Source: Candidatus Limnocylindrales bacterium (GTDB lineage Bacteria; Chloroflexota; Limnocylindria; Limnocylindrales; CSP1-4). Taken from it: a DNA stretch of 64,000 bases. Location of the stretch: contig JBMFSS010000002.1 in the NCBI GenBank assembly GCA_049967415.1, positions 87,717 to 151,716 on the forward strand, given 5' to 3'. This document shows positions 1-64,000 of this stretch, piece by piece (position 1 is the first letter of the stretch; each line of letters starts with the position of its first letter). Position numbers and translations under genes: made by a program. Below the pieces are notes generated by a model. The model was not told where the DNA came from. It saw only the letters and a list, made by a program, of their open reading frames with translations, and searched no databases.

Positions 1-1291
1 CAACCTCTGGCGATGCCGGCGTAGCCTCGGGGTGCGCGCCGCCGGGGAGGACCGCGGTCGGACTGCTCGCCAGCCGTGCCGCAAGTTCGGCCGCGATCCG
101 CGCCTCGTACTCCGCGGTATACCGGAAGGCGGCCGCCGCCAGCTGCTGTCGGGTCGGTGCACCCAGCCGCCCCTCCGCCCGCAGCTCGGCGAGGACCGCT
201 GGATAGTCCGACGGATCCGTTACGACGCCCACGCAGGCGTGATTCTTCGCGGCCGCGCGGATCAGCGTGGGGCCGCCGATGTCAATCTGCTCGACCAGCT
301 GCTCGAGCCCGGTCCCCGGCCGCGCGGCCGCCGCTGCGAACGGGTACAGGTTGACCACGACCAACTCGAAGGGATCGATTCCTTCTGCGGCCAGCTGCTC
401 GATGTGGTCCGGCCGGCGGAGATCGGCCAGCACCCCCGCCATGATCCGAGGGTGGAGCGTCTTGACCCGCCCGTCGAGCATCTCTGGGACACCCGTGACC
501 GCGGCGACGTCGGTCACCTCCAGCCCGGCCGCCCGCAGGATGCGCGCGGTGCCCTCGGTGGCGACCAGCGCAAACCCGAGCTCGGCAAGCCCCTGGGCAA
601 AGGCCTCCAGGCCAGTCCGGTCCGAGACCGAGAGCAAGGCCTGGCGTGGGCGCCCCGGCGGTGACGCCCGCCCGAGATCGAGTGCCGCCCGACCGTCAGC
701 CGTGACGGTGACCGCGCCGGCCGCCAGCAACGCGACGGCCCGCGGGAGGAGCCGGTGCTCGAGCGCCTGGAGCCGCCCGAAGAGCGACGCTTCGTCGTCT
801 CCGGGCAGAACCGCGAGCGTCTCTTGGAGGAGGATCGGGCCGCCGTCAGGCACCTCGTCGATCAGGCGGACCGTGACGCCGGTCACGCGAACCCCCGCCC
901 GGAGCGCATCGCGCACTGCTTGGGTACCGGGGAAGGCTGGCAGGAGGCTCGGATGCACCTTCAGCATGCGGCCGCGGAAGGCAGCCACCGTGGCCGGCCC
1001 AACGCTCCGCAGAAAGCCGGCCAGGGCCACGACTCGGGCGTTGGCCTCCGTCAGGGCTACGGCCACGGCCCGGTCCCACGCGTCCTCGTCGGGATGGTCT
1101 CCCGGCCGCACCACCGCGGTCGGGATCGACTGATCGCGGGCCCAATCGAGCGCCGGGCAGGGGCGATCGGCCAGGACGAGCACGACCCGCCCGCCCAACC
1201 AGCCCTCTCCTTGAGCGCGGCTAATCGCACGCAGGCTGCTGCCCCGGCCCGAGACGCAGACGGCGATGGGCACCGCGGGCCGCTCGCTCAT
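1..1291 (-). CDS. purN-purH: Phosphoribosylglycinamide formyltransferase (PurN) domain continuing in frame, with no stop, into the N-terminal (MGS-like) part of AICAR transformylase/IMP cyclohydrolase (PurH); 5'-partial at the window edge
   Basis: Minus-strand translation from the ATG at 1291..1289 reads MSERPAVPIAVCVSGRGSSLRAISRAQ...LVLADRPCPALDWARDQSIPTAVV (PurN N-terminus) and ...GRLQALEHRLLPRAVALLAAGAVTV (PurN C-terminus). It continues in the same frame as RPRQALLSVSDRTGLEAFAQGLAELGFALVATEGTARIL...IDIGGPTLIRAAAKNH, which is the PurH N-terminus with its signature motif. No in-frame stop occurs between the two domains (checked across 600-840). The ORF runs off the left edge, which is why it is missing from the ORF track. 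Confidence 0.75.
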   Translation of the reverse strand, partial: MSERPAVPIAVCVSGRGSSLRAISRAQGEGWLGGRVVLVLADRPCPALDWARDQSIPTAVVRPGDHPDEDAWDRAVAVALTEANARVVALAGFLRSVGPATVAAFRGRMLKVHPSLLPAFPGTQAVRDALRAGVRVTGVTVRLIDEVPDGGPILLQETLAVLPGDDEASLFGRLQALEHRLLPRAVALLAAGAVTVTADGRAALDLGRASPPGRPRQALLSVSDRTGLEAFAQGLAELGFALVATEGTARILRAAGLEVTDVAAVTGVPEMLDGRVKTLHPRIMAGVLADLRRPDHIEQLAAEGIDPFELVVVNLYPFAAAAARPGTGLEQLVEQIDIGGPTLIRAAAKNHACVGVVTDPSDYPAVLAELRAEGRLGAPTRQQLAAAAFRYTAEYEARIAAELAARLASSPTAVLPGGAHPEATPASPEV

Positions 1292-2598
1292 GGCGGCGCC
1301 GGGAGAAGCCACTCGAGGCGCGCCAGAATCGCCGGGACGTGGCGCAGGAAGACAGCCTCCTCGAAGCAAGCGGCCAGCGCATCGGCCGCGAGGCCGGCCG
1401 TGGCGGCATCGCCGGCCAGCACCTCGGCCAGCGGCCGGCCTTCCTCGGCTGCCCGGAGCGCGTTGCGCTGGACGATCGCATAGGCGGCCTCGCGCGAGAG
1501 GCCTGCCTGCTCCACCAACGCGAGGAGGACCCGACCCGAGGCATAGAGCCCCAGATCAGCGGCCAAGTTCGCCCGCATCCGTTCGGGGTGGACCCGGAGC
1601 CCCTCGAGCAGCGCCGTGAAGCTCGCGAGCATGTAGTCGAGCAGGATGGTGGCGTCGGGGAGGATCACCCGCTCGGCCGAGGAGTGGCTGATGTCCCGCT
1701 CATGCCAGAGCGCCTGGTTCTCAAGGGCCGCCAGGGCATAGGCCCGCAACAGGCGCGAGAGGCCCACCAGACGTTCGCTGTGGACCGGGTTGCGCTTGTG
1801 CGGCATCGCGCTCGAGCCCGCCTGCCCGGCCCGAAACGGCTCTTCGAGTTCGCCGATCTCGCTATGCGCGAGGTTGCGGATCTCGTCCGCGAAGCGTTCG
1901 ATCGAGCCCCCGGTGACAGCGAGGGCGGTGAGGAAGGCCGCGTGCCGATCGCGCTGCACGATCTGCGTACTGACCGGGTCGACCGCGAGTCCCAGGAAGG
2001 CCATCACCTCCGCCTCCAGGGTGGGATCGAGCTGGCTGTAGCTCCCGACCGGGCCCGAGAGCTTGCCGGTAGCGAGATCGGCCGCCGCGGCGCGGATCCG
2101 GGCGCGGTCCCGGTCGAGCTCGAAGGCCCAGCCGGCGAGCTTGAGGCCGAAGGTGATCGGCTCCGCGTGCACCGAATGGGTGCGCCCCAGCATGACCGTG
2201 TCGGCGTGCTCCCGGGCGCGTTGCACGACCACCCCGAGCGCGGCATCGAGGTCTGCGAGGAGCTGCTGGGCAGCCGCCTGGCACTGGAGAGCCAGGGCGG
2301 TGTCGAGCACGTCGCTGCTGGTCAGGCCCAGGTGCAGGTAGCGGCCCTCGGCGCCCACCGCCTCGGCAAGCTGGCGCACGAAGGCCACCACCTCATGGTC
2401 GGTGGTGCGCTCGAGGGTGGCGATCCGCGCGGGATCGACCCGCGCGCGGGCCGCGATCGCCTCGGCCGCCCCAGCGGGGACCTGGCCGTGGGCGGCCTGG
2501 GCCCGTACCACCGCCAGCTCGACGCGCAACATCGCTTCGACGCGCGCCTGCTCGGTCCAGATCGCGCCCATCTGGGGTCGGGTGTAGCGCGGGATCAC
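1288..2598 (-). CDS. purB: Adenylosuccinate lyase
   Basis: 436 aa. The N-terminus MIPRYTRPQMGAIWTEQAR matches the PurB start (B. subtilis MIERYSRPEMSAIW). The fumarase/aspartase-family motif GSSAMPHKRNP is present. Its stop overlaps the purN start (ATGA). Confidence 0.93.
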   Translation of the reverse strand: MIPRYTRPQMGAIWTEQARVEAMLRVELAVVRAQAAHGQVPAGAAEAIAARARVDPARIATLERTTDHEVVAFVRQLAEAVGAEGRYLHLGLTSSDVLDTALALQCQAAAQQLLADLDAALGVVVQRAREHADTVMLGRTHSVHAEPITFGLKLAGWAFELDRDRARIRAAAADLATGKLSGPVGSYSQLDPTLEAEVMAFLGLAVDPVSTQIVQRDRHAAFLTALAVTGGSIERFADEIRNLAHSEIGELEEPFRAGQAGSSAMPHKRNPVHSERLVGLSRLLRAYALAALENQALWHERDISHSSAERVILPDATILLDYMLASFTALLEGLRVHPERMRANLAADLGLYASGRVLLALVEQAGLSREAAYAIVQRNALRAAEEGRPLAEVLAGDAATAGLAADALAACFEEAVFLRHVPAILARLEWLLPAPP

Positions 2599-3998
2599 GC
2601 GAGCGGCGCTCCGTCACGGCCCGCTTTCGGCTCCGGCCCCGCGGCCGAGCCGGTGGCGGACGCCCCACTCGCCCACCACGCGCCAGGGAGCGTCGGCCCG
2701 TGGAGCGCGGGCCGGCGCGGCCGCTTGCCCCGAACGATCGTGGCGGTCCGATCCGCCCCCACGCTCACGATCGCGATCGGGGCGCCCGCCAGTTCCTCCA
2801 GTGCCTCGACATAGCGGCGGGCTGCGGCGGGCAACGCCTCGGCTCCACGCACCGCGCCCAGATCCTCGGTCCAGCCCTCAAAGGTCTCGTAGACCGGCTC
2901 GGCCCGCGCGAGGCGCTCGGCGGAAGCCGGCAGCTCCCGAACGAGCTGTCCATCGATCCGATACGCAACACAGACGCGCACCTGCGGGAGCCCCGAGAGG
3001 ATGTCGAGTTTGTTGAGCATGATGGCGCTGACGCTGTTGAGGGCCACCGCGCGGCGCAGCGGGACCGCGTCGAACCAGCCGCAGCGACGCCGACGCCCGG
3101 TGGTGGTCCCGAACTCGTGCCCCTGCTCCAGCAGGTAGCGGCCCGTGGCGTCGTTGAGCTCGGTGGGGAACGGCCCCGATCCAACCCGCGTCGCGTAGGC
3201 CTTCATCACCCCCACCACCTCATCGACCTGGAGCGGCCCGACACCACCCCCGGTGCAGGCCCCCCCGGCAATCGGGTTCGAGCTGGTGACGTACGGATAG
3301 GTGCCGTGGTCCAGATCGAGCAACGTGCCCTGGGCACCCTCCAGCAGGACGTGGCGCCCTGCCGCGAGGGCCGACTGGACCAGCCCGGTGGTATCCGCGA
3401 TGTGGGGACGGAGGCGCGCGCCCCAGTCGGTCGCGCGCTCGATCAGCGCCTCGAGCTCCACGGGGGCCAGGCCGTAGGTCTGCATCAGCACCGCGTTCTT
3501 CTCGGGCAGGACGCGCTCGAGGTGCGCCCGCAGCACGTCCGGCTCGAGCAGGTCCGCCATCCGGAGCCCGATGCGCCAGGCCCGGTCGGCGTAGGCGGGG
3601 CCGATGCCGCGACGAGTGGTCCCGATCTCCTCCCCCGCCAGGCGTGCCTCCATCGCCCCGTCGAGTGCCACGTGGTAGGGCAGGATCACGTGGGCCGCCT
3701 CGCTGACCCGGACCCGACCGGTCGCGACCCCGCGCGACTCGAGCATCGCGATCTCATCGAGGAGCGTCTGCGGGTTCACCACCACGCCGCCGCCGATGAT
3801 CGGGGTGACGTGCGGGTAGAGGACCCCGCTCGGAACCAGGTGCAGCGCGAAAACCGCTTCACCGAGCACGACCGTGTGCCCGGCGTTGTCGCCGCCCTGG
3901 TATCGGACCACCAAGTCGACCGACTCGGCGAGCAGATCGGTGGCCTTCCCCTTCCCCTCGTCGCCCCACTGGAGGCCGACCACGATCGTCACCGGCAT
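2595..3998 (-). CDS. purA: Adenylosuccinate synthetase
   Basis: The internal start MPVTIVVGLQWGDEGKGK (P-loop of PurA) is preceded by GAGGAGG. GGDNAGHTV and GIGPAYADR motifs are present. Its stop overlaps the purB GTG start (GTGA). The 82 codons upstream in the long ORF are an unsupported extension. Confidence 0.92.
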   Translation of the reverse strand: MPVTIVVGLQWGDEGKGKATDLLAESVDLVVRYQGGDNAGHTVVLGEAVFALHLVPSGVLYPHVTPIIGGGVVVNPQTLLDEIAMLESRGVATGRVRVSEAAHVILPYHVALDGAMEARLAGEEIGTTRRGIGPAYADRAWRIGLRMADLLEPDVLRAHLERVLPEKNAVLMQTYGLAPVELEALIERATDWGARLRPHIADTTGLVQSALAAGRHVLLEGAQGTLLDLDHGTYPYVTSSNPIAGGACTGGGVGPLQVDEVVGVMKAYATRVGSGPFPTELNDATGRYLLEQGHEFGTTTGRRRRCGWFDAVPLRRAVALNSVSAIMLNKLDILSGLPQVRVCVAYRIDGQLVRELPASAERLARAEPVYETFEGWTEDLGAVRGAEALPAAARRYVEALEELAGAPIAIVSVGADRTATIVRGKRPRRPALHGPTLPGAWWASGASATGSAAGPEPKAGRDGAPLA

Positions 3999-4074
3999 GT
4001 CAGGCGCCTCCTCGGAAATCGCAAGCAGCGCAGCAGCCGTGACCGCGGAGTGGGCCGCTCGCGACCATGGGCCA

Positions 4075-4767
4075 TCAGGGCCGGTGGCGGGCCCGGAGGA
4101 CCGCCAGCACGCGGCGGGGCTCAAGGCCCCGTTCGGCACAAAGGACGAGCGCATGGTATAGGAGGTCAGCGGTCTCGGCCGCAAGTGCCGCTTTGGTCTG
4201 CTCGCGATCCCCGGCGTTTTGGCTGCGGGCGGCCTCCGCGTCATCGCGGGCGGCCAGCAGCACCTCGGTTGCTTCCTCGGTCAGCTTGCGCGCCGCAGCG
4301 TCCACCCCCGCGTCAAGGAGCCGGGCCGTGTACGAACCCGCGGGCCGGTCGGCCGCCCGCTGCCCAATCGTCGCCCAGAGCGTCTCAAGCCAGGCAAATC
4401 CCTGCGGGTCCCAAGGCTGGGGCGGCAGCCGGTCAAAACAGCTGCGGGCGCCGGTATGGCAGGTGGGCCCGCTGGCCTCAGCCGTCACCAGGATGGCATC
4501 GGCGTCGCAGTCGAGCGCAAGCCCGCGCACGTTCAGTACGTTGCCGCTCGTCTCGCCCTTGCACCAGAGTCGCCCCCGGCTCCGCGAGTGGAAGTGTGCA
4601 AGGCCGGTCTCCAGCGTTGCCGCCAGCGCTTCGGCGTCCATGTACGCCAGCATCAGCACCGCCCCGTCCCCCGCGTCCCGGACCACGGCGGGAACCAGCC
4701 CGTCCGGTCCCCAACGGACCCGCGCAGGGTCGATGGCCGGGGCGATGGGCTCATCCGCGCGCATCAT
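4075..4767 (-). CDS. hisIE: Bifunctional phosphoribosyl-AMP cyclohydrolase / phosphoribosyl-ATP pyrophosphatase
   Basis: From MMRADEPI...: the HisI part has LAYMDAEAL...[16 protein letters not shown] and a CxxC...C zinc site. The C-terminal HisE (MazG-like) part has [12 protein letters not shown]...[10 protein letters not shown]. Its ATG overlaps the hisF stop (ATGA). Confidence 0.9.
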
Positions 4768-5597
4768 GCGGCCCGGGCCATCCGCACCGGGATGCCGGCT
4801 GCCGCCATGGCGTGCTTGACGGTGGCGATTCCGTGCAGGTCCCGGTGAAAGATGGATGCAGCCAGGACCGCGTCTGCCCCTCCTTCGAGGATTGCAGCCA
4901 CCAGGTCGTCCGGGCTGCCGGCTCCCCCTGACGCCACGACCGGGACCGAGACCGCCGCTGTCACCGCGCGCAGCAACGGCAGATCGTAGCCCCCGCGCGT
5001 CCCGTCCCGGTCGATGGACGTCAGGAGGATCTCGCCTGCGCCACGCGCGGCCGCCTCGGCAGCCCAGGCGACCACGTCCCGACCGGTCCCGGTTCGTCCG
5101 CCATGAACGACCACCTCCCAGTGCTGGCCTCGCGCCAGTGGCGCCGTTGCGGCGCCGCCGCGAGTCCCGCCGTCCAGGGGCGGGCCTCCGGGGTCGAGAC
5201 GCCGGGCGTCGATGGAGACCACCACGCATTGGCGGCCGAACCGTCGGGTGCAGCGATCGATCAGCGCCGGATCACCCACCGCTGCAGTGTTGATGGCGAC
5301 ACGATCGGCACCCGCCCGCAGAACCGCGCGCATGTCATCCACCGAGCGGACCCCGCCGCCGACGGTGAGGGGCACAAAAGCCCGTTTGGCCGTCCGCTCC
5401 ACCGCGTCGAGCAGGGTGCTCCGTCCTTCCACTGCGGCCGTGATGTCGAGCAAGACAATTTCGTCCGCGCCGGCCGCCGCATAGCGCGCCGCGAGCTCGG
5501 CCGGATCGCCTTCGTCCTGCAGTTCGACAAAGCGGGTTCCCTTGACAACCCGACCATCCCGCACGTCCAGACACGGGATCACCCGGCGGAGCAGCAT
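4764..5597 (-). CDS. hisF: Imidazole glycerol phosphate synthase cyclase subunit
   Basis: 277 aa; [20 protein letters not shown]...[11 protein letters not shown]...GGGVRS...ASGGAG, the classic HisF (beta/alpha)8 sequence. Confidence 0.95.
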
Positions 5598-6331
5598 CAG
5601 GGGCTCTCCTTCCGCAGGCCGCGAACGTCCCCCGCCGCGACCTCCACCAACCCGGAACGCGCGACCAGCTGCACGACGCCGGCAAGCAGACGCACTCCAT
5701 CCGGCCCGGATTTCTCCGGATGAAACTGCAGGCCCAGCAGACGCCCCTCAGCGACCACGCTTGCGAAGCGCCCGCCATGCTCTGTCTCGGCAACCACCAC
5801 CTGGGGGTCGGCAGGGACCGGCGCGAAGGAGTGCACGAAGTACATTGGCGCGTGGTCCGGCAGGCCCGCCAGCACCGGATGCCGCCGGACCGGGTCGACC
5901 GTGTTCCAGCCGATGTGGGGCAGGCGGGGTGCGTCGGGTAACCGGCGTGTCTCGCCGGCAATCCAGCCCAGCCCCCACGACCCATCTTCCTCCGACCGTC
6001 CAAAGAGCAGCTGCATCCCAAGGCAGATCCCCAGATACCAGGCCCCGTCAGAAACCGCGGCCTCCAGCGCCGCGTCCAGGCGGGCGCGCCGCAGGCGCCG
6101 GATCGCGGGCCCCTGGGCGCCCACCCCCGGCATCACCACCAGATCGGGCCGTCCCAGTTCCCTGCCGTTCCGCGCGACTCGGACGGTGGCCCCCACCAGC
6201 CGCAACGCCTGGCCGATACTGAGCAGGTTGCCTGCCCCGTAGTCGACGAGCGTGATCGACACCGTCTCGCCGGACTCGGCCACGGATCCGCCCGCACGGC
6301 TGTCGGCAAAGGGAGGCGGCTCAGAGCGCAT
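5597..6331 (-). CDS. hisH: Imidazole glycerol phosphate synthase glutaminase subunit
   Basis: Class-I GATase: [11 protein letters not shown]...PGVGAQG...GICLGMQLL (catalytic Cys)...HSF. The chosen start MRSEPPPF (ATG 6331) overlaps the hisB 3' end by 11 nt. The exact start is uncertain, and the long N-terminal extension in the ORF track is not supported. Confidence 0.85.
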
Positions 6332-6992
6332 CGCTTCCCTGCCCGGGCGCCTCGCCCAGCCGCCACTCCTCGCCCAGCCGCCCCTTCGTGGAGGCCACTC
6401 CCACCCTCCTCGGGTCCCGCGCCAGGGCCCCACGAAGGGCCCGCGCGAGGGCCTTGAAGGCCGCCTCGGCCACGTGGTGGTCGTTGGCCCCCGCCGCCTC
6501 CAGGTGGAGGGTGATTGCCGCCTCCCGCGCAAATGACTCGAGCGCGTGTGGGATCAGCTGGGTGGAGAGCGCCCCCACCCGCTCGCCGCGGAAAGCCACC
6601 CGCACCACGGCATAGGGCCGGCCGGAGCAGTCAACGGCCGCTTCCGCCAGCGCCTCATCCATTGGAACGCGCGCCTCGCCAAAGCGCTCGATCCCGACTC
6701 CATCACCGACGGCCTCTCGGACGGCGCGACCGAGGGTCAGTGCAACGTCCTCCACGCTGTGGTGCTCATCGATCTCCAGGTCGCCGGTGGCTGTGATCGC
6801 GAGATCGAAAAGCGCATGGTGCGCAAGGGCCGTCAGGAGGTGGTCGTAGAAGCCGACGCCGGTGGCGATCTGCGCCATCCCGGTTCCGTCGAGGTCCAGA
6901 ACGACCCGGACGTCGGTCTCGCGGGTGGTGCGACGCACCTCCGCACGGCGCCCGCGAGGACCGGCCCCGGGGGTTGCCGAAGCCGGGTTCAC
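6321..6992 (-). CDS. hisB: Imidazoleglycerol-phosphate dehydratase
   Basis: 223 aa; RRAEVRRTTRETDVRVVLDLDG...HH..E..H motifs of IGPD. The start codon overlaps the hisC stop. Confidence 0.9.
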   Translation of the reverse strand: MNPASATPGAGPRGRRAEVRRTTRETDVRVVLDLDGTGMAQIATGVGFYDHLLTALAHHALFDLAITATGDLEIDEHHSVEDVALTLGRAVREAVGDGVGIERFGEARVPMDEALAEAAVDCSGRPYAVVRVAFRGERVGALSTQLIPHALESFAREAAITLHLEAAGANDHHVAEAAFKALARALRGALARDPRRVGVASTKGRLGEEWRLGEAPGQGSDAL

Positions 6993-8167
6993 CGCCCTGC
7001 CTCCCGCGCACGCTCCCGCCGCGCTTGCCGGCCAGACCCGGCGCGGGGGGCGGGCTTCTCTCCGAGCGCCCTGACCAGCAGATCGTCCTGGTCGGGCGTT
7101 CGCACCGTCAGGCGCAGGAACCCACGGAGCGGCCCGCCTGCAAATCGGCGGGGCACGAGGCCGCTTCGGAGCAGCCGTTCGGCGGCCGCGTCCGCCCCCG
7201 CCGCGCCTCCTGCGTCGAGCAGGAGAAAGTTCGTCACGCTGTCGGGGACCCCCCAGCCGGCGGTCGCCAACGCGTCCCGGAGCCGCTGCCGTTCAGCCCT
7301 GATGGCAGCCACGTTGGCAGGCGCAAAGTTCGGATCGCGTAGTGCGCGGGTGGCGATCCACGCCGAGAGCACGCTCACGCTCCCCGGCGGCCGCACGCGT
7401 GCGAGGCGTGCGGCGTGCGGTGGATCAGCCAGCGCATATCCGACCCGGATCCCGGCCAGGCCGTGTGCCTTGGACAGCGTCCGCACCACCACGAGCCGCG
7501 GGAAAGCGGCCACCAGGCCAATCATGCTCTGGCCAGCGAAGTCACGATAGGCTTCGTCGACGACCACCGCGGGCCCGCCCTCCGGCAGCGCGGCGAGCCG
7601 CTGCAAGAGCCCCGGCAGCGCGTCCGGCCGCTCGGTGGTCCCGGTCGGATTGTTCGGGTCGCAGAGCCAGACGAGCGCCGCGCCCGCGGCGGCCCGCACC
7701 AACGCGTCGTGGTCCAGGCCAAACTCCGCCTCGGCCGGCCCGCGCGCCACCTCCACCACTGCCGCCCCGCGCTGGCGCGAGAGGATCGCGTACATGGCGT
7801 AGGTGGGTGGAGCGACCACGGCACGGCTCCCGGGCCTCAGCCAGGCCTTGGCCACGAGATCCAAGATCTCGTCAGCCCCCGCGCCCACCACGATGGCGCT
7901 GGGCTCGACCGCCTCCCGTGCAGCGATCGCTTCGGTCAGCTCGGCGTAGGTTGCATCGGGATACTCGTTGATGCGCTCGATCGGCGCAGCGCCCACCGCA
8001 CCGGGCAGCCAGGGCGGCCTCCGAGGCGAGGTGTTGGTGTCAAAACGGATCACCTGCTCGGGGTGCAGCTGGTAGGCCGCGGCAATCTGGGCGTCGCTCT
8101 CCTCCCATTGATATCCGGCAGCCTGATGTCTCCCATCGACGCTGGCGGCGACGCGGCTGGCACTCAC
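6989..8167 (-). CDS. hisC: Histidinol-phosphate aminotransferase
   Basis: 392 aa class-II aminotransferase with a PLP lysine context (LVVVRTLSKAHGLAGIRVGYA). It sits between hisD and hisB with 4-nt overlaps at both ends. Confidence 0.88.
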   Translation of the reverse strand: MSASRVAASVDGRHQAAGYQWEESDAQIAAAYQLHPEQVIRFDTNTSPRRPPWLPGAVGAAPIERINEYPDATYAELTEAIAAREAVEPSAIVVGAGADEILDLVAKAWLRPGSRAVVAPPTYAMYAILSRQRGAAVVEVARGPAEAEFGLDHDALVRAAAGAALVWLCDPNNPTGTTERPDALPGLLQRLAALPEGGPAVVVDEAYRDFAGQSMIGLVAAFPRLVVVRTLSKAHGLAGIRVGYALADPPHAARLARVRPPGSVSVLSAWIATRALRDPNFAPANVAAIRAERQRLRDALATAGWGVPDSVTNFLLLDAGGAAGADAAAERLLRSGLVPRRFAGGPLRGFLRLTVRTPDQDDLLVRALGEKPAPRAGSGRQARRERAREAGR

Positions 8168-9609
8168 GGTCGCGCGCTCCCGGCTCGCTGCCCTTTACTC
8201 TCGCCGGCACCCGCCCCACCGTCAGGCGACTGGGTCTCGAAGCGAATCTCGACAGCCCGACGGTGGGCCGGCAGTCCTTCGGCTTCCGCCACGGCCCCCA
8301 CCGCTGACGCGATTGACGCGAGACCGGCAGGGTCCAAAACCTGCGCCTGCATCCAGTGACCGAAGTCCGTGACCCCCAGCGGGCCCCGGACCCTGGCCAG
8401 TCGTCCGGTGGGCAGCACGTGATTGGACCCAGTGGCATAGTCACCGGCGGACTCGGGGGCCCAGGGGCCCAGGAAAACGCTTCCGGCGTGGTGAATCCGC
8501 GGGAGCAGCGCCAGGGCATCGCCGCAGGCCAGCGAGAGATGTTCGGGCGCATACTCGTTGACGAACGCGATCGCCTCGTCAATCCCGGCGGCCAGCACGA
8601 TCAGCCCGGAGGAGCGAAGCGAGGCGGCGAGAAGGCCGATGCGGCGCTGCTTGGGCAGCTGACGGTCGATCTCGAGCTGGACTCGCTCGGCAAGCTCGGT
8701 GTCGATGGTGACCAGCACGGCTGCTGAGTCAGGTCCGTGCTCGGCTTGACTCAGCAGGTCCGCGGCGACGTGCGCCGGGTTCGCCGTCTCATCCGCGAGC
8801 ACCAGGACTTCCGACGGACCGGCAGGCATGTCGATCCCGACGTCTCCGGTCACCTCGAGCTTGGCCGCCGTCACCCAGGCGTTCCCAGGACCCACAATCA
8901 GGTCGACCGGCACAACGGTTTCGGTCCCATAGGCCAGCGCCGCAATGGCCTGGGCTCCGCCGATCGCGTAGAACTCCTCGATCCCCAGCAGGCCGGCGGC
9001 ACCGAGCAGAACCGGCGAGATCCGCCCGTCACGCCCGGCAGGGCTTGCCACCGCGATCTGCCGGACACCCGCCAGGCGGGCCGGGATCACCCCCATCACC
9101 AGCGAGCTCGGGTACGCTGCCTCACCACCCGGCACGTAGATCCCGGCCCGGTCCACCGGGCGCCAGACCCGACCGACGCGGATCCCTGGCGCAACATCCA
9201 CCCACTCCTCGGGCTGGGGCACCTGCGCCCGATGGAACGTCTCGATATTCCGGATCATCAGCCGCAGCGCCTCCCGGAGCCCGGGGGCCAGACGCTCAGC
9301 CGCGCGGCACAGCACTTCGGGAGGAACGCGCAGCGGCGCCGGCGTCGCGGGCGGCGCGCCAGTCGGGATCCCCTCACTCCAGGCTCCGCCGAGGCTCGCA
9401 CCCAGCTCCCTCAACGCGGCGTCCTTTTCCGCTCGAACGCGCTCGACGACGGCGCGCGCCGGGACCCGCACCTCGGCCCCAGTCCCGGGTGATCGGGCAG
9501 TCAAGGCGCGGCGCTCGGCCGTGCTGATCGTGTCCAGGAAGACGCGCCGCAGCTGAACGTTTGCGACAGGACCGGTGCCATCCGGCCGATTTGCCTCGAT
9601 CCCGTTCAT
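8164..9609 (-). CDS. hisD: Histidinol dehydrogenase
   Basis: 481 aa; [25 protein letters not shown] and [25 protein letters not shown] motifs of HisD. Confidence 0.93.
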
Positions 9610-10454
9610 GGAAGGAGCAGCTCGACCGGGAGGACCAGGATCCCACTCGCACCGGCGGTACGCAGGCGGCCAAGGAGCCCCCAGACCTCGTCCGCACCCA
9701 CTACCGCATGGACCGCCACCATGCCCGGGCGGGCCAGGGGGACCACGCTGGGCGACCCCAGCCCCGGCAGCAGCGTTTCAATCTCCGGGAGAGCCCCGAT
9801 CGGTGCGTTCATCATCAAGTAACGACGCTCCCGGCCGTCAACCACCGCCCGCACCATGGTGACGACCTCATTGGCTGGACCGTCCACACCGGGGTTGGCC
9901 ACCAGGATCGCCTCGCTGGTGAGGAGCGTCCCAATCGAGCGGAGCCCGTTGACGAGCAGGGTCGAGCCAGTCGAAACCAGATCCACAATGGCGTCGGCCA
10001 CGCCCATCCGCGGCGCTACCTCTACCGCGCCGCTCAGGGGGACCAGGGTCACATCGATGCCGCGCTCGAGGAAGAAGCGGGCCGCATACGCCGGGTGCGA
10101 GGTGGCAATGCGACATCCAGCCAGATCCTCGAGTGTCTGGCCCGGCGCATCGGTGGGCACCGCGGCATCCAGCCGACAGCGCCCATAGTGAAGCGCCGCA
10201 CGCGTCTCCAGCGGGCGCCCGGACTCGGCCAGCAGGTTGGTCCCGGTGATGCCGATGTCGGCGACGCCGTCACCCACGAACTCCACCACGTCCTCGGTCC
10301 GGATGAACAGGATGTCCAACGGGAAATTGGCGCAATGACTGACCAGGGAGCGCTCGCGGGCGTCGAAGACGAGCCCCGCATCGTGGAGCAGCGCCAGAGT
10401 CGGTTCCAGCAGCCGCCCTTTGTTGGGGACCGCCAGGCGCAGCCGTGTTGTCAT
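9606..10454 (-). CDS. hisG: ATP phosphoribosyltransferase, long form
   Basis: Internal start MTTRLRLAVPNKGRL (cat at 10452-10454). 283 aa including a C-terminal regulatory domain. The upstream part of the track ORF is an Arg-rich artefact. Confidence 0.9.
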   Translation of the reverse strand: MTTRLRLAVPNKGRLLEPTLALLHDAGLVFDARERSLVSHCANFPLDILFIRTEDVVEFVGDGVADIGITGTNLLAESGRPLETRAALHYGRCRLDAAVPTDAPGQTLEDLAGCRIATSHPAYAARFFLERGIDVTLVPLSGAVEVAPRMGVADAIVDLVSTGSTLLVNGLRSIGTLLTSEAILVANPGVDGPANEVVTMVRAVVDGRERRYLMMNAPIGALPEIETLLPGLGSPSVVPLARPGMVAVHAVVGADEVWGLLGRLRTAGASGILVLPVELLLP

Positions 10455-10858
10455 GATTGAGCGGCCTCGACGCCGACGGCGGCGCTGACCCCGCCTCCCG
10501 CGACTCCAGGGGATCGGCCGATTGGCCCGCCACCGATCAGGCTCGGAAGCGGCTCCCCGCGGCGCGCGGCCCGCCGCTCGAGCGCCTGTCGATAGCCGCC
10601 CATGCCATGGTGCAGCCACCCGGCAATCCGGGTCACCGTGGCGGTGCTTGCACCCGAGCGCCGCGCTACCTCACCGTAGTGGAGCCCCTCTGCGAGCAAC
10701 CGGACTACCTGCCAGCGCTGCGCCAAATCGTGCAACTCTCCCAGCGTGCACAGATCGCGGAGGAAGCGCGCAGCCTCGTCCCGATCACGCAAATCCACGA
10801 TCGCATCGAGGAGTTCGTCGGTCTCTTGCGTCTGCCACGTCTCGCGCGCTTCGATCAC
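10451..10858 (-). CDS. TrpR-like YerC/YecD-family putative DNA-binding protein, translationally coupled upstream of hisG
   Basis: The core ...ETDELLDAIVDLRDRDEAARFLRDLCTLGELHDLAQRWQVVRLLAEGLHYGEVARRSGASTATVTRIAGWLHHGMGGYRQA matches the YerC/YecD (TrpR-related) family signature (TLxELxxxAQRxxVxxLLxxGxxYxExxxxTGxSTATIxR). The probable GTG start (VIEARETW...) is preceded by GGGAGAC. The stop overlaps the hisG ATG. The start coordinate is uncertain by a few nt. Confidence 0.7.
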   Translation of the reverse strand: MIEARETWQTQETDELLDAIVDLRDRDEAARFLRDLCTLGELHDLAQRWQVVRLLAEGLHYGEVARRSGASTATVTRIAGWLHHGMGGYRQALERRAARRGEPLPSLIGGGPIGRSPGVAGGGVSAAVGVEAAQS

Positions 10859-10924
10859 GCTGTCTCCCGTTCTTTTGCGCGGTCTCCTATGGGCCAGCCG
10901 ACGCCGCGGCTGAGCGGCGACCCG

Positions 10925-10962
10925 TCCTACGATGCTGCTATAGTAGCATAGTAACATGCTAG
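10925..10962. promoter_or_regulatory. AT-rich dyad-symmetric element in the divergent yerC-like/hisG - hisA promoter region (candidate operator)
   Basis: The sequence gctgcTATAGTAGCATAGTAACATGCTAG contains overlapping inverted repeats TGCTA-N3-TAGCA and TAGCAT-N6-ATGCTA with a CTAG core. It is the only AT-rich patch in about 1 kb of ~70% GC DNA, and it lies between divergent genes. Confidence 0.45.
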
Positions 10963-11759
10963 ATGAAGCAGATGACAGGATCCGGGGGACGTTCCCATCC
11001 AACACGGCTAGGCCACCGTTTCTCCTGATCCCGGCCATCGACTTGCTCGGGGGGCAGGTCGTTCGGCTCAGACATGGTGATCGCAGTCAAGTCACCGTCT
11101 ACCCCGTGGCGCCGTCTGAAGCGGTGTGGCAGTGGGCTGCGGCGGGCGCCGACCTGGTCCACGCGGTGGATCTCGACGGGGCCTTTGCCGGACGGGTCCA
11201 CCAGTGGATGGCGCTGCAGAGCGTCGCGGCAACTGCCTTGGCGGCCGGGATCGAGTGCGAGGTCGCCGGGGGGGTCCGCGATGAAGCGACGGCCGCGCGC
11301 CTTCTTGCGATGGGCGCGGCCCGGGTGGTGCTCGGAACTGCCATGTTGCTCGATCCGGCCCTGGCGCGACGTCTGGTCGAGCGGCATGGCAGCGCGCGGA
11401 TCGTTGCGGCGCTTGATGTTCGCGCTGGGATCGCCGTCGGCCAAGGATGGGCCGACGGCGCCCCGGGCCGGGAAGTGGATCTCGCCCTGGCCACGCTCGT
11501 CAGCGCCGGAGTGACCCAGGTCGAGGTGACCGCTATCGCGCGTGACGGCACCCTGAGCGGGCCTGACCTTGCGCTCCTCAGGCGAGTGCGGCAGGCGGCC
11601 CCGGACGTTACGCTGATCGCCTCGGGAGGCATCCGACAACCCGAGGAGATCAGCGCCCTCCGTGACCTGGGTTGCAACGGGGCCATCCTGGGACGGGCCC
11701 TGTATGAGGGAGCACTGGGCCTTGCTGACGCGCGCGCGGCGCTGGCCGGAACCTCGTAG
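10956..11759 (+). CDS. hisA: 1-(5-phosphoribosyl)-5-[(5-phosphoribosylamino)methylideneamino]imidazole-4-carboxamide isomerase
   Basis: LLIPAIDLLGGQVVRL...DLDGAF...IASGGI motifs of HisA. It is transcribed divergently from the rest of the his operon. The true start may be downstream of the first ATG, because the N-terminal ~20 aa are atypical. Confidence 0.88.
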   Translation: MLDEADDRIRGTFPSNTARPPFLLIPAIDLLGGQVVRLRHGDRSQVTVYPVAPSEAVWQWAAAGADLVHAVDLDGAFAGRVHQWMALQSVAATALAAGIECEVAGGVRDEATAARLLAMGAARVVLGTAMLLDPALARRLVERHGSARIVAALDVRAGIAVGQGWADGAPGREVDLALATLVSAGVTQVEVTAIARDGTLSGPDLALLRRVRQAAPDVTLIASGGIRQPEEISALRDLGCNGAILGRALYEGALGLADARAALAGTS

Positions 11760-11802
11760 CGAATCAAGCAGCCGGCCCGGGCTGCCGCCGGCTCGGTCCC
11801 CG

Positions 11803-13149
11803 TCACTCGCTCGAAATGCGCTGGCGCCGCAGCAGATCCGAAGGCCGTGGTCGCGCTCGAACCAGGGTGGCCTTGCCCGCGCTGACCGCGACCTCGGCCG
11901 GCCCGGTGTGTGAGAGGAACCAGGGCATCGATTGGGTGAAACCGTAGGCCCCGGCGTCGAGGAACGCGACAAGGTCCCCCGGCTGGGGGCGGGGGAACGC
12001 CCGTGCCTGCCCGAGAATGTCGAGCGCGGTGCAGAGTGGTCCGGTCATGAGGACCGCCACGGGCTCCCGAGCAGCCGCACCGTCGTGCGCGACCAGTTGC
12101 ATCCGGTGCATCCGGCCAGGGAGCGCAGGCGCCAGGAAATGGTTGATGCCGCCGTCGAGGATCGTGATGCAGCGCCCCTCGCGGTCCTTCACGTCCACAA
12201 CCCGAGCGAGATACGCGCCGATAGGGCCGCCCAAGTACCGACCGGGCTCAATCAGGATCCGCAGCTCCTGCGCTGCCGGGTCCCCCGCTGCACCGTGCAG
12301 GACGTCCCGCAGGCCACCGGCGAAGGAGCCCAGGTCGAGCGGCGCCTCGCCTTCCCGGTACGGGATCCCGAGCCCGCCGCCGACGTCGGCGAGCTGGAGC
12401 CGAAAGCCGGCTGCCGCGGCCAGCCGCCGCCCAGCCGCCACCGACCAAGCCGCATGGGCCGCCAGACGCACTGGGTCTCGAACCGCTCCCACCGCGAACA
12501 CGTGAACACCGAGCGGGACGAGCGCTGGCGACCGGACGGCATGCCGTGCTGCGGCCACGGCATCGTCCCAGGTCATCCCGAAATGCTCTGTCGGCCCCTG
12601 GTGATCTGGGCCGCCGGCGTCCGGGGGAGCGGCCAGGCGAAAGAGGAGTCCCACCGGCTGTTGCCCCGAGGACGCAGTGCGCTCGACCCGCCGGACCTCG
12701 CCAGGCGAATCAACGGCGATCGCACGCACCCCGGCCCGCACGGCCTGCCGGAGCAGCGCCTGGCTCTTGCCAGGCCCGGTGACGACGATCGCTCCGGGGG
12801 GTACCCCAGCGCGCAGCGCTGCGGCGAGCTCGCCTGCCGACGACACGTCCGCACCGACGCCGGTCCGTGCGAGCCGGGCAATGACGGCAAGCGACGGGTT
12901 CGCCTTGACCGCGTAGGCGATCTCCACCCGGTCCGGCAGAGCGGCGCGCAGGGCGCCGGCCCGGCGCTCGAGAGCGTCGAGGTCGTAGACGTAGAGTGGC
13001 GTCCCGAATTGCCGGGCAAGCGAGCGCGGGTCGAGGCCCGCCAAGCGACCGGCGCGCCAAATCTCGTCCTCCTCCTCCGCCGGTCCCCGGTCGCCCTCAA
13101 CGCGCCCTGCGGCGAGAGCAGCGGCGGCCGGCGCCGACCGGGGCGTCAC
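11803..13149 (-). CDS. lysA: Diaminopimelate decarboxylase
   Basis: 448 aa fold-III PLP decarboxylase: FGTPLYVYDLDALERRA...YAVKANP...GGGLGIPY...EPGRYL. Confidence 0.88.
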   Translation of the reverse strand: MTPRSAPAAAALAAGRVEGDRGPAEEEDEIWRAGRLAGLDPRSLARQFGTPLYVYDLDALERRAGALRAALPDRVEIAYAVKANPSLAVIARLARTGVGADVSSAGELAAALRAGVPPGAIVVTGPGKSQALLRQAVRAGVRAIAVDSPGEVRRVERTASSGQQPVGLLFRLAAPPDAGGPDHQGPTEHFGMTWDDAVAAARHAVRSPALVPLGVHVFAVGAVRDPVRLAAHAAWSVAAGRRLAAAAGFRLQLADVGGGLGIPYREGEAPLDLGSFAGGLRDVLHGAAGDPAAQELRILIEPGRYLGGPIGAYLARVVDVKDREGRCITILDGGINHFLAPALPGRMHRMQLVAHDGAAAREPVAVLMTGPLCTALDILGQARAFPRPQPGDLVAFLDAGAYGFTQSMPWFLSHTGPAEVAVSAGKATLVRARPRPSDLLRRQRISSE

Positions 13150-14000
13150 CGGAGCGCCTCCTCGATCGCCGTACGCGCGGTCGTGGACGCGTCTCGCTGC
13201 TTGACGATGGCCGCGCAGTGGAGGCCGATCCCGTGCTCCGCCGCGAACGCGCCAGCTGCGGGACGGATGGCCGGCACCACTACCGCACCCCGGGGGACCG
13301 TCAGCGGGTTCGCCGGGGTCCCCTGCAGGAGGCGGCTCTGTGGCAGGTCATACAGCCGGCTGGTCCCGGTGAGAATCGTCCCCGCCGCCAGCACTGCCCC
13401 TCGGCCGACAAGGACGCCGTCGAAGAGCCCGCACTGCGCCCCGACAAAGACGTCGTCCTCGATGATCACGGGGCGCGCGTTGGGCGGCTCGAGGACCCCG
13501 CCGATCTGTACCCCTGCCGCGAGGTGCACCCGTGCACCGACCTGCGCGCAGGACCCTACCAGGACGTGCGAGTCGACCATGGCTCCCTCCCCGATCCAGG
13601 CGCCCACGTTGATGAAGGAGGGCGGCATAACCACGACCCCAGGCCCGAGGTAGGAACCGGCGCGCACGCTTGTCCCTCCCGGCACGATCCGCCAAGGGCC
13701 GCCCGCGAGCCGTTTGGTTGGCAGACGCGTTCGGTCCTGGAACTCCAGCAAGCCCCCGAGGCGCCATCCGGTGGTTGCCGAGTCCCGGAAAAGCGTCAGC
13801 AACTCCTCGCGCAGCGCGACGTCGACCCGCCAACCACCGGGAGCTGCCGGGTCCGGCCATGCTGCGCGGCGGCGGCCCGCGTCGAGGTCATCGAGAAGCT
13901 GCTGCCCAGCACCGGCGTGCGGCGCCGGCAGTGCGGGACCCCTTGCAGCGGGCCGCACCGCCGCCGACGCCAAGCGGTGCCGAGGCGCCCGGCCAGTCAC
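13146..14000 (-). CDS. dapD: 2,3,4,5-tetrahydropyridine-2,6-dicarboxylate N-acyl(succinyl)transferase
   Basis: Left-handed beta-helix hexapeptide repeats (GPGVVVMPPSFINVGAWIGEGAMVDSHVLVGSCAQVGARVHLAAGVQIGG) and a WRIVPGGTSVR motif typical of actinobacterial-type DapD. It lies in a dap/lys operon with 4-nt overlaps. Confidence 0.78.
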   Translation of the reverse strand: MTGRAPRHRLASAAVRPAARGPALPAPHAGAGQQLLDDLDAGRRRAAWPDPAAPGGWRVDVALREELLTLFRDSATTGWRLGGLLEFQDRTRLPTKRLAGGPWRIVPGGTSVRAGSYLGPGVVVMPPSFINVGAWIGEGAMVDSHVLVGSCAQVGARVHLAAGVQIGGVLEPPNARPVIIEDDVFVGAQCGLFDGVLVGRGAVLAAGTILTGTSRLYDLPQSRLLQGTPANPLTVPRGAVVVPAIRPAAGAFAAEHGIGLHCAAIVKQRDASTTARTAIEEALR

Positions 14001-14989
14001 GCGACCCCTCCGCCCGCCCCGGCCCCGGCAACGCCGGGACTAGCCGGCTCGATCAGGCCGCCCTCCTGCAGCAGCACCCCCAGGCGGCCCCGAGCGGGCT
14101 CCTCCAGAGGGAGCAACGGGAGCCGCAGACGATCCTCGATCCAGCCCATCTGCGCCAGTGCTGACTTGACCGGGACGGGGTTCGGACCGCCCCGAAAGTT
14201 GGCCCGGAAGAGCGGCAGCCACCGGTCGTGCAGCTGGCGTGCTCGTGCCCAATCCCCGGCCCGCGCAGCGGCACACAGCGCGGCCATCTCGGCCGGGATC
14301 TCGTTGGATGCCACGCTGATCACGCCGTCGCCACCCATCGCCAGGACCGCCAGGGTCCAGGCGTCGTCGCCCGCCATCACCGCAAAGCCCGCCGGTCGGT
14401 CGCGGATGATGGTCGCGATCTGCTCCAGATTCCCCGACGCCTCCTTGACGGCCACGATCCGGGGGTGCTCGGCCAGCCGCAGGGTGGTCTCGGCTTCGAC
14501 GTTCGAACCGGTGCGTGATGGCACGTTGTAGATGACGATCGGGAGGCCGCCTTCGTCCGCGACGGCCGTGAAGTGCGCGGCGAGCATCCGCTGGTCGGGC
14601 CGGTTGTAGTAAGGGGCCACTATCAGGGCTGCATCGGCCCCCAACTCGGCCGCGCGGCGCGTGGCGCGGATGGTGGCCGCCGTGTCGTTGGTCCCGGTCC
14701 CCGCGATCACGGTTGCGTGGCGGTGCGCGCCTTCCACCGCGGCAGTGATCACGCGCTCGCGTTCGGCGGGCGCCAGGGTGGGTGATTCGCCCGTGGTGCC
14801 ACAGGGAACCAGGCCGTCGATCCCGAGGCGGACTTGCCACTCGATCAGGCGGCGCAGCGCCGACTCGGCGAGGCGCCCTTCAGCATCGAACGGCGTGACG
14901 AGGGCCGTGAACGCGCCGGCGATCCGCGGCCTCGGGCGGGGCGCGGTCGGCTGATCGGGGGTGTTCGTCGCGTGTTGCAGCGTGGACAT
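13997..14989 (-). CDS. dapA: 4-hydroxy-tetrahydrodipicolinate synthase
   Basis: TALVTPF...GLVPCGTTGESPTL...YNRP...AVKEASG (Schiff-base Lys) motifs of DapA. Confidence 0.9.
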   Translation of the reverse strand: MSTLQHATNTPDQPTAPRPRPRIAGAFTALVTPFDAEGRLAESALRRLIEWQVRLGIDGLVPCGTTGESPTLAPAERERVITAAVEGAHRHATVIAGTGTNDTAATIRATRRAAELGADAALIVAPYYNRPDQRMLAAHFTAVADEGGLPIVIYNVPSRTGSNVEAETTLRLAEHPRIVAVKEASGNLEQIATIIRDRPAGFAVMAGDDAWTLAVLAMGGDGVISVASNEIPAEMAALCAAARAGDWARARQLHDRWLPLFRANFRGGPNPVPVKSALAQMGWIEDRLRLPLLPLEEPARGRLGVLLQEGGLIEPASPGVAGAGAGGGVA

Positions 14990-15046
14990 CGGGTTGCTCC
15001 TCTTGTGCTTGCGTCGGCGTGGATGGGTGTCTGCTCCCAGTCGCCC

Positions 15047-15862
15047 TCAGGGCAGGGCAGGAGCAGCGGTTGCCACGGCGCGGTTGGCGGTGCTGGCCAA
15101 CGGCGCCGTCAGGCGGGCTGCGGCGATCAGCTCGTCAACTACCTCGTCGAACGAATGGATCCCCGCCGCTCGCGGGGCCGCGAGCAGCCATTCGGCGGCC
15201 GCGATCGCCCCCGCCGCGTAGGCCGATCGGTCGCGCGCGGTCAATCGCAGCTCGAACGTCTCGCCCGGCGCGTCGAACCCAACCAGGTGCATCCCGGGAG
15301 CCCACCCCGCGCGCACAGCGACCACTTCGAGCTCGTCGGTTCCCGGCGGGCCACCCCGCCCGGGCTCGGCCCGGCGACGCTTGACGGGATGCGCGGCAAG
15401 GATCCGGCGTGCGAGCTCGAGTGCCGTCCCAGAGGGCCGATCGGCTTTCCCCCTCCGGTGCCATTCGACGACGTAGGGGTCGTAGTCGGGAAGAAACCCG
15501 AGCATTTGCGTGGCGCCCTCAGCGAGGCGAGCCAGGACGTTGATGCCGGGGCTGAAGTTGCTGGCCGCCACCGCGCTGGCGCCATGCTGGTCGAGCAGGG
15601 CGGTCAACTCGGAGGGGGTGACCGTCCAGGCGGTGGTGCCAATGACGAAGCGCCGGCATCCGCCCGCCAGGGCCGAGGCGACGTTGGGCAGGACCGCGGC
15701 ACCACGGGAGAACTCAAAAGCCACCTCGACCGTGGCGAAGGCGCCGGGTGGATGCGAAGTCCGCGGCCGTCCAAGGACGCCGCATACCTCGGCCCCGCGC
15801 CCAGCGAGGGCATCCGCCACGGCCCTGCCCATCGGCCCATCCCCCAGTACGATCGCGCGCAT
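15047..15862 (-). CDS. dapB: 4-hydroxy-tetrahydrodipicolinate reductase
   Basis: The start MRAIVLGDGPMGRAV (Rossmann GxxGxxG) is preceded by GAGGAGGA. EWHRRGKADRPSGTA is the DapB signature (E.HH..K.D.PSGTA). Confidence 0.88.
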   Translation of the reverse strand: MRAIVLGDGPMGRAVADALAGRGAEVCGVLGRPRTSHPPGAFATVEVAFEFSRGAAVLPNVASALAGGCRRFVIGTTAWTVTPSELTALLDQHGASAVAASNFSPGINVLARLAEGATQMLGFLPDYDPYVVEWHRRGKADRPSGTALELARRILAAHPVKRRRAEPGRGGPPGTDELEVVAVRAGWAPGMHLVGFDAPGETFELRLTARDRSAYAAGAIAAAEWLLAAPRAAGIHSFDEVVDELIAAARLTAPLASTANRAVATAAPALP

Positions 15863-15919
15863 TTCGCCGTCCTCCTCGCGGAGGGGCCTGGAGCGGAGGT
15901 CCGATGGTCCGGACACACG

Positions 15920-15952
15920 AAAAAACCGCGGACCAAGCGACTGGTTCCGCGG
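15920..15952 (-). terminator. Intrinsic-terminator-like hairpin plus U-tract in the dapB 5' leader (possible attenuator or expression platform)
   Basis: On the minus-strand transcript, CCGCGGAACCAgucgcuUGGUCCGCGG is followed by UUUUUU, about 55 nt upstream of the dapB ATG. Confidence 0.5.
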
Positions 15953-16529
15953 CCTTCCGGGACCTCCGTGCCTGGAGGCCCCGTTCGTCGTCTGACGCGA
16001 AGCCCCCTAGGCCCGTGCCTCCCGGCAGGGCCGCCAGAGCTTCGCCTTCAGTCCGACGGTGTACATGACAATCGAACTATACGTTGGCTTGGGGACGGCC
16101 GTCAACGTCTGGCGTGGGATGTGTGAACGGCCAGCGATTCTGCGGCTGCTCCAGGCTGCGGCGGCGGCCCGGGCGTCAGGGAGGCCACCAGCCAGTGCAT
16201 GTGCAGCCCGCCCACCCGGTGCAACCGTACTCGCCACGATCGCTTCAGGTGCGCGAGACAGGCGGCATCCTCGGGCGAGCGCGCTGGTGTGTATAGAAAA
16301 AGGGCAGGAAAGGCAGCACGGTCGCTCCTTGCAGCGGTAGCGGCCAACCTCGTCGCCGACTACGTGCCCGGCGTCGAGGACCGCCGGCCGGCGTGGCCGC
16401 TCGGCCCGTTCCCCAAGTCGGCACGGCGAACAAACCCCCGCTGGCGAACGGCTACCGCAGGCGCGCCGCCTTCCGTTCAGGCCGTGCCGTGTGGGAGCGC
16501 ATCTCCGGCTGCAGCTCGATATCCCAGGG

Positions 16530-17771
16530 CTACGGAAGGTCGGGCTCGGGAGCGGAGTCACCCTGGAGCGCTGTCAGAATCGCCCCGTGCAGCCACCCGT
16601 TGGAAGCGACGATGGTCGCGGTGTCGAGCCGGCGGCGCCCGCCGAAATCAGTGAGCCGTCCACCCGCCTCTTCCACCAGCACCGAAGGTGCCGCCAGGTC
16701 CCAGGGATGGATCCCGACCTCGATCATTGCCTCGGCCGCCCCCTCGGCGAGGAGCGCGTAGCCCCAGAAGTCGCCGAAACCCCGATCCCGCCATACCCTC
16801 GCGACGAGATCCGCAAAGCCCGGCGCCCACCCGGTCCGCAGGACCTCAAATGGGGAGCCGTAGAGCAACTGCGCCTGACTGAGCGACCCGATCCTTGAGA
16901 CTCCCATCCGCGTGGCGGTGCCCGGGCCGTTCCGCTGCCAACGAAAGGTCCACGCCCCGCCACCCCGCCACGCGAACCAGCGCTGGTGCAGCGCAGGCGC
17001 CGAGAGGACCCCCACCTGCACCTCTCCATCTCGCTCGACGGCCAGGAGTGTCGCGAAGATCGGCACCCCGCGGACGTAGTTGTGCGTCCCGTCGATGGGG
17101 TCGATGTACCAGCGCGTGTCGGCCGTCCTAGCCTCCGACCCGTACTCCTCGCCGACCAGGCCGTGACCGGGATACATGTGCTGGATCTGCTCCCGGAGCA
17201 GTGCCTCGATCGCCCGATCGACCTGGGTGACCAGGGTGCGATCGGGCTTGGCGGTGATCTCGAGGTCGCGCTGGAAGTGGCTCAGGGCGATCGCATCCGC
17301 CTTGTCGCAGCCGCCCAAGGCGAATGAGAGCCAGTCTCGCAGCTCAGACTCGGTGCCGCGCCGCAGGGTGGCGCTCCACTCGGCTCCGCAGGCGGTCGCG
17401 TCGAAGGCCTCCACTCGGAAGGGGTTTGGGGCCCGCGCATCGTCGTCCATCCCTGTTACCAGCGCCCGCAGCAGGCCGCGCTCGAGCGTGTCATCGCGGA
17501 AAGCCACCGGGCCCTGCCAACCGCACACCACCCTCGCTCCCGCCTGCCTGACGGAAGAGAACAGCGCATCGGCCTTCGCGCATGCAGCGGCAATGGCCCT
17601 CCGGTCGGGCAACGCGGGGCATCCCGCGGTCAGCCACGGCCACTGCCTCGGCCACCTGGAGAGCGGCCGAGAGCGGCGTCCAGCACGGTCCCCATGTTGT
17701 GCGTCACCAGCCTCCGTACGCGAATCCCTGCCTGAATCGCTCCGGGCCGTTCCCGCGGATGTCGATGTCAA
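16530..17771 (-). CDS. hisN: Inositol-monophosphatase-family protein, likely histidinol-phosphate phosphatase (HisN-type), with an unassigned ~120-aa N-terminal extension
   Basis: IMPase motifs WYIDPIDGTHNY and HPWDLAAPSVLVEEAGG (WD.AAG) are present. Actinobacterial HisN belongs to this family. The first ~120 aa have no recognisable features and the true start is uncertain. Confidence 0.65.
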   Translation of the reverse strand: MTSTSAGTARSDSGRDSRTEAGDAQHGDRAGRRSRPLSRWPRQWPWLTAGCPALPDRRAIAAACAKADALFSSVRQAGARVVCGWQGPVAFRDDTLERGLLRALVTGMDDDARAPNPFRVEAFDATACGAEWSATLRRGTESELRDWLSFALGGCDKADAIALSHFQRDLEITAKPDRTLVTQVDRAIEALLREQIQHMYPGHGLVGEEYGSEARTADTRWYIDPIDGTHNYVRGVPIFATLLAVERDGEVQVGVLSAPALHQRWFAWRGGGAWTFRWQRNGPGTATRMGVSRIGSLSQAQLLYGSPFEVLRTGWAPGFADLVARVWRDRGFGDFWGYALLAEGAAEAMIEVGIHPWDLAAPSVLVEEAGGRLTDFGGRRRLDTATIVASNGWLHGAILTALQGDSAPEPDLP

Positions 17772-18168
17772 GCGGTCTGCAGAACAGCGACCTCGGCCCG
17801 CAGGGCAGGAAAAACCCAGTTCCTAATCTACCGCTTCGAACGCCGCACGAGGTTGGGCCTGGACAGACCCATGCAGCCCCCAGCGTAGGCGCACAAGTCT
17901 GCCTGGCTCTGCCGGTTCTATAGGATCTCTTCGACTCCACGCTACCCGCCGCGACTCGATCGCGCTCGCGATCCTCAAGCGTCACTACCGGCCTTCACTA
18001 CGGGCTGGACGGTCGCCCGCGGGCGCTGATCGCCCAGGGCCTGTCGCTGATCTGCCTCGCCGTCGGCGACGTCGACCGAGGGCGCGAGGCCGCGGGCGGT
18101 CGCTCGTGCCCCCGGCGCGCGTGGCTATCGGCCGGGTCCGGGCAGGCCTGGCTCGGCACGCCCGTCGG

Positions 18169-18795
18169 CTAACGACGCTCCAAGGCCAGGCTGGCACCGA
18201 TGGCGATGAGGACCAGGCCGGAGGTCTGTTCGAGCCGCCGGCGCAGGCCGGACTGCAGGAGGCGTGCCCGGGCGCGGTGGGCCAGCGCGGTGAGCCCCAC
18301 GTACCAAGCCGTATCCACCGCCACCCACAGCACCCCGAGGAGCAGGATGGTGGGCAGGACGGGCGCTCCGGCGGGGACGAACCCGGGTAGGAAGGCCAGG
18401 GCGAAGACGGCCGCCTTGGGGTTCGCCGCCTCGGTCACGAGCCCCAGCCGAAAGGCCCGCCAGCCGGCCGCCTTGCCCGGTGGCTCGCCGGACATCGTCG
18501 GCTCGGCGCGCCCGCGCAGCGACTGCACCCCCAGAGCGAGGAGGACCAAGGCGCCTCCGATCCGTAGCGCGGTGTAAACTGTCTCCGACGCGGCCAGCAG
18601 GGCGGAGAGCCCGCAGGCAGCGGCGATCGACCAGCCCAGGAGGCCCACCTGGCTGCCCGCGATGGTCAGTACGGTGGCCCGTCGGCCGGTGCGCAGCACC
18701 TGGCGCAGGAGGAGCGCGGTGGTCGGACCGGGCGCCATGGCGAGAAGAAACGAGGCGCCGAGAAAGGCGAGGAGGGTCGCGGCCATCCGGTGCAT
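18169..18795 (-). CDS. LysE/RhtB-family amino-acid exporter
   Basis: Starts MHRMAATLLAF (ATG 18795..18793). It is 208 aa with ~6 TM segments, and the ANPKAAVFALAFLPGF loop is typical of LysE/RhtB. The 5' 218 codons of the track ORF are spurious. Confidence 0.8.
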   Translation of the reverse strand: MHRMAATLLAFLGASFLLAMAPGPTTALLLRQVLRTGRRATVLTIAGSQVGLLGWSIAAACGLSALLAASETVYTALRIGGALVLLALGVQSLRGRAEPTMSGEPPGKAAGWRAFRLGLVTEAANPKAAVFALAFLPGFVPAGAPVLPTILLLGVLWVAVDTAWYVGLTALAHRARARLLQSGLRRRLEQTSGLVLIAIGASLALERR

Positions 18796-18891
18796 GATAC
18801 GAGGCCTGCTGGGTGGGCCCGAGCCCGATCGTCGGCAGACTAACGCGCCCGGCGGCGTGCCACGCTCCACGGGCGCCTGCCCAGTCGGGTA

Positions 18892-21291
18892 GTGTGCGAA
18901 CGATCGGATCGGGTCAACCGGCCGATTGTCCGACCGGCCACCGGTCCCCACACTGCCAAGCGAGAGCGGGACAGGATCGCGCACGGAGTACGTCATATGC
19001 CGCGCCGCGGATGGCGGGCCGACGACTCGCAGGGAGCCGCCGGTACCAGCGACCCTCGCCGCGACTTCTGGTCGTCGCGCGCGATCGCCGACGTGGTGCT
19101 GGAACACCTGAGCGACGCGGTGTTCGCCACTGACCCAGCAAACCGCGTGACGCTCTGGGGCCCCTCGGCGGAGCGGCTGTTCGGGTACTCCCGGGATGAG
19201 GCGTTGGGCCGGCCATTCGGCGAGCTGCTCCCCTATCGCATGGACGCCGAGGGCGACGAGGACGCCTTCATCGCGGCGCTCCGGGCCGGGCAGACCTGGC
19301 GTGGCTCGGGCAGCGTGCGCCTCCGCGACGGCACCGAGCGCTGGATCGAGTCGGTGGTGCGGCCCATCCTCGAGGACGGGCAGCTGCTCGGGAGCGTCTC
19401 GGTGAGCCGGGACATGACCGCCCAGCGCGCGGCCGCGCAGCAGCTCCACGACCAGGAGCGCTTCCTCGGCGCCGTGCTCGAGCTGATGGGCACCATCGTC
19501 AGTGTGTTGGACGCCCAGGGTCGCATCATGCGCCTCAACCGCGCGGCCCAGGAGGTGAGCGGGCGCACCCTCGCCGAGCTCGTGGGGCGACCCGTCTGGG
19601 AGGTGCTCGTCCCGCCTGCTGAGGCGGCGGCCGTGCGGGCCAGGTTCGCCCGCCTAGCCGCCGGTGAGGCGCCCGGCACCTCCGAGAACCACTGGGTCAG
19701 CGCCTCCGGCGAGGAGCGCCTCATCCGCTGGTCGAACACCTGCCTCACCGACGCGACCGGGGCCGTGACCCACGTGATCGGGGCAGGGATCGACATCACC
19801 GACGCGCGCCGCACCCGCGATGCCCTCGACGGCATCGAGGCGGTGGGACGACTGCTGGCCAGCAGCGGTCCCACGGAGGCCGCTCTCGACGCCGTGGTGG
19901 AGCGCCTGGGCACCCTGATGGGCTATCGGTACATGGCCCTCATCCTCCGCGATGGGGAGCGCTGGCGGCTCGGGGCGCAGCGCGGGTATGGGTCCCTACC
20001 GCCCTATTTCGAGCCCGGGCGCGGGGTCATCGGGCGCGTCATCCGCACCGGGGTCCCCGCCTTCGTGGCCGACGTGCTGGCCGATCCCGACTATGTGGCG
20101 GACGATGCGCGGGTGCGCAGCGAACTGTGCGTGCCGTTGCGGGCCGAGGGCGCCACGCTCGGCGTGCTCGACATCGAAGCCCTCCCGGAGGCGCCCCTCA
20201 CCGAGAGCGACCTGCGCCTGGCGGCCGCGGTGGCGGACCGCCTCGCTGCCGCCCTGCGCCTCGGACACGAACAGCTCGCCCTGCGCGAGCGGGTCCGTCT
20301 GTTCGGCGCCCTCACCGCGTTTGCGCGCCAAGCCGGGGAGGTCGGGGACCCCGAGCAGCTGTGGCCTGCTCTGACCGCTGCCGCGGCCTCGGTCATGGAC
20401 GCGGACCGCGTCTCCCTCACCACGCTGGATCGGAGCAGCGGGCAGTACGTACTGCGCGCGCTGGTCGGTGCGCCCGACGCGCTGGTGGGAACCGGGGTGA
20501 CCCCTGGCCAGGGCGCCGCTGGGCGCGCGATCGCGGAAGGTACCCCGATTCTCCTCGAGGTGCCGGTACAGCACCGCTGCCCCGACCTCGGGCTCCTCAC
20601 TGGGCCCGCCGAGGCCCTGGCGGTGGCCGCGGTGCCCCTGCTGCGCGAGGGCACGGTGCTCGGTGCGCTGGTGTTCGCCCGGTCTGCGGTGCGCGGCTTC
20701 AGCTCCCTCGAGCAGGAGGTGGCCGCGCTCCTCGGCGCGCAGGCTGCCCTCGCGGTGGCCAACGCCCACCTGCTCGCGGCGGTCTCCGAGCTCGCCATCC
20801 ACGATCCGCTGACCGGCCTCTACAACCGGCGACACTTCGACGCCGCGTTCGAGCTGGCGGTGGCGCGCTGGCGGCGGGACCGCGGGCGGTCGCCCCTCGC
20901 CGCGGTGATGTTCGATCTGGATCACTTCGGTGACTTCAACCGGGCGCACGGGCATCCGGTGGGCGACGAGGCGCTGCGCCGGTTCGCCGGGGTGCTGCGC
21001 GAACGGGTGCGCTCGTCGGACCTGGTGGCCCGCTACGGAGGTGAGGAGTTCGTGGTGGTGCTCGAGGACTGCGACCGGGACAGTGCGCGGGCCATCGCCG
21101 AGGCCATCCGGGCGACCTTCGAAGCGCGCCCCATTCCCGGTCCGGAGGGCGCCACCCTGCACGCAACCGTGTCCGCCGGCTGCGCCGTGCTGAACCCCGC
21201 CGAGCCCACCGCGGAAGCCCTCATCCGAGCCGCGGACGAGGGGCTCTTTATGGCCAAACGGGCGGGGCGCAACCGGGTGGTCGCCGTCTGA
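18892..21291 (+). CDS. Multidomain sensor diguanylate cyclase (PAS-PAS-GAF-GAF-GGDEF)
   Basis: Two PAS-like segments (...FATDPANRVTLWGPSAERLFGY..., ...LDAQGRIMRLNRAAQEVSG...), GAF-like segments, and a C-terminal GGDEF domain (RYGGEEFVVVLED, HDPLTGLYNRRHFD). An alternative start at M36 (18997) is possible. Confidence 0.85.
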   Translation: MCERSDRVNRPIVRPATGPHTAKRERDRIAHGVRHMPRRGWRADDSQGAAGTSDPRRDFWSSRAIADVVLEHLSDAVFATDPANRVTLWGPSAERLFGYSRDEALGRPFGELLPYRMDAEGDEDAFIAALRAGQTWRGSGSVRLRDGTERWIESVVRPILEDGQLLGSVSVSRDMTAQRAAAQQLHDQERFLGAVLELMGTIVSVLDAQGRIMRLNRAAQEVSGRTLAELVGRPVWEVLVPPAEAAAVRARFARLAAGEAPGTSENHWVSASGEERLIRWSNTCLTDATGAVTHVIGAGIDITDARRTRDALDGIEAVGRLLASSGPTEAALDAVVERLGTLMGYRYMALILRDGERWRLGAQRGYGSLPPYFEPGRGVIGRVIRTGVPAFVADVLADPDYVADDARVRSELCVPLRAEGATLGVLDIEALPEAPLTESDLRLAAAVADRLAAALRLGHEQLALRERVRLFGALTAFARQAGEVGDPEQLWPALTAAAASVMDADRVSLTTLDRSSGQYVLRALVGAPDALVGTGVTPGQGAAGRAIAEGTPILLEVPVQHRCPDLGLLTGPAEALAVAAVPLLREGTVLGALVFARSAVRGFSSLEQEVAALLGAQAALAVANAHLLAAVSELAIHDPLTGLYNRRHFDAAFELAVARWRRDRGRSPLAAVMFDLDHFGDFNRAHGHPVGDEALRRFAGVLRERVRSSDLVARYGGEEFVVVLEDCDRDSARAIAEAIRATFEARPIPGPEGATLHATVSAGCAVLNPAEPTAEALIRAADEGLFMAKRAGRNRVVAV

Positions 21292-21799
21292 CCGTGCCCC
21301 ACCCGCCAACCCGCGCTGTCTGCCCCGCCGAACCGCCGGTTGTGCATCAGGCAGACACGGTGATACCAGGGGGGACAGCCCACGTACCCCGCGGGCGGCT
21401 CCGCCGGCCGCCCAGGTCGACAGCGCTGCCGGCGCGGCGGGGGCCGCCCCCGCGGTCACGAGCGATGGCACCGCGGCGACTGCTGGGCGCCTGCCCTCGA
21501 CCTCGGGGCTCCCCGGGGTGGAAGGTACCAATGGCTGGGCCACCTGCTCGACCTGGTAGGTAGCCCCGGTGCCGGAAGCCCCGGAACGCGTGGGGAGACT
21601 GGCACCTATCCACCCCTACACTGACCCTCGGAATGTAGCGCCGCAGAGCATGCGGGCGGCGGGACCTAGGACCCTGACCGGACCCCGCCGGGTGCGCCAC
21701 ATTGTATTAGGCGTTTTTTGGCCATCCCCGGCCGCGGGACCCGCCCGGCCGGGCAGGCGCACCGGTGGCGAGCGGGCAGCTGTGAGTGAGGCATAGCAG

Positions 21800-23275
21800 A
21801 TGGCAGAGGCGGCCGGCAACGTGACGCGCGTCGAGGAACTCGGCGAGATCACGTCCACCCACGCGTACACCTTCTCGCTCAAGACCTTGACCTGGGGCAC
21901 GCTGGCGATCACGGCCCTCATGGGGCTGCTCTATTTCGCGGTCGGCTTTCCGCCGGCCTTCGACACCTTCTACGAGTCGATGTATTTCCATGCGGTGGGA
22001 ATCGGGCTGGCGGCGCTGGCGGCCTACCTCGTGATGGATACCTTCGACCTCCAGCGTTACGAGCCTCCGATGGACTTCCCGATCTCGTACCGGGCGTTCA
22101 TCGGTGTGGTCTTCGCGGCCATCGGCGGGATCCTCACCATCAATCCCACAGTCTGGAAGGACCTGCCCGACCTCGGGATGCTCTTCTACCTGACCGCCTT
22201 CATCCTCCTCTTTGACGTGGGCGGGGCGCTCTTCATCGAGCTCCTGCTGCTCCCCCGCAAGCAGGTCAGCGCGTACTGCTGCGAGAGCCACAACGTGGTC
22301 GAGTACGTGAGCCGCATCCTCCCGATCGCCCCGGCGCAGCGGCAGTCATACGCAAAGGTCGGGGTGGGCTACTGGCTCACCCTGGCCGCCATCGGCTCGG
22401 CGTTCCTGGCTGGCGTGGTGGGCTTCGTCAACCTCTGGGTCCGGGCTCTCGGCCCGTCGATCTTCGGGGGGTACATGGGCTGGCTCAAGCTCGACGCGAA
22501 CGGTTTCCTCGGCGCGACCCTGGACCCCCACACGCACATGATGGCGCTTGCGATCATGGCCGGGATCGTCTCGGTGGCGGCGGTCCGCTTCGGCGTCCTA
22601 GACGGCGCACCCTCCGTCCGGCGCACGGTCGCGCATGTCGGCCTCTGGATCTCGGTCTTCGGCGTCGCCGCCATGACCGTCATCCTGCTGGCGGTCGCCT
22701 TCCTCAACTTCACCCCGCCCACCCTCTTCGCGAGCGGCAAGGACGGGATCAATGGGATCGCGGGCGACGACGCATCGATGAGCCTGATCGGGATCGGGGC
22801 CATGGTCCTGGTGGTGGCGGTGCTCGCCGAGCGCCGTTTCTGGCGCGACCCCCTGCGCCTGATGGTGCTCGCCACCTGGGTCGCGGCGGTGGCCATCAAC
22901 ATCATCGAGGGCTTCTACATCGAGCTCAACGAGAACCAGTTCCAGGCCGCGCTCACCAAGAACGACGCCGCCTACAGCGTGGCGCAGCCGATGACGGGAG
23001 TCTTCCTGCTGATCGCCGTCTCGCTCGCGCTGCTGCTGGTCGACCATTACGAGATCGCCGGGGGTGCGCGACGCCTGGTGGCGTGGGTTGCGGGGATCGG
23101 ACTGCTGGTGACCCTGGTCGGTGTCACTCTCTGGACCTTTGCCGATCCCTCGCACAGCGGGATCCCCTTCGTCCTCTACGTGGCGGGTGTGGCGATCTGC
23201 TATCTGATGGTCGTCCTGGGTGCGTGGGCGGTCTGGACGGCCCGGACCGGCAGCTACCGGCGTACGTATCCATGA
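21800..23275 (+). CDS. Polytopic integral membrane protein of unknown function (~12 predicted TM helices)
   Basis: 491 aa of alternating long hydrophobic stretches, with no motif I can assign to a known family (CCESH, HTHMM, VDHYEI). Its TGA overlaps the ATG of the downstream heme O synthase gene (ATGA). It is preceded by a ~240-nt low-GC leader. Confidence 0.6.
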   Translation: MAEAAGNVTRVEELGEITSTHAYTFSLKTLTWGTLAITALMGLLYFAVGFPPAFDTFYESMYFHAVGIGLAALAAYLVMDTFDLQRYEPPMDFPISYRAFIGVVFAAIGGILTINPTVWKDLPDLGMLFYLTAFILLFDVGGALFIELLLLPRKQVSAYCCESHNVVEYVSRILPIAPAQRQSYAKVGVGYWLTLAAIGSAFLAGVVGFVNLWVRALGPSIFGGYMGWLKLDANGFLGATLDPHTHMMALAIMAGIVSVAAVRFGVLDGAPSVRRTVAHVGLWISVFGVAAMTVILLAVAFLNFTPPTLFASGKDGINGIAGDDASMSLIGIGAMVLVVAVLAERRFWRDPLRLMVLATWVAAVAINIIEGFYIELNENQFQAALTKNDAAYSVAQPMTGVFLLIAVSLALLLVDHYEIAGGARRLVAWVAGIGLLVTLVGVTLWTFADPSHSGIPFVLYVAGVAICYLMVVLGAWAVWTARTGSYRRTYP

Positions 23276-24222
23276 ACGCACATCCGCTGGGTCTGCCCTA
23301 CGGGGGCCTGCCGGCCGCAAGAACCGCCCCGGTGCCCCGTGGCCGAGCGCTGGCGCGCCGGCTGGGCGCGTACTGGGCGGTCCTGGATCCGCGCAGCGCC
23401 TCCCTTCTGACATTCACGGCGTTTGCGTCTGCCATCGTGGCCGGCGGCCTGCTGGTGCCCGCGCGGTTGGCCGGCATCACGCTGGCACTCGGGCTCTGCG
23501 CGCTGGGCGCCCGGGCGGTGGCGAACTATATCGACCGTGACATCGACGCCCTGATGACGCGTACCCGCTCGCGCCCGCTGCCCTCGGGCGCGATCCCGCC
23601 GGCCCATGCGCTGCGGCTGGGGATCGCCCTGATGGCGATTGGGCTCCTTGGCGTCGCCTCGTTCGGGATCCTGGCGCTGGCGCTCACCGTGCTCGGGCTG
23701 GCGGACAACCTGGTCGTCTACGCGCTCCTGACCAAGCGCTCCAGTCCCTGGAGCATTGTCCTCGGCGCACCTTCCGGCGGCGCGCCGGCCTTGGTCGGCT
23801 ATGTGGCCATAGCCGGCCGGATCGACCTGACCGCGCTCTTTCTGCTCGGTTTCGTGCTGGTGTGGACGCCGATCCACATCTGGAGCCTGGCGATCCGGAG
23901 CCGGGACGACTACGCGCGAGCCGACGTCCCGATGCTCCCGGTCACCTCCGGCGTCTGCTGGAGCGCGCGTTGCGTCGGACTCGCGAGTCTGGTGCTCGCC
24001 GTCCTGACGCTCGCGTTCGTGTTCGGGTCCGGCACGCGCCTGGTGGCGCCGATCGGTGCCCTTGCGACGGTGCTGGGGGCCGTGCTGGTCCTGGGCAGCC
24101 TGCGGCTGGTCCAGGCGCCGACGGCCGAACGTGCCTGGAAGTGCTTCAAGCTGACGGCCCCTTACCTCGGCACCCTCTTTGCGCTGCTGGCCCTGAACGC
24201 GGCCGTTGTGGGCGGCGTTTGA
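23272..24222 (+). CDS. ctaB: Protoheme IX farnesyltransferase (heme O synthase), UbiA family
   Basis: NYIDRDIDALMTRTRSRPLPSGAI matches the CyoE/CtaB signature (N.IDRDID..M.RT..RPL..G). About 8 TM helices. Starts at MNAHPLGLPYG. The upstream part of the track ORF is an out-of-gene extension. Confidence 0.85.
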   Translation: MNAHPLGLPYGGLPAARTAPVPRGRALARRLGAYWAVLDPRSASLLTFTAFASAIVAGGLLVPARLAGITLALGLCALGARAVANYIDRDIDALMTRTRSRPLPSGAIPPAHALRLGIALMAIGLLGVASFGILALALTVLGLADNLVVYALLTKRSSPWSIVLGAPSGGAPALVGYVAIAGRIDLTALFLLGFVLVWTPIHIWSLAIRSRDDYARADVPMLPVTSGVCWSARCVGLASLVLAVLTLAFVFGSGTRLVAPIGALATVLGAVLVLGSLRLVQAPTAERAWKCFKLTAPYLGTLFALLALNAAVVGGV

Positions 24223-24253
24223 TCGCTGGATGGCTGGGCGCCCTTGACGGGGT

Positions 24254-24949
24254 GTGGTTGCGCGTGCAATAGTTGTACCCGCAATGAATACCGACGCACG
24301 ATCAGCGTTCCCGGGCGCCCCGTCTGCCTGGGGCGACACAACCGGAACCGCTGGCTCACCAGAACCCCTTCGAATCGCCGCTCTGCTGGGCAGCACCCGG
24401 CGCGGTTCGCTGAACGCCGCCCTGCTTCGCGCGGCCCGCACGGTCGCTCCTGCCGACGTGATCATCGTTCCTCTCTCGATCGAGCAACTGCCCTTCTACA
24501 ACGGTGACCTGGAGTCAGAGGGCGGCAGCCCCCTGGTGCACTCGTTCCGGGCCGCGATCGCCGCCGCCGATGGTCTGCTGATCGTCACGCCGGAGTACAA
24601 CCACAGCCTTCCCGCGGTCGTCAAGAACGCGATTGACTGGGCCTCGCGTCCACCTTCCGACCGGTTGCTGGCTGGCCGCCCGGTCCTGCTCATGGGCGCG
24701 ACCGGCGGTCGCTCGGGCGTGAAGTACGCGCTGGGTCACGCGGCCGAGATCCTGGGTTTTCTGGGCGCGAGGCCGTTCGAGCGCCGGCTGGGCGTGCCGC
24801 TGGCCGGGGAGCGCCAGGGCCCGGACGGCGAGCTTTCCGACCCGGTGCTGCGAGGGGAAGTGGCGGCGCTGCTCGCGGAGTTCGCCGCGTCGATCCGGGC
24901 GGATCGTGCCGTTCCGGCAGCAGCCCTCGGGAGCTGGGCCGTGGCATGA
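24254..24949 (+). CDS. NAD(P)H-dependent FMN reductase family protein
   Basis: LRIAALLGSTRRGSLNAALL...LLIVTPEYNHSLPAVVKNAIDWASRP is the flavodoxin-like SsuE/ChrR/ArsH-family signature. The start is ambiguous (M1 or M11). Confidence 0.8.
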   Translation: MVARAIVVPAMNTDARSAFPGAPSAWGDTTGTAGSPEPLRIAALLGSTRRGSLNAALLRAARTVAPADVIIVPLSIEQLPFYNGDLESEGGSPLVHSFRAAIAAADGLLIVTPEYNHSLPAVVKNAIDWASRPPSDRLLAGRPVLLMGATGGRSGVKYALGHAAEILGFLGARPFERRLGVPLAGERQGPDGELSDPVLRGEVAALLAEFAASIRADRAVPAAALGSWAVA

Positions 24950-25179
24950 ACGCCGCGCCGGCTCCGATGCCGGAGCGTGCCGCAGTCGCCGAACGGGCTC
25001 GCGGCGCTGCTGTTTGACCGGACCACGCTCCGCGGGCCGCGGACCGAGATCAAGCGGTTCCGGTGGTGGCCCTGGGGGTCTGGTGGTGGCTCGCAAGGCG
25101 GACGTTCGAGGCCGGCTGCGCCCTGGGGGGCCATTCGCCCCGGCTCGCAGTAGGATCGACGTGCGCGAACGGAGGTTGC

Positions 25180-26375
25180 ATGGCTCGGATCATCGTGTAC
25201 ACCGGCAAGGGTGGCGTGGGCAAGACCAGCATCGCTGCCGCCACGGGGCTGCTGGCTGCCGCCCGGGGCTATCGCACCATCGTGCTCTCGACCGATGCGG
25301 CGCACAGCCTGGCCGACTCGTTTGACTTGCCGTTGGGACCCGAGCCCACGCCCGTGGCCCCCAACCTCTGGGGCCAGGAATCGGAGGTCTCGCACAACAT
25401 CCAGAAGTACTGGGGCGTCATCCAGGACTACGTCTCCACGGTCTTCCAGTGGCGCGGGCTGGACGAGGTGATGGCCGAGGAGATGAGCGTCCTCCCCGGC
25501 ATGGACGAGCTGGCGAGCCTGCTCTGGATCGCGGAACACCATGACAAGGGCCAGTACGACCTGATCGTGGTGGACGCAGCACCCACGGGGGAGACGCTGC
25601 GGCTGCTCTCGCTCCCGGAGGCGGGCAAGTGGTGGATCGAGAAGATCTACCCGATCAGCCGGCGCATCGCACAGGTGACCAACCCGATTGTGGGGCGGGT
25701 GATCGGGATGCCGATGCCCGGCGACGAGGTCTACACGGCCGGCGAGCAGCTCTTCGCCCGCCTCGAGCACATGCACGACCTGCTGGCCGATCCGCAGCTC
25801 ACCTCGATCCGCCTCGTGCTCAACCTCGAGAAGATGGTGATCAAGGAGGCCCAGCGCGCCTTCACGTACTTCCACCTGTACGGGTATCCGACCGACCTGG
25901 TGGTGTGCAACCGGGTGGTCCCGGAGGATGCGGGCCCCTACTTCGAGGCGTGGCGCCAGGCGCAGGCGCGGTACTGGCCGGAGGTCGAGGCAGACTTCGA
26001 TCCGATCCCCATCCGGCGCGCGCCCTTCTTTGAGCATGAAGTGGTGGGCATGCCCATGCTGCAGCAGCTGGGCGCCGAGGTGTTCGGCGAGGAGGACCCG
26101 ACGGGCTTCTTCTACCGGGGCAATCCCTACCGCGTCACCCGGGAGGACGGCGCCTTCGTGCTCGCGCTCGAGCTGCCGTTCACCTCGAAGGAGGAGGTGA
26201 CGCTCCATCGCAACGGCGACGAGCTGGTGGTGCAGGTGGGGTGGTGGCGGCGCAACCTGATCCTCCCCCGGTCCTGGTGGATCTGCCCACCGGAAGCGCC
26301 GGGTTCGAGGACCACGTGCTGAAGGTCAGGTTCTCGGCCGGACCGAGAACGAAGTCAGGAGCGTCGAAGCGATGA
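25180..26375 (+). CDS. ArsA/Get3-family P-loop ATPase with a C-terminal ArsA_HSP20-like domain, apparently frameshifted near 26270
   Basis: MARIIVYTGKGGVGKTS (deviant Walker A)...DAAPTGETLRLL (ArsA signature). The C-terminal region is alpha-crystallin-like (EDGAFVLALELPFTSKEEVTLHRNGDELVVQVGWWRRNLILPR). The annotated frame ends ...SWWICPPEAPGSRTTC* at 26322. Another frame reads LVDLPTGSAGFEDHVLKVRFSAGPRTKSGASKR* ending at 26375, which fits an HSP20 C-terminal strand. The shift lies in ctcccccggtcc (C5). Confidence 0.75.
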
Positions 26376-26601
26376 CAGATCTGGAAGACCAGCTGGCAGG
26401 GCTGGAGCAGCGGCTCGAGGCCCCGAGGCGCACCGGGAGCGGAGGCCTCGGGGGCTGATCGGTCTCTGGCGAGAGATGGTTCCCAGCGAGGCCCGGCGGC
26501 ACATGCGCGCCGCGCGCAAGGAGCAGCTCCTGGCCGCGCGGGCGGTGCTCGATCACTGGATCGAGCGAGCCGAGCGAGAACCCGCGGAGAACCTGCCGCG
26601 C
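26372..26601 (+). CDS. Small hypothetical helical protein (28-aa ORF MTDLEDQLAGLEQRLEAPRR... plus a following 50-aa ORF in another frame; together ~84 aa if a G5 run is really G6), translationally coupled to the ArsA-HSP20 gene
   Basis: The ATG at 26372 overlaps the TGA of the shifted ArsA-HSP20 frame (ATGA). The first reading frame stops at 26456-26458 inside cctcgggggctga. Another frame continues ...GLIGLWREMVPSEARRHMRAARKEQLLAARAVLDHWIERAEREPAENLPRRESIPLD*. Confidence 0.35.
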
Positions 26602-26634
26602 CGGGAGAGCATCCCGCTCGACTGACTCGGCGAC

Positions 26635-27537
26635 GTGCCGTCCGGCACGTCCCAACGGGGCGGGCGGAGGGTACATACTCGTCCCGTGGACACGGCGCCG
26701 GCTTCGAAGGGGGAAGGTCGCATCCGGCTGTGCGCCGGCGACGGTTGCGTGGTGGTCGCGCCGGCGCAAGGGGGCCGCGTGGCGTCCCTGACCGTTGCGG
26801 GGCATGAGCTCCTGGTCACCTCGGCCGAGAGCGTGTACGGCTGGGGCGCGTTCCCCATGGTGCCCTTTGCGGGCCGGATCCGGCGGGGCGTGCTGCGTTT
26901 CGCGGGCCGAGCCCACGAGCTGCCGCGCACCATGCCGCCGCACGCCATCCACGGGACGCTGGCCGATGCGGCCTGGACGGTGGCCGAGCCACCCGCCGAC
27001 GATCGGGTCTTGCTGACCGCGCCGCTGCTCCCGCCGTGGCCGTTTCGGGGCCGGGCGTTCCACCGGCTCCAGCTGGAACCGGGGGCTTTGCACTTGGAGC
27101 TGCGCGTCGAGGCCGAAGAGCCGATGCCGGCCTGGGTTGGCTGGCACCCGTGGTTCCGCCGGCACGTGGAGGGCGCCGCGGGCGAGCTCGAGCTGGTGGT
27201 CCGGCCGGGCCGCATGTTCGTTCGGGATGCCGAGGGTCTGCCGACCGGCCTGGCCGTGCCGCCGTCCCCACGCCCCTGGGACGATGTCTTCGCGGACCTC
27301 CCGGCGGCTCCCCGGCTGCGCTGGCCGGGGCTGCTGACACTGGACGTGGAATCGGCCTGCGGCTACTGGGTGATCTACGACGAGCAGCCCCATGGGCTCT
27401 GCGTCGAGCCACAGACCGCCCCGCCCGACGCGGCCAACTGGATCCCCGAGGACGCCCTGCTGGTTGCGCCGGGGCGGCCGCTGGTGACTGCCATGACGCT
27501 TCGCTGGCGACCTGACGAGGAGCGCCGGTCAGGCTGA
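26635..27537 (+). CDS. Aldose 1-epimerase (galactose mutarotase-like) family protein
   Basis: YGWGAFPMVPFAGRIRRG...HELPRTMPPHAIHGTL...WHPWF motifs of the aldose-1-epimerase fold. Confidence 0.75.
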   Translation: MPSGTSQRGGRRVHTRPVDTAPASKGEGRIRLCAGDGCVVVAPAQGGRVASLTVAGHELLVTSAESVYGWGAFPMVPFAGRIRRGVLRFAGRAHELPRTMPPHAIHGTLADAAWTVAEPPADDRVLLTAPLLPPWPFRGRAFHRLQLEPGALHLELRVEAEEPMPAWVGWHPWFRRHVEGAAGELELVVRPGRMFVRDAEGLPTGLAVPPSPRPWDDVFADLPAAPRLRWPGLLTLDVESACGYWVIYDEQPHGLCVEPQTAPPDAANWIPEDALLVAPGRPLVTAMTLRWRPDEERRSG

Positions 27538-27596
27538 CCCGCTCTGCCGCTGCCGGCGTCCAGGGCGCCCCGGGCCCCACCCGGGGCGGCGACGCG

Positions 27597-28526
27597 TCAG
27601 GCGAAGGCCACCGCCGCATAGCCGACGGTGCGATATGGATCGCCACCGGGCACGTCGGCCGAGGTGCCCGCAGCGAGCAGGGTCCCGGCCCGCAGCCCCA
27701 TCGCCCGCCAGGCCGCGACGGCGAAAAGGACCGGCTCGATGCCGCACATGCCGCAGGCAATCCCGGGGATCGCGGAAAAGCGGACCCCGGCCTCGCGGGC
27801 CGCGAGTTCCTCGCCGTCCAGGGCCAGGAGCGGCGGGAGCAACGTGCGGGTCACGGCCTCGGCCTCTGCCGCCGGCGGATAGTGCGCGAAGTCAGAGCTG
27901 GCCACCAGCGCCACGTCCCGCCCGGCGGCACGCTCCCGGGCCAGCAGCTCGCCGAGGCGCGCACCGGCCGCCATGCCCTCTTCCGTCGACTCGAAGGAGA
28001 CCAGCAGCGGCACAATGGCTGTGCCCGGGCAGGCCCGCACCACGAACGGCAGCTGGACCTCGATCGAGTGCTCCCGGAGGTGCGCCTCCGGGGCCGCCGC
28101 GAACGGGGTCCCCAGGCCCAGGATCCGACCGCTCAGCGCCGCGTCCACCGGGACGTCGCCGAGCGGCGTCCGCCACGCGCCCGAGGGCCAGATGGCCACG
28201 CCACGCAGCCCCGCCACGTAGTGGTTGGTGCCGGCCAGGACCACGGTGGCCGGGGGCTGCGCCCGCAGCGTGGCCCAGGCCGCGGCCGCGATGGGCCCGG
28301 AGTAGACCAGCCCGGCGTGCGGCACCACCAGGCCCACCGGACGCTGTCCAGGGTGGGACCCAGCGCCGGCGGCCGCGGCCTCGAGCTGTCCGTCCACCAG
28401 TCGCTGCAGGGCCGCCGCCGATCCCGGATAGAACGTCCCGGCGTGGGCGGGCCGCCGCACCGGTTCGGGCGGCGCGAACCCCTGCTCGCGCACGTCAGGG
28501 CTCCACGTCCAGGCCCACGCCGGCAA
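27597..28526 (-). CDS. AmmeMemoRadiSam system protein B (MEMO1-family)
   Basis: AHAGTFYPGS...VVPHAGLVYSGPIAA...SSDFAHYP motifs of the MEMO/extradiol-dioxygenase-class-III-like family. It overlaps the upstream radical SAM gene by 32 nt. Confidence 0.8.
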   Translation of the reverse strand: MPAWAWTWSPDVREQGFAPPEPVRRPAHAGTFYPGSAAALQRLVDGQLEAAAAGAGSHPGQRPVGLVVPHAGLVYSGPIAAAAWATLRAQPPATVVLAGTNHYVAGLRGVAIWPSGAWRTPLGDVPVDAALSGRILGLGTPFAAAPEAHLREHSIEVQLPFVVRACPGTAIVPLLVSFESTEEGMAAGARLGELLARERAAGRDVALVASSDFAHYPPAAEAEAVTRTLLPPLLALDGEELAAREAGVRFSAIPGIACGMCGIEPVLFAVAAWRAMGLRAGTLLAAGTSADVPGGDPYRTVGYAAVAFA

Positions 28527-29673
28527 GCGGCGTGCCGCAGTGCGGGCAGGCGTTCCCCCGCAGCGCGACGCGCGACACCCGGTAGCCGTCCCGGCGGATC
28601 AGGACCCGGCCACAGCCGCTGCAGCGCGTGTCGGTGTCGTCCTCGCCGGGGACGTTCCCCACGTAGACGTGCCGCAGTCCCGCCCGGCGCCCGATCTCGG
28701 CGGCGTCCCGAAGCGTGGCAACCGGCGTGACGGGCCAGTCGGCCATCCGATACGCGGGGTAGAACCGGCTCAGGTGCCAGGGCGTCTCCGGGCCCAGCTC
28801 CCGCGCGATCCAGTCGGCCGCCGCGGCCAGCTCGGCCGGGTCGTCGTTCTCGCCGGGCACGACCAGCGTGGTGACCTCCACCCAGATCCCCAGCCGTCGC
28901 ATCGCGACAAGGGTCTCCTTCACGGGCTCCAGGCGCGCGCCGCAGATCCGGCGGTAGAAGCGGTCGTCGAATGCCTTGAGGTCCACGTTGGCCGCGTCCA
29001 GCACCGGCGCCAGCAGTTCGAGCGCCTCCGGGGTCTCGTACCCGTTGGTCACGAACAGGTTGACGAGGCCGGCTTCGTGAGCGAGGCGCGCGGTGTCGAG
29101 CGCGTACTCGAAAAAGATGGCGGGCTCCACGTAGGTGTAGGCGATCGAGCGGGCGCCGGCCGCCAGGGCCTCCTGGACCACCTGTTCGGGCGGGAGGGTG
29201 CGCGTCGGGAGGTGGAACCCTTCGCGGGGGGCCTGGGAGATCTCCCAGTTCTGGCAGTAGCGGCAATGGAAGTTGCAGCCCACCGTGGAGATGGAGAAGG
29301 CGTCGGTGCCGGGAAGGACGTGGAAGAAGGGCTTCTTCTCGATCGGCTCGACGTGGACCGCCACCGCTTCGCCGTAGACCAGGCTCACCAGGGTCCCGTT
29401 CCGGTTCTCCCGGACCTGGCAGATCCCTGAGCGGCCCTCCCGGATCACGCAGCGATGGGCACAGACATCGCAGCGGATTGTCTGCGCCGCCGTGTGTCCC
29501 GAGAGGTGCGCGAGCGGGTCCTCCACCGGGGTGGCCAGCAGCGCCAGTGCGACGCCCCGGCCCTGGAGCGCGGGGTCCCTCGGGCGGCGTGGGTCGGGTG
29601 GCGCCCCGACCGTTGCGCCGTGCACAGCGGGGGCGTTGGTGTAGGTGTCCTGGTCCTGGACGCGAAATGGCAT
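28495..29673 (-). CDS. AmmeMemoRadiSam system radical SAM enzyme
   Basis: An N-terminal Cys cluster (CDVCAHRCVIREGRSGICQVR) is followed by the radical-SAM motif GCNFHCRYCQNW. The C-terminus ends in a CSGCG...CPHCG zinc-ribbon-like segment. Starts at MPFRVQDQ. Confidence 0.8.
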   Translation of the reverse strand: MPFRVQDQDTYTNAPAVHGATVGAPPDPRRPRDPALQGRGVALALLATPVEDPLAHLSGHTAAQTIRCDVCAHRCVIREGRSGICQVRENRNGTLVSLVYGEAVAVHVEPIEKKPFFHVLPGTDAFSISTVGCNFHCRYCQNWEISQAPREGFHLPTRTLPPEQVVQEALAAGARSIAYTYVEPAIFFEYALDTARLAHEAGLVNLFVTNGYETPEALELLAPVLDAANVDLKAFDDRFYRRICGARLEPVKETLVAMRRLGIWVEVTTLVVPGENDDPAELAAAADWIARELGPETPWHLSRFYPAYRMADWPVTPVATLRDAAEIGRRAGLRHVYVGNVPGEDDTDTRCSGCGRVLIRRDGYRVSRVALRGNACPHCGTPLAGVGLDVEP

Positions 29674-29791
29674 GCGGGAAGTATGCTCGCCAGCTCGCCT
29701 GGGCGACATGGCCGGAGGGGGCCGAATCATGCCGCCGTCCGGCCCGGGCCGGTGGATGCGCCCGGCATCGGCGCCTCCCCGCCTTGCGCCC

Positions 29792-30217
29792 TTACGTGGT
29801 GCGGAGCAGGTACGGCGACAGCCGGGCGGCGAGCTGCGGTTTCGGCAGCGCGCCCACGATCCGGTCCACTTCTCGGCCGTGCTTCAGGACGACCAGGGTC
29901 GGGATGCTGAACGCCTGGAACCGCTGGGCCAGGACGGGGTTATCGTCCACGTTCACCTTGACGACCTTGAGCCGCCCGGCGTACTCGCGGGCCAGCGCTT
30001 CCAGGGTTGGTGCCACGAAGCGGCAGGGTGCGCACCAAGGTGCCCAGAGGTCCACCAGCACCGCCACGGACGCATCCGCTTCCTGGTCGAAGGTGTCGTC
30101 GGTGGCGTGGACGAGCCACGGCAGGGTGGCCTTGCACGATGCGCAGACGGGCACCCCTCGGGGGCTGGGCCGAATCCGGTTTCGCGTTCCACAGGCCGGG
30201 CAGGTCAGGATGGAGAC
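29792..30217 (-). CDS. trxC: Thioredoxin with N-terminal zinc-ribbon (Trx2/TrxC-type)
   Basis: CPACGTRNRI...CASCKATL zinc finger, then WAPWCAPCR (WCGPC-type active site) ...FSIPTLVVLKHG. Probable GTG start near 30217. The long N-terminal extension in the ORF track is unsupported. Confidence 0.75.
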   Translation of the reverse strand, partial: VSILTCPACGTRNRIRPSPRGVPVCASCKATLPWLVHATDDTFDQEADASVAVLVDLWAPWCAPCRFVAPTLEALAREYAGRLKVVKVNVDDNPVLAQRFQAFSIPTLVVLKHGREVDRIVGALPKPQLAARLSPYLLRTT

Positions 30218-30270
30218 CGGCCCCTGGGGGCGCGGTCCAGTTGCGGCGTCGCCGGGTGTCCGAGGACCGT

Positions 30271-31722
30271 TCACGAGGGTTTCGAGAGGATCGCGATCGC
30301 CCGCAGCAGCTGCGTATCGCCGCTGGCGTTCAGCTGGGCAGGCGTGAGCTGGGAGGCGTCCGACGGCGACAGCGGCGAGGCGGTACTGGGCAGCGCCACC
30401 ACCACGTTCGGCGTGATCCCCTTGTGCCAGATCTGGTGTCCCTTGGGCGTGAGCCACTCCGCCACGCCGATGCGGACCCGCGAGCCGTCGCTCAACGCGT
30501 AGGTCTCGAGGACGGTTCCCGTCCCGAACGTGGTGACCCCCACGATGGTCGCCCGCCCGTTGTCCTGCAGCGCGCCGGCCAGGATCTCGGCCGCGCTCGC
30601 GGTGCCGTCGTCGACCAGCGCCACCATCGGGATCCGGGTGGCCGCACCACCCGACTGCGCCCGGGTGGTGGTCTCCTTGCCTGCGGCATCGCGCTGGATG
30701 AAGACCACGGTGCCGGCGGGAAGGAACTGCGAAGCCGCGCCCACCGCCTCGGAGACGTACCCCCCGGGATCGCCGCGGAGATCCAGCACCAGCGAGGTCG
30801 CGCCCGCGGCCTGGGCGGCCTTCAGCGCCGTCTTCAGCTGGGACGCCGCGTCCTGGGCGAACTGCTGGAGCTGGACGTCGGCGATGTGGGTGCCCGGCAG
30901 CATCGCCCAGGTGACGTTGGGCACGTCGATCGGGGCGCGCGTCACGGTGACCTCGCGGCTGGTGGTGGCGCCCGGATCGAGCACCTTGACCCGCACGGTG
31001 GAGCCGGTCGGACCGCGCAGCTCCGCGGCCAGGGTGTCGAACGAGTCGCCGGTCACGTCCCGGCCGTTGACGGCCAGGATCAGGTCGCCGGCCCGCAGTC
31101 CCGCCTTCTGTGCTGGGCTGCCCTCGAAGACCGAGACGATCGCTGGCCCCTGGGCCTTCATCGAGATCTCCACCCCGATCCCCTGGTAGGTCCCGGACAG
31201 GTCGGAGGAGAGGGCCGCGTACTGCTGGGGCGTCAGGAAGTCGCTGTGGCCGGTGTCGCCGAGCGCCTGGACCAGGCCCCGGATGGCGCCATAGGTCAGG
31301 TTCTGTGGATTCAGGGCAGCCCGGTCCACGTAGTGCTGCTCGACCAGGTTCCAGGCCTGGTAGAGCAGGCCGATCTCCGTTCGGGCATCCGCGGGGGGTC
31401 CGCTGCTGATGGAAGCCGTCCCGGCCGTGAGCCCGCCGCGGGCGTAGCCGACGCCGGCCAGGAAGCCCCCGGCCGCCACAATGGCCACCACCAGGAGCGC
31501 GGCCAGGCCCCGGACCGCCGCCTGGGACCGCTGCGGGGGCGAGGGCGGCCAGGTCGGGACGGCCGCAGCCAGGGCAGGGGTCGCCTCGACGCGCCGCGGC
31601 TCATCGCGGGACGGCTCTGCGGGAAGCGCCTCCCGGGGAGGTGGCTCCGCCGTCCCCGGTTCGCCGGCGGGGGGCGCGTCCGTCCGCGGGTCCTCGCCTG
31701 ATGGTTCATCGAGCGGCAACAT
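30271..31722 (-). CDS. ctpA: C-terminal processing peptidase (S41 family) with N-terminal membrane anchor
   Basis: Starts MLPLDEPSG. Has a TM segment (LAALLVVAIVAAGGFLAGV), a PDZ domain (GIGVEI...GSPAQKAGLRAGDLILAVNG) and an S41 core (LVLDLRGDPGGYV...ASAAEI). Confidence 0.85.
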   Translation of the reverse strand: MLPLDEPSGEDPRTDAPPAGEPGTAEPPPREALPAEPSRDEPRRVEATPALAAAVPTWPPSPPQRSQAAVRGLAALLVVAIVAAGGFLAGVGYARGGLTAGTASISSGPPADARTEIGLLYQAWNLVEQHYVDRAALNPQNLTYGAIRGLVQALGDTGHSDFLTPQQYAALSSDLSGTYQGIGVEISMKAQGPAIVSVFEGSPAQKAGLRAGDLILAVNGRDVTGDSFDTLAAELRGPTGSTVRVKVLDPGATTSREVTVTRAPIDVPNVTWAMLPGTHIADVQLQQFAQDAASQLKTALKAAQAAGATSLVLDLRGDPGGYVSEAVGAASQFLPAGTVVFIQRDAAGKETTTRAQSGGAATRIPMVALVDDGTASAAEILAGALQDNGRATIVGVTTFGTGTVLETYALSDGSRVRIGVAEWLTPKGHQIWHKGITPNVVVALPSTASPLSPSDASQLTPAQLNASGDTQLLRAIAILSKPS

Positions 31723-31790
31723 GGACGTGCAGCCTAGCACGGGGACGACCCCGTGCCCTTGCCGCCGGGACGCTCGTGGCTGGCGAGAGA

Positions 31791-32087
31791 TCAGCCGATG
31801 TGGGACTGGGGTGGCAGCGCGCCAGGCGATCCGGCCGGTGTGGGGGCGACCGCCCCCGTCTCCACCACGGATCCCGGTGCTGCCGGCGGGAGTGCCGCGG
31901 TTGATGCTGGGGCCGTCCCGGCAGGGGTCGAGGCTGGCGCCGCCTCCTCGCGCCCGCTCGCGGCGTCCTGGAAGCTGCGGATGGCCTTTCCGAGTGCCGC
32001 GCCCGTCTCGGGCAGCTTGCCTGGTCCGAGCACGAGTAGGGCGATCGCGAGCAGCAAAATCACGTGCCAGGGTGACAGTGCGCCCAT
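31791..32087 (-). CDS. tatA: Twin-arginine translocase subunit TatA/E
   Basis: MGALSPWHVILLLAIALLVLGPGKLPETGAALGKAIRSFQDA is the canonical TatA N-terminus. It ends in an Ala/Pro-rich tail. Confidence 0.88.
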   Translation of the reverse strand: MGALSPWHVILLLAIALLVLGPGKLPETGAALGKAIRSFQDAASGREEAAPASTPAGTAPASTAALPPAAPGSVVETGAVAPTPAGSPGALPPQSHIG

Positions 32088-32273
32088 ATCGTCTTCCTCC
32101 ATCGAGGTCGGCGAAGCGTCCCGCCGAGGAGCCTGGGCCGCGCCGACCGTGCGGGTACAGCCTAGCAGGCGCGGCCCGGCGCGCACCGGCGAAGATGGGC
32201 CCCGGCTGCCCACGGTCGCGACGCCGTGATGCCCATCCGGCCCCTGTGCGCCCGAAGAGAACCCGATGGGCGA

Positions 32274-33041
32274 TCAGTCGGCGAGGTCCACCAGCACCGG
32301 CGCGTGGTCGGAGGGGATCGGGTTCTTGCGGGCGTCGCGATCGATCTCCACGGCCGTGGCGCGTGCGGCCAGCGGCCGGGTCAGCAGGAGGTGATCGATG
32401 CGCATCCCCTGTCCCTTGTGAAACGAGCCGCCCCGGTAGTCCCACCAGCTGAACCGGCCGCCTTCCGGGTGGTGCTGCCGGTAGACGTCAACCAGCCCCC
32501 ATTCGAGGAGCGCATCGAACGCGGCCCGTTCTTCGGGCGTCACGTGGGTCGCCCCCGCAAAGGCCGCCGGGTCCCACACGTCCAGGTCGGTCGGCGCCAC
32601 GTTGAAGTCGCCGCCCAGCAGGAGCGGCTCACCCGGGTCGCGAGCCCCCAACCAGGCACGCAACCGCCCGAACCAGAGGAGTTTCGCCAGCCAGAACTCG
32701 CTGCCGACCGCGCGCCCGTTCGGGGCATAGAGGCTGGCCACGCGGACCCCGCCGCACCGGGCAGCCAGGAAGCGTGCCCCATCCGGGTCGGGGCCCTCGG
32801 CCAGACCCGGTTCGACCTCCGTGAGGCCCACGCGGCTGGCGATGGCGACGCCGTTCCAGCGGCCTTCGCCGTGATGGGCGAGCTCGTAGCCGGCAAGCCG
32901 GAACGCCAGTTCCGGCGCGGCTTCGTCCGTCAGCTTCGTCTCCTGCACCAGGAGCACGTCGACCTGGCGCCGCGCCAGCCACTCGGTGACCTTGGGCAGG
33001 CGGGCCTTCAGCGAGTTGACGTTCCAGGTCGCGATCCGCAT
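32274..33041 (-). CDS. xthA: Exodeoxyribonuclease III
   Basis: MRIATWNVNSL...LLVQETK...DFNVAP...SDHAPV motifs of the EEP-family AP endonuclease. Confidence 0.9.
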   Translation of the reverse strand: MRIATWNVNSLKARLPKVTEWLARRQVDVLLVQETKLTDEAAPELAFRLAGYELAHHGEGRWNGVAIASRVGLTEVEPGLAEGPDPDGARFLAARCGGVRVASLYAPNGRAVGSEFWLAKLLWFGRLRAWLGARDPGEPLLLGGDFNVAPTDLDVWDPAAFAGATHVTPEERAAFDALLEWGLVDVYRQHHPEGGRFSWWDYRGGSFHKGQGMRIDHLLLTRPLAARATAVEIDRDARKNPIPSDHAPVLVDLAD

Positions 33042-33092
33042 GCCATCCCCTGCTGACCCGCCAGCCGCGCCTCCTGCCGACTGGACCCTCGG

Positions 33093-33536
33093 CTACCGAG
33101 CGAGCGTCGCTGCGAGCGAGATCTCGACGTTGCCATGCAGCGCGCGCGAGACGGGGCACCCGTCCTTGGCGGCGGCCGCGATGGCCTGGAAGGCTTCCTC
33201 AGAGATGCCTGGCACGCGGGCTGTCACCTGCAGCTCGGAGCTGGCCACGGACCACTGGCCGTTGACGCGGTCGAAAGTGACGGTCGCGCTCACCTCGAGC
33301 TGCGTGGACGGCGTCCCGGCCTTCGCGAGTTCACTCGAGAGCGCCATGGAGTAGCAGGCCGCATGCGCCGCTGCAATGAGTTCCTCAGGGCTGGTCCGGC
33401 CCTCGGCTGCCTCCGTGCGAGAGGCCCACGTCACGGGGAGATCGGTGAACGCTCCGCTGGTGGCGGCTGAGACTCGGCCGGAACCGGAGGCGAGGTCGCC
33501 CTGCCAGACGACCCGGGCGCGACGACTGGTTGCCAT
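33093..33536 (-). CDS. osmC: OsmC/Ohr-family peroxiredoxin-like protein
   Basis: ~147 aa; ...AAAHAACYSMALS...KDGCPVSRAL, with the two conserved Cys of OsmC. Confidence 0.8.
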   Translation of the reverse strand: MATSRRARVVWQGDLASGSGRVSAATSGAFTDLPVTWASRTEAAEGRTSPEELIAAAHAACYSMALSSELAKAGTPSTQLEVSATVTFDRVNGQWSVASSELQVTARVPGISEEAFQAIAAAAKDGCPVSRALHGNVEISLAATLAR

Positions 33537-33670
33537 CTTGAGCCTCACTGCTGCTGGGGTTGCCCGTTGCGGCCCTCATGGTCCCACACTCGGGGGCCTC
33601 CCGCAGTCGTCGCGGTACCGCCCGGTCCGCGGTCGCCGGGCGGGCGTATTCTTTTCGGTGGGAGGCGCCC

Positions 33671-33702
33671 GTGGTCGGTGTCGGCCGTGGTCGGTGTCGG
33701 CC
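33671..33702. repeat. Perfect 16-nt tandem duplication (gtggtcggtgtcggcc x2)
   Basis: Seen directly in the sequence, upstream of the ACT-domain gene. Confidence 0.7.
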
Positions 33703-33782
33703 GCGTCGGGTTGGTCCGGTCCCAGGCACGGTCCGGGGTGGGAGTTCCCCGGTCCGCCAGGCAGCATCGACGGGAGGCCGGG

Positions 33783-34073
33783 ATGGCCATCTGGTTTACG
33801 GTCCGGCTGGATGATCGCCCCGGCTCGCTCGCGCGGCTCGCAGCGACCCTCGGGGACCGCGGAATCAATATCACCGGGATCGTGGGCGTGGCTGAGGACA
33901 CCGAGGGCGCGCTGATGCTGACGACCTCGGATGCGGACGGCACGCGGGCGGCGCTTGACGCGACCGGGATCGCTTTTGTCGAGCACGATTCGGCAGCCGA
34001 GCCTGCACCCGGGAATTTCGACGAGGTCCGGCAGGGGCTGGCCCAGCGTGGGCTCGACGTCGAGGCACGCTAG
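33783..34073 (+). CDS. ACT-domain protein
   Basis: MAIWFTVRLDDRPGSLARLAATLGDRGINITGI... is a single ACT fold of ~96 aa. The upstream part of the track ORF is not supported. Confidence 0.65.
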   Translation: MAIWFTVRLDDRPGSLARLAATLGDRGINITGIVGVAEDTEGALMLTTSDADGTRAALDATGIAFVEHDSAAEPAPGNFDEVRQGLAQRGLDVEAR

Positions 34074-34088
34074 CAAGCACGGGCAGCG

Positions 34089-34478
34089 ATGCCTGCCGAT
34101 CCGCGCCCGGGAGTGCAGGTGTTCGGCCGCCGGGACTCGCGCGACACGCAGAAAGCGTTGCGCTTCTTCAGGGAGCGGCGGATCCCGGTGCATTTCGTGG
34201 ACGTCGCGATCCGCCCGCCGGCGGCCGGGGAGCTGCGGCGGTTTGCGGATCGACTCGGGGCGACGGCGCTTCTCGACCGCGACGGCCGCCGATACCGGGA
34301 CCTGGGGCTGGCGTACCTTCGCGTCACCGAGTCTGAGCTCTTCGACCGCCTGGTGGCAGATCCCGCGCTGCTCCGCCTGCCGCTGGTCCGTAACGGGCCC
34401 GCCTGCACCGTGGGTCCCGCGGAGGCGATCTGGATCGGGTGGCTGCGCGCCGCGGCACCCGGTGAGACTCGCGGCTGA
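34089..34478 (+). CDS. ArsC/Spx/YffB-family protein (thioredoxin-fold)
   Basis: VQVFGRRDSRDTQKALRFFRERRIPVHFVDV... resembles the YffB/ArsC-family N-terminus, though the canonical Cys is replaced (no CxxC). Confidence 0.55.
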   Translation: MPADPRPGVQVFGRRDSRDTQKALRFFRERRIPVHFVDVAIRPPAAGELRRFADRLGATALLDRDGRRYRDLGLAYLRVTESELFDRLVADPALLRLPLVRNGPACTVGPAEAIWIGWLRAAAPGETRG

Positions 34479-34558
34479 GGCTGCTTGCTGACCCGTCGGG
34501 CCGCTGGTGCGGCGAGGTCCCGGGCAAACGGCGGCCCCAGGCAAGGCCGAACGCTTTG

Positions 34559-35377
34559 TCAGGGGGCCGGGATCACCAGCTTCTGGCCCACGTAGATCCT
34601 GTCCAGGTCCGTGATGCCGTTTGCGGCCGCGAGCGCCTGCACGCTCAGGCCATACCGGGCCGCGATCGAGGTCAGGGTCTCTCCCGGAGCGACCAGGTGG
34701 ATTTGCGGCGATGCGGGCGCCGGCGAGGCAAGGCCGCTCGGCACGGTGGTCGCGATCGCGGTGGGGGTGGGGCTGGGTGAGGCGGGCGACGTGGCAGGGG
34801 GGCTGGCGCTGGCGGGTATTCCCGACGCCGCGGCCGTGGGGCCGGCCGATGCACGTGCCGAAGCCGCCGCCGGTGGCCCTGCAGAGTTTGCGCGTCCGAT
34901 GAGCTCGGCCGAAAGAAACGCCAGCCCATAGCCCACGACCCCGGCGACGAGCAGTATCGCCAGCAGGGCGGAGAGGCGTGTCGCGACGGACGATGCACGC
35001 GCGGGATGGGCCCGGCTGCGGTCCGGGTCTTCGGCGCCGAGCACCACACCTGCGCGAGGCGGCGGACCGCTCCCGGCGGCGCCTGCGGCGCTGCTGTCGG
35101 GCAGGCTGGCGGCGGAAGGCGATCCTGACGCAGGCGCTGGCTCCGGGGCGGACGCCGATCCCGACGCGGGCGCTGACTCCGGGGCCGCCCGTGCCTCACC
35201 GAGGGTGGGAACGCCAAGCTCCGCCGACGCAAGCCAGTAGACGGGAGTCTCCGGGGCCGGCTCCGAACCAGCGGGCGGGCCGCCGGGGATGTCGCCCCCG
35301 GGCGACTGACGGTCTGTCTCCGCGGGATCTGGCACCACACGATGATAGAGGTGCGCGGCGCGCACCGGGGAAGGCAT
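34559..35377 (-). CDS. LysM-domain membrane-anchored protein with Ala/Ser/Pro-rich low-complexity linker
   Basis: C-terminal LysM domain (HLVAPGETLTSIAARYGLSVQALAAANGITDLDRIYVGQKLVIP) and a TM helix (LSALLAILLVAGVVGYGLAF). The start is uncertain (M48 chosen). Confidence 0.65.
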   Translation of the reverse strand: MPSPVRAAHLYHRVVPDPAETDRQSPGGDIPGGPPAGSEPAPETPVYWLASAELGVPTLGEARAAPESAPASGSASAPEPAPASGSPSAASLPDSSAAGAAGSGPPPRAGVVLGAEDPDRSRAHPARASSVATRLSALLAILLVAGVVGYGLAFLSAELIGRANSAGPPAAASARASAGPTAAASGIPASASPPATSPASPSPTPTAIATTVPSGLASPAPASPQIHLVAPGETLTSIAARYGLSVQALAAANGITDLDRIYVGQKLVIPAP

Positions 35378-35513
35378 GGAGCGCAGCACGCCGGTCGCCC
35401 CGGGCGAACCGATGCGCGCCGTGCAACGGCGCCGTGCGTGCGTCATGCTTGGCCAGTTTCGCGATGCCGACCGACCGGCCCGGTCGGCGTCCTCGGTCGC
35501 GACCCGGGAGGTG

Positions 35514-36476
35514 CGCATGCGCGTTGCGCTGATGAGCGAGCCACAGCAGGGGCTCGCCTATGACGAGCTGCTGGCACTGGCGCGTGCCGCGGAGTCCGCG
35601 GGGTTCGAGACGTTCTTCCGCTCCGACCACTACACGAGTTTCCCGGGCGAGGCGGGGCTTCCGACCACCGACGCGTGGACCACGCTGGCCGGCCTGGCCC
35701 GCGAAACGGGACGGATTGGCCTGGGGGTCCTGGTGTCGCCGGTCACGTTCCGGCCGCCGGGGCTGCTGGCGAAGGTGGTGACCACCGTCGATGAGATGAG
35801 CGGAGGGCGAGTCGAGCTCGGCCTGGGCGCCGGCTGGAACGAGCGAGAGCACGCGGAGCACGGGTTGCCCTTTCCCGACCTGCGCACGCGGTTCGACATG
35901 CTGGAGGAGCAGCTGGAGATCATCCACGGCCTCTGGGCAGAGCCGCCGGGCTGGTCCTTCGAGGGGCATTTCTGGCAGGTCCGTGGCGCGCGACTGGTCC
36001 CGCGCCCGGTGGAGCGCCGGGGCCGGCCTCACCCCAACCTGATCGTGGGCGGCGAAGGAAAGCCGCGCACGGCCCGCCTCGCCGCCCGATGGGCGGACGA
36101 GTTCAACGTCTCCGGCGCGCCCCCCGACGCGGTCCGCGCGGCCTTCGAGCGAGTGAAACAGGCCTGCGAAACGATCGGCCGCGATCCGGCCACCATGGTG
36201 CAATCGGCGATGGTGGGCGTGCTCGTGGCGCCCACCCCGGCGGGGGTGAATCGGCGCGTGCGCGCCCTCCTCGGGATGTTGGGCCGCGATGCCGAGGGGG
36301 CAGGGGAGTGGCTGGCAGAACGCCGCCCCCGCTGGATCGTCGGCACGCATGCTGAGGCGCTTGAGCAGGTGGCTCGTTACGCGGCAGCCGGCGTCCAGCG
36401 GATCATGCTGCAGGACCTGCTGCCGCGGGACCTCGAGATGGTGCAGGAACTCGGCGAGCTGTTCGAGCTGCGCTAG
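35514..36476 (+). CDS. LLM-class (luciferase-like) F420-dependent oxidoreductase
   Basis: MRVALMSEPQQG...FFRSDHY...GRVELGLGAGW motifs typical of F420-dependent LLM oxidoreductases. The start is at the internal ATG 35514. Confidence 0.75.
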   Translation, partial: RMRVALMSEPQQGLAYDELLALARAAESAGFETFFRSDHYTSFPGEAGLPTTDAWTTLAGLARETGRIGLGVLVSPVTFRPPGLLAKVVTTVDEMSGGRVELGLGAGWNEREHAEHGLPFPDLRTRFDMLEEQLEIIHGLWAEPPGWSFEGHFWQVRGARLVPRPVERRGRPHPNLIVGGEGKPRTARLAARWADEFNVSGAPPDAVRAAFERVKQACETIGRDPATMVQSAMVGVLVAPTPAGVNRRVRALLGMLGRDAEGAGEWLAERRPRWIVGTHAEALEQVARYAAAGVQRIMLQDLLPRDLEMVQELGELFELR

Positions 36477-36536
36477 TCGCTGCGGGCCGGACGGGCCCAT
36501 GACGGTTGTTCGTCCGCGCGCTCCGCGGGCGAGGCA

Positions 36537-37049
36537 TCAGCGAATGAGGCCGATCCGTGCCGGCGGCCAGTAGCGCGCCCAGGGCCGCCCGATGACCGTT
36601 GCCGGGTCCACCGGCCCGAATGTCCGTGAATCGGTCGAGCGGAGCGTGTCGTCGCCGCGCAGGTCCAGTCGGCCCTCGGGTGTGGTCGCGTGGACACGCT
36701 TCACGAGCCAGCGGGATGGGTCGCGCGGGTCCGGGACCGCCACCAGGTCGGATGCTCGCGGCGGGTGCGATCGGTAGGCGTCGGGGTCCACCAGGACCCA
36801 GTCCCCGGGGTGCAGGAGCGGGCGCATGCTGTCACCGACGACCGCGCAGCGGAAGGTCCAACTTCGGAACGCCCGCGCCAGCGGGGGGGCGAGTGCGATG
36901 CCGGCGGCCGCGAGCAGGATCCCGGCCCGGAGGCCGGCCCGGAAGCGCGCATCGGCTCCCTGGCCGGCCCCTGGATTGCTGTCATCGCGCGGGGCCACCG
37001 AAGGGTTCCCCCGTCCTGGGCCCGGGCGGGGACCTGCTGGCTGCGACAC
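36537..37049 (-). CDS. sodX: Nickel-type superoxide dismutase maturation protease (S26 family, SodX)
   Basis: CAVVGDSMRPLLHPGDWVLVD...WLVKRVHAT...GDDTLRSTDSRTFGPV are S26 signal-peptidase-like catalytic motifs. It lies immediately downstream of sodN. Probable GTG start ~37049. The longer track ORF overlaps sodN and is not credible. Confidence 0.75.
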   Translation of the reverse strand: MSQPAGPRPGPGRGNPSVAPRDDSNPGAGQGADARFRAGLRAGILLAAAGIALAPPLARAFRSWTFRCAVVGDSMRPLLHPGDWVLVDPDAYRSHPPRASDLVAVPDPRDPSRWLVKRVHATTPEGRLDLRGDDTLRSTDSRTFGPVDPATVIGRPWARYWPPARIGLIR

Positions 37050-37069
37050 CGCGACGCCGGCCGAGGCGG

Positions 37070-37504
37070 TCAGGCCGTCGGCCGGCCGCCCTTGGTCTCC
37101 CAGAAGATGTCTCCGAACTCCTTGACGAGCGCCAGTAGATCGGCTGCCGCCTGGGCGTCCACCGTCTGCTTGCACTTGCTGGCCTGCTTCATGATCCGCC
37201 AGACGAGGTCGTGCAGCTGCGGGTACTTCGCCACGTGCTCGGGCTTGAAGTAGTCGCCCCAGATCACCCGCACCTCGTGCTTGACGGACTCGGCGTACTT
37301 CTCCTTGACTTCGACCATGCGGATGAACTGGTTGCGCTGGGTGGGATCGTCGCCGAGGTTCTGGTTCATCAGCTCGACCATGCGAGCCACTGACCGGGCC
37401 CCGTATTCGGCGATCGACGGATCGTAGATCCCGCACGGGATGTCACAGTGAGCGTGGAGCGCGTGGCGCGGCGCGATGGCGGTCTCGATTCGTTCGCGAA
37501 GCAC
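37070..37504 (-). CDS. sodN: Nickel-containing superoxide dismutase precursor
   Basis: A pro-peptide (MLRERIETAIAPRHALHA) is followed by the Ni-hook HCDIPCGIYDP. Confidence 0.92.
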   Translation of the reverse strand: MLRERIETAIAPRHALHAHCDIPCGIYDPSIAEYGARSVARMVELMNQNLGDDPTQRNQFIRMVEVKEKYAESVKHEVRVIWGDYFKPEHVAKYPQLHDLVWRIMKQASKCKQTVDAQAAADLLALVKEFGDIFWETKGGRPTA

Positions 37505-37604
37505 GGTGGTCCCCTCCGGGTACGGGCGTAGACCTGGTCATCGTGCCACGGAAGTGGCCCCCGTGCTCGTTGGCGAGCGGCCCTCGGCCGTTGCCAGGGG
37601 CGGG

Positions 37605-37710
37605 CGGCGGCAGGAGCGGCCGGCGGCAGGAGCGGCCGGCGGCAGGAGCGGCCGGCGCGCTGTCGGGGCGCCAGCGGGGTATCGGAGCCGGCGCGCTGTC
37701 GGGGCGCCAG
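37605..37710. repeat. Tandem repeats in the 5' region of the LysM gene: three perfect 16-nt units (cggcggcaggagcggc) followed by a 22-nt unit (cggcgcgctgtcggggcgccag) present twice
   Basis: Seen directly in the sequence, 20-120 nt upstream of the probable ATG at 37729. Confidence 0.75.
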
Positions 37711-37728
37711 GGTCGGTATCATGCCGCC

Positions 37729-39378
37729 ATGTACGATCGCCGGGCTGGCGACCCGGATGGCGCGTTGGTCTGCCCCTTCGTGGCCCTGGCCGCGGACCGT
37801 GACGCGCGTTCCCAGGGCCCGGATCGGAACCACCGCTGTTACGCGGAGCCCACCCCGGCCCCGCGCGCCATCGCACACCAGCAGGAGTACTGCCTGACGG
37901 CCGCGTTCCCCGCGTGTCCCACGTTCCAGGACTGGGCGCGACGCGAGTCGGCCCGGCCGATCGCCCCGGCCGCCGGCGCCACGCCATCCGTGGCGCCTGC
38001 GCGGCAGCCGCCGGAGATGCCCGCAGCGACCGATGCTCCGGGGCCGGCTGGCGAACCGGCGGAAGGCCTGGACGAGCGAGGAGCGCCCGGATTGTGGGCC
38101 GACGCGCGCGCGTGGGCTGCGCCCCCGCCCTGGCAGGCCGGGAGCGAGGAGGATCGCGCGGGGGCAGGCGCAGGGTCCCGAGGCCCGGGCGGGCACGAGC
38201 GCGCGGCGGGATGGGGCGAGTCTGCGCTGCGCGGCGAACCACTGCAGTCCATCCCCCCTTCTGTCGAAGGCGCCCGGCCCGGCATCGACCGGCACCCCTT
38301 CGAGGAACCCGCGCCCACCGCGGGGTCCGTGCCGGAGGCCCCGGATGCCGGATCGCCCCCGCCCGCCAGTGGCCGCGAGGAAGGCGCGGCCGCACCTGGC
38401 GTTCCCGGTGCGCGACGAGTCGAGCGACGGCCGGGCGATGAGACGGCGCCTGGCCCGGGTGCGACCGGCTCGTGGGACGGCGCGCCGTGGGACACGCCCG
38501 CGTTCCTGCTGGGCCGTCGGGACGCCAGGTCTCCGGGAAACCGAAGCGAGCTGCCGACGGGCGCCCGGCCCGGCGGCCCTGAGGCCGTCTCGGCTCCGCG
38601 GACGACGCCGCCGCCGGCGCTGACGCACCCCAGCCCGGACGTGCGACCGGACGGAACCCCGCGCCCGGGCCGGGGCGGCCGGCCGGGCGCGTCACTGCCC
38701 GCGGCCGGGCTGCGGGCGCCGGCGTCCCAGCCGGGCGTGCTGGGGACGGGCTCGTCCCGGCCGAGGCCCGGGATCGGCGCTGCCCAGGAACCGGCGCCGC
38801 GCGCGGGGCTGCTCTCCCGGTCCGGGTTGGCGGGGCTGCCCGCGGCCAGGGGGTTGTTGCTGCACCGGGCCGAGGTCGGTGCCCCGGAGGACGGGATCGG
38901 TGCCGGAGCGCCAGCCTGGGAGCGCCCGCTGCGCCAGGAGCGGTTTCCCGATCTCCGCACGCGAGTGGGGCTGCCGCAGGTCCCCAGGGTGTGGCTGGGA
39001 GCCATCGCGGTCGTGGTGGCTGCGGTCGTCCTGTTTTTCCTCCCGACCCTGGCCCCGGGCTTTTTCGGGGCGCCGCGCCTGGCGACGCCGGTTGCCACCG
39101 CCAGCGTCGCCCCGACCGTGTCGCTGGCGCCGACACCGCCTCCGCTGCCGACACCCACCATCTACACCGTGGTGCAGGGCGACACGCTTTCGGTCATCGC
39201 CAGCCGCTACGGGTTGACGGTGAGCCAGTTGCTCAAGGCCAACCCCCAGATCAAGAACGCGAACCTTCTGGCGGTGGGCGACCAGATCACGATCCCGGTC
39301 AAGGGTTCCTCGATCAGCGGGGCAGCGGGCGGAGCTGCAGGCAGTACGGCGCCCGGGGGGGCAAGCGGGGCTCCCTGA
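37729..39378 (+). CDS. LysM-domain protein with Cys-rich N-terminus, long Pro/Ala/Gly-rich disordered region and a single TM helix
   Basis: N-terminus: MYDRRAGDPDGALVCPFVALAADRDARSQGPDRNHRCY...CLTAAFPACPTF (five Cys, one His). TM helix: VWLGAIAVVVAAVVLFFL. C-terminal LysM: YTVVQGDTLSVIASRYGLTVSQLLKANPQIKNANLLAVGDQITIP. Confidence 0.7.
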   Translation: MYDRRAGDPDGALVCPFVALAADRDARSQGPDRNHRCYAEPTPAPRAIAHQQEYCLTAAFPACPTFQDWARRESARPIAPAAGATPSVAPARQPPEMPAATDAPGPAGEPAEGLDERGAPGLWADARAWAAPPPWQAGSEEDRAGAGAGSRGPGGHERAAGWGESALRGEPLQSIPPSVEGARPGIDRHPFEEPAPTAGSVPEAPDAGSPPPASGREEGAAAPGVPGARRVERRPGDETAPGPGATGSWDGAPWDTPAFLLGRRDARSPGNRSELPTGARPGGPEAVSAPRTTPPPALTHPSPDVRPDGTPRPGRGGRPGASLPAAGLRAPASQPGVLGTGSSRPRPGIGAAQEPAPRAGLLSRSGLAGLPAARGLLLHRAEVGAPEDGIGAGAPAWERPLRQERFPDLRTRVGLPQVPRVWLGAIAVVVAAVVLFFLPTLAPGFFGAPRLATPVATASVAPTVSLAPTPPPLPTPTIYTVVQGDTLSVIASRYGLTVSQLLKANPQIKNANLLAVGDQITIPVKGSSISGAAGGAAGSTAPGGASGAP

Positions 39379-39477
39379 CCGGTTCATCCCGGTCCGCGTG
39401 AGGCTCCGGACTGGAACGTTCTGGCCCCGCCGGGCCGGCGCCCACGCGGGGTTGCGGTGGCCGCCTCCGGTCCCGGA

Positions 39478-40344
39478 TCAGACCTCGCGGCGTTCGAAGA
39501 GCAGGACGGCCAGCAAGAGCACGAGGCCGATCCAGGCGACGGCCCAGCCGAGCTCCCCGGGAGCGGGAGGTCCGGCGACGGAGAACGGGCTGAAGCGGCC
39601 GACCGCGACGCTCCCGGCGATTCCGCCCTGGGCCAACTGCCCGGGCGTGGGTTCCAGGCTGGCGGTGGCGCCGATCCAGAACGTGTCGCTGGGAAGGAGC
39701 CGCTGGCTGACCGCAGCGATCTGCTGCAGCGACTCGACTCCGAAGAGCGCAGCGAAGCGGCCCAGCAGGCCCAGCACCCAGGCCAGCCCGAAGAGGACCA
39801 CCGAAATGGCGCCTCCGGTGATCATCGAGAGCCGGGTGCTCAGGGCCAGTGAGAAGGTCAGGAGCACGGCCCCTTCGCCGCCCATGAACACGATCGCCTG
39901 GAGGGGGTGCGGGGGAACCCAGCCCGTGACCCACGCGCATGCGACGATCTCCGCGGCGCCCGCGACGGTCGCGTAGACCGCGACGATGACCATCAGCCCC
40001 AGCCACTTGCCCAGGACCAGCTCCGAACGGCGCACGGGTCGTGCGAGCAGCGCCAGCGCGACGCCGCTCTCCACGTCGCCCGCGATGGCCGGCGCGCCAA
40101 ACACGACGGCGATCATGGCCAGGACGAAGCTGAACATGAAGGCCACCATGATCAGCAGCTGCGAGACCGCCAGGCGGACCTGCACCTCGCTCACACCGTC
40201 CGCGCGTGCAAGCCCCACGAAGCGGTCGAATCCCCATCCGGTCACAACCACCACCAGCAGCGTCAGCCCGAGCAGGGCCCAGGCCAGCCGCCGTCGGACC
40301 GCCTCGCGGAGTGTCAGCGCGCCGAGGCGCAGGATGTTGCTCAC
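39478..40344 (-). CDS. ABC-2-type transporter permease
   Basis: ~6 TM segments. The GTG start (VSNILRLGALTL) overlaps the stop of the upstream ATPase gene (GTGA). Confidence 0.7.
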   Translation of the reverse strand: MSNILRLGALTLREAVRRRLAWALLGLTLLVVVVTGWGFDRFVGLARADGVSEVQVRLAVSQLLIMVAFMFSFVLAMIAVVFGAPAIAGDVESGVALALLARPVRRSELVLGKWLGLMVIVAVYATVAGAAEIVACAWVTGWVPPHPLQAIVFMGGEGAVLLTFSLALSTRLSMITGGAISVVLFGLAWVLGLLGRFAALFGVESLQQIAAVSQRLLPSDTFWIGATASLEPTPGQLAQGGIAGSVAVGRFSPFSVAGPPAPGELGWAVAWIGLVLLLAVLLFERREV

Positions 40345-41240
40345 CCGCGCTCTGCCCCCACCAGCGCCAGGAAGCGGTCCTCGAGGGTCTGCTGGAGCGG
40401 CTCCACCGCCTGAATCCTCCCGCCCAATCGCACCGCTTCGGCGACCAGGTCGGGGATCGCGTCCGGCTCGATTCCCTCGACGGTGAGCCGGTCTCCATCG
40501 CGGTGCACGTGGCCAAAGCGGCCCAACGAGGGGAGCACCTCGTCGGGCAGGTCGGTCGCCCGAAGAAGCACGCTGCGGCTCGACAGGAGCCCGGGCAGAG
40601 CCCCGGTGGCCACCACTCTTCCCCGGTCGACGACAGCCACCCGGTCGCACACCCGTTCGACCTCGCCGAGCAGGTGCGAGTTCAGAAAGACGGTCACGCC
40701 GTGCTCGCGGAGGCCGTGGATGATCTGGCGCACGTCCTGGCGACCCACCGGGTCCAGGGCGGAGGTCGGCTCGTCAAGAATCACCAGGTCAGGCGGCCCG
40801 AGCAGGGCCACACCAAGCCCCAGCCGCTGCTGCATCCCTTTCGAGAAGCCACCCACTCGGTCGTCCGCCCGGTCCGCCAGCCCCACCGTGAGGAGTGCCG
40901 ATCGGATCGCGCTCGCCCAGTCGGAGCGCTCGATGCGGGCCAGCGAACAGTGCAGGGCGAGCACCTCGCGCGCGGTCAGCCACGGCTGGTACCGGAACAG
41001 CTCCGGCAGGTACCCGATACGGGCCCTGGCCGAGCGATCGCCGAGCGGCGCCCCCAGCACCCATCCCGTGCCGCTCGCGGGGTAGGCAAGCCCGAGCAGG
41101 AGCTTCACGGCCGTGGTCTTGCCGGCCCCGTTCGGGCCCAGGAAACCGAAGGTCTCGCCGCGCGGTACGTCCAGGTCGAGGCCGTCCAGCGCCGTCGTGC
41201 GCCCGTACCGCTTCGTCAGGCCGACGGCGCGAATCGCCAT
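40341..41240 (-). CDS. ABC transporter ATP-binding protein
   Basis: Walker A GPNGAGKTT, signature FSKGMQQRLGL, Walker B LVILDEPTSALD. Starts at MAIRAVGLTKRYG. Confidence 0.88.
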   Translation of the reverse strand: MAIRAVGLTKRYGRTTALDGLDLDVPRGETFGFLGPNGAGKTTAVKLLLGLAYPASGTGWVLGAPLGDRSARARIGYLPELFRYQPWLTAREVLALHCSLARIERSDWASAIRSALLTVGLADRADDRVGGFSKGMQQRLGLGVALLGPPDLVILDEPTSALDPVGRQDVRQIIHGLREHGVTVFLNSHLLGEVERVCDRVAVVDRGRVVATGALPGLLSSRSVLLRATDLPDEVLPSLGRFGHVHRDGDRLTVEGIEPDAIPDLVAEAVRLGGRIQAVEPLQQTLEDRFLALVGAERG

Positions 41241-41293
41241 GCCGTCGTCCGCCGATGGCCGCGACGCGACCGGCCGCCCGCTCATGCAGGGCG

Positions 41294-41620
41294 TCAGCGG
41301 GGCGCGAGGTTGATGGCGGTGATCTTGCCGGCCTCCACGCGGAATGTCGCGTCGAGATCCTGCGACTGGGCCCCCGGCCGGACCACGAGCAGGTTGCACT
41401 CGAGGGTGTTGCCCAGGTCGCGGCCCTCGCCGGGGAGCATCTTCATCCCCCGGTCGGCGCGCAGGAACCAGCCGGCCATCTGCTCGCCCCGCAGCACCTT
41501 GACGTTGCCCATCACGTGGATGCGCATCTCGGCCTGCTCGTCGAAGAGCCGTACGGCGGCCTCGCGGTTGCCCGAGTTGAGCAGCTCGAAGAAGACGTCC
41601 ATGGTCTCTACGGCACCCAT
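41294..41620 (-). CDS. NTF2-like/SnoaL-like small protein
   Basis: ~108 aa starting MGAVETMDVFFELLNSGNREAAVRLF... It sits upstream of the ABC pair and the call is weak. Confidence 0.4.
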   Translation of the reverse strand: MGAVETMDVFFELLNSGNREAAVRLFDEQAEMRIHVMGNVKVLRGEQMAGWFLRADRGMKMLPGEGRDLGNTLECNLLVVRPGAQSQDLDATFRVEAGKITAINLAPR

Positions 41621-41789
41621 GAACGGAGTGTACGCCGCAGGCCGATGGGCAGCCGCCGATCGCGCCACCGGGCGGCCGGTGGAGGTCTCCTCCCAGCGGA
41701 AGCCTCTCGGCACGGTCCCATGCGCCTGGCGCGCCGCGGACGCTCGCAGGCTCCCTCGCCGGCGGAGCTTCAGCGTCACTCTGCTCTGT

Positions 41790-43814
41790 CTACCCGGGCG
41801 CGGCCGTTGCCTCCACGTCCAGGGCGGCACGGACCCGGCGCACCAGCTCCGCTGCCATCTCGTACCGCCCGAAGCTGGGCATCAGGTAGATCCCGTTGGC
41901 GAGCGTGCGGAGATCCTCGATCAGCTGCACCGCCAGCTCAAGGCCCCGCTCCGCGCCGCGCTCGTCGGCGGCCCGCATTGCCTCGCGGATCCCCTCGGGG
42001 ATGGTGATCCCGGGGACCTCGTTGTGCAGGAACTCCGCGTGGCGGGCCGACTGCAGCGGCAACACACCGACCAGCATGGGGACCGGCAGCCGGCGGGTGC
42101 CCCAGCGCCGCTCGATCGCGTCCGCCAGGCGGTCCCACTGGGTCCGGTCGTAGATCGGCTGGGTCATCACCAGCTGGGCGCCGGCCGCGAGCTTCTGCTC
42201 CAGCCGTGCCAGTTCGTGGTCGAGGTCGGCGGCCGTGGCATCCAGGGCGCAGGCGATCGTGAACCCGGCCCGGGCGCCGATCGGGCTGCCGGCCGCGTCT
42301 TCGCCACGGTTCAGGCGTGCCAGGATTGCGACCAGCCCGATCGAGTCGACGTCCCAGACGCCCGTGCCGGCCGGGTAGTCGCCGGTCCGGGGAGGGTCCC
42401 CGGTGAGCGCCAGGACGTCGCGGATCCCCAGAGCGTGGGCCCCCAGCAACTCGGACTCCAGCGCCATCAGGTTTCGATCGCGGGTGGTGACGTGGACCAG
42501 GCACTCCAGGCCCACGTCCCGCTGGATGGCGAATGCCACCGCCATGGCCCCCATGCGGACCCGGGCCATGGCGCTGTCGCTGATGTTGACAAGGTCGGCC
42601 CCGGCATCCCGGAGGAGCCGCGCGGCCTCCAGAGTCCGCTCGATGCGAACGGAGCGGGGTGGGTCGATCTCGACGCTGATCACGAAGCGGCCGGCGGCCA
42701 GGGCACGAGCCAGCCCGGTGGGCTCGGGGGTATCGTCAGCGGCCGCCTCCACGCGCCCTGTCCGGGGAAGCTCGTGTCCCGACGAGCGCGCGGCGAGGGG
42801 CCTGTCCGGGGGCTCGGCCGAAGGCTGGCTCGCAGGCCCGCGCTGGCCCTCGGGCGCAGGCGCGTCCTGGTGCCCGGCCCCGTGCGAGACGCTGAGCGCC
42901 GAGTCCAGGGCCGCGCGCATGGCCGCTACGTGGGCGGGCGTGGTGCCACAGCAGCCGCCCACGATCCCGGCGCCTGCCGCGAGAAAGCGCGGCACCATCC
43001 GGCCGAAGTAGTCGGGGTCGGCCGCGTAGACGAACTGGCCCTCCACGCGCTGGGGCAGTCCGGCATTGGGCATGATCGTGCGGGCCGTGGCGGAGGATCG
43101 GGGCATGCCTTCGAGCGCGTCGAGACACACCAGAGGGCCCGCGCCGCAGTTGACACCCAGCGCATCGACGCCGGCTCGGGCCAGCGCGAGCGCGGCAACC
43201 TCAGGCGTGGTGCCGTCGCTGGCGCGCAGCTCCTCGCCGAAGGTCATCTCGGCCACTACCGGGAGGTCGCACAGCTCCTGCGCCACCGCGATGGCCGCCA
43301 GCAGCTCGTCCAGGCGGCTGAACGTCTCCAGAACCAGCAGGTCCGCCCCGCCTTCCAGGAGCCCCTCCACCTGTTCGCGGAAGGCTGCCCGGACGCGCTC
43401 GCCTGAGACGCGCACCGGTCCCCGGGCCGCGGGGCCCAGCGGCCCCACCGACCCCGCCACCAGCACATCGCGGCCGGCCACGTCGCGCGCCTCGCGGGCC
43501 AGCTGGGCCGCCCGGCGGCTGATGCGGCCGGCCTCCGCGGCAAGCCCGAAGGGCGCCAGGCGCAGGCGGTTGGCGCCGAACGAACAGGTCTCGATGGCGT
43601 CGGCGCCTGCTGCCACGTACTCGCGGTGTATGGCGCTCACCAGGCCCGGACGGGTGAGCACCAGCTGGTCGAGGGAGGCTTGCTGCGGGATGCCACGGCT
43701 GTAGAGCAGCGTGCCCATGGCGCCGTCGAACAGGATGGGTCGCTGGACAATCCGTGCTCGGAACGCGGCTCGGGGATGGGAAATGCGGGTTGTCGGGTCG
43801 GAGGCATGGTCCAT
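41790..43814 (-). CDS. Bifunctional homocysteine S-methyltransferase / 5,10-methylenetetrahydrofolate reductase
   Basis: N-terminal Hcy-binding (pterin-independent) domain: ILFDGAMGTLL...GADAIETCSFGAN...GVNCG...GGCCGTTP (zinc-binding Cys). C-terminal MetF TIM barrel: FVISVEIDPP... Confidence 0.85.
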   Translation of the reverse strand: MDHASDPTTRISHPRAAFRARIVQRPILFDGAMGTLLYSRGIPQQASLDQLVLTRPGLVSAIHREYVAAGADAIETCSFGANRLRLAPFGLAAEAGRISRRAAQLAREARDVAGRDVLVAGSVGPLGPAARGPVRVSGERVRAAFREQVEGLLEGGADLLVLETFSRLDELLAAIAVAQELCDLPVVAEMTFGEELRASDGTTPEVAALALARAGVDALGVNCGAGPLVCLDALEGMPRSSATARTIMPNAGLPQRVEGQFVYAADPDYFGRMVPRFLAAGAGIVGGCCGTTPAHVAAMRAALDSALSVSHGAGHQDAPAPEGQRGPASQPSAEPPDRPLAARSSGHELPRTGRVEAAADDTPEPTGLARALAAGRFVISVEIDPPRSVRIERTLEAARLLRDAGADLVNISDSAMARVRMGAMAVAFAIQRDVGLECLVHVTTRDRNLMALESELLGAHALGIRDVLALTGDPPRTGDYPAGTGVWDVDSIGLVAILARLNRGEDAAGSPIGARAGFTIACALDATAADLDHELARLEQKLAAGAQLVMTQPIYDRTQWDRLADAIERRWGTRRLPVPMLVGVLPLQSARHAEFLHNEVPGITIPEGIREAMRAADERGAERGLELAVQLIEDLRTLANGIYLMPSFGRYEMAAELVRRVRAALDVEATAAPG

Positions 43815-43852
43815 GGTCGTGAACAGCGTACTCGACCTGGGCCGTTGATCCG

Positions 43853-44269
43853 TCAGATGCGCAGACCCAGGACCCGTTTCTCACGCAGCGCGAGGCTCAG
43901 CGCCAGCGCCACCGCACTGACGACGAGCGCCGCCATGACGGCGACCCAGAGCACCCCGAGAGTGAACGGTCGGGCCGGCCAGCCGTAGATCGTGAAGCCC
44001 AGCTGCAGCCGGTCGCTGGTGAGCGCGAGCACCAGCACCATCGCCGTGTTGATCGCCACCCCCGCCAGACCCAGAGTCAAGACGTTGAGCGGCAGCGCCA
44101 GCAATCGAGCTATCGGGCGCAGGCAGGTGTTGAGCAGGCCCAGGATGATTGCGACCAGCAGGAGCTTCCACCAGTCGGGTCCGACGTCGAACTGGAGACC
44201 GGGGACCAGCTCCACCGCGGCCAGCAGGGCCGCGGCGTTGATCCCGATCGGGATCAGCATGTCCAGCAC
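43853..44269 (-). CDS. Holin-family small membrane protein (Phage_holin_4_2/YvlD-like)
   Basis: 138 aa with 3-4 TM segments; LVPG...LNTCLRPIARLLALPLNVLTLGLAGVAINT matches the family pattern. Confidence 0.65.
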   Translation of the reverse strand: MLDMLIPIGINAAALLAAVELVPGLQFDVGPDWWKLLLVAIILGLLNTCLRPIARLLALPLNVLTLGLAGVAINTAMVLVLALTSDRLQLGFTIYGWPARPFTLGVLWVAVMAALVVSAVALALSLALREKRVLGLRI

Positions 44270-44331
44270 GCGGGCATTCTAGGTGCCCGGGCCAGCATCC
44301 GGAGCCCGCACCCGAGGCGCACCGCGCCCGG

Positions 44332-46305
44332 ATGGCGGCGCCCCGTACCATGTGCAGCGTGAACCGTCCGGCCGATCCCTACGTCCCTCCGCAGCCCGAT
44401 CCCTACGAACCGTTCGAGCCGTACGTCTTCGACTACCGGCCCCTTCCCATCACCCCCTTCGAGTACGTCCTCCGGGATTTCCTGGACGAGCTCTTCCTTG
44501 CCTATCCCGTGCTGGCGACGCGGGTGGGCGACCACCGGTTCGACAATCGCTGGCCCGATCTGTCCGGCACCGGCCGGCTGACCCGCATCGGCGCGCTGCG
44601 CCGCTGGCGGTCGCGGTTCGAACCGATGCGCGACCTCGGCCTGACCCCCGACGAGCGGGTGGACCGGCAGGTTCTCCTCGAGGCCATAGACGGCATGCTC
44701 TTCGAGGAGGAGGTCCTTCGAGAGGAGACGTGGAACCCGCTCTTCTACGTGGAGCTGCTGGGGGACGGGTTTCACCTGCTGCTGGCACGCGACTACGCGC
44801 CGTGGCACCACCGGGGCGCGGCGTTCGCCTGGCGGCTTCGCTACCTCCCGCAGGTCACCGCCGCGGCCCGCGCCAACCTGCTGGGAATGCCTGGCCGGCC
44901 GGTCTCCCGGCTCCATACGGAAGCGGCCCTGGAGCACCTGGATGGCATTGGCCAGCTCATCGACGAGGCGGTCCGCATCGCCGACAGGAACCGGTACGAC
45001 GAGGAATCGTTCCGGCTGCCGGGGCGGCTGGCCGAGGTGGTTCCGGGTGCACGCGCGGCCTTGACTGATTTCCGGGACTACCTGGAACGGGACGTCCTGC
45101 CGCGGGCGCAGGGCGATGGCCGCCTGGGTCCGGACCTCTACGCCCGCAAGCTGCGTCTCATCCTCGCCAGCGACCTGTCGCCGGCCGACCTGGCGGCCCG
45201 GGCGAACCGGGACCTGGTGGCCGTGCGGGCCGAGATGGGGCGGCTGGCGCGGGCACTCTGGCCCACCTGGATGGGCGACGCGCCGTTGCCCGTCGCGTCC
45301 CGCACGCCCAGGGCGCCGGACGGTGCGCGGCTGGCCGCCCCGGCCGAGATCCGGATGGCGCAGGGTGCCGTGGACGACGCTGACGGCCCCGTTGTGCGCG
45401 CGGTCCTCGACGCGATCTCGCGGGAGCACCGGCAGCCCGAGGAGCTGGCGGACTACTGCCGACGAGAGGTGGGCCGGATCGAGCGGTTCGTCCGTCGCAA
45501 CCAGATGATCGGGCTGCCGCACGAGCCGCTCGAGATCGCCTGGACGCCCGTCTTCATGCGTGCGCTCGGAGGCGCCTTTCTCGACCCGCCGGGCCCGCTG
45601 GAGCGCGGCCAGAAGAGCCTCCTCTTCATCACGCCGCCGGGCGAGGACTGGCCCGCGGACCGCGTGGAGTCGTACCTGCGCGAGGACAACGACCGGATGC
45701 TGCGGCTCCTCTGTATCCACGAGGCGATCCCCGGGCATTTTCTGCAGCTCGACTGGTCCAACCGGTGCCCGTCGATCGTTCGTTCCATCTTCGCGTCGGG
45801 GGCTTTCATCGAGGGCTGGGCGGTCTACATCACGCAATCGATGATGGACGTCGGCTACGGTCGGCGGGATCCGGCACTGATGCTGACCCACTGGAAGTTC
45901 TACCTGCGCTCGATCATCAACGCGCTGCTCGACGTGGGCATCCACGCCGGCTCCATGTCCGAGGACGAGGCGATGCGGCTGATGGTGGAGATCGGCTTTC
46001 AGGAAGAGCAGGAGGCGCGCGCCAAGTGGACCCGGGCGCGTCTCACGTCGGGGCAACTCTCCACCTACTACGTGGGCGCCGCGGAGCTCTGGGAGCTGGA
46101 GCTCGAGGCGCGCCGCCAATGGGCGGCCGCACACGGGGGACGGCGTGAGGACGTGGTGCCGCCGGCGCTGGTGGGCGGCTGGGGCGACGTCGGCGACTTC
46201 GACTACCGGGGGCACCTGCAGGAGCTCGTCTCGCACGGGTCGCCGCCCGTCCGCTGGCTGCGGCGGATCGTGCTGGGCGAGACCCCGGTGGCGTCCAAGG
46301 CCTGA
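44332..46305 (+). CDS. DUF885-family putative metallopeptidase
   Basis: CIHEAIPGHFLQ (HExxH-like motif characteristic of DUF885); 657 aa. Confidence 0.7.
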   Translation: MAAPRTMCSVNRPADPYVPPQPDPYEPFEPYVFDYRPLPITPFEYVLRDFLDELFLAYPVLATRVGDHRFDNRWPDLSGTGRLTRIGALRRWRSRFEPMRDLGLTPDERVDRQVLLEAIDGMLFEEEVLREETWNPLFYVELLGDGFHLLLARDYAPWHHRGAAFAWRLRYLPQVTAAARANLLGMPGRPVSRLHTEAALEHLDGIGQLIDEAVRIADRNRYDEESFRLPGRLAEVVPGARAALTDFRDYLERDVLPRAQGDGRLGPDLYARKLRLILASDLSPADLAARANRDLVAVRAEMGRLARALWPTWMGDAPLPVASRTPRAPDGARLAAPAEIRMAQGAVDDADGPVVRAVLDAISREHRQPEELADYCRREVGRIERFVRRNQMIGLPHEPLEIAWTPVFMRALGGAFLDPPGPLERGQKSLLFITPPGEDWPADRVESYLREDNDRMLRLLCIHEAIPGHFLQLDWSNRCPSIVRSIFASGAFIEGWAVYITQSMMDVGYGRRDPALMLTHWKFYLRSIINALLDVGIHAGSMSEDEAMRLMVEIGFQEEQEARAKWTRARLTSGQLSTYYVGAAELWELELEARRQWAAAHGGRREDVVPPALVGGWGDVGDFDYRGHLQELVSHGSPPVRWLRRIVLGETPVASKA

Positions 46306-46414
46306 GCGGGCACCGTGCCTGCCGTGCCGGCTGGGAACCGGGCCGCGCGCAGCGCCCGTTGCGCGGGCTATCCTCCGCTTGTGCCCGGCACGGGCCGGGG
46401 GACGGAGGTGACAG

Positions 46415-47056
46415 ATGCCGGTCATCACGATCTCGAGGCAGTTCGGGTCCGGTGGGTCGCGTGTGGCGGCGTTGGTGGCGGAGCGCCTGCACGTTGAGGT
46501 GGTCGACCAGTCGCTGATCGCCGAGGTGGCAAGGAGGGCCGCGCTCTCGCCCGAGGACGTCCAGGCGGAAGACGAGCGGCCATCCACGCTGCTCGATCGC
46601 CTGGCGCTCTCCTTCTCCCCGCTCGCGGTGGGCCTGGGTGTGGCCTGGGAGCCCCCGTATCCGGATCCCGCCTACGATCCCCGCCGCGAGGTCCTGCAGC
46701 TGACCCAGGACGTGGTGCGAGAGGTGGCCAGGTCGGGGAACGCCGTCATCGTGGGGCGGGGCGGAGCGTTCATCCTGCACGACCGCCCGGACCTGCTCTC
46801 GGTCTTCCTGCACGCAGACCCCGCCTTCCGCCGGAAGAGCGTGATGGAGCGCGAGGGGATCGACCAGGCGGCCGCCGATCGGCGTCTCCGCGAGATGGAT
46901 TCCAACCGCGCCGCGTACATCAAACAGGTCTACGGGCACGACTGGCTGGACCTGCGCCTGTACGACCTGGCCATAGATACCGGGCGACTTGGCCTGGAAA
47001 CGGCCGCCGCCGTCATCCTGGCGGCCGCGGAAGCCCGCGGCGGCACCCGCCCGTGA
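46415..47056 (+). CDS. Cytidylate-kinase-like family P-loop protein
   Basis: MPVITISRQFGSGGSRVA has the CMK-like-family N-terminal P-loop. Confidence 0.65.
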   Translation: MPVITISRQFGSGGSRVAALVAERLHVEVVDQSLIAEVARRAALSPEDVQAEDERPSTLLDRLALSFSPLAVGLGVAWEPPYPDPAYDPRREVLQLTQDVVREVARSGNAVIVGRGGAFILHDRPDLLSVFLHADPAFRRKSVMEREGIDQAAADRRLREMDSNRAAYIKQVYGHDWLDLRLYDLAIDTGRLGLETAAAVILAAAEARGGTRP

Positions 47057-47086
47057 GCTGCCGCCCGCGCGCACGAGCTGGGAACC

Positions 47087-47120
47087 GAAGTGACCCGCCG
47101 CACCAGCGACGGGTCACTTC
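47087..47120. terminator. Perfect 11-bp stem / 12-nt loop hairpin between convergent genes
   Basis: GAAGTGACCCGccgcaccagcgaCGGGTCACTTC lies 30 nt after the CMK-like stop. There is no clean U-tract, and GGGGCTTTTAT follows about 15 nt later. Confidence 0.5.
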
Positions 47121-47305
47121 GTGGAGGAGGTGAGGGGCTTTTATCTGACCCATAGTCTTGCGCTGGGCGCGTCGCAGGCCAAGTGCCGACCGGCCGTCCC
47201 GGGATGGGCCAACCGCCCGGTTGCGGCCGGTGTCGGGCCGGTTCCTGGGCCCATCAACCCGGCCCGGGTTGTGTCCATGTGCGCACGGGGGCCCGGCGCC
47301 CGCGC

Positions 47306-48763
47306 CTATTCCGGCGGGAGCTGGTGCACCTGTTCCAGGGCGAGGCGGTAGAGCCCGGCTCCGTCAACCCCGGTGGACGGCGAGCGCAGCGCGCGGAGGT
47401 TCTCGACCAGCGCACGCTCGAGGCCGGCGTCGGTCAGGCGGTCGAGGATCCGTGCGGCATGGGCCGCAAAGCGGAGCACCTGCAGTGTCTCCGGGCGGGT
47501 CGGGTCATCCCAGAACCAGGCGTCCGAAGCGAACATCGCCAGCCGCGAGGACTGGGCGTTGAGCAGGTCCTGCAGCAGCGCCTCGTGGGCTCGGCGGGCC
47601 CGGGTGGCCGAGGCGCCCGGGCCGTTGATCGGGAGAGCCGCCTCGGCCACGACGCGCGCGACGTATTCAGAGGCCGGGACGTACCCGGCGGCGACGTCGG
47701 CGTACCCGTCGCGGGCCTGCCACGGGTCCACGCCGATTGGCTTCAGCAGCGCATCGGTGAGCGTGTCGATGGCGGCCGCGAGCCGGTCCAGGGCCAGGCG
47801 CAGGGGCTGCTTCCAGCGGCCGTCAACGGCGTCCGGGCACTCCGCGCTCCAGCGCAGGACGCCGTGGAGGCACGACCAGCTGGTCCGTTCCCGGATGGTC
47901 ATGATCGGCAGGGCGGGCCGGGTCGCCTCTGCCAGCGCGGCCCCGAGCGTCACCACCTCCAGGCTGGGATCGCCCACGTCGCTGCCGTACCAGCTGGTCA
48001 GCCGCGCGAGGAAGAGCTCCCGGAACCCTTGGTGGTGACCGTAGAGCTCGCCGTCGGTGGCGATCAGCGCCAACGGCGGGTCCCCCGAAGGCAGTGGCTC
48101 CGCCAGCCGGGGCAGCACCCGGCCGCGCACGAAGTCGTCCGCGTTCTGGGTCGCACCGGGGTCGAAGCTGACCGCCGTGGACAGGTCACGGTCGTAGAAC
48201 ATCACCAGCATCGAGTGGCCGCCCCCAACCTCCACTCGGTACGGTCGACGGGTGTCGAGGTCGCCATCCGTGCCCGCCTGCCACGGCGCGAGGATCGTGT
48301 AGCCGATCCCCTCCTCGGCGCACAGGCGCAGAGTGAGCAGATCGACCGCCGTCTCGGGGAGCCATATCCCGGCTGGGCGGTGTCCGTACCGCAGTGCAAA
48401 ATCGCGGATGCCCCAGCGGATCTCCGTCCGCCGGTCGCGTATGGGAGCGAGGGGAAGGATGATGTGGTGCCAGGGAAGCGCCATCGCGTTCGAGCCGTCG
48501 TCCTGCTCCGCGATGGCCCTGTACAGGTCCGGCCGGTGCTGCTGCAGCCACAGCGCGAGGGTGGGGCCCAGGTCCCACCCGATATGCCGGAAGTTGCCGC
48601 GCAACGCGTTCGGGGCGTAACACTCGTCGGTGACGCGGTCGGTCCAGTCGTGGGCCGGGGCGGCGCTTGGGTCCGGCGGTACCTCGCCGGTGAACGGATC
48701 CCGCCTGTCGGGCTGGTAGAAGTGGCCGTGAACGGCGAGTCGAGGACGGGCCGGGCTGGTCAT
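47306..48763 (-). CDS. Glycoside hydrolase family 57 protein (GH57 N-terminal domain plus C-terminal domain)
   Basis: LAVHGHFYQPDRRDPF is the GH57 N-terminal signature. Confidence 0.75.
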   Translation of the reverse strand: MTSPARPRLAVHGHFYQPDRRDPFTGEVPPDPSAAPAHDWTDRVTDECYAPNALRGNFRHIGWDLGPTLALWLQQHRPDLYRAIAEQDDGSNAMALPWHHIILPLAPIRDRRTEIRWGIRDFALRYGHRPAGIWLPETAVDLLTLRLCAEEGIGYTILAPWQAGTDGDLDTRRPYRVEVGGGHSMLVMFYDRDLSTAVSFDPGATQNADDFVRGRVLPRLAEPLPSGDPPLALIATDGELYGHHQGFRELFLARLTSWYGSDVGDPSLEVVTLGAALAEATRPALPIMTIRERTSWSCLHGVLRWSAECPDAVDGRWKQPLRLALDRLAAAIDTLTDALLKPIGVDPWQARDGYADVAAGYVPASEYVARVVAEAALPINGPGASATRARRAHEALLQDLLNAQSSRLAMFASDAWFWDDPTRPETLQVLRFAAHAARILDRLTDAGLERALVENLRALRSPSTGVDGAGLYRLALEQVHQLPPE

Positions 48764-48802
48764 GCGCTGGGACCGTTCATGCGCTGGCCCGGCGGATCTG
48801 GA

Positions 48803-51223
48803 TCATGGCCGGGGCGCGAGCTCTTCCGCCAGGTGGTCGCGCGAGCTGACCACGTCGCAGCGCACGGTGACGGATCGGACCTCGCCGGGCTCCAGCGCGA
48901 GCGGCCAGCGGAGGAGCAGGCAGCTGCCCTGGTACTGGCGTTCGAACCCGGCCTCGGAGTTCGAGACCGTCTCGACCGGGTACCAGGCCACGTCGGCGGG
49001 CGGCTGCAGGCTGGCCGTGACGCTGGCTCCCTCGGCATCGTTGCCGAAGGCCACCCAGGGCAGGACCCCGGGGCGCTGCGCCGAGTCGTGGGCATACCGC
49101 GCGGACCCCGCCGGCGCAGCGGCCGGGACCGTGTAGTGGGCCGCCGGGTTGCCGCCCCCACCGGCAAGGTCCACGTTCCACTCGAGGACCAGGTCGATCA
49201 CGATGCGGGTGCCACCGCGGTGCTGCACGGCCACCTCGAGCTCGAGGGACGGATCCAGTCGGCCGCCGCCGGACCGGAAAGTCTTCGTCACCCGGACCGG
49301 CTGGCCATCGATCCGGCCGTCCCGTGCCGCGACCAGTTCTGCCTGGCCCAGCCGCGTCACCCGGTAGGGGGAGTCGACCAGGTCACCCAGCTCCGTGTAC
49401 TCCTGGAGCCGGAAATCTTCCGGCGTGGTTCCCTGCGGGACCGCATGCAGCAAGCCCGAGCGCCGCTCGTGGCGATCGTAGATCAGGAGCCGGCTGAGCC
49501 CCGGCTCCTTGGTCATCACGATGTCGTGGATTGTCCTGGGAGCCTCGCCCGGCCCCGCGCCATCCGGCCCAGCGACGCTGCCCGGCTGAGCCCCGGTTTC
49601 TGCCGCCGCGCGCGCCTCGTGCTCCCGGAGCGTGGCGTGGTACGCCTCCGGCCGGCGTCGCATGACCGACGCCAGTGCCAGGCGCGTGGCCCGCAGGTCC
49701 CAGCTGCCGAGGGCCGCGCCCTCCTCGAGGTCCACCGTGAGCACCTGCCCGGATCCCGCGAGGTAGGCCTCGGGCACCCCGTCCAGGTCGGTGTCGAGGA
49801 GCGCGGCGCCGTTCGCCGGCGCGGCGATCAAGGCTTCCGCGGCCCGGCTCCGGGAGGCCTGGAACGGGCCGCCGGGGCTCGCGTTCCCGGGGGCGGCAGG
49901 TTCCCCGCCGCGAAGGGCAGGTTCCCCGCCGCGAAGGGCAGGTTCCCCGCCGCGAAGGGCAGGTTCGCCGCCGGGGACGATATCGCCCGGGGCGCGATCG
50001 CCGGGGACGGGATCGCCCCCCGTGGCGTCGCGCATGCGAACGCGGTCGGCCAGATCTTCCGCGGCGATGAGGTGTGCACAGGTGGCCAGGCGCATGTGCA
50101 CGATATAGATCCCGCCGAAGAGCCCGTGCCAGTAACAGTCGTTGGACTGCCCCCGGTACAGGTGATCCAGCGCCGCTTCCCGTTCGGGGCCCGGCGGCAT
50201 CCCGGCGACCTTGGCCGACACCCGCAGCATCTGCTTGTGAAGGTCGTTGATCTCCCGGTAACGAGCCTGGAAGTTACGCCAGAACCCGCCGTGCAGGTAG
50301 CGCTTTTCCGGCAGATCCTCCTCAAACGCACGCTTGACGAGCGCGGTGAAAACGGTGGACTGGTCCGGTGGCAGGGCCCACTCCCCCATCTCGATATAGG
50401 AGGCGGTGGGCACGTAGACGCGCCCCACGGGGGGCTCGCGGTCGAGCCAGGCCGAGGGCGTCACCGTCGCCAGCCAGTCGGTGTTCTCCTCCAGCAGGTC
50501 GAAGAAACGGTCGATCCAGCGGCCCCGCCCCCAGCAGTGCTCGTACGTGCCCGGCCACGCGCCGAACTTCTCGCCGTCATCGCCCATGAAGCCGAGCCGC
50601 CGCCCGTCGTCCGTGGCGTGGTCGCGCAGGTGGGCGATCACGTCTTCCGGGGCCCCGAACGGGATCCGGTACCGCAGGCCCTGCTCCGTGCCGAAGACGC
50701 GCAGCAGGCGCCCCTGGTCCTCGGTCACGTACGCACCCCACATCTCGTCTTCCGCGATCGCGGCGGCCCGGAAGTGGTTGTCGTCGAGAATGGTCCACTC
50801 GTAGCCCGCGTCGGCCAGCACCGACGGGAGCTGGGGCTCCCACACGCGCTCTGCCAGCCAGGCGCCGCGGGGTCGACGGCCGAAGAGCCGTTCCACGCCG
50901 TCCGCCATGCGCAGCAGCTGGCCGCGCCGGTCCCGCTCGGGCAGGGAAACCAGGACCGGCTCGTAATAGCCGCCTCCCAGCACCTCGACCTGGTCGCGCG
51001 CCACGAGCGCACCCAGGCGCGAGATGAATTCCGGATGCGCAGCGCCGACCCATTCGATCAGGGGACCGGTGTAGTGGAGGGAGAGGCGGACGCCAGGGTG
51101 TCGCTCGAGGGCGCCCAGGAGCGGCTGATACGCCTTCTGGAAGACGTCCTCGAAGACCCAGCCGAAGTTGCCAACCGGTTGATGGTTGTGGATCGCGAGC
51201 GCGAGTGCAATGCGGCCGCTCAC
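48803..51223 (-). CDS. GH57-family alpha-glucan-active enzyme (branching-enzyme/amylopullulanase-like), 806 aa, with an internal 7-aa tandem repeat
   Basis: ALAIHNHQPVGNF...EWTILDDNHF (GH57 catalytic region), and an internal GGEPALR x4 linker. Confidence 0.8.
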   Translation of the reverse strand: MSGRIALALAIHNHQPVGNFGWVFEDVFQKAYQPLLGALERHPGVRLSLHYTGPLIEWVGAAHPEFISRLGALVARDQVEVLGGGYYEPVLVSLPERDRRGQLLRMADGVERLFGRRPRGAWLAERVWEPQLPSVLADAGYEWTILDDNHFRAAAIAEDEMWGAYVTEDQGRLLRVFGTEQGLRYRIPFGAPEDVIAHLRDHATDDGRRLGFMGDDGEKFGAWPGTYEHCWGRGRWIDRFFDLLEENTDWLATVTPSAWLDREPPVGRVYVPTASYIEMGEWALPPDQSTVFTALVKRAFEEDLPEKRYLHGGFWRNFQARYREINDLHKQMLRVSAKVAGMPPGPEREAALDHLYRGQSNDCYWHGLFGGIYIVHMRLATCAHLIAAEDLADRVRMRDATGGDPVPGDRAPGDIVPGGEPALRGGEPALRGGEPALRGGEPAAPGNASPGGPFQASRSRAAEALIAAPANGAALLDTDLDGVPEAYLAGSGQVLTVDLEEGAALGSWDLRATRLALASVMRRRPEAYHATLREHEARAAAETGAQPGSVAGPDGAGPGEAPRTIHDIVMTKEPGLSRLLIYDRHERRSGLLHAVPQGTTPEDFRLQEYTELGDLVDSPYRVTRLGQAELVAARDGRIDGQPVRVTKTFRSGGGRLDPSLELEVAVQHRGGTRIVIDLVLEWNVDLAGGGGNPAAHYTVPAAAPAGSARYAHDSAQRPGVLPWVAFGNDAEGASVTASLQPPADVAWYPVETVSNSEAGFERQYQGSCLLLRWPLALEPGEVRSVTVRCDVVSSRDHLAEELAPRP
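49896..49976 (-). repeat. In-frame 21-nt tandem repeat (3 perfect units plus 1 degenerate) encoding (GEPALRG)n inside the GH57 gene
   Basis: gcaggttccccgccgcgaagg x3, then gcaggttcgccgccgggg. Confidence 0.8.
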
Positions 51224-51251
51224 CGCCCTCTCTCCTCCCTGTCGATTCTGG

Positions 51252-53432
51252 TCAGGTGGCTCTCGCGCGCCGGCTGGATCTCCGGGCCCGTCCGACCGGT
51301 GTCGAAGCCGCGGGCAAGTAGAGCTGCTCGACGTACTCCTCGAGCATGCGCGTCGTGGAGAACTGCCAGATGGTGCTGCGGATGGACTCGCGCACCGTGG
51401 CCAGCCAGGCCCCGGGGAGCCCGTCGCGATCGCGCTCGTAGTAGCGCGGAACCACCTCTTCCTCCAGCAGCCGGTAGAGCTCCTGCGAGTCGGCCCAGTC
51501 CTGTGCCCCCTCGTCGGGGTTGGTGGTGCGGCCGCCGATGGCCCAGCCGTTGGTGCCCGACCACGCCTCGTCCCACCAGCCGTCGAGGACCGAGAGGTTG
51601 ACGACGCCGTTGGCCGCCGCCTTCATGCCGCTCGTCCCGGATGCCTCCAGCGGTCGTCGCGGGTTGTTGAGCCAGACATCCACGCCCTGGATCAGGAACC
51701 GCGCGACGCGCATGTCGTAGTCCTCGATGATGAAGACGCGGCCTTTCAGGCGTGGCGAACGGCTCCGTTCCCAGATCTCCTGGATCACGCGCTGGCCCGG
51801 CCGGTCGGCGGGATGCGCCTTGCCGGCGAAGATCACCTGGACCGGCCGCTCGGGGTTCCAGAGGATGCGGGCGAGCCGATCCTCGTCGCTGAAGAGGAGG
51901 GAGGCGCGCTTGTAGGTCGCGAAGCGGCGCGCGAAGCCGATCGTGAGTGCAGCCGGGTCGACCACGTGGCTGAGGGCCTGGAGCTCTTCGGGCGGCTCGC
52001 CGTGGCGCGCGAGCTGGCTGAGCAATCGGCCGCGTGCGAAGTGCGCGAGCTCGAGCTTCTGCCGCGCGTGCGCCGCCCAGAGCTGGTGGTCGCCGATCTG
52101 GCCGAGCCGGTCCCAGAAGCGGCGGGCCCGAACCTCGGGGTCCAGGTCGTCGAGATCGCCGTCAAGCTCCTCGTAGAGGCTGCGCAGCGGCCGTCCGACC
52201 CAGCTCGGCACGTGGATCCCGTTGGTGATGCCGAGGATGGGGCGCTCGAGGATCCCCTGCCAGGTGGCGTTGGCGGTCTGCGCATGCAGGTGGCTGACCG
52301 CGTTGGCCCCGTTGGTCAGGCGCAGGCTGAAGGCCGTCATGTCGAACTGCGACGGGTCACCTTCTGCGCCGCGCCCCAGCTCCAGGACCCGGTCGAGGTC
52401 TACCCCGTCCGGCCCGCCCAGGGGTGCAGCGAGCCGCTGGACAAGGCCCGCGTCGAATCGCTCGTTCCCGGCCGAGACGGGCGTGTGAATGGTGAAGACG
52501 GAGTTCCGGCGGACCTGCGCCGCGGCCTCTTCGAAGGGAGTGCCCTGGGCTACCAGCTCGCGGGTGCGCTCGACCAGCATCATGGCCGAATGCCCCTCGT
52601 TGAGATGCCAGACCACCGGCTGGATCTGCAGTGCCCGCAGCGCCCGCACCCCGCCCACGCCCAGGACCATCTCCTGGCAGAAGCGCATCTCGCGGCCGCG
52701 GACGTACAGCATCCCCGTGATGGGGCGGTCCTCGGGGGCGTTCTCGCCGATGTCGGTGTCGAGGAGGAGCAAGGGGACGCGGCCCACCTGTGCCAGCCAG
52801 ACGGCGCACCAGACGGTCCGGCCCGGCAGCTCCACCGGCACCACCAACGGGTCGCCCTCGGACGAGGCGACCCGCAGCAGCGGCAGGCGCAGCGGGTCGT
52901 AGTCGGGGTAGGCGTGCTCCTGGTGGCCGTCGGCGTCGATGGTCTGGCGGAAGTAGCCGCGGCGGTAGAAGAGCCCCACGGCCACGAAGGGGAGGGCCAT
53001 GTCGGAAGCCGTCTTGGCGTGGTCCCCGGCCAGGACCCCGAGCCCGCCGGAGTAGATCCCCATCGACTCGGTCAGCCCGTACTCGGCGCAGAAGTAGGCA
53101 ATCGGGCCGCTCAGGGCGTTGGCGTGGTGCCGTGCGAACCAGTGCCCCGTGCCGTTCGCCATGTAGTGCTGGAAGTCCCGCATGATGGTGTCGTACTCGG
53201 CCATGAACGCGGGGTTCTCGAGCAGGTCGCTCCAGCGCTGGTGGCTCATGAGGATCGAGATGGGGTTGCGATAACGCGACCACGCCCCCGGGTCGATGCG
53301 GGAGAAGAGCTGCCGCACCTCGGGGTGCCAGGTCGAGTACAGGTTGTACGCGAGGGCCCGGAGCCCTTCCAGCTGGGCCGGGAGCCGAATGGCCGGTGGC
53401 AGGAGGGTCGGAACAGAGGGAGCGGTCTGCAT
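51252..53432 (-). CDS. glgP: Alpha-glucan phosphorylase (glycogen/maltodextrin phosphorylase, GT35)
   Basis: 726 aa; ...AYFCAEYGL..., EASGTSGMKAAANG (PLP-Lys motif of GT35). Confidence 0.9.
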   Translation of the reverse strand: MQTAPSVPTLLPPAIRLPAQLEGLRALAYNLYSTWHPEVRQLFSRIDPGAWSRYRNPISILMSHQRWSDLLENPAFMAEYDTIMRDFQHYMANGTGHWFARHHANALSGPIAYFCAEYGLTESMGIYSGGLGVLAGDHAKTASDMALPFVAVGLFYRRGYFRQTIDADGHQEHAYPDYDPLRLPLLRVASSEGDPLVVPVELPGRTVWCAVWLAQVGRVPLLLLDTDIGENAPEDRPITGMLYVRGREMRFCQEMVLGVGGVRALRALQIQPVVWHLNEGHSAMMLVERTRELVAQGTPFEEAAAQVRRNSVFTIHTPVSAGNERFDAGLVQRLAAPLGGPDGVDLDRVLELGRGAEGDPSQFDMTAFSLRLTNGANAVSHLHAQTANATWQGILERPILGITNGIHVPSWVGRPLRSLYEELDGDLDDLDPEVRARRFWDRLGQIGDHQLWAAHARQKLELAHFARGRLLSQLARHGEPPEELQALSHVVDPAALTIGFARRFATYKRASLLFSDEDRLARILWNPERPVQVIFAGKAHPADRPGQRVIQEIWERSRSPRLKGRVFIIEDYDMRVARFLIQGVDVWLNNPRRPLEASGTSGMKAAANGVVNLSVLDGWWDEAWSGTNGWAIGGRTTNPDEGAQDWADSQELYRLLEEEVVPRYYERDRDGLPGAWLATVRESIRSTIWQFSTTRMLEEYVEQLYLPAASTPVGRARRSSRRARAT

Positions 53433-53614
53433 CAGTGGATGCGATGCTACACGAAGCCGCGTCGATAAACCGATTTACTCGGCACCCCGGGCCGGGACCG
53501 GCGCGACCGGGGAAGTGCTTCCAGCCCGGTGCGGGTGAAGCCCGGGGGCCGGCCGGTGTGCGACGGCTCCGGTGCGGGGCCGCAGGGCGCCCGGCTGGCG
53601 TACCATCCGGATCC

Positions 53615-55093
53615 ATGCGGATCGCGATGGTGAGCTCCGAGTGTGAGCCGTTTGCCAAGACCGGCGGGTTGGCCGACGTGGTAGATGCCCTGGCCCGGGC
53701 GCTGGGGGAGATGGGCCACCAGGTGGACGTCTACCTGCCGCGCTACCGGGGCCTGGAGGCTCCCGGGCCTGTCACCCGGACCACGGTTTTCGTTCCGGCG
53801 TCGGGGGGGCCGGGAACATCCTTCGCAGACGTCCTCTCCGCCCGGGCCGACGGCTACCGCCTCCGGCTGGTCGACCACCCGTACAGCTACGACCGGGCCG
53901 GTCTCTACGGCGAGGCCGGCTCGGACTACCCGGACAACGGAGCACGCTTCGCGCTGCTGGGCCAGGTGGCGCTGGAGACGATCCGGGCCGAAGGGGGCGG
54001 GGTCTCGGTCCTGCACGGGCACGACTGGCAGTCCGGCCCGGCGGTGCTGCTGCGCGATCACCGGTACGGCAGCGATCCGCTGCTCGCGGGGATGGCCACC
54101 CTGGTCACGTGCCACAACCTCGCCTACCACGGCTGGGTCCCGCGCGAACGGGCAGCCGATCTGGGACTGCCGCCCAGCGTTGGACGCCCCGATGGCGTGG
54201 ACCTGCTGCGCGAGGCGGTCGTGGCGGCTGACATGGTGAACACGGTCAGCCCGACCTACGCGCTGGAGTCAAGGACGCCCGAGTACGGCGCGGGGCTGGA
54301 CGACGTGCTGCGGGGACGGGGGGACCGGTATGTCGGGATCCTGAACGGGATCGACCGCCGGCTCTGGGACCCGGCTTCCGACCCGGCGCTGCCCAGCCGG
54401 TACTCGGCCCGGGACCTGGACGGCAAGCGGGCGTGCAAGGCCGAGCTGTGCTCCCGGCTGGGGATCGACGCCCGGCCGGACGACCGGAGCGGGCGAGGTG
54501 CCCCGCTGTTCGGGATGGTGGGGCGGCTCGACCCGCAGAAGGGGTTCGACCTGCTGACCGGAGCCGCCGAAGCGATGGTGGAGGCGGGCGGCCGCCTGGT
54601 GATCCTGGGCACCGGTGACGAGCGGCTGGTGGCGGGACTGCGGGAGACGGCGTTGCGCCACCCGGGCCGGGTCGCCGTCCTGGAGCGCTTCGACCGGGAT
54701 GAGGCGCGCCGCGTCTACGCGGCCAGTGACCTGCTCCTGATGCCCTCCCGGTTCGAGCCGTGCGGGCAGAGCCAGATGATCGCGATGCGCTACGGCACCA
54801 TCCCCGTGGTCCGGGCAACCGGCGGGCTGGCCGATACCGTGCGCGACGCGGATGCCGATCCGGCCGACGGCGACGGGTTCGTCTTCGGACCGCCGGCCGC
54901 CAGCGCCCTGGTGGACGCGGCGACGCGGGCGATGGCCGCCTACCGGGACCCGGGCCGCTGGCAGGCGCTGATGCGCCGGGCCATGGCGCGGGACTTCTCC
55001 TGGGCGGCCTCCGCACCGCGGTACCTGGACGCTTACCGGCGGGCGCTCGAGATCCGGCAGGCGGCCCCCGGGGGCGCGGCGCCCCGCTTCTGA
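53615..55093 (+). CDS. glgA: Glycogen synthase (GT5, ADP/UDP-glucose type)
   Basis: MRIAMVSSECEPFAKTGGLADVV (KTGGL motif), ...HCHDWQ-like HGHDWQS, C-terminal PSRFEPCGQSQM. Confidence 0.92.
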   Translation: MRIAMVSSECEPFAKTGGLADVVDALARALGEMGHQVDVYLPRYRGLEAPGPVTRTTVFVPASGGPGTSFADVLSARADGYRLRLVDHPYSYDRAGLYGEAGSDYPDNGARFALLGQVALETIRAEGGGVSVLHGHDWQSGPAVLLRDHRYGSDPLLAGMATLVTCHNLAYHGWVPRERAADLGLPPSVGRPDGVDLLREAVVAADMVNTVSPTYALESRTPEYGAGLDDVLRGRGDRYVGILNGIDRRLWDPASDPALPSRYSARDLDGKRACKAELCSRLGIDARPDDRSGRGAPLFGMVGRLDPQKGFDLLTGAAEAMVEAGGRLVILGTGDERLVAGLRETALRHPGRVAVLERFDRDEARRVYAASDLLLMPSRFEPCGQSQMIAMRYGTIPVVRATGGLADTVRDADADPADGDGFVFGPPAASALVDAATRAMAAYRDPGRWQALMRRAMARDFSWAASAPRYLDAYRRALEIRQAAPGGAAPRF

Positions 55094-55128
55094 GCGGGCC
55101 CGCAGCCCCGCGCGCTACCATCGGCCGC

Positions 55129-57096
55129 ATGCTGTTCGACTTCTCGACCGTCACTGCCGACTCGGTCGCGGCGGATACCGACGCGGGCCTTGCGCAGGCC
55201 GACGCCCTTGTCGAGGACGTGGTGCCACGTGGTGGCGCCACGTTCAGAGACACCATGCTGCCGCTTGACCAGGCCCTGGATCGTGTGCAGGTGGCATACG
55301 GCCAGGGCGCGTTCATGGCCCGGGTGCATCCGGACGCCGCGGTTCGTGCTGCCGGCCAGCGTTCAGAGGAGCGGCTTGCCAAGTGGCGCGTCGCGCTGCT
55401 CTTCCGGGCAGACCTCTACCGGGCCATCCGCTCCTATGCCGCAACCGCCGAGGGGCAGGCGCTCGCCGGGGAGCGGTTGCGCCTGGTCGAGCACTGGCTG
55501 CGCGACTTCCGGCGTGCCGGGCAGGAACTGCCCGCGCCCGCCCGGGACGAGCTCGAGCGGTTGCGCGCGCGCCTGGTCGAGCTGGAGGTGGCTTTCCAGC
55601 GCAATGTCGACGAGTTTCAGGACGGGCTGGAGCTGACGCGCGAGGAGCTCGCCGGGCTGCCCGAATCGTACGTGGATCGGCTGCCGGCCGGGACCCGGCC
55701 GGGAACCTGGAGAGTCGGGCTCGAATACCCCAGTGTCTTCCCCTTCCTGGATCAGTCGGAACGGCGCGATCTCCGCGAGCAGCTGGAGTTCAAGCTCTTC
55801 AACCGCGCCGCCACCGTCAACCGGCCGGTCATTGCGGAGGCGCTGGAGATCCGGAAGCGGATCGCCGCGCTGTTCGGCCTGCCCTCGTGGGCGCACTACG
55901 CGCTCGAGGTCAAGATGGCCCGGGACCCGGAGGCGGTCCAGCGCTTCTACGAGCAGCTGGTGCCGCCCCTCCAGTCCAAGGCGCGTGACGAGATCGCGCG
56001 TCTCGGCCGGCTGCTGGAGGCCGGGACCGGGGATCCGGTGCTGCGCTCGTGGGACTGGCGGTACTACGACAACCAGATCCGACGCACGGAGTTCGGGCTG
56101 GACCAGAACGTGGTCGCGGAGTACCTGCCCCTGGAACGCGTCATGGAGGGCCTGCTCGACCTGACCGGCGAGGTGTTCGGGCTGGAGTACCAGCGGATCG
56201 ATCCGGCGCTGGCCTGGCACCCCGACGTGGCGCTGTACGAGATCCACGACCGTGCCACGGGCACCCGCATCGCGCGCTTCTACGCCGACCTCTTCCCGCG
56301 CGAAGGCAAGTTCGGGCATGCCGCCGTCTTCCAGCTCGTTTCCGGCCACCGCCGACCCGACGGCTCGTACGTAGAACCTTCCTGTGCGATCGTGGCCAAC
56401 CTGACCCGGCCGTCGGTCGATCAGCCGTCGCTGCTCCGGCATGACGAGGTGGTGACGCTCTTCCACGAGTTCGGCCACGTGCTCCACCACTCCCTGTCGC
56501 GGACCGAGTTCGTGCGTTTCTCGGGGACCGAGACGGAGCCGGATTTCGTGGAGGCCCCCAGCCAGATCATGGAGCATTGGGCCTGGGACGCATCGGTCCT
56601 GCGCCGCTTCGCGCGGCACTATCGAACCGGCGAGCCCATGCCGGAGGCGCTGGTCGAGCAGCTCGTGCGCGCCCGGGACCTGAACGTCGGGATCCGGATG
56701 CTTCGGCAGGTCTCCCTGGGCCTGCTCGACATGGGTTTCCACGACACCGCGCCAGAGCGCGACCTGGACGCCATCAACCGGGAGTCCTGGTCGGTCATCG
56801 GGCTCCCGTACCACGAGGGCACGTTCTACGCGGGCGGCTTCGAGCACCTCTTCGGGGGCTACGACGCCGGCTACTACGGGTATCTCTGGTCCAAGGTCTA
56901 CGGAGACGACATGTTCGGGCGGTTCCGGGCAGCAGGCGTGACGAACCCGGAGGTGGGGGCAGCCTACCGGCGCGAGATCCTGGAATCGGGCGGATCCCGG
57001 GATGCCGCGGAGATGCTGCGCGCCTTCCTGGGCCGCGAGCCGTCGAACGCCACCTTCCTGGAGCTGCTGGGGATCGAGCCGGGCCCGCCCGCCTGA
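55129..57096 (+). CDS. M3-family zinc metallopeptidase (oligopeptidase/Dcp-like)
   Basis: TLFHEFGHVLHH (HEXXH) and the downstream E. Starts at MLFDFSTVTADS. Confidence 0.88.
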   Translation: MLFDFSTVTADSVAADTDAGLAQADALVEDVVPRGGATFRDTMLPLDQALDRVQVAYGQGAFMARVHPDAAVRAAGQRSEERLAKWRVALLFRADLYRAIRSYAATAEGQALAGERLRLVEHWLRDFRRAGQELPAPARDELERLRARLVELEVAFQRNVDEFQDGLELTREELAGLPESYVDRLPAGTRPGTWRVGLEYPSVFPFLDQSERRDLREQLEFKLFNRAATVNRPVIAEALEIRKRIAALFGLPSWAHYALEVKMARDPEAVQRFYEQLVPPLQSKARDEIARLGRLLEAGTGDPVLRSWDWRYYDNQIRRTEFGLDQNVVAEYLPLERVMEGLLDLTGEVFGLEYQRIDPALAWHPDVALYEIHDRATGTRIARFYADLFPREGKFGHAAVFQLVSGHRRPDGSYVEPSCAIVANLTRPSVDQPSLLRHDEVVTLFHEFGHVLHHSLSRTEFVRFSGTETEPDFVEAPSQIMEHWAWDASVLRRFARHYRTGEPMPEALVEQLVRARDLNVGIRMLRQVSLGLLDMGFHDTAPERDLDAINRESWSVIGLPYHEGTFYAGGFEHLFGGYDAGYYGYLWSKVYGDDMFGRFRAAGVTNPEVGAAYRREILESGGSRDAAEMLRAFLGREPSNATFLELLGIEPGPPA

Positions 57097-57269
57097 GCGT
57101 GCCCCTGGAGACGCGCGAGCCGCCCCCATCCGGGCGGCCTGAGCCCGGTCACGAGGCGCGGGCGGCGCGCGCGCCAGGACCGAAGCGGCCGGACGTGGCA
57201 TCCTCTTCGGGCTGAGCCTGCTGGCATGCGGCATGTCGGCGCTCGTCTTCGTGGCAGAGGTCCGTCCAC

Positions 57270-58598
57270 GTGAGCCGTCAGCGTGTCGTGATCATGGGAG
57301 CCGCCGGGCGCGACTTCCATGACTTCAACGTCGCCTATCGCAACGATCCGGAGGTGGAGGTGGTGGCGTTCACCGCCACCCAGATCCCGGGCATCGCCGA
57401 CCGGCGCTATCCACCGGAACTGGCCGGGGAGCTCTACCCCAACGGCATCCCGATCGTGCCCGAGGATGCGCTCGACCGGGTCATCCGGGACGAGCGGGTC
57501 GATACCGTGGTCTTCGCCTACAGCGACGTGTCGCATGAGCACGTGATGCACAGCGCGTCGCGTGCGTTGGCCCAAGGGGCCGACTTCGTGCTCCTGGGTC
57601 CGGCTCGAACCATGATCGAGAGCAGCCGGCCGGTGATCGCCGTGTGCGCGGTTCGCACCGGTTCGGGCAAGAGCCAGACCACGCGCCGCGTCGCGACGAT
57701 CCTGGACGAGCTGGGGCTCCGGCCCGTGGTGATCCGGCACCCCATGCCCTACGGGGACCTGGCCGCGCAGAAGGTCCAGCGCTATGCCGAGTACGCCGAC
57801 CTGGACCGCTACGAGACCACCATCGAGGAGCGCGAGGAGTACGAGCCGCACCTCGACGCGGGGCACGTCGTCTATGCCGGCGTGGACTACGGCGCCATCC
57901 TGCGCCAGGCGGAGCAGGAGGCCGACGTCATCCTCTGGGATGGCGGCAACAATGACTTCAGCTTCTACCGACCCGACCTGACGATCGTGGTGGCCGACCC
58001 GCTCCGCGCTGGCGACGAGCTCCGGTACCACCCCGGCGAGACCAACCTGCGCCTGGCTGACGTGATCGTGGTCAACAAGATCGATTCGGCGAGCCCGGAG
58101 CAGCTGGCCCTGCTCCGCGAGCACATCGGCCAGGTGAACCCGCACGCCGCGCTCATCGAGGCGCGTTCCCGGCTGGAGCTGGTGGGCGGTGAGATCGAGG
58201 GCAAGCGTGTGGTGGTGGTCGAGGATGGGCCCACCCTCACGCACGGCGGCATGACCTACGGCGCCGGGATCGTGGCCGCGCGACGCTTCGGTGCGCAGCT
58301 CGTGGAGCCGGCCCCGTACGCAGTCGGCAGCATCCTGGCCACGCTGCAGCGATACCCGGCGCTCCAGCCGCTGCTGCCGGCCATGGGCTATGGCGAGCAG
58401 CAGATCCACGAGCTCCAGGAGACGCTGAACGCGGTGCCCGCGGACCTGGTGCTCGCGGCCACGCCGATCGACCTGCGTCGCGTCCTGACCCTGAACAAGC
58501 CCATCGTGCGCGTCCGCTACGAACTCGACGAGGCGAGCGGCCCGTCGCTGCGCGGGCTCGTGGAGCAGGCGGTTCGCCGGGCGCCCACCAGGTCCTGA
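57270..58598 (+). CDS. P-loop protein resembling the cyclic 2,3-diphosphoglycerate synthetase (cPGS) family
   Basis: GTG start; VVIMGAAGRDFHDFNVAYRNDPEVEVVAF (N-terminal Rossmann-like segment) ...AVCAVRTGSGKSQTTRRV (Walker A). 442 aa. The family assignment comes from recalled architecture, not an alignment. Confidence 0.5.
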   Translation: MSRQRVVIMGAAGRDFHDFNVAYRNDPEVEVVAFTATQIPGIADRRYPPELAGELYPNGIPIVPEDALDRVIRDERVDTVVFAYSDVSHEHVMHSASRALAQGADFVLLGPARTMIESSRPVIAVCAVRTGSGKSQTTRRVATILDELGLRPVVIRHPMPYGDLAAQKVQRYAEYADLDRYETTIEEREEYEPHLDAGHVVYAGVDYGAILRQAEQEADVILWDGGNNDFSFYRPDLTIVVADPLRAGDELRYHPGETNLRLADVIVVNKIDSASPEQLALLREHIGQVNPHAALIEARSRLELVGGEIEGKRVVVVEDGPTLTHGGMTYGAGIVAARRFGAQLVEPAPYAVGSILATLQRYPALQPLLPAMGYGEQQIHELQETLNAVPADLVLAATPIDLRRVLTLNKPIVRVRYELDEASGPSLRGLVEQAVRRAPTRS

Positions 58599-58687
58599 AC
58601 AGGCCCCGGGCCGCTGCGCCCCGAGATCCCGTGGAGGGCCGGCCGGCCGGCCCTCCACGCAGCGTCACGGAACAGGAGGTATGTCGA

Positions 58688-59683
58688 ATGCCCGGATCCA
58701 CTGACCCGGTCGCACCGGGGGCACCCGCCCCGGCCGCTGGCCAGACACGCCACTATCTGACGGTTGCGTCGTTGTCGCCCCAGGAGTTCGCCCGCCTGCT
58801 CTCCCTGTCGCGCCGGATGAAGGAGACGCCGGCGGCGTGGCGGCAGGCCATCCCGGCCGGCAAGCTGGCGATGATCTTTGACAAGCCGTCGACCCGGACT
58901 CGGGTCAGCTTCGAGGCGGCTGCAGTGAACCTGGGGATGCATCCCCTGATGCTGCGTCCCGACGAACTGCAGATCGGGCGGGGCGAGCCGCCGCAGGACA
59001 CCGCGCGCGTCCTCTCCCGCCTGGTGGACGCCATCGCCTGGCGGACCTTCTCGCACGAGCGGCTCGAGGCGTTTGCTTCGTACTGCACGATCCCGGTGGT
59101 CAACGCGCTGACTGACACCCACCACCCCTGCCAGGCGCTGGCGGACCTGATGACCATCGAGGAGTCAATCGGCTCCCTGCCCGGGCGCCGGCTCGCCTAT
59201 GTCGGCGACGGCAACAACGTCGCGCACTCCCTCATCGAGGCCGGGGCGCTGGCGGGCCTGCACGTGGTGCTCGCCACGCCCGAGGGGTACGAGCCCGATG
59301 GCTCCATCGTGGCCGCCGCGCGTGAACGCGGCCGCCAGACCGGCGCCAGCGTCGAGATCGTGCGCGACCCGGCCGAGGCCGTGCGGGAGGCGGATGCCGT
59401 GTACACGGACGTGTGGACGTCCATGGGCGAGGAGCAGGAGCGCGAGGCGCGCCGGCAGGCGTTCCGTGGCTACGTGGTGAGCCCGGCGCTGATGGCCCTG
59501 GCCGCGCCGCACGCGATCTTCCTGCACTGCCTGCCGGCCCACCGGGGGGAGGAGGTCGAGGAAGCGGTCATCGAAGGGCCGCGCTCGCGGGTCTGGGACG
59601 AGGCCGAGAACCGGCTCTGGACGGAGCAGGCCGTCCTCTATGCGCTGCTGACCGGCGACTGGCGCGGCGATCGGATCGGCTGA
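58688..59683 (+). CDS. argF: Ornithine carbamoyltransferase
   Basis: STRTRVSFE (carbamoyl-phosphate binding), HPCQ and HCLP motifs. AGGAGG lies 8 nt upstream of the ATG. Confidence 0.9.
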   Translation: MPGSTDPVAPGAPAPAAGQTRHYLTVASLSPQEFARLLSLSRRMKETPAAWRQAIPAGKLAMIFDKPSTRTRVSFEAAAVNLGMHPLMLRPDELQIGRGEPPQDTARVLSRLVDAIAWRTFSHERLEAFASYCTIPVVNALTDTHHPCQALADLMTIEESIGSLPGRRLAYVGDGNNVAHSLIEAGALAGLHVVLATPEGYEPDGSIVAAARERGRQTGASVEIVRDPAEAVREADAVYTDVWTSMGEEQEREARRQAFRGYVVSPALMALAAPHAIFLHCLPAHRGEEVEEAVIEGPRSRVWDEAENRLWTEQAVLYALLTGDWRGDRIG

Positions 59684-59776
59684 GGCAGGCTCGCAAGCGG
59701 CGCCTGCACCGGCGACCCCACGCGCTGCCGCGTGGCCTGAGCCGTGCCGCGGAGCTGACTCGGGCAAATTGCCCGG

Positions 59777-60262
59777 TCACTCCTCCTCGGCGTGCGCCTC
59801 GATGCCGTTCTCCGCGTCCAGGAACGGCAGGATCACTCGTTCCTCCTGCTCGAAGTGCGCGCTCATGAGGGCGTGGAGCCCGTACAGTCGCGCGCGCAGG
59901 TCCACCAGCTGGCGGTGCGAGGGCTCCCGCCGCAGGGCCAGCCAGTCGGCCTCCAGCCGTTCCACGAACTGCCGGATCTGCTGGTGTTGCAGCCGCAGCA
60001 GCCGCGTGGCCCACGGGGTGCCGGCCAGGCGGTCCATCTCCGGGTAGCAGAAGTTGTCCTCCCAGTCGAGATGCGGGAGGAGCGTCTTCTCAACCGAGTC
60101 GAGCAGGCTGCGCAGCGCGCTTGCAAGGTCGCGGGCCGCGAGGTTCCCGGCCATCTCGGCGGTCGCCTCGATGCGAGTGACGACGTGCTCCATCTCCCGG
60201 TGTTCGTGGCCCAGGATGCGGCGCTCGATCGCCACGCCTTGCCGCTGTGATGTGGCCATGCC
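59777..60262 (-). CDS. Hemerythrin HHE cation-binding domain protein
   Basis: Multiple H/E ligands in a four-helix pattern (HEHREMEH...HLDWEDNFCYPE...HALMSAHFEQEE). Starts at MATSQRQG. Confidence 0.7.
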   Translation of the reverse strand, partial: GMATSQRQGVAIERRILGHEHREMEHVVTRIEATAEMAGNLAARDLASALRSLLDSVEKTLLPHLDWEDNFCYPEMDRLAGTPWATRLLRLQHQQIRQFVERLEADWLALRREPSHRQLVDLRARLYGLHALMSAHFEQEERVILPFLDAENGIEAHAEEE

Positions 60263-60449
60263 AGCCTCCCTGGGACGCTCTACTCGTCCGCTATCGAGTC
60301 TCCGGGCCGGAACGGCCGCCGGCCAGTGCCCTCTGTCCCTGATTGGGGGGCGCGATGCCACGTGGCGATCTCTCCTCTCCCGGTGGGCGCGCAGCTCGGC
60401 GCAGGGACCACTCGCCGGCGCCCTGCGGCCGGGCTGGTAGGCTGATCCC

Positions 60450-62834
60450 ATGGCTCAGGCGCGCGAGGAGGCCCGCATCGGGCGGCGACTCGAGGTTTCC
60501 GGGATCGTGCAGGCGGTGGGGTTCCGGCCCTTTGTCTATCGGCTTGCCCGTGAGCTTGCGCTGGACGGGCGGGTGCGCAACGCCGCTGGACGGGTCGAGA
60601 TCGAGGCCGCGGGCACCCTGTCGCAGCTGGACGCCTTCGCCCATCGCCTGGTCGCCGATGCGCCGCCGCGCGCCCGGGTCGAGCTGCTCACCGCGCAGCC
60701 GCTCCCGGATGGTGCGATGCCTGCGCCGGGGAGCGGCTTCGCGATCCTGGAAAGCGTCGCCGCGGTCTCGGCCGAACGTCTCTTTCCGCCGGACATCGCG
60801 ACCTGCGACGACTGCCTGCGTGAACTGTTTGACCCGCAGGACCGCCGCTACCGCTACCCCTTCATCAACTGCACGAACTGCGGGCCGCGCGCCACCATCA
60901 TCGAGGACCTGCCCTACGATCGCCCGCGCACGTCCATGCGGGCGTTCCCGCTCTGCCCGGATTGCGAGGCCGAGTACCGCGATCCCGGGAATCGCCGGTT
61001 CCACGCGGAACCGGTCGCCTGCCCCAGCTGCGGGCCGCAGCTCGTCTACCGACGGTCCGGTGATCCGGCTCCGGGGGCGGTCCGCGAGGCCGCGCTCCAG
61101 GCCGCGATCGCAGACCTTGCCGCCGGCCGCATCGTGGCGGTCAAGGGGTTGGGCGGCTACCACCTCGCCTGCGACGCGACCAACGCCAGCGCCGTGGCCC
61201 GGTTGCGAGACCGCAAGCAGCGCTGGGCCAAGCCGTTCGCGGTCATGGTTCGGGACCTGGCCGCGGCGCGGGCGGTGGCACGGGTCACCGACGATGAGGC
61301 GGGGCTGCTCACCTCGCCGGCCCGCCCGATCGTGCTGCTCGAGCGGCGGGCTCCATCGCCCGGGGCCGCGGACGTCCTGGCCGACGGCGTGGCCAACGGT
61401 GACCGGCGGGTGGGTCTCTTCCTGCCCTACACGCCGCTGCACCACCTGCTGCTCGATGGTTTCCCGCGGCCCATCGTGTTGACCAGCGGCAACCTGTCCG
61501 ACGAACCGCTGGTCACCGACGACGCGGAGGCGCTGGTCCGCCTGGGTGCGATCGCGGACGCGTTCCTCCAGCACGACCGCGAGATTCGTGCCCGCTACGA
61601 CGACTCGGTGACGAGGGTCGTGGCCGGCCGCGAATCCATCCTGCGCCGAGGGCGCGGCTACGCTCCCGATCCGCTGGACCTCCCCGTCGCGGCGCCCTGG
61701 CCGCTCCTGGCCGTGGGCGCCGAGCTGAAACACACGTTCACGCTCGCCTCGGGACGCCGTGCCTACGTCGCGCCGCACACGGGGGACCTGGAGGATCTGC
61801 TGACCTTCCGCGCCTTCGAGGGAAACCTGGCGCACCTTGGACGGCTGCTGGCACTGGAGCCGCAGATCGCCGCCCATGATCTGCACCCCGCCTACCTGTC
61901 CACCCAGTACGCCGTCCGGCACTTTCCCGCCGCGCGGCGCGTGGGCGTGCAGCACCACCATGCGCACCTGGCGTCCTGCGCCGCGGAGGCCGGGCTGCGC
62001 GGCCCGTTCCTGGGCGTCGTCTACGACGGGCTGGGGATGGGGGACGATGGCACCTTCTGGGGCGGCGAGGTCATGGTCGCTGACCTGGCGGCCTACCGGC
62101 GCGTGGCGCGGTTCGCGCTGGCGCCGCTGCCCGGGGGCGCGCTGGCCGTGCAGAAGCCCTACCGCATGGCACTTGGCTACCTGTTCGGGCTGGAGCAGGA
62201 TGACGTGACCATGCGTCCCGACTTTCCCGCCGCGACTCCCCGTCAACTGGCCGACCTTGCCGGCGCGTTCCTGGATCGACTGGTGCCCAGGGAGGTCGCG
62301 ATCGTGCGGACCCAGGTGGCCCGGCGGCTCAACACCCCGCTGGCGTCGAGCGCCGGGAGGCTCTTTGACGCAGTGAGCAGCCTGCTGGGAATCCGTGACG
62401 TGTCCGAGTACGAGGGGCAGGCGGCCGTGGAGCTGGAGGCCCGCGCCGACTTCGGCATCCGGGCCGGGCCGCTGCCGTACCGGCTGGCCAGCCGGGGCGA
62501 GCTGCTGGTGTACGACCCCGCGCCTACCCTGGCTGCTCTGCTGGAGGCACGGACGGCCGGCGTTCCCGCCGCGACCCTGGCGGCGCGTTTCCATGAGACC
62601 ATCGCCGAGCTCACCCGGGAACTCTGCGCCGCGGGGCGCCGGGCCAGCGGGCTCCGGACCGTGTGCCTGTCGGGCGGCGTGTTTCAGAACCAGTGGCTGG
62701 CCGAAGCCCTGCTTGCGCGGCTCACCGCGGACGGGTTCGAGCCGTTCATCAACCGCCGCGTCCCGGTGAACGACGGCGGGATCAGCTACGGGCAGGCCGC
62801 GGTCGCTGCTGCGCGCCTCGCCGCGGGAGCGTAG
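60450..62834 (+). CDS. hypF: [NiFe]-hydrogenase maturation carbamoyltransferase HypF
   Basis: Acylphosphatase domain (RRLEVSGIVQAVGFRPFVYRLA), two CxxC-x18-CxxC zinc fingers (CDDCLREL...CTNCGPR; CPDCEAEY...CPSCGP), YrdC-like and Kae1-like domains. Confidence 0.93.
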   Translation: MAQAREEARIGRRLEVSGIVQAVGFRPFVYRLARELALDGRVRNAAGRVEIEAAGTLSQLDAFAHRLVADAPPRARVELLTAQPLPDGAMPAPGSGFAILESVAAVSAERLFPPDIATCDDCLRELFDPQDRRYRYPFINCTNCGPRATIIEDLPYDRPRTSMRAFPLCPDCEAEYRDPGNRRFHAEPVACPSCGPQLVYRRSGDPAPGAVREAALQAAIADLAAGRIVAVKGLGGYHLACDATNASAVARLRDRKQRWAKPFAVMVRDLAAARAVARVTDDEAGLLTSPARPIVLLERRAPSPGAADVLADGVANGDRRVGLFLPYTPLHHLLLDGFPRPIVLTSGNLSDEPLVTDDAEALVRLGAIADAFLQHDREIRARYDDSVTRVVAGRESILRRGRGYAPDPLDLPVAAPWPLLAVGAELKHTFTLASGRRAYVAPHTGDLEDLLTFRAFEGNLAHLGRLLALEPQIAAHDLHPAYLSTQYAVRHFPAARRVGVQHHHAHLASCAAEAGLRGPFLGVVYDGLGMGDDGTFWGGEVMVADLAAYRRVARFALAPLPGGALAVQKPYRMALGYLFGLEQDDVTMRPDFPAATPRQLADLAGAFLDRLVPREVAIVRTQVARRLNTPLASSAGRLFDAVSSLLGIRDVSEYEGQAAVELEARADFGIRAGPLPYRLASRGELLVYDPAPTLAALLEARTAGVPAATLAARFHETIAELTRELCAAGRRASGLRTVCLSGGVFQNQWLAEALLARLTADGFEPFINRRVPVNDGGISYGQAAVAAARLAAGA

Positions 62835-62849
62835 AGGAGGCAATCCGCC

Positions 62850-63188
62850 GTGTGTCTGGGCATCCCGGGGAAGGTGATCGAGATCCGCGACGAGGGCGGG
62901 CTCGCCATGGGGCGCGTCGACTTCGGGGGCGTGCGCAAGGAGGCCTGCCTGGCGTACGTGCCGGAGGTCACGGTTGGCGACTACGTCATCGTGCACGTGG
63001 GCTTCGCCATCAGCACCGTTGACGAGGAGGAGGCGCTTCGGACGCTGGAGCTGCTGGACCAGATGGGCGACCTGGTGGACCAGGAACTCGCCACCATGGG
63101 CCCGGGCATGGACGCGCCCGCGGTGGTCGACCTGGGTCCGGGAGGGGCCGCCCTCGCGAGTGGCGGCCTCGGGCAGGGGCAGCCGTGA
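62850..63188 (+). CDS. hypC: [NiFe]-hydrogenase maturation factor HypC
   Basis: [12 protein letters not shown] (GTG start; the essential Cys2 is present). GGAGG lies 8 nt upstream. Confidence 0.9.
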
Positions 63189-64000
63189 AGTACGTTGACG
63201 AGTTCCGCGACGGGCGCAAGGCGCAGACCCTGGTCCACGAGATTCACCGGATCACGACGCGCCCCTGGACCATCATGGAGGTCTGCGGCGGCCAGACCCA
63301 CACGATCGTGAAGCAGGGGATCGACGAGATGCTCCCTGCCGGCGTGCGCATGATCCATGGGCCCGGCTGCCCGGTATGCGTCACGCCGCTGGAGCAGGTC
63401 GACAAGGCGCTGGCGATCGCCGCCGACCCGAACGTGATCTTCACCAGCTACGGCGACATGCTGCGCGTCCCGGGCTCGACCACGGACCTGCTGGCGCTGC
63501 GGGCACGGGGGGCGGACGTGCGGACCGTCTACTCGCCGCTGGACGCGGTGCGCCTCGCGCGCGAACACCCGGATCGCCAGGTGGTCTTCTTTGCGATCGG
63601 CTTCGAGACCACCGCACCGGCCAACGCGATGGCGGTCTGGCAGGCGGCGGAGCAGGGGATCGAGAACTTCAGCGTGCTGGTCAGTCACGTGCTGGTACCG
63701 CCCGCCATGGAGGCGATTCTGGAATCGCCCTCCAATCTGGTCCAGTCCTTCCTGGCCGCCGGGCACGTCTGCGCCGTGATGGGCTGGACCGAGTACGAGC
63801 CGATTGCGGCCAAGTACCACGTGCCGATTGTGGTGACCGGCTTCGAGCCGCTCGACCTCCTCGAAGGGATGCTGATGGCGATCCGCCAGCTGGAAGAGGG
63901 CCGCGCGGAGGTTGAGAACCAGTACGCGCGGGCCGTGCGCCGCGAGGGCAACCGGCTCGCCCAGGAGACCGTCTTTCGCGTCTTCGAGATCGGCGACCGG
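63185..64000 (+). CDS. hypD: [NiFe]-hydrogenase maturation factor HypD (3'-partial)
   Basis: GTG start overlapping the hypC stop (GTGA); [14 protein letters not shown] and FEPLD motifs. It runs off the window end and so is not in the ORF track. Confidence 0.88.

Follow-up and report, generated by a model that had tools for sequence, protein, structure and literature searches.

The left end of a 64,000-nucleotide stretch of Candidatus Limnocylindrales DNA, analysed as a whole and referred to herein as the window, raises the question of whether the two folate-dependent transformylases of purine synthesis, PurN (GAR transformylase) and PurH (AICAR transformylase/IMP cyclohydrolase), are made there as one polypeptide. 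The answer preferred here, with a probability of roughly 0.82, is that positions 1-1291 hold the 5' 60% of a genuine single purNH gene, which encodes a protein of about 735 aa comprising PurN, IMP cyclohydrolase and AICAR transformylase and which ends a purA-purB-purNH operon. The gene adds a divergent new member to a family of trifunctional PurN-PurH proteins that already exists in public sequences but has been little discussed.

Open frame, domains and junction

In the translation of positions 1-1291, a single open reading frame on the minus strand runs from an ATG (1291-1289) to the left window edge, through 430 codons and zero stops, and the other two minus-strand frames are stop-rich or nonsense. 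These are the first 430 codons of purNH (1..1291, minus strand); the frame exits the window on the left, and full-length relatives measure about 725-750 aa. The product starts with a PurN domain (aa 9-195; 707..1267, minus strand), which is followed by the IMP cyclohydrolase (IMPCH, MGS-like) domain of PurH (aa 216-342; 266..646, minus strand) and by the start of the AICARFT_IMPCHas region (aa 347-405), which passes into a variable inter-domain linker (aa 406-430; together 2..253, minus strand). The AICAR transformylase core and the stop codon of the gene fall beyond the left window edge.

Profile searches delimit both enzymes. Pfam places Formyl_trans_N (PF00551) at aa 9-186 (E 4.6e-38), MGS at aa 228-342 and AICARFT_IMPCHas at aa 347-405. 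Among the NCBIfam models, the PurN model TIGR00639 is matched from position 3 to 190 of 192 at aa 9-195, with 164.6 bits against a cutoff of 150.1, and the PurH model TIGR00355 begins at its position 1 at aa 216 and continues unbroken over the stretch in the window. The window holds just model positions 1-196 of about 510, and the scores of the PurH models TIGR00355 and NF002049 (235-247 bits) accordingly stay below the curated cutoffs (528 and 402). A sequence-only reading of this DNA had proposed an in-frame PurN-PurH fusion with no stop, ATG or GTG at the junction, to be checked by alignment to PurN and PurH profiles; the 430-codon frame and the matches to both profiles bear this proposal out.

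Most of the expected catalytic residues are recognizable. The PurN domain retains the SLLP folate-binding motif (as HPSLLP, aa 113-118), His113 (E. coli H108) and Asp149 (E. coli D144). In the IMPCH domain, alignment with human ATIC (PDB 1p4r_A) matches the IMPCH catalytic residues of ATIC, K66, Y104, D125 and K137 (positions checked on PDB 1p4r), within GRVKTLHP, NLYPF, QIDIGG and AAAKNH. The phosphate-loop positions differ from ATIC at K14 (R in the window copy) and G35 (E), and the loops read SVSDR for SVSDK and ATEGT for STGGT; an ATDGT/SVSDR loop variant also occurs in P0170, another intact fused protein. Destruction of the RYGxNPHQ motif was suggested by a HMMER alignment of LPGGAHPEATPA with human LRYGMNPHQTPA, but is not supported: the family profile ends at aa 413 and leaves this tail, the final 17 window residues, in the variable inter-domain linker. 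The motif is also absent from the other frames at the left end of the window. Nothing within the window points to damage to purNH.

The junction itself (aa 196-215, TVTADGRAALDLGRASPPGRP; 647..706, minus strand) is made up of the PurN C-terminal tail and the PurH N-terminal tail, and is no longer than a normal PurN tail plus a normal PurH head. It contains zero in-frame stop, ATG or GTG codons; in the wider stretch aa 185-230, start-type codons in frame are limited to the TTGs of Leu188 (728-730) and Leu219 (635-637). The G+C content of the three codon positions (GC1/GC2/GC3 of 0.80/0.54/0.85) is constant through the junction and therefore gives no sign of a frame switch. By itself, a stop-free junction is weak evidence because high G+C makes stops scarce: at 72% G+C, stops account for 1.1% of the triplets in the window, and a run of 20 codons without a stop has an 80% likelihood of arising by chance. 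The fusion is taken as real because a complete PurN domain lacks a terminator in its own frame and because the fusion is kept in relatives.

Conservation of the fusion in relatives

Homologues were sought in a collection of 5.8 billion proteins, with matches from NCBI, ENA, JGI and Logan assemblies, and the best 120 were examined. All 120 carry PF00551, PF02142 and PF01808, and 110 are at least 700 aa long, at identities of 57-75%. A profile of 72 full-length fused proteins aligned window aa 7-413 as one domain with 634.9 bits. At the DNA level, where the closest relatives reach at best 74% (genome contigs) and 61% (metagenome contigs), a single unbroken frame was found in 12 genome loci, namely L001-L010 (Chloroflexota MAGs, including Limnocylindrales and CSP1-4) and L013 and L017 (Elusimicrobiota), and also in the metagenome loci L081 and L082. 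The junctions of the homologues align at constant length around a shared motif, ...D..rA.a.LPRPRRALLSVSDK, and the same junction runs unbroken through over 100 independent assemblies (57-75% identity).

These data bear directly on the possibility that separate purN and purH genes were falsely joined by a lost stop or an indel, as an error of sequencing or assembly. The source is a MAG, a related long-read MAG locus (L027) has a frameshift within the gene, and a stop-free junction of this length is, as noted above, readily expected by chance. An error of this kind would, however, have to recur with the same junction length and motif across the independent assemblies and the 14 loci examined as DNA; furthermore, the codon-position pattern is unbroken, and PurN tail, linker and PurH head match the family profile residue for residue. 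The junction had been flagged beforehand for re-checking for a stop or frameshift, and neither was found. An artefact is thus extremely improbable, and this explanation, like that of two overlapping genes, is largely refuted and can be put aside.

A genuine single frame could still yield two products, with free PurH made additionally or mainly from an internal start at the TTG of Leu219 (635..637, minus strand) or nearby. This TTG lies in ALLSVSD, at precisely the point where the conserved ALLSVSDK segment of stand-alone PurH proteins starts, and a Dolosigranulum 90% cluster holds both a 724-aa fused call and a 532-aa PurH predicted by PGAP (WP_347298701.1), so annotators sometimes pick an internal start. 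Across the 12 fused genome loci, however, the codon varies as a synonymous leucine codon, being TTG in two (L004 and L009) and CTC, CTG or CTT in the other ten, and no conserved ATG, GTG or Shine-Dalgarno-like motif is found near ALLSVSD. Upstream of the window TTG there is likewise no ATG, GTG or GGAGG-like motif at proper spacing, and the linker residues are conserved as protein and predicted to be ordered. Independent initiation of PurH at this codon in homologues, which the earlier reading had named as a possibility, is therefore unsupported, and an internal start there or nearby is considered quite unlikely. The fusion product must be made regardless, because ribosomes translating PurN meet no stop.

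The order predicted for the linker is apparent in a structural model of a fused homologue. The AlphaFold2 (AF2) model of the 734-aa protein P0001 has a pLDDT of 92.4 and a pTM of 0.75, with values above 90 at the junction, which is modelled as a β-hairpin and a short helix with no floppy tether. The first 200 aa of the model fit PurN structures (TM 0.86-0.91), and the last 520 aa fit PurH of M. tuberculosis (3zzm; target-normalised TM 0.83-0.86). Among solved structures none joins PurN and PurH; the PDB chains span either aa 9-202 or aa 216-734 of P0001.

In the full set of 160 loci compared, the two genes are fused in the 14 loci already mentioned; in 35 others purN immediately precedes a separate purH (in 23 of these the two genes share a frame, with only a stop between them), and 98 have purH without adjacent purN. 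Among the 50%-identity cluster representatives there are at least 25 fused proteins, which show 33-60% identity and are matched across both enzymes in one stretch. The full-length ones measure 692-819 aa, several others are truncated, and the linker lengths are very different, which argues for repeated or ancient fusion. Altogether, the fusion is fixed in the Limnocylindria clade, is the rule among Limnocylindria-type Chloroflexota, and is also seen in other phyla, having arisen or spread in these other lineages. The fused state had been regarded as unusual relative to separate genes; it is true that the two enzymes are usually separate, but the fusion is neither rare nor new.

Conservation extends to the active sites. 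In fusion numbering, the invariant residues of the fused family include N111, H113 and D149 of PurN, K277, Y316, D337 and K349 of IMPCH, and K493 and H494 of the AICAR transformylase; in the full-length relatives K493/H494 (in VKHANPCG) and RYGENPHQ are invariant. Because these catalytic residues do not vary, all three activities (GAR transformylase, IMP cyclohydrolase and AICAR transformylase) are expected in the fused family. Database names conceal this content. The Limnocylindria-type fusions are called 'bifunctional phosphoribosylaminoimidazolecarboxamide formyltransferase/IMP cyclohydrolase', and NCBI nr entries of the fused type, such as MDW8137796.1 (718 aa) and MCP9316560.1 (711 aa; on 81 contigs), are named 'bifunctional ... 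PurH'. The result is an annotation gap in which hundreds of fused proteins of about 735 aa are named just 'bifunctional PurH', and purN may therefore be wrongly called missing in Limnocylindria and other lineages.

Peculiarities and neighbourhood of the window copy

The window copy departs from the family at sites that matter for PurN. The PurN catalytic triad is Asn106-His108-Asp144 in E. coli numbering (PMC4786211, PMC3261824); it is complete in the fused family, and the window copy has the His and the Asp without the Asn. Compared with E. coli PurN (sequence verified on PDB 1c2t), Asn106 is replaced by Lys (in MLKVHPSLLP), Asn13 by Ser and His137 by Arg, whereas the Limnocylindria-type fusions have Asn106, Asn13 and His137. 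The lysine codon is AAG (Lys111; 959..961, minus strand), and the position is Asn in 173 of 173 other PurN domains examined. A literature search for Asn106 mutagenesis gave unrelated enzymes only. Because of the three substitutions, GAR transformylase activity of the window protein is not assured.

It was therefore considered whether in this genome purNH, or at least the PurN part of it, is in decay or enzymatically inactive, with GAR formylation carried out elsewhere, for example by PurT. Beside the three substitutions, 6 of the 61 strictly invariant family columns deviate in PurNH, against 3 of 127 in PurB, all three conservative. At columns conserved to at least 95%, by contrast, PurB deviates about equally often (12/209 against 10/136 in PurNH), and in a relative-rate comparison against sisters both proteins are long-branch, with a shift of about 6.5 identity points for PurB and of about 4.5 for PurNH. 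Relaxed selection specific to purNH is thus not supported, since the PurB control and the relative rates show a general long branch of the lineage. Decay is further opposed by the 430 open codons with a normal GC3 of 0.85, by the intact His108, Asp144, HPSLLP and four IMPCH catalytic residues, and by the occurrence of the ATDGT and SVSDR loop variants in the intact P0170.

The record of the protein in databases counts in favour of decay. No 100% match to the purNH protein was found in the collection: the 430-aa query reached 75% at best, and a query with the PurH half found no 100% match either and returned short fragments only. The proteins of neighbouring genes are present, with six of eight other proteins of the contig in the collection, five of which, besides PurB, exactly match MGC86333xx entries. 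Either the deposited annotation may treat purNH as a pseudogene, for instance with a /pseudo label from a defect in the remaining 300 or so codons, or a collection entry exists and lay out of reach of the search. No second purN, purH or purT was found in the 40 Pfam-scanned ORFs of the 64 kb (five right-end ORFs were left out), so a visible backup for GAR formylation is absent there, which tells against decay. On balance, decay or loss of PurN function is considered unlikely, and an intact purNH gene remains the preferred reading. The comparisons of residues suggest that the whole lineage is divergent and leave decay specific to purNH unsupported; Asn106Lys remains unexplained. It is conceivable, though unlikely, that in this genome the PurN module carrying Asn106Lys has turned into a non-catalytic folate-binding or scaffolding domain.

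The gene stands in an ordinary biosynthetic neighbourhood, where its position is that of the distal gene of a purA-purB-purNH operon. Its start ATG (1291-1289) overlaps the stop TGA of purB (1290-1288) in an ATGA (1288..1291, minus strand), which suggests translational coupling. The purB gene (adenylosuccinate lyase, 436 aa; 1288..2598, minus strand) encodes a protein that matches MGC8633301.1 at 100% identity, an entry on a 165,335-bp contig of a Candidatus Limnocylindrales MAG (Chloroflexota, class Candidatus Limnocylindria), and its GTG start is in turn overlapped by 4 nt (GTGA, 2595-2598) by the stop of purA (adenylosuccinate synthetase; 2595..3998, minus strand). The longest ORF of purA has 549 aa, but its Pfam domain does not begin until residue 87, so that the ATG at 3998 is the probable start. 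Upstream of purA lie hisF, hisH, hisC, hisD, hisG, hisA, lysA, a hexapeptide-repeat transferase (possibly dapD), dapA and dapB. Rfam gave zero matches in the window.

Origin, possible benefit and known systems

A purN-then-purH gene order is widespread, and the fusion most likely goes back to an ancestor with neighbouring purN and purH genes in which the intervening stop codon disappeared. We infer that purNH is translated as one chain, with three activities and a selective advantage. PurH (ATIC) is an obligate homodimer, and a fusion would therefore put one PurN module on each IMPCH domain, two per dimer. The PurN modules would be attached to the PurH dimer through a short, ordered connector. 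The likely gain would be that the two transformylases of the pathway that consume 10-formyl-THF are made in a strict 1:1 ratio and kept in the same place.

Physical coupling of steps 3 and 9/10 of the pathway had been anticipated from the sequence. This idea holds for what the two enzymes would share, namely the cofactor (10-formyl-THF/THF) and the expression level; it fails for channelling of a pathway intermediate, which is impossible because steps 3 and 9/10 are not consecutive. Any kinetic gain would have to come from shared cofactor supply or from assembly. In a bolder version, the rigid fusion would be a minimal bacterial 'purinosome' module, in which the two folate sites, anchored to the same PurH dimer, use the cofactor jointly or pass it between them, or attract a common supplier of formyl-THF, and so outperform the unfused enzymes kinetically; this version is speculative and improbable. 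Older co-purification work on folate-requiring purine enzymes exists. Physical association of the folate-requiring purine steps is itself an old idea in the purinosome literature (PMC10912719). The fusion supports this long-held idea of proximity as a natural 'Rosetta-stone' link between both folate-dependent steps, and it offers a natural, apparently rigid trifunctional construct on which structure and kinetics could be studied. The discovery is a modest one, since public databases already contain many proteins of this architecture and an analogue from archaea has been published.

Among known systems, the closest are the Limnocylindria-type Chloroflexota fusions (P0001, 734 aa; P0002, 752 aa, JAJYNJ010000093; the CSP1-4 locus L004), which have the same domain order, junction length and motif as the window gene. 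Their identity to the window copy is 57-75% over 407 aa; the window copy is long-branch, with its nearest relative at 75%. The genomic setting differs as well: the window purNH directly follows purA-purB, whereas in L001-L010 no purB lies within 6 kb of the fused gene.

Stand-alone, adjacent purN and purH genes, as in Microbacterium, Bacillota, Acidimicrobiales and Methylomirabilota/Rokubacteria, have the same order and catalytic motifs as purNH, and in the closest unfused relatives the gap between the two genes is about 23-50 nt. Both sides of the window junction have their homologues in the stand-alone PurN tail and PurH head (RRALLSVSDK). Stand-alone genes, however, are separated by a stop and usually also by a start with its own ribosome-binding site, giving two polypeptides, and purNH is without these elements. 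In eukaryotes, trifunctional GART (GARS-AIRS-GARTfase) and ATIC likewise carry PurN- and PurH-type domains within multi-domain proteins, but the PurN domain of animals is joined to PurD and PurM, with ATIC as a separate protein, whereas in the window PurN is fused to PurH.

In the literature searched, which included interactome papers and reviews, no bacterial PurN-PurH fusion was described, and the sole related fusion is PurN-PurH1 of Halobacteria, a gene also written purH1N (Brown et al., 2011, Biol Direct 6:63; PMC3261824). Like the window gene, halobacterial PurN-PurH1 joins two tetrahydrofolate-dependent transformylases and lies near purB (PMC3261824). It combines PurN with the AICAR transformylase domain only, the IMPCH step being assigned to PurO (PMC3261824), whereas in the window the whole bifunctional PurH is attached by its IMPCH end, so that the MGS/IMPCH domain comes directly after PurN. 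The window purNH is thus not a member of the halobacterial PurN-PurH1 type but its analogue, the outcome of a separate event in a different domain of life.

Residues and database status of the fused purNH gene

In the PurN module of purNH, the fused PurN-PurH gene at window 1-1291 on the minus strand, three positions depart from the E. coli residues (E. coli numbering). Lys replaces the catalytic Asn106 (959-961, minus strand), Ser stands at Asn13 (1235-1237, minus) and Arg at His137 (866-868, minus). Position 106 was found to be Asn in all 173 of the other PurN domains compared. Furthermore, no protein identical to the product of purNH, either fused or as PurH only, was found in the searched protein collection. 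Of eight other proteins encoded on this 165-kb contig, the collection contains six (MGC8633301, 304, 330, 337, 345 and 355). The gene may be carried as a pseudogene in the annotation of the source record, or its entry may have been withheld.

Gene content of the remaining window

Upstream of the pur genes, window 4764-15916 is densely packed with amino-acid biosynthesis genes. The histidine genes comprise hisF, a hisH-like GATase, a hisC-type aminotransferase, hisD, hisG, which includes the C-terminal regulatory domain, and hisA, which lies on the opposite strand; the lysine/dap genes comprise lysA, dapA, dapB and a hexapeptide-repeat transferase, possibly dapD. Within the hisF coding region, ARAGORN called a 102-nt tRNA-Arg(acg) (4925-5026, minus strand), which is probably a false positive, since an Rfam scan of the whole window found no RNA family.

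A second folate-related fusion is encoded by a 674-aa ORF (41790-43814, minus strand), in which Pfam places a homocysteine S-methyltransferase domain (PF02574) at aa 28-303 and methylenetetrahydrofolate reductase (PF02219) at aa 370-636. Toward the right end, a HypC/HybG/HupF hydrogenase maturation chaperone (MGC8633355.1, 62850-63188) neighbours an ORF with a weak CobW/HypB-like match (57270-58598), and this pairing suggests a hyp cluster at 57270-64000. A nickel superoxide dismutase is encoded at 37070-37504. In addition, two plus-strand ORFs, 21800-23275 and 30530-31189, had no Pfam match. Both show strong GC3 (0.91 and 0.94, respectively); the former (491 aa) has unusually low GC1 and GC2 (0.63 and 0.44), and the latter, with an odd pattern of GC1 0.53 and GC2 0.71, may not be a real gene.

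Fused and separate purN and purH in relatives

In 23 of the related genome and metagenome loci, among them L011, L012, L014-L016, L018-L024 and L031, purN and purH share a reading frame, and nothing but a stop codon with a short spacer lies between them. These loci belong to Actinomycetota, Bacillota, Gemmatimonadota and other groups, and a single point mutation in them would yield a PurN-PurH fusion. In one locus of a long-read Chloroflexia MAG (L027; CAVSMY010000012.1, 6001-7195), the PurN part is read in one frame and the PurH part in another, with an overlap of about 20 residues within PurN; the gene seems to be a fused one that was broken by a frameshift during assembly. Finally, a Dolosigranulum cluster at 90% identity (P0153/P0278) combines a 724-aa fused PurN-PurH call with a 532-aa PurH from PGAP (WP_347298701.1), two lengths that reflect either a strain-variable stop codon or an internal start chosen by annotators in a read-through ORF.

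Follow-up and report, generated by a model that had tools for sequence, protein, structure and literature searches.

A HisR-family regulator at the head of a Chloroflexota histidine operon and the conserved palindromic box between hisR and hisA

In the stretch of DNA analysed here (64 kb from an uncultured Chloroflexota bacterium, hereafter the window), the genes for histidine biosynthesis are arranged on the minus strand in the order hisR-hisG-hisD-hisC-hisB-hisH-hisF-hisIE, with hisA divergent and separated from hisR by a gap of 97 bp (Table 1). The GTG start of hisR was chosen by agreement with 21 homologues (N-terminus MxxPxExWQT), and the ATG assigned to hisA, which falls inside the conserved block described below, is the sole in-frame ATG, GTG or TTG ahead of the conserved HisA N-terminus. 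The stop codon of hisR overlaps the start codon of hisG as ATGA, which implies translational coupling, as a preliminary description of this locus had already proposed; among 80 related loci, 69 have an NTGA overlap between the two genes and three more share a single nucleotide (TGATG). The neighbouring genes examined belong to the his, pur and dap/lys groups, purA and purB lying directly after hisIE on the same strand.

Table 1. Genes and putative regulatory features of the hisR-hisA region (window coordinates).
Feature	Position	Strand	Remarks
hisIE	4075 to about 4790	minus	start approximate
hisF	4764-5597	minus	
hisH	about 5597-6270	minus	start approximate
hisB	6321-6992	minus	assigned from ORF translation alone
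hisC	6989-8167	minus	
hisD	8164-9609	minus	
Remainder of the operon	4075-9609	minus	Pfam Histidinol_dh, Aminotran_1_2, GATase, His_biosynth, PRA-CH, PRA-PH
hisG	9606-10454	minus	long form with HisG_C regulatory domain; Pfam HisG and HisG_C, TIGR00070, TIGR03455
hisR stop/hisG start overlap, ATGA	10451-10454	minus	TGA 10451-10453, ATG 10452-10454
hisR	10451-10858	minus	135-aa YerC/YecD-family TrpR-like regulator; GTG start 10858; TGA stop 10451-10453
Shine-Dalgarno-like GGGAGA	10863-10868	minus	4 nt 5' of the hisR GTG; sequence reading
Conserved regulatory block	10931-10964		operator positions -6 to +27 in the hisR direction; reads atcTAGCATGTTACTATGCTACTATAGCAGCATc
Best dyad of the preliminary description, ATGCTgCTATAGtAGCAT	10932-10949		palindromic at 16/18
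Candidate extended -10 for hisA, TGcTATAGT	10936-10944	plus	predicted from sequence
Core 20-bp HisR box	10939-10958	minus	predicted; operator positions 0-19; CATGTTACTA/TGCTACTATA
Candidate -10s of the hisR operon	10940-10961	minus	predicted; TAGCAT 10961-10956; TGtTACTAT 10956-10948; TGcTACTAT 10948-10940
Alternative -10 for hisA, TAGCAT	10944-10949	plus	then 6 nt, then ATG 10956; would give a leaderless mRNA
hisA	10956-11759	plus	Pfam His_biosynth E=1.9e-56; best NCBIfam match HisA TIGR00007, 183 bits, below the 229-bit cut-off

The product of the first gene of the operon was correctly recognized in the preliminary description as a TrpR-related protein of about 135 aa with the YerC/YecD signature. 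It passes the yecD_yerC model TIGR02531 (79.3 bits, cut-off 42.2; residues 10-95 against model positions 2-87 of 88) as well as Pfam Trp_repressor PF01371 (E=1.1e-21, 77.2 bits, cut-off 27). Residues 1-95 form the TrpR-like domain, while residues 96-135 are a non-conserved tail rich in Gly, Ala and Pro; among relatives the length of the protein ranges from 96 to 193 aa (median 110) and this C-terminal tail is variable. The same description held that YerC/YecD proteins have no established function, a statement that is outdated: YerC of B. subtilis and its orthologues have been named HisR, a 2022 survey covered 492 genomes in reconstructing their regulons, and the protein of Ruminococcus gnavus, the only HisR tested in vitro, required L-histidine to bind its box when assayed by fluorescence polarization (PMC9413887). 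The closest solved structure to the window protein is 3G1C (E=1.9e-18) from E. eligens, which was treated as HisR in that survey (PMC9413887). The published signature of the family is a Tyr before the turn followed by GASTAT[IV][ST]R in the recognition helix (PMC9413887). The corresponding residues in the window (H60-Y61 and G69-A70-S71-T72-A73-T74-V75-T76-R77) align gap-free to 3G1C, 3KOR and 3FRW, and the helix-turn-helix signature Y..GASTAT[VI]TR is invariant or nearly so across 22 relatives. Judged by domain models and signature, the gene at 10451-10858 is thus a member of HisR, a histidine-responsive repressor family already described.

As stated in the preliminary description, the only AT-rich stretch of the area lies between hisR and divergent hisA: the G+C content falls to 0.40-0.475 at 10920-10979 only, against a background of 0.6-0.85 across 9000-13000. 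This stretch holds the conserved block and, within it, the predicted core box, whose main TA steps are at 10952-10953 and 10944-10945. The central half-sites of the window, TTACTA/TGCTA, are weaker than those of the family (TTAGCA/yGCTA). With the family matrix the core box scores 26.5 bits, and 23.0 bits with a matrix trained on distant relatives only (L011-L080), from which the window and its close relatives had been left out. Under this second matrix the site, at 10938-10957, ranks first in the 64 kb and the next unrelated match reaches 16.5 bits. A match of 16.8 bits at 51436-51455 was considered as a second site of the regulon; it lies inside a glycogen-phosphorylase-like coding region, and since shuffled controls reach 20.5 bits it was treated as chance.

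The dyad highlighted earlier stands as regards its palindromic half-sites of the TGCTA/TAGCA type, but a TrpR-like site with a CTAG core is not its best description, the elements invariant throughout the family being TA steps 8 bp apart. The only CTAG of the operator region, at 10959-10962, is part of an outer unit, readable also as a -10 element. The centre of that dyad lies one 8-bp unit hisR-ward of the family-wide centre, so that it could possibly represent a second dimer position; a further dyad, TAGCAT-N6-ATGCTA, is found at 10944-10961. The idea that the window carries an extra 8-bp repeat unit relative to its closest relatives was dropped, as the MAFFT alignment is gap-free.

Conservation was investigated in 80 related Chloroflexota (Limnocylindria) genomes. 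The preliminary description had proposed to look for YerC-like genes beside his genes in relatives, and such linkage was found in 80 of 80 loci, the gene and its operator being kept together in all of them. The layout is hisA divergent from hisR-hisG-(hisD)-hisC in 74 loci and hisR-hisC in the remaining six, and the box is present 5' of hisR in all 80, including the six without hisG and hisA. The core follows the consensus cGTnTTAGCAyGCTAnTACg (20-bp matrix information of 28.7 bits) and is flanked by TAGC/GCTA units in 8-bp phase. For the whole block the family consensus reads TGcTAGCGTnTTAGCAyGCTAcTAyGcTAGCAyg, with the centre of the palindrome between positions 9 and 10. When 81 intergenic regions were profiled column by column, T5A6, T13A14 and T2 proved invariant (81/81), and the distances between TA steps peak at 8, 16 and 24 nt (238, 148 and 71 pairs, compared to about 11 in shuffles).

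The box is also specific to this position. A scan of 1.2 million positions across the 80 loci gave 253 matrix matches above 12 bits, and every one falls within 330 nt 5' of hisR; no other promoter in the 64-kb window or in 600 kb of related loci was found to carry a similar sequence. Scanning metagenomes for the exact pattern yielded 120 stretches with the box, 72 of them with a G+C content of at least 0.66; among these 72, the box adjoins hisR in 63 and lies at hisA or at a partial hisR cut by the contig end in seven. Only two high-GC contigs carry it away from his genes: in L155 it lies just 5' of moaC, and in L167 it falls at the 3' end of a short ORF that neighbours a gene for a LuxR-type response regulator. 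Both are single core matches with no common theme, and for this reason neither was accepted as a target. The regulon detectable in the window, the 80 loci and the metagenome stretches thus consists of his genes alone, and no transporter gene with a HisR site was found in the same material.

The Limnocylindria box can be compared with those published for HisR in other phyla, Chloroflexota being absent from the survey and its supplements (PMC9413887). The proteobacterial sites tgtattagcacgctaataca and tgtgttagcgcgctaacacg precede hisR-hisG operons (PMC9413887), and in Xanthomonadales, Legionellales, Francisella and Caulobacterales/Maricaulis the box has nearly the same sequence and the same register as in Limnocylindria. 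When scored with the Limnocylindria matrix, 29 published sites from Proteobacteria and Elusimicrobium gave a median of 14 bits and a maximum of 26.2, whereas the 99.9th percentile of random 20-mers was -8.1. Autoregulation is implied in both groups. The Limnocylindria system differs in having hisA outside the operon and divergent from the same box, in the further 8-bp-phased TAGC/GCTA units, readable as extended -10s, and in the variable C-terminal tail of HisR.

The Firmicute proteins (B. subtilis YerC, R. gnavus HisR, E. eligens 3G1C, S. aureus 3KOR) belong to the same TIGR02531 family, conserve the signature and, including the one tested in vitro, are about 40% identical to the window HisR across the whole domain. 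Their boxes are likewise 20-bp palindromes with TA steps 8 bp apart, but the consensus is different, cacTTTAnnnnnnTAAAgtg (PMC9413887), and the Limnocylindria matrix gives the Firmicute-type sites tested (Actinobacteria, Synergistetes, Dictyoglomi) a median score of -4.3 bits. Most Firmicutes have hisR apart from the his genes and use it to control hisXYZ* transporters as well; in Synergistetes hisC and hisR are paired (PMC9413887). The latter units are echoed by the six Chloroflexota loci in which hisR is paired with hisC alone and the box is kept 5', although the order is hisR-hisC there and hisC-hisR in Synergistetes; the window does not have such an arrangement.

A simple scan of 10700-11200 revealed no canonical sigma-70 -35/-10 pair, so that the promoters in Table 1 are assigned from extended -10 matches and the family profile. 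In this profile TGnTAGCGT is conserved on both strands as a mirror image (operator positions -6 to +2 on the hisR side), and in about half of the loci TTGAC is found 18 nt 5' of the hisR-side copy. The flanking units may be read as mirror-image extended -10 elements facing hisR and hisA. Much of the conserved block can also be explained as promoter sequence. Control of the his genes at the RNA level, through a T-box or a leader/attenuator, was considered and rejected: Rfam (E-value mode, 10400-11200) returned neither T-box nor his leader, and the predicted fold of the 87-nt leader is no more stable than those of shuffled controls (z=+1.58). The leader contains no visible run of His codons, and its length among relatives varies from 14 to 190 nt.

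We consider it very probable that HisR acts at this locus as a histidine repressor, by means of a dimer on the box, two face-to-face promoters and L-histidine as co-repressor. The preliminary description had suggested an autoregulated repressor of histidine biosynthesis, a proposal that is consistent with family membership, with the linkage to his genes in all 80 relatives and with a conserved operator matching published HisR boxes. Points that speak against the model are the weaker central half-sites and the shifted best dyad of the window, the Arg at position 34 of HisR (see below), and the negative result of the scan for a canonical sigma-70 promoter. We infer that the window protein, a repressor of predicted TrpR fold, would bind as a dimer to the palindromic box in the hisR-hisA gap, with L-histidine as its likely co-repressor. 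It would overlap both promoters, one serving hisR-hisG-hisD-hisC-hisB-hisH-hisF-hisIE and the other hisA, at their -10 regions and probable start sites, and because the flanks of the box read as -10s towards either side, a single repressor site could shut both. When histidine is plentiful, both units would be switched off, which would silence the entire pathway as well as hisR. As first cistron with its ATGA overlap to hisG, hisR puts repressor and enzymes on the same mRNA.

The E. coli tryptophan repressor TrpR, which belongs to the same Pfam family, has a dimeric helix-turn-helix fold like HisR, is autoregulated and activated by its amino acid, and its operator overlaps the promoter and contains CTAG tetramers, with their TA steps, 8 bp apart. 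TrpR dimers are reportedly able to bind in tandem at 8-bp intervals. By analogy, a more elaborate arrangement can be put forward tentatively for the window, although we think it rather less likely than not to be correct as a whole: the four units in 8-bp phase (TA steps at -3, 5, 13 and 21) might accommodate two to three HisR dimers binding cooperatively, the array could at the same time constitute two face-to-face extended -10 promoters with starts meeting at the dyad centre, and the hisA mRNA would be leaderless with its start codon within the operator. If true, one palindrome would serve as operator, as both promoters and as start codon.

Among the alternatives to the histidine-repressor model, one retains a HisR-family repressor on the same operator and replaces free histidine as effector by AICAR/ZMP, PRPP, some intermediate of the pathway or a signal related to purines. 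AICAR released during histidine synthesis feeds into purine synthesis, and the position of purA and purB directly after hisIE would suit such a signal. Direct feedback by histidine is moreover already supplied by the long-form HisG, and position 34 of HisR is Arg in 22 of 22 aligned relatives, compared to Glu or Asp in the three solved Firmicute homologues, in a helix whose acidic residues may contact histidine (PMC9413887). The remainder of this putative effector helix is, however, conserved between the Limnocylindria and Firmicute proteins, the sole HisR tested responds to L-histidine (PMC9413887), and the detectable regulon is confined to the pathway for this amino acid, for which reasons we regard another effector as unlikely.

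A second alternative would see in the palindrome nothing but overlapping divergent promoters, with mirror-image extended -10s, and assign the YerC-like protein a target or role elsewhere. The outer conserved positions, reading TGnTAGCGT on both strands, and the TTGAC of the hisR side would be expected under it, and against a genomic G+C content of 70% every promoter would look AT-rich. The invariant T5A6 and T13A14 and the central GCAyGC, however, sit between the two -10 elements and are left unexplained by -10 function, while the central 20 bp resemble published HisR boxes of other phyla nearly base for base. Considering also that the box accompanies hisR in the six hisR-hisC loci and recurs at no other promoter of the 600 kb and the window, we deem this explanation very improbable.

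Finally, a true TrpR orthologue, adjoining his genes by chance, would share fold and Pfam family, could account for the one CTAG in the dyad and for a weak match to the TrpR equivalog TIGR01321, but it was rejected as hardly credible at all, as this match (25.4 bits) stays far below the NCBIfam cut-off of 67.25 bits whereas that of the YerC/YecD model is exceeded, the neighbours examined include no trp or aro genes, and the linkage to his genes holds in all 80 relatives. The residues of TrpR that contact tryptophan are not conserved in HisR (PMC9413887), the tetramer recognized is TAGC/GCTA for HisR and CTAG for TrpR, and the targets are his genes in contrast to the trp/aro genes of E. coli TrpR.

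The idea of an autoregulated repressor at this locus is right yet not new, as the family, its effector and the repressor-first layout had been described before, and the hisR finding in itself opens no new biological question. What is new is the phylum Chloroflexota, to which the HisR regulon is hereby extended, the bidirectional layout, and a hisA that is possibly leaderless with its start codon inside the operator. An operator sequence common to Chloroflexota and Proteobacteria helps to annotate many Limnocylindria metagenome-assembled genomes and raises the question of whether the hisR-hisG module has spread by horizontal transfer, and two face-to-face promoters on one palindromic box would represent a compact test case for a small repressor governing a split pathway. 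At NCBI the Limnocylindria proteins are labelled only as “YerC/YecD family TrpR-related protein”.

Family membership of the regulator, the layout of its operon and a conserved and specific HisR-type box in the control region common to hisR and hisA are established. The first gene of the histidine operon, named hisR here, encodes a TrpR-related YerC/YecD protein of 135 aa, as the preliminary description had proposed: it passes NCBIfam TIGR02531 (“YerC/YecD family TrpR-related protein”) with 79.3 bits (cut-off 42.2) and matches Pfam Trp_repressor with E=1.1e-21. An identical protein is recorded for a metagenome-assembled genome of a “Candidatus Limnocylindrales bacterium”, an order of the class Limnocylindria in the phylum Chloroflexota. 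It stays below the cut-off of the TrpR equivalog TIGR01321 (25.4 vs 67.25 bits), and a true TrpR orthologue was rejected on this curated cut-off and on gene context. A longer ORF of 195 aa from 11038, present in a mechanical listing, is unsupported, with 21 homologues sharing the start MxxPxExWQT; GGGAGA, read from the sequence, precedes the GTG start. Total HisR length among the 80 related loci studied (L001-L080) is 96–193 aa (median 110); a size of <100 aa is given for the published family. The HisR proteins of this clade carry C-terminal tails rich in Gly, Ala and Pro and unconserved in sequence, for which no function is evident; in the window the tail comprises residues 96–135.

Features of the hisR–hisA region and its surroundings (window positions)
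Feature	Position	Strand	Remark
purB (adenylosuccinate lyase)	1291-2598	minus	same strand as hisIE
purA (adenylosuccinate synthetase)	2598-4244	minus	directly after hisIE
hisR	10451-10858	minus	135 aa, GTG start 10858
hisR TGA stop	10451-10453	minus	overlaps hisG ATG (10452-10454) as ATGA
HisR C-terminal tail	10454-10570	minus	residues 96–135
GGGAGA	10863-10868		precedes hisR start
G+C dip	10920-10979		G+C 0.40-0.475
First dyad	10932-10949		ATGCTgCTATAGtAGCAT, palindromic 16/18
Candidate extended -10, hisA	10936-10944	plus	TGcTATAGT
Box, distant-loci matrix	10938-10957	minus	23.0 bits
Second dyad	10944-10961		TAGCAT-N6-ATGCTA
Main TA steps	10952-10953, 10944-10945
Outer TAGC	10961-10958
Candidate -10, hisR	10961-10940	minus	TAGCAT or TGtTACTAT or TGcTACTAT
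Diaminopimelate-decarboxylase-like gene	11806-13149	minus
Hexapeptide acyltransferase, dapD-like	13149-14000	minus
dapA	14000-14989	minus
dapB	15050-15916	minus
Rejected matrix match	51436-51455	minus	GTGGTTCCGCGCTACTACGA, 16.8 bits

The stop codon of hisR overlaps the start of a long-form hisG, so that the two genes are joined as first described, and hisD, hisC, hisB, hisH, hisF, hisIE, purA and purB follow on the same strand. The two purine genes and the his operon may share one transcript; AICAR from the histidine pathway enters purine synthesis. The single pathway gene absent from this string is hisA, which is transcribed divergently from 10956. A cluster of lysine-branch genes (11806-15916, minus strand) adjoins hisA and converges on it.

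A scan with one genome per species returned >588 relatives, of which the best 80, every one Chloroflexota, were taken further, their neighbouring genes being identified by tblastn with the His proteins of the window. The association of YerC-like genes with hisG or hisA is clearly borne out in these relatives, hisR adjoining a his gene in 80/80 loci. The layout hisA<>hisR-hisG-(hisD)-hisC, with hisA divergent, was found in 74 of the 80 and hisR-hisC in the other six (L038, L045, L053, L058, L059 and L066), which have neither hisG nor an upstream hisA. The hisR stop overlaps the start of the next gene as NTGA in 69 loci and as TGATG in three.

The G+C dip between hisR and hisA is the sole one of its kind within 9000-13000, which agrees with the AT-rich stretch pointed out in the preliminary description, and both dyads were recovered; the first observation thus held in all its details. 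The same element lies upstream of hisR in 81/81 regions, giving a 20-bp weight matrix of 28.7 bits and, by column profile, a conserved 34-bp palindromic block, TGcTAGCGTnTTAGCAyGCTAcTAyGcTAGCAyg, with its axis of symmetry in the middle of GCA|yGC; T2, T5A6 and T13A14 are invariant (81/81 sequences). The TGCTA/TAGCA half-sites first noted are indeed the family core; the CTAG then taken as the core is only the outer unit. Spacings of 8, 16 and 24 nt between TA steps occur in 238, 148 and 71 pairs, vs ~11 in shuffled sequence. The window block, atcTAGCATGTTACTATGCTACTATAGCAGCATc in the hisR direction, has weaker central half-sites (TTACTA|TGCTA) than the family consensus and a degenerate fourth unit (CAGCA, not TAGCA); its best dyad, the one first described, is centred one 8-bp unit closer to hisR.

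Across 1.2 million positions in the 80 loci, the matrix gave 253 hits >12 bits, every one of them in the 330 nt upstream of hisR. With a matrix built from the 70 more distant loci only, the window box ranks first in the 64 kb, the next unrelated match reaching 16.5 bits. The second-best matrix match in the window falls in the coding region of a DUF3417/glycogen-phosphorylase-like gene, with a score that shuffled sequence also attains, and was judged to be chance. Metagenome contigs scanned with the exact box pattern returned 120 stretches; 63 of the 72 with G+C >=0.66 adjoin hisR, in another seven the contig breaks off next to hisA or an incomplete hisR, and two lie elsewhere. These two, both exact core matches away from his genes, may be chance or unrecognised targets: L155:186-204 is immediately upstream of moaC-mog-like genes, and L167:4425-4443 is where a small ORF beside a LuxR-type response regulator has its stop codon.

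The earlier view that no function has been established for YerC/YecD proteins no longer holds. Under the name HisR, Ashniev et al. (BMC Genomics 2022, PMC9413887) described the orthologues of B. subtilis YerC as TrpR-family repressors acting on genes for the synthesis and transport of histidine, and reconstructed HisR boxes for 395 genomes of Firmicutes and a further 97; Chloroflexi are absent from the text and supplementary tables of that study. In the published 20-mer register the Limnocylindria consensus reads cGTnTTAGCA|yGCTAnTACg, and the sites before proteobacterial hisR-hisG operons include tgtattagcacgctaataca (Pseudoxanthomonas), tgtgttagcgcgctaacacg (Maricaulis) and tgtattagcgcgctaaaacg (PMC9413887). 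Under the Limnocylindria matrix, 29 published proteobacterial or Elusimicrobium sites score a median of 14 bits (maximum 26.2), against -8.1 at the 99.9th percentile for random 20-mers. The median is -4.3 for 18 published sites from Actinobacteria, Synergistetes and Dictyoglomi, which are of the type cacTTTA-N6-TAAAgtg. These scores indicate that the window system uses a “proteobacterial-type” HisR box, and the gene order is likewise proteobacterial.

L-histidine is the inferred effector, by analogy with Ruminococcus gnavus HisR, which binds its 20-bp box only with L-histidine, as determined by fluorescence polarization (PMC9413887). The closest solved structure to the window protein is 3G1C (E=1.9e-18, end-to-end alignment), which serves as the HisR structure in the same paper. 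A response to another effector appears unlikely, the adjoining purA-purB and a change at residue 34 being the sole hints in its favour. This residue is Arg in 22/22 aligned Limnocylindria-type relatives and Glu or Asp in three solved Firmicute homologues, and the helix that holds it is the proposed histidine contact (PMC9413887), which calls for caution on histidine as effector.

The outer parts of the family block read TGnTAGCGT on both strands and are inferred to be mirror-image extended -10 elements; TTGAC lies 18 nt upstream on the hisR side in about half of the loci. Since a simple -35/-10 scan of the window found no canonical promoter, the assignments made there are tentative. That the block consists of promoters only, with no repressor-binding site, is very improbable, as this would account neither for the invariance of its central positions, nor for its agreement with HisR boxes of other phyla, nor for the box in the hisR-hisC loci. 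Four of these six loci have a shortened box (TAAC-type units); a box is present before hisR in all six, in keeping with an operator that serves the gene of the repressor itself. With the usual ~7-nt spacing, both start sites would fall at the dyad centre, and RNA polymerase would be kept off both promoters by a HisR dimer bound to the central 20 bp. No RNA-level regulator was detected upstream of the his operon.

The sole in-frame ATG, GTG or TTG for hisA in the window falls inside the operator block. Counted in the hisR direction (core box 0–19), the hisA start occupies position 2 in L001, L002, L006 and the window, and in nine further loci the sole candidate start occupies position 10; starts inside the block are always 6 nt after a TAGCrT hexamer. 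This suggests a leaderless hisA mRNA, depending on the start-codon assignment; a start at 10956 implies ~20 unconserved extra residues at the HisA N-terminus in the window.

The finding would not surprise a specialist; it helps in annotating genomes and presents a neat piece of regulatory design. New here are the phylum, the split-off and divergently controlled hisA and the symmetric promoter/operator arrangement. The 8-bp-phased array is possibly occupied in tandem, which would also be new and would resemble the tandem binding of TrpR reportedly described by Lawson & Carey in 1993.

The same core, TTAGCACGCTAATACG, was also observed in low-GC gut-metagenome contigs (L138:8108-8126, L140:6165-6183 and also L157). 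In the first two it sits between -35 TTGACT and -10 TAAAAT and is followed by an ABC operon (solute-binding protein, permease and ATPase), which looks like a HisR-controlled histidine transporter, from another phylum, of the hisXYZ* type listed among HisR targets (PMC9413887).

Follow-up and report, generated by a model that had tools for sequence, protein, structure and literature searches.

Amino-acid leader attenuators are well known from enterobacteria (trpL, hisL, thrL, leuL, pheL and ilvL), and Rfam holds Trp, His, Thr, Leu and Phe leader families. The control of lysine biosynthesis is usually ascribed to the L-box riboswitch or to protein regulators. The L box (RF00168) is a ligand-binding aptamer of about 180 nt built around a five-helix junction. 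In Thermus thermophilus, a leader peptide with tandem Lys codons reportedly attenuates the lysine genes of the alpha-aminoadipate pathway, a case that would make lysine-sensing leader peptides precedented. In Corynebacterium glutamicum, transcription of ilvBNC starts one nucleotide from the leader-peptide start codon without a ribosome-binding site, and the model of this leader comprises three hairpins, an anti-antiterminator, an antiterminator and a terminator (PMC11857589). The ilvB1 leader of Mycobacterium tuberculosis contains a translated uORF with regulatory codons 5′ of a Rho-independent terminator (PMC13236596). In the mycobacterial polycysteine leaderless sORFs (the 'Cys ribulon'), cognate codons stall ribosomes, and the design is reused before several operons (bioRxiv 10.1101/834739).

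The 64-kb window, i.e. the whole stretch of DNA that was analysed, contains a leader upstream of dapB that is most probably a ribosome-mediated (leader-peptide), lysine-specific transcription attenuator of the dapB-dapA-acyltransferase-lysA operon. As such, it would add a new case to a classic mechanism, within the class of leader-peptide transcription attenuators. No prior description of this leader was found in literature searches. A Lys-codon leader peptide before a diaminopimelate-pathway operon is an uncommon solution and is absent from Rfam.

The window was read on the minus strand, which is the sense strand of dapB. The gap upstream of dapB extends from the stop codon of an inositol-monophosphatase-family gene at 16530 to the dapB ATG at 15862 (minus strand). 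An earlier note on this DNA had described the gap as non-coding and as unusual for a compact genome. The gap itself is real, but it is not fully non-coding, since a conserved 19-codon uORF is located at 16066–16007, and the compactness ascribed to the genome is poorly founded because a crude gene call gives many gaps of 300–600 nt. The long ORFs of the gap (81 residues on the minus strand and 93 residues on the plus strand) have no Pfam match, and a GC-frame plot of the gap gives no convincing coding-like signal. The GC content falls to 0.59 around 16050–16149. The dapB gene (15047–15862, minus strand; Pfam DapB_N/DapB_C) is the first gene of the operon and is followed by dapA, a hexapeptide acyltransferase gene and lysA, down to position 11803, with Pfam matches to DHDPS, Hexapep and Orn/DAP decarboxylase. 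The gene order dapB>dapA>lysA is kept in 43 of the 49 related loci with enough flank. Lysine synthesis is the job of the genes 3′ of the leader and matches the amino acid that the leader is proposed to sense.

The conserved unit spans ∼150 nt and consists of a promoter, a uORF, two hairpins (H1 and H2) and a terminator. The unit is found 5′ of dapB in 36 of 36 related Limnocylindria (Chloroflexota) genomes, in which the uORF and the terminator were identified by inspection, and blastn aligns ∼150 nt at 70–95% identity upstream of dapB in 35 of them. The DapB proteins share only 50–80% identity in the related genomes; judged by these identities, leader conservation exceeds DapB protein conservation. 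In the window, a filter-off covariance-model search detected no further copies of the scaffold above noise, and a strict regular-expression search of all loci yielded no new paralogues. For annotation, the unit explains a recurrent 'empty' region 5′ of dapB, and such leaders escape both gene callers and Rfam. Limnocylindria are abundant soil and freshwater Chloroflexota that are known almost only from metagenomes, and the source organism is known only from metagenome-assembled genomes. To our knowledge, essentially nothing has been described about gene regulation in Limnocylindria, and the leader offers a defined regulatory element that can be tested in this group.

Outside the element, the gap consists of an unconserved, unstructured spacer of ∼425 nt (16106–16529). 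Comparison of this region with 156 related loci by blastn and tblastx gave only marginal matches (E of 0.003 or weaker), none of them at the dapB-upstream position, and its fold z-score is 0.03. A pseudogene or conserved element in the spacer was considered and rejected on the basis of this lack of significant similarity and fold signal.

The promoter of the leader is sigma-70-like and adopts a TTGACG-18-TATAGT arrangement at 16105–16076, with the -35 box TTGACG at 16100–16105 and the -10 box TATAGT at 16076–16081 (minus strand). It is the one site found by a consensus scan of the region, compared with 0.1 per region in shuffles. In 124 non-redundant relatives, TTGACA/TTGCAT-like hexamers occur at the equivalent position, and a TAnnnT-like hexamer ends 4–11 nt, mostly 6 or 9 nt, 5′ of the ATG. 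The earlier note had suggested that an AT-rich patch (16040–16075) may be a promoter. This position is about right, but the promoter abuts the patch instead of lying inside it, and the patch represents the first part of the predicted transcript and the uORF. The -10 box is located 9 nt 5′ of the uORF ATG, and transcription is predicted to start a few nucleotides 5′ of the AUG. As there is no room for a Shine-Dalgarno sequence between the -10 box and the ATG, the uORF would be leaderless or nearly so.

The uORF (16007–16066, minus strand) consists of 19 codons, MYTVGLKAKLWRPCREARA, and a TAG stop codon. Of the 124 relatives, 123 have an ATG in this frame, compared with 18 and 7 in the other two frames. 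The ATGs 5′ of the Lys cluster are distributed over the frames at 215:20:7 in favour of the Lys frame, and the differences in N-terminal length among clades are multiples of three. The putative sensor codons AAG-GCG-AAG (Lys7 and Lys9) are located at 16040–16048 (minus strand) and are conserved in the 124 peptides, all of which contain two to four Lys residues (KxK, KxKxK, KK or KKK) encoded by 338 AAG and 2 AAA codons. Lys accounts for 11% of the leader-peptide residues versus 0.8% of the 7606 residues of 13 window proteins. The distance from the start of the last Lys codon to the antiterminator strand (region 2, described below), which lies 3′ of it, is invariably 8 nt; for the first Lys codon it is usually 14 nt. 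The codons between the Lys codons vary synonymously or freely (CCG/CCC, TCG/TCC, GCG/TCG/CAG), and the N-terminal peptide sequence is unconserved. On these comparisons, the coding signature is restricted to the sensor codons.

With its own promoter and terminator, the leader is expected to produce a discrete short transcript, and a terminated attenuator RNA and its leader peptide are known to act in trans in Sinorhizobium (rnTrpL/peTrpL; PMC7298713, PMC7968998). The unit could accordingly be an independent small gene for a ∼150-nt sRNA or a 19-residue trans-acting peptide, placed near dapB by chance or representing a second function of the terminated leader. We regard this as improbable. A metagenome search with a 22-nt core pattern found 120 stretches, ∼115 of which lie directly upstream of dapB on the same strand, one per locus. 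The lack of N-terminal conservation also speaks against a trans peptide, and the match between Lys codons and a lysine operon, together with a methionine-gene paralogue (see below), favours cis control. Regulation in cis might nevertheless be accompanied by a function in trans.

The uORF region is predicted to fold into the long hairpin H1 (15986–16058, minus strand; -48.7 kcal/mol), in which the Lys-codon strand pairs with the post-stop strand and which is proposed to serve as an anti-antiterminator. Compensatory changes are numerous in its outer helices (helices 1–5) when 97 distinct sequences are compared. The apex of H1 is formed by the hairpin GGCCCUGCC-GGGA-GGCA(C)GGGCC (helix 6; 16010–16032, minus strand; -17.4 kcal/mol), in which 96.9% of cells are paired and one U-A to A-U swap is observed. 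The apex hairpin holds region 2, GCGGCCC (16028–16034, minus strand; codons W-R-P). This invariant segment is complementary to region 3, GGCCGC (15954–15949), part of the terminator's 5′ arm, and is therefore probably the antiterminator strand. The 2:3 helix (GCGGCCC:GGGCCGC, 8 bp) is near-invariant, with 98.4% of cells complementary, and its covariation amounts to very few events, i.e. three compensatory cells versus 0.3 in shuffles, with compensatory U-A pairs in L013 as well as the L034/L116 clade. Two other candidate antiterminators were rejected: UUCGCG:CGCGGA is not conserved across clades in a hand comparison, and a post-stop GGCUU:GGGCC helix is 92.8% paired with essentially no covariation. 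Between H1 and the terminator, hairpin H2 (GGGGCCUCC-AGGCAC-GGAGGUCCC; helix 8; 15959–15982, minus strand; -18.1 kcal/mol) is 95.6% paired with double changes in six of its eight pairs, and may function as a pause or delay element.

The intrinsic terminator (15920–15954, minus strand) is composed of a stem at 15954–15925 and a U6 run at 15925–15920. It contains the GC-rich hairpin CCGCGGAACCAGUCGCUUGGUCCGCGG (15952–15926), which the earlier note had recognized, with its U6 run, in the dapB leader; this hairpin is real and resides on the minus strand. The U-tract's end is separated by 45 nt from the dapB Shine-Dalgarno sequence (GGAGG, 15875–15871) and by 57 nt from the ATG. A scan of the 64-kb window gave 18 hairpin-plus-T-run candidates, the majority apparently spurious, and among them the terminator hairpin (-23.5 kcal/mol) has the lowest energy; no other convincing attenuator-like terminator was found there. 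The terminator helices (helices 9–11) are conserved with covariation. Because the hairpin lies 3′ of the inositol-monophosphatase-family gene on the same strand, it might instead terminate that gene, with an unrelated dapB promoter downstream. This is exceedingly unlikely, given that the hairpin is located about 580 nt past the stop codon of that gene with the leader promoter in between, and that a consensus scan found no promoter-like site between the terminator and dapB. Moreover, the upstream gene is syntenic in 1 of 156 related loci, whereas the element always accompanies dapB.

The leader has a fold z-score of -4.9. Over the 97 distinct sequences, paired cells make up 87.9% of the total, versus 80.1% in shuffles and 34–49% in slid controls, and double-sided changes occur in 31 of 48 pairs (299 cells versus 114; reached by 0 of 500 shuffles); these counts come from a covariance-model alignment fitted to the model structure and are biased towards that structure. 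Since the clades cannot be aligned with one another in H1, RNAalifold retrieved no more than the apex hairpin and the terminator from a plain MAFFT alignment of them all.

In the proposed attenuation mechanism, the leaderless uORF would be translated as it emerges from a transcript that starts a few nucleotides 5′ of the AUG. With the ribosome absent, or finished and gone, the uORF region would fold into H1, the apex of which would lock away GCGGCCC (Trp-Arg-Pro codons). The terminator would then form, and transcription would end about 60 nt before dapB. If a ribosome stalled on the Lys codons, as predicted when lysine is limiting, its leading edge would stand just short of GCGGCCC while the 5′ strand of H1 is covered. 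The freed GCGGCCC would pair with GGCCGC of the terminator 5′ arm before the 3′ arm is made, and RNA polymerase would read through into the operon.

Constrained folds of the full-length RNA keep the terminator in every ribosome state, and the co-transcriptional analysis was therefore carried out on truncated RNAs that end before the terminator 3′ arm, using the 12 sequences closest to the window. The probability of the 2:3 pairing is 0.00–0.15 in the free RNA versus 0.71–0.86 when a ribosome footprint is placed on the first Lys codon, and masking Lys7 with a ribosome in the window sequence gives a fold in which regions 2 and 3 are paired. In the same folding model, a ribosome at the last Lys codon covers region 2 and reduces the pairing probability to about 0, so that the simple steric model fits the first Lys codon only. 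Once the terminator is complete, its fold has the lowest energy again, the Lys7 mask notwithstanding; read-through would thus have to be kinetic. The antiterminator is also predicted with a ribosome at the uORF stop codon (P = 0.69–0.85 in the clade of the window). Lysine-replete repression would therefore need fast ribosome release and H1 refolding, which we assume to occur before the polymerase reaches the U-tract.

The antiterminator predicted with a ribosome at the stop codon would also suit a nascent-peptide sensor of the TnaC/SpeFL type, in which the C-terminal RPCREAR(A) arrests the ribosome near the stop codon on a small molecule and exposes the antiterminator; the C-terminal half of the leader peptide is indeed conserved. 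However, this conservation operates at the nucleotide level, synonymous positions included. Residues change where pairing is kept, for example Cys to Ser with the U-A to A-U swap, and W is replaced by L, G, R, Q or E with the third-position G alone kept. The C-terminus differs in the methionine paralogue (RRAEDGV), and such a sensor would not account for Lys or Met codons being universal. Peptide-dependent arrest is thus very improbable as the principal mechanism, and sensing by codon-dependent stalling is preferred.

The dapB leader resembles the enterobacterial attenuators in its short uORF rich in codons for the regulated amino acid, in its intrinsic terminator 5′ of the structural genes and in its predicted mutually exclusive hairpins, which would be chosen by ribosome position. 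It differs from them in that it matches no Rfam leader by sequence or by covariance model, is probably lysine-specific and has an apparently leaderless rather than Shine-Dalgarno-led uORF. In addition, its antiterminator strand lies inside the coding region, 3′ of the sensor codons, and an extra apex-hairpin lock would create three tiers (anti-antiterminator, antiterminator and terminator). The C. glutamicum ilvBNC and M. tuberculosis ilvB1 leaders likewise belong to high-GC organisms and resemble the dapB leader in the features given above, but they sense branched-chain amino acids, occur in Actinobacteria and are unrelated in sequence. According to the ilvB1 model, the antiterminator is hidden once a ribosome reaches the stop codon, whereas the modelled stop footprint on the dapB leader leaves it exposed. 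The T. thermophilus leader, as far as it can be likened from the reported description, differs in phylum, in its alpha-aminoadipate rather than diaminopimelate pathway and presumably in sequence. Together with its Met/Cys counterpart (see below), the leader could provide a compact, protein-free, amino-acid-responsive part for high-GC hosts.

The L box shares with the dapB leader its association with dap/lys genes and a terminator in the 5′ leader, but the anatomy of the dapB leader is different. A search of the whole 64-kb window against Rfam gave no match at the gathering threshold. With permissive filters and E ≤ 10, region 15700–16700 contained neither a lysine riboswitch (RF00168) nor a T-box, and its weak matches, to miRNA, snoRNA and Xoo2 models with E of 2 or more, reflect chance only. 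The earlier note had suggested a covariance-model scan for structured RNAs as the check; no known family matches, yet the leader appears to be regulatory, and such a scan is too narrow a test.

A paralogous copy of the leader is observed in four contigs, in which Met-Cys-Met replaces Lys-x-Lys. The paralogue has the promoter, start codon, xRWRP, H2 and terminator in common with the Lys version and precedes metY-metX, consisting of an O-acetylhomoserine sulfhydrylase-like gene (named as in the sources) and an alpha/beta-hydrolase gene that we read as metX. Since the same scaffold carries Met/Cys codons before methionine genes, specificity would follow the codons and not an aptamer; this sequence comparison argues that the ribosome senses codons rather than that the RNA binds a ligand. 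With Lys and Met/Cys versions on one scaffold, nature has provided a codon-swap experiment that illustrates how attenuators can diversify.

This paralogue weighs against the possibility that the leader is a metabolite-binding riboswitch for lysine or a pathway intermediate, with the terminator as expression platform and the short ORF incidental. The structure and conservation of the RNA, whose nucleotides hardly vary even at synonymous sites, would suit a riboswitch, as would its place before lysine genes, a frequent riboswitch target. However, the invariant stretch is accounted for by its double duty in the apex hairpin and the antiterminator, and the fold consists of simple hairpins one after another, with no multi-helix junction. 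Conservation covers the Lys codons and an in-frame ATG at a set distance from the -10 box, whereas adjacent codons drift, and the methionine-gene copy keeps the scaffold and swaps only the codons. Together with the Rfam results, these features make a riboswitch highly unlikely. Of the 'attenuator or riboswitch expression platform' put forward in the earlier note, the attenuator half is strongly supported by the promoter, the Lys-codon uORF, the alternative pairings and the terminator, whereas the riboswitch half is unsupported by Rfam and by the codon-swapped paralogue.

Reuse of the dapB-type scaffold before lysine and methionine/cysteine operons, with a predicted leaderless start, is reminiscent of the 'Cys ribulon'. 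The mycobacterial sORFs are translational attenuators, in which a stalled ribosome exposes the Shine-Dalgarno sequence of the following gene and no terminator is needed; the dapB leader has a strong intrinsic terminator besides a hairpin that sequesters the dapB Shine-Dalgarno sequence. A broader reading, which we hold only tentatively and consider rather unlikely, is that Limnocylindria possess a modular, leaderless 'plug-in codon' attenuator scaffold with one or more further layers, forming a combined ribosome-sensing regulon. The scaffold may consist of the promoter, AUG, an N-terminus that varies, sensor codons and a constant xWRP antiterminator module joined to H2 and the terminator, and may have been copied before many amino-acid operons with exchange of the sensor codons alone; versions other than Lys and Met/Cys may exist. 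The RPCREAR tail and the Shine-Dalgarno-sequestering hairpin could add a nascent-peptide or translational layer. If true, this reading would give a major soil lineage that is uncultured a ribosome-sensing regulon acting on both transcription and translation. In the single-operon attenuator that we favour, the sequestering hairpin (GCCCCUCC / GGAGG..GGC; 15866–15887, minus strand; Shine-Dalgarno sequence at 15875–15871) may act as a second, translational control layer. No pairing was found between the uORF and the Shine-Dalgarno region. In 27 of the 36 related leaders, the minimum-energy fold pairs 75% or more of the dapB Shine-Dalgarno sequence.

The leader element is on the minus strand, flanked by an inositol-monophosphatase-family gene (16530-17771) and the dapB operon. 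That gene and, on the other side, dapB (15047-15862), dapA (13997-14989), a hexapeptide acyltransferase gene (about 13146-14000) and lysA (11803-13149) are all minus-strand and Pfam-confirmed. The window has a G+C content of 71.7%, and a comparison with 185,579 species genomes places metagenome-assembled Limnocylindria (a class of Chloroflexota) closest to it. Across 36 related loci DapB identity is 50-80%, and the order dapB-dapA-lysA is kept in 43 of the 49 loci with sufficient flanking sequence.

The hairpin and U6 run that the earlier note had placed in the dapB leader are real: CCGCGGAACCAGUCGCUUGGUCCGCGG (15952-15926) forms the core of a full stem at 15954-15925 and is followed by U6 at 15925-15920, in the dapB sense. 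Its energy is the lowest among 18 hairpin-plus-T-run candidates in a scan of the window. A promoter had also been proposed in an AT-rich patch (16040-16075); a sigma-70-like site, TTGACG-18-TATAGT, is present (one site versus 0.1 expected) but is located on the patch edge (16105-16076), not inside it. Three hairpins in a row, and a small one covering the Shine-Dalgarno sequence of dapB, make up the predicted fold of RNA spanning 16075-15860 (z-score -4.9). When structured-RNA families, riboswitches included, were sought with covariance models, Rfam gave no match in the whole window at the gathering threshold and only noise in 15700-16700 at E<=10 (miRNA, snoRNA and Xoo2 models, E of 2 or more); to the extent that a covariance model can do so, this rules out a lysine riboswitch. 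In the remaining ~425 nt between the promoter and the upstream gene (16106-16529), comparison with 156 related loci showed no conservation, RNA folding is no stronger than expected by chance (z = 0.03) and Pfam detects no ORF; this stretch was treated as spacer. It is lineage-specific, since only one related locus (L116) has the upstream gene in synteny.

By blastn, 35 of 36 genome loci retain ~150 nt (16067-15915) 5' of dapB, and the remaining locus (L017) carries a divergent copy seen by inspection. The core of the element is 90-95% identical even at loci where DapB is merely 50-60% identical. At least 120 metagenome stretches match a 22-nt degenerate core pattern. Among the metagenome matches listed, the dapB start lies 140-200 nt downstream wherever the flank suffices; in six apparent exceptions a dapB-like N-terminus is present and the contig is truncated or chimeric, and core matches inside unrelated sequence on four contigs (L067, L077, L102 and L120) were rejected as chance. 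The element is single-copy per locus and specific to dapB.

A short upstream ORF (uORF) is found in every aligned leader read. It encodes MYTVGLKAKLWRPCREARA in the window (16066-16007, minus strand), MFVRMLAKPKSKRWRPCREARP in a second-clade example and, most commonly in metagenomes, MNRRTFSDESKKKLWRPCREARALGL. An in-frame ATG is present in 123 of 124 non-redundant leaders, and ATG triplets 5' of the lysine cluster number 215 in the lysine frame versus 20 and 7 in the other frames. All 124 peptides contain two to four lysines (KxK, KxKxK, KK or KKK), encoded by 338 AAG and 2 AAA codons. The last Lys codon always starts 8 nt 5' of an invariant GCGGCCC, and the first starts 14 nt 5' of it in 102 of 124 copies. 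Codons before and between the lysines vary freely or synonymously, and N-terminal lengths vary in multiples of one codon. Between the end of a -10-like hexamer and the ATG lie 4-11 nt, with 6 and 9 nt the commonest spacings, and relatives have a TTGACA/TTGCAT-like -35 further upstream. Such a spacing cannot accommodate a Shine-Dalgarno sequence, and with the predicted transcription start the uORF would therefore be leaderless or nearly so. In 13 window proteins (for example, those encoded at 15050-15862, 18892-21288 and 54760-57093), 0.8% of the 7606 residues are lysine, versus 11% of leader-peptide residues, and the lysine-rich leader peptide is conspicuous against so low a content in the sampled proteins. 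With lysine this scarce, Lys-tRNA supply may be a sensitive signal in this organism.

In the C-terminal half of the uORF, UGG CGG CCC UGC CGG GAG GCA CGG GCC is nearly invariant in nucleotides, synonymous positions included. Where Cys is replaced by Ser (L028 and L031), a U-A pair in the apex hairpin is swapped to A-U, and where the W codon becomes L, G, R, Q, E or M, its third-position G, which is part of GCGGCCC, is retained. Residue changes here keep base pairing, so this half is constrained as RNA, not as peptide.

A covariance model was built from the 12 sequences nearest the window and the minimum-energy structure of the window leader. It matches the dapB leader in 98 of 100 sources searched. 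In an alignment of 97 distinct rows, 87.9% of cells form standard pairs (80.1% in shuffles, 34-49% with slid partners); the alignment was fitted to the model and so favours the structure, a bias that the slid controls carry too. Changes on both sides occur in 31 of 48 pairs (19.6 in shuffles) and in 299 cells (114 in shuffles, with none of 500 shuffles reaching 299). The covariation extends to the outer helices of H1, the long hairpin over the uORF region, where the Lys-codon strand pairs with the post-stop strand.

The terminator 5' arm begins with (A)GGGCCGC, to which GCGGCCC(U) (16034-16027, codons W-R-P) is complementary. The match between these two strands, regions 2 and 3, is GGCCGC in the window (6 bp, -14.3 kcal/mol) and 8 bp in most relatives (about -18.5 kcal/mol). 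The 2:3 helix is 98.4% paired in 97 sequences, with three compensatory cells versus 0.3 in shuffles (GCGGUCC:GGACCGC in L034 and L116; GCGGCCU:AGGCCGC in L013). Because the helix is close to invariant, these changes are consistent with selection but statistically thin. When the window RNA ends in the terminator loop (nt 1-128), H1 (-48.7) and the second hairpin H2 (15982-15959; -18.1) are predicted and the terminator 5' arm is free. Masking nt 4-31, as by a ribosome with the Lys7 codon in its A site, switches the minimum-energy fold: GCGGCC is now bound to GGCCGC, and new pairs form between the apex and H2 sequences (-57.7 kcal/mol, compared with about -36 kcal/mol for the apex and H2 hairpins alone). 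For the 12 sequences closest to the window, the 2:3 pairing probability is 0.00-0.15 in free RNA versus 0.71-0.86 with a ribosome on the first Lys codon, and at most 0.19 with a ribosome on the last, where region 2 is covered. The first-Lys mask gives 0.65 or more in 31 of 35 sequences; free-RNA values are also high, up to 0.85, in some sequences of other clades, so the contrast between free and stalled states is clear mainly in the window's clade.

The additional covariance-model match, in metagenome contig L091 (27.8 bits), lies 3.1 kb upstream of the dapB leader of that contig. This second leader (6685-6844, minus strand) has TTGACG-17-TATAGC, a short ORF (MNHTCVSWNMCMRWRPRRAEDGV), the CGC UGG CGG CCC module, an H2-like hairpin and a terminator with U7, and its predicted fold has the dapB-leader architecture. 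Downstream are an OsmC-like gene, a Cys/Met-metabolism PLP enzyme, whose homologues are named O-acetylhomoserine (thiol)-lyase (MetY) by their sources, and an alpha/beta hydrolase, read as MetX. Three further contigs were fetched through close MetY homologues, and in all three the leader stands directly 5' of metY-metX with an invariant AUG UGU AUG (L157, about 2230-2395; L158, about 2225-2386; L159, about 2232-2387); the peptides are ..HDMCMRWRP.., ..WSMCMRWRP.. and ..NMCMPWRP... Four Limnocylindria contigs thus place Met-Cys-Met at the sensor position 5' of (osmC-like)-metY-metX. In L159 (~2215-2300), the frame 5' of AUG UGU AUG has no start codon, so the uORF would begin at the sensor codons (MCMPWRPRRAEDDA), and a promoter-like site lies further upstream; this leader may be a leadered or decayed variant.

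These sequences point to a common scaffold whose sensor codons track the pathway, Lys for dapB-lysA and Met/Cys for metY-metX. Exchange of codons with pathway is a prediction of a codon-reading attenuator. It is hard to reconcile with a leader that acts as a ligand-binding RNA, because the paralogue keeps the scaffold and changes the codons, and also hard to reconcile with a peptide acting through its own sequence. The earlier note had left attenuator and riboswitch side by side; the Lys-codon uORF, alternative pairings and terminator favour the former, whereas the Rfam negatives and the Met/Cys paralogue speak against the latter. The element is thus quite probably a lysine-codon leader-peptide transcription attenuator, as predicted from its sequence.

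In the proposed mechanism, the uORF would be translated as it emerges. With Lys-tRNA limiting, the ribosome would stall on the first AAG and keep H1 open, and the antiterminator would take the terminator 5' arm before the 3' arm exists, letting polymerase enter dapB. With lysine plentiful, the ribosome would finish and leave, H1 would re-form with its apex as anti-antiterminator, the terminator would fold and transcription would end at 15920. The terminator would also block read-through from the upstream gene, because the uORF lacks a ribosome-binding site in such transcripts. In the footprint model, the antiterminator is likewise predicted with the ribosome at the stop codon (P 0.69-0.85, window's clade); repression would therefore need rapid release and H1 refolding, within roughly 90 nt of remaining polymerase travel. 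H2 might, speculatively, serve as a polymerase pause. Once the terminator is complete, its fold is again the one of lowest energy, so read-through would have to be kinetic, as it is in classical attenuators.

For the alpha-aminoadipate lysine cluster of Thermus thermophilus, Tsubouchi and colleagues (2005) reportedly described control by a lysine-codon leader peptide. Functionally, the element is a predicted leader-peptide transcription attenuator, and the nearest described in design are those of C. glutamicum ilvBNC, which is near-leaderless with three hairpins (PMC11857589), and M. tuberculosis ilvB1 (PMC13236596). Reuse of a single leaderless sORF design across operons is shared with the mycobacterial polycysteine sensory sORFs, which serve several operons and act on translation (10.1101/834739). 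The element is not in Rfam 15, and the searchable literature yielded no report of it or of any dapB or lysA leader-peptide attenuator. The mechanism is a textbook one; this instance of it is new, shows very good conservation, comes from a poorly known major lineage and is accompanied by a natural codon-swap paralogue.

Further downstream, 3' of the terminator, GGAGG (15875-15871, minus strand), the Shine-Dalgarno sequence of dapB, pairs with CCCCUCC in a local hairpin (15887-15866), and 27 of 36 related leaders have at least 75% of the Shine-Dalgarno sequence paired. By eye, a conserved GGACCUCC box (15901-15894, minus strand) is complementary to both the Shine-Dalgarno sequence and the H2 3' arm. 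The hairpin and box could add translational control on read-through transcripts.

The upstream inositol-monophosphatase-family ORF (16533-17771, minus strand) encodes 413 aa, of which the Pfam domain covers only residues 145-402; its listed TTG start may be set too far 5', or an Arg/Ala-rich segment may extend the protein at its N-terminus. About 80 nt past its stop, a weak terminator-like site (16438-16451, minus strand), CCGTTCGCCAGCGG then GGGTTTGTTC, may be the gene's own terminator. Another fairly strong terminator-like hairpin is located at ~33610-33657 on the plus strand (CCGCCCGG...CCGGGCGG, -21.4 kcal/mol) and is followed by a T-rich run.
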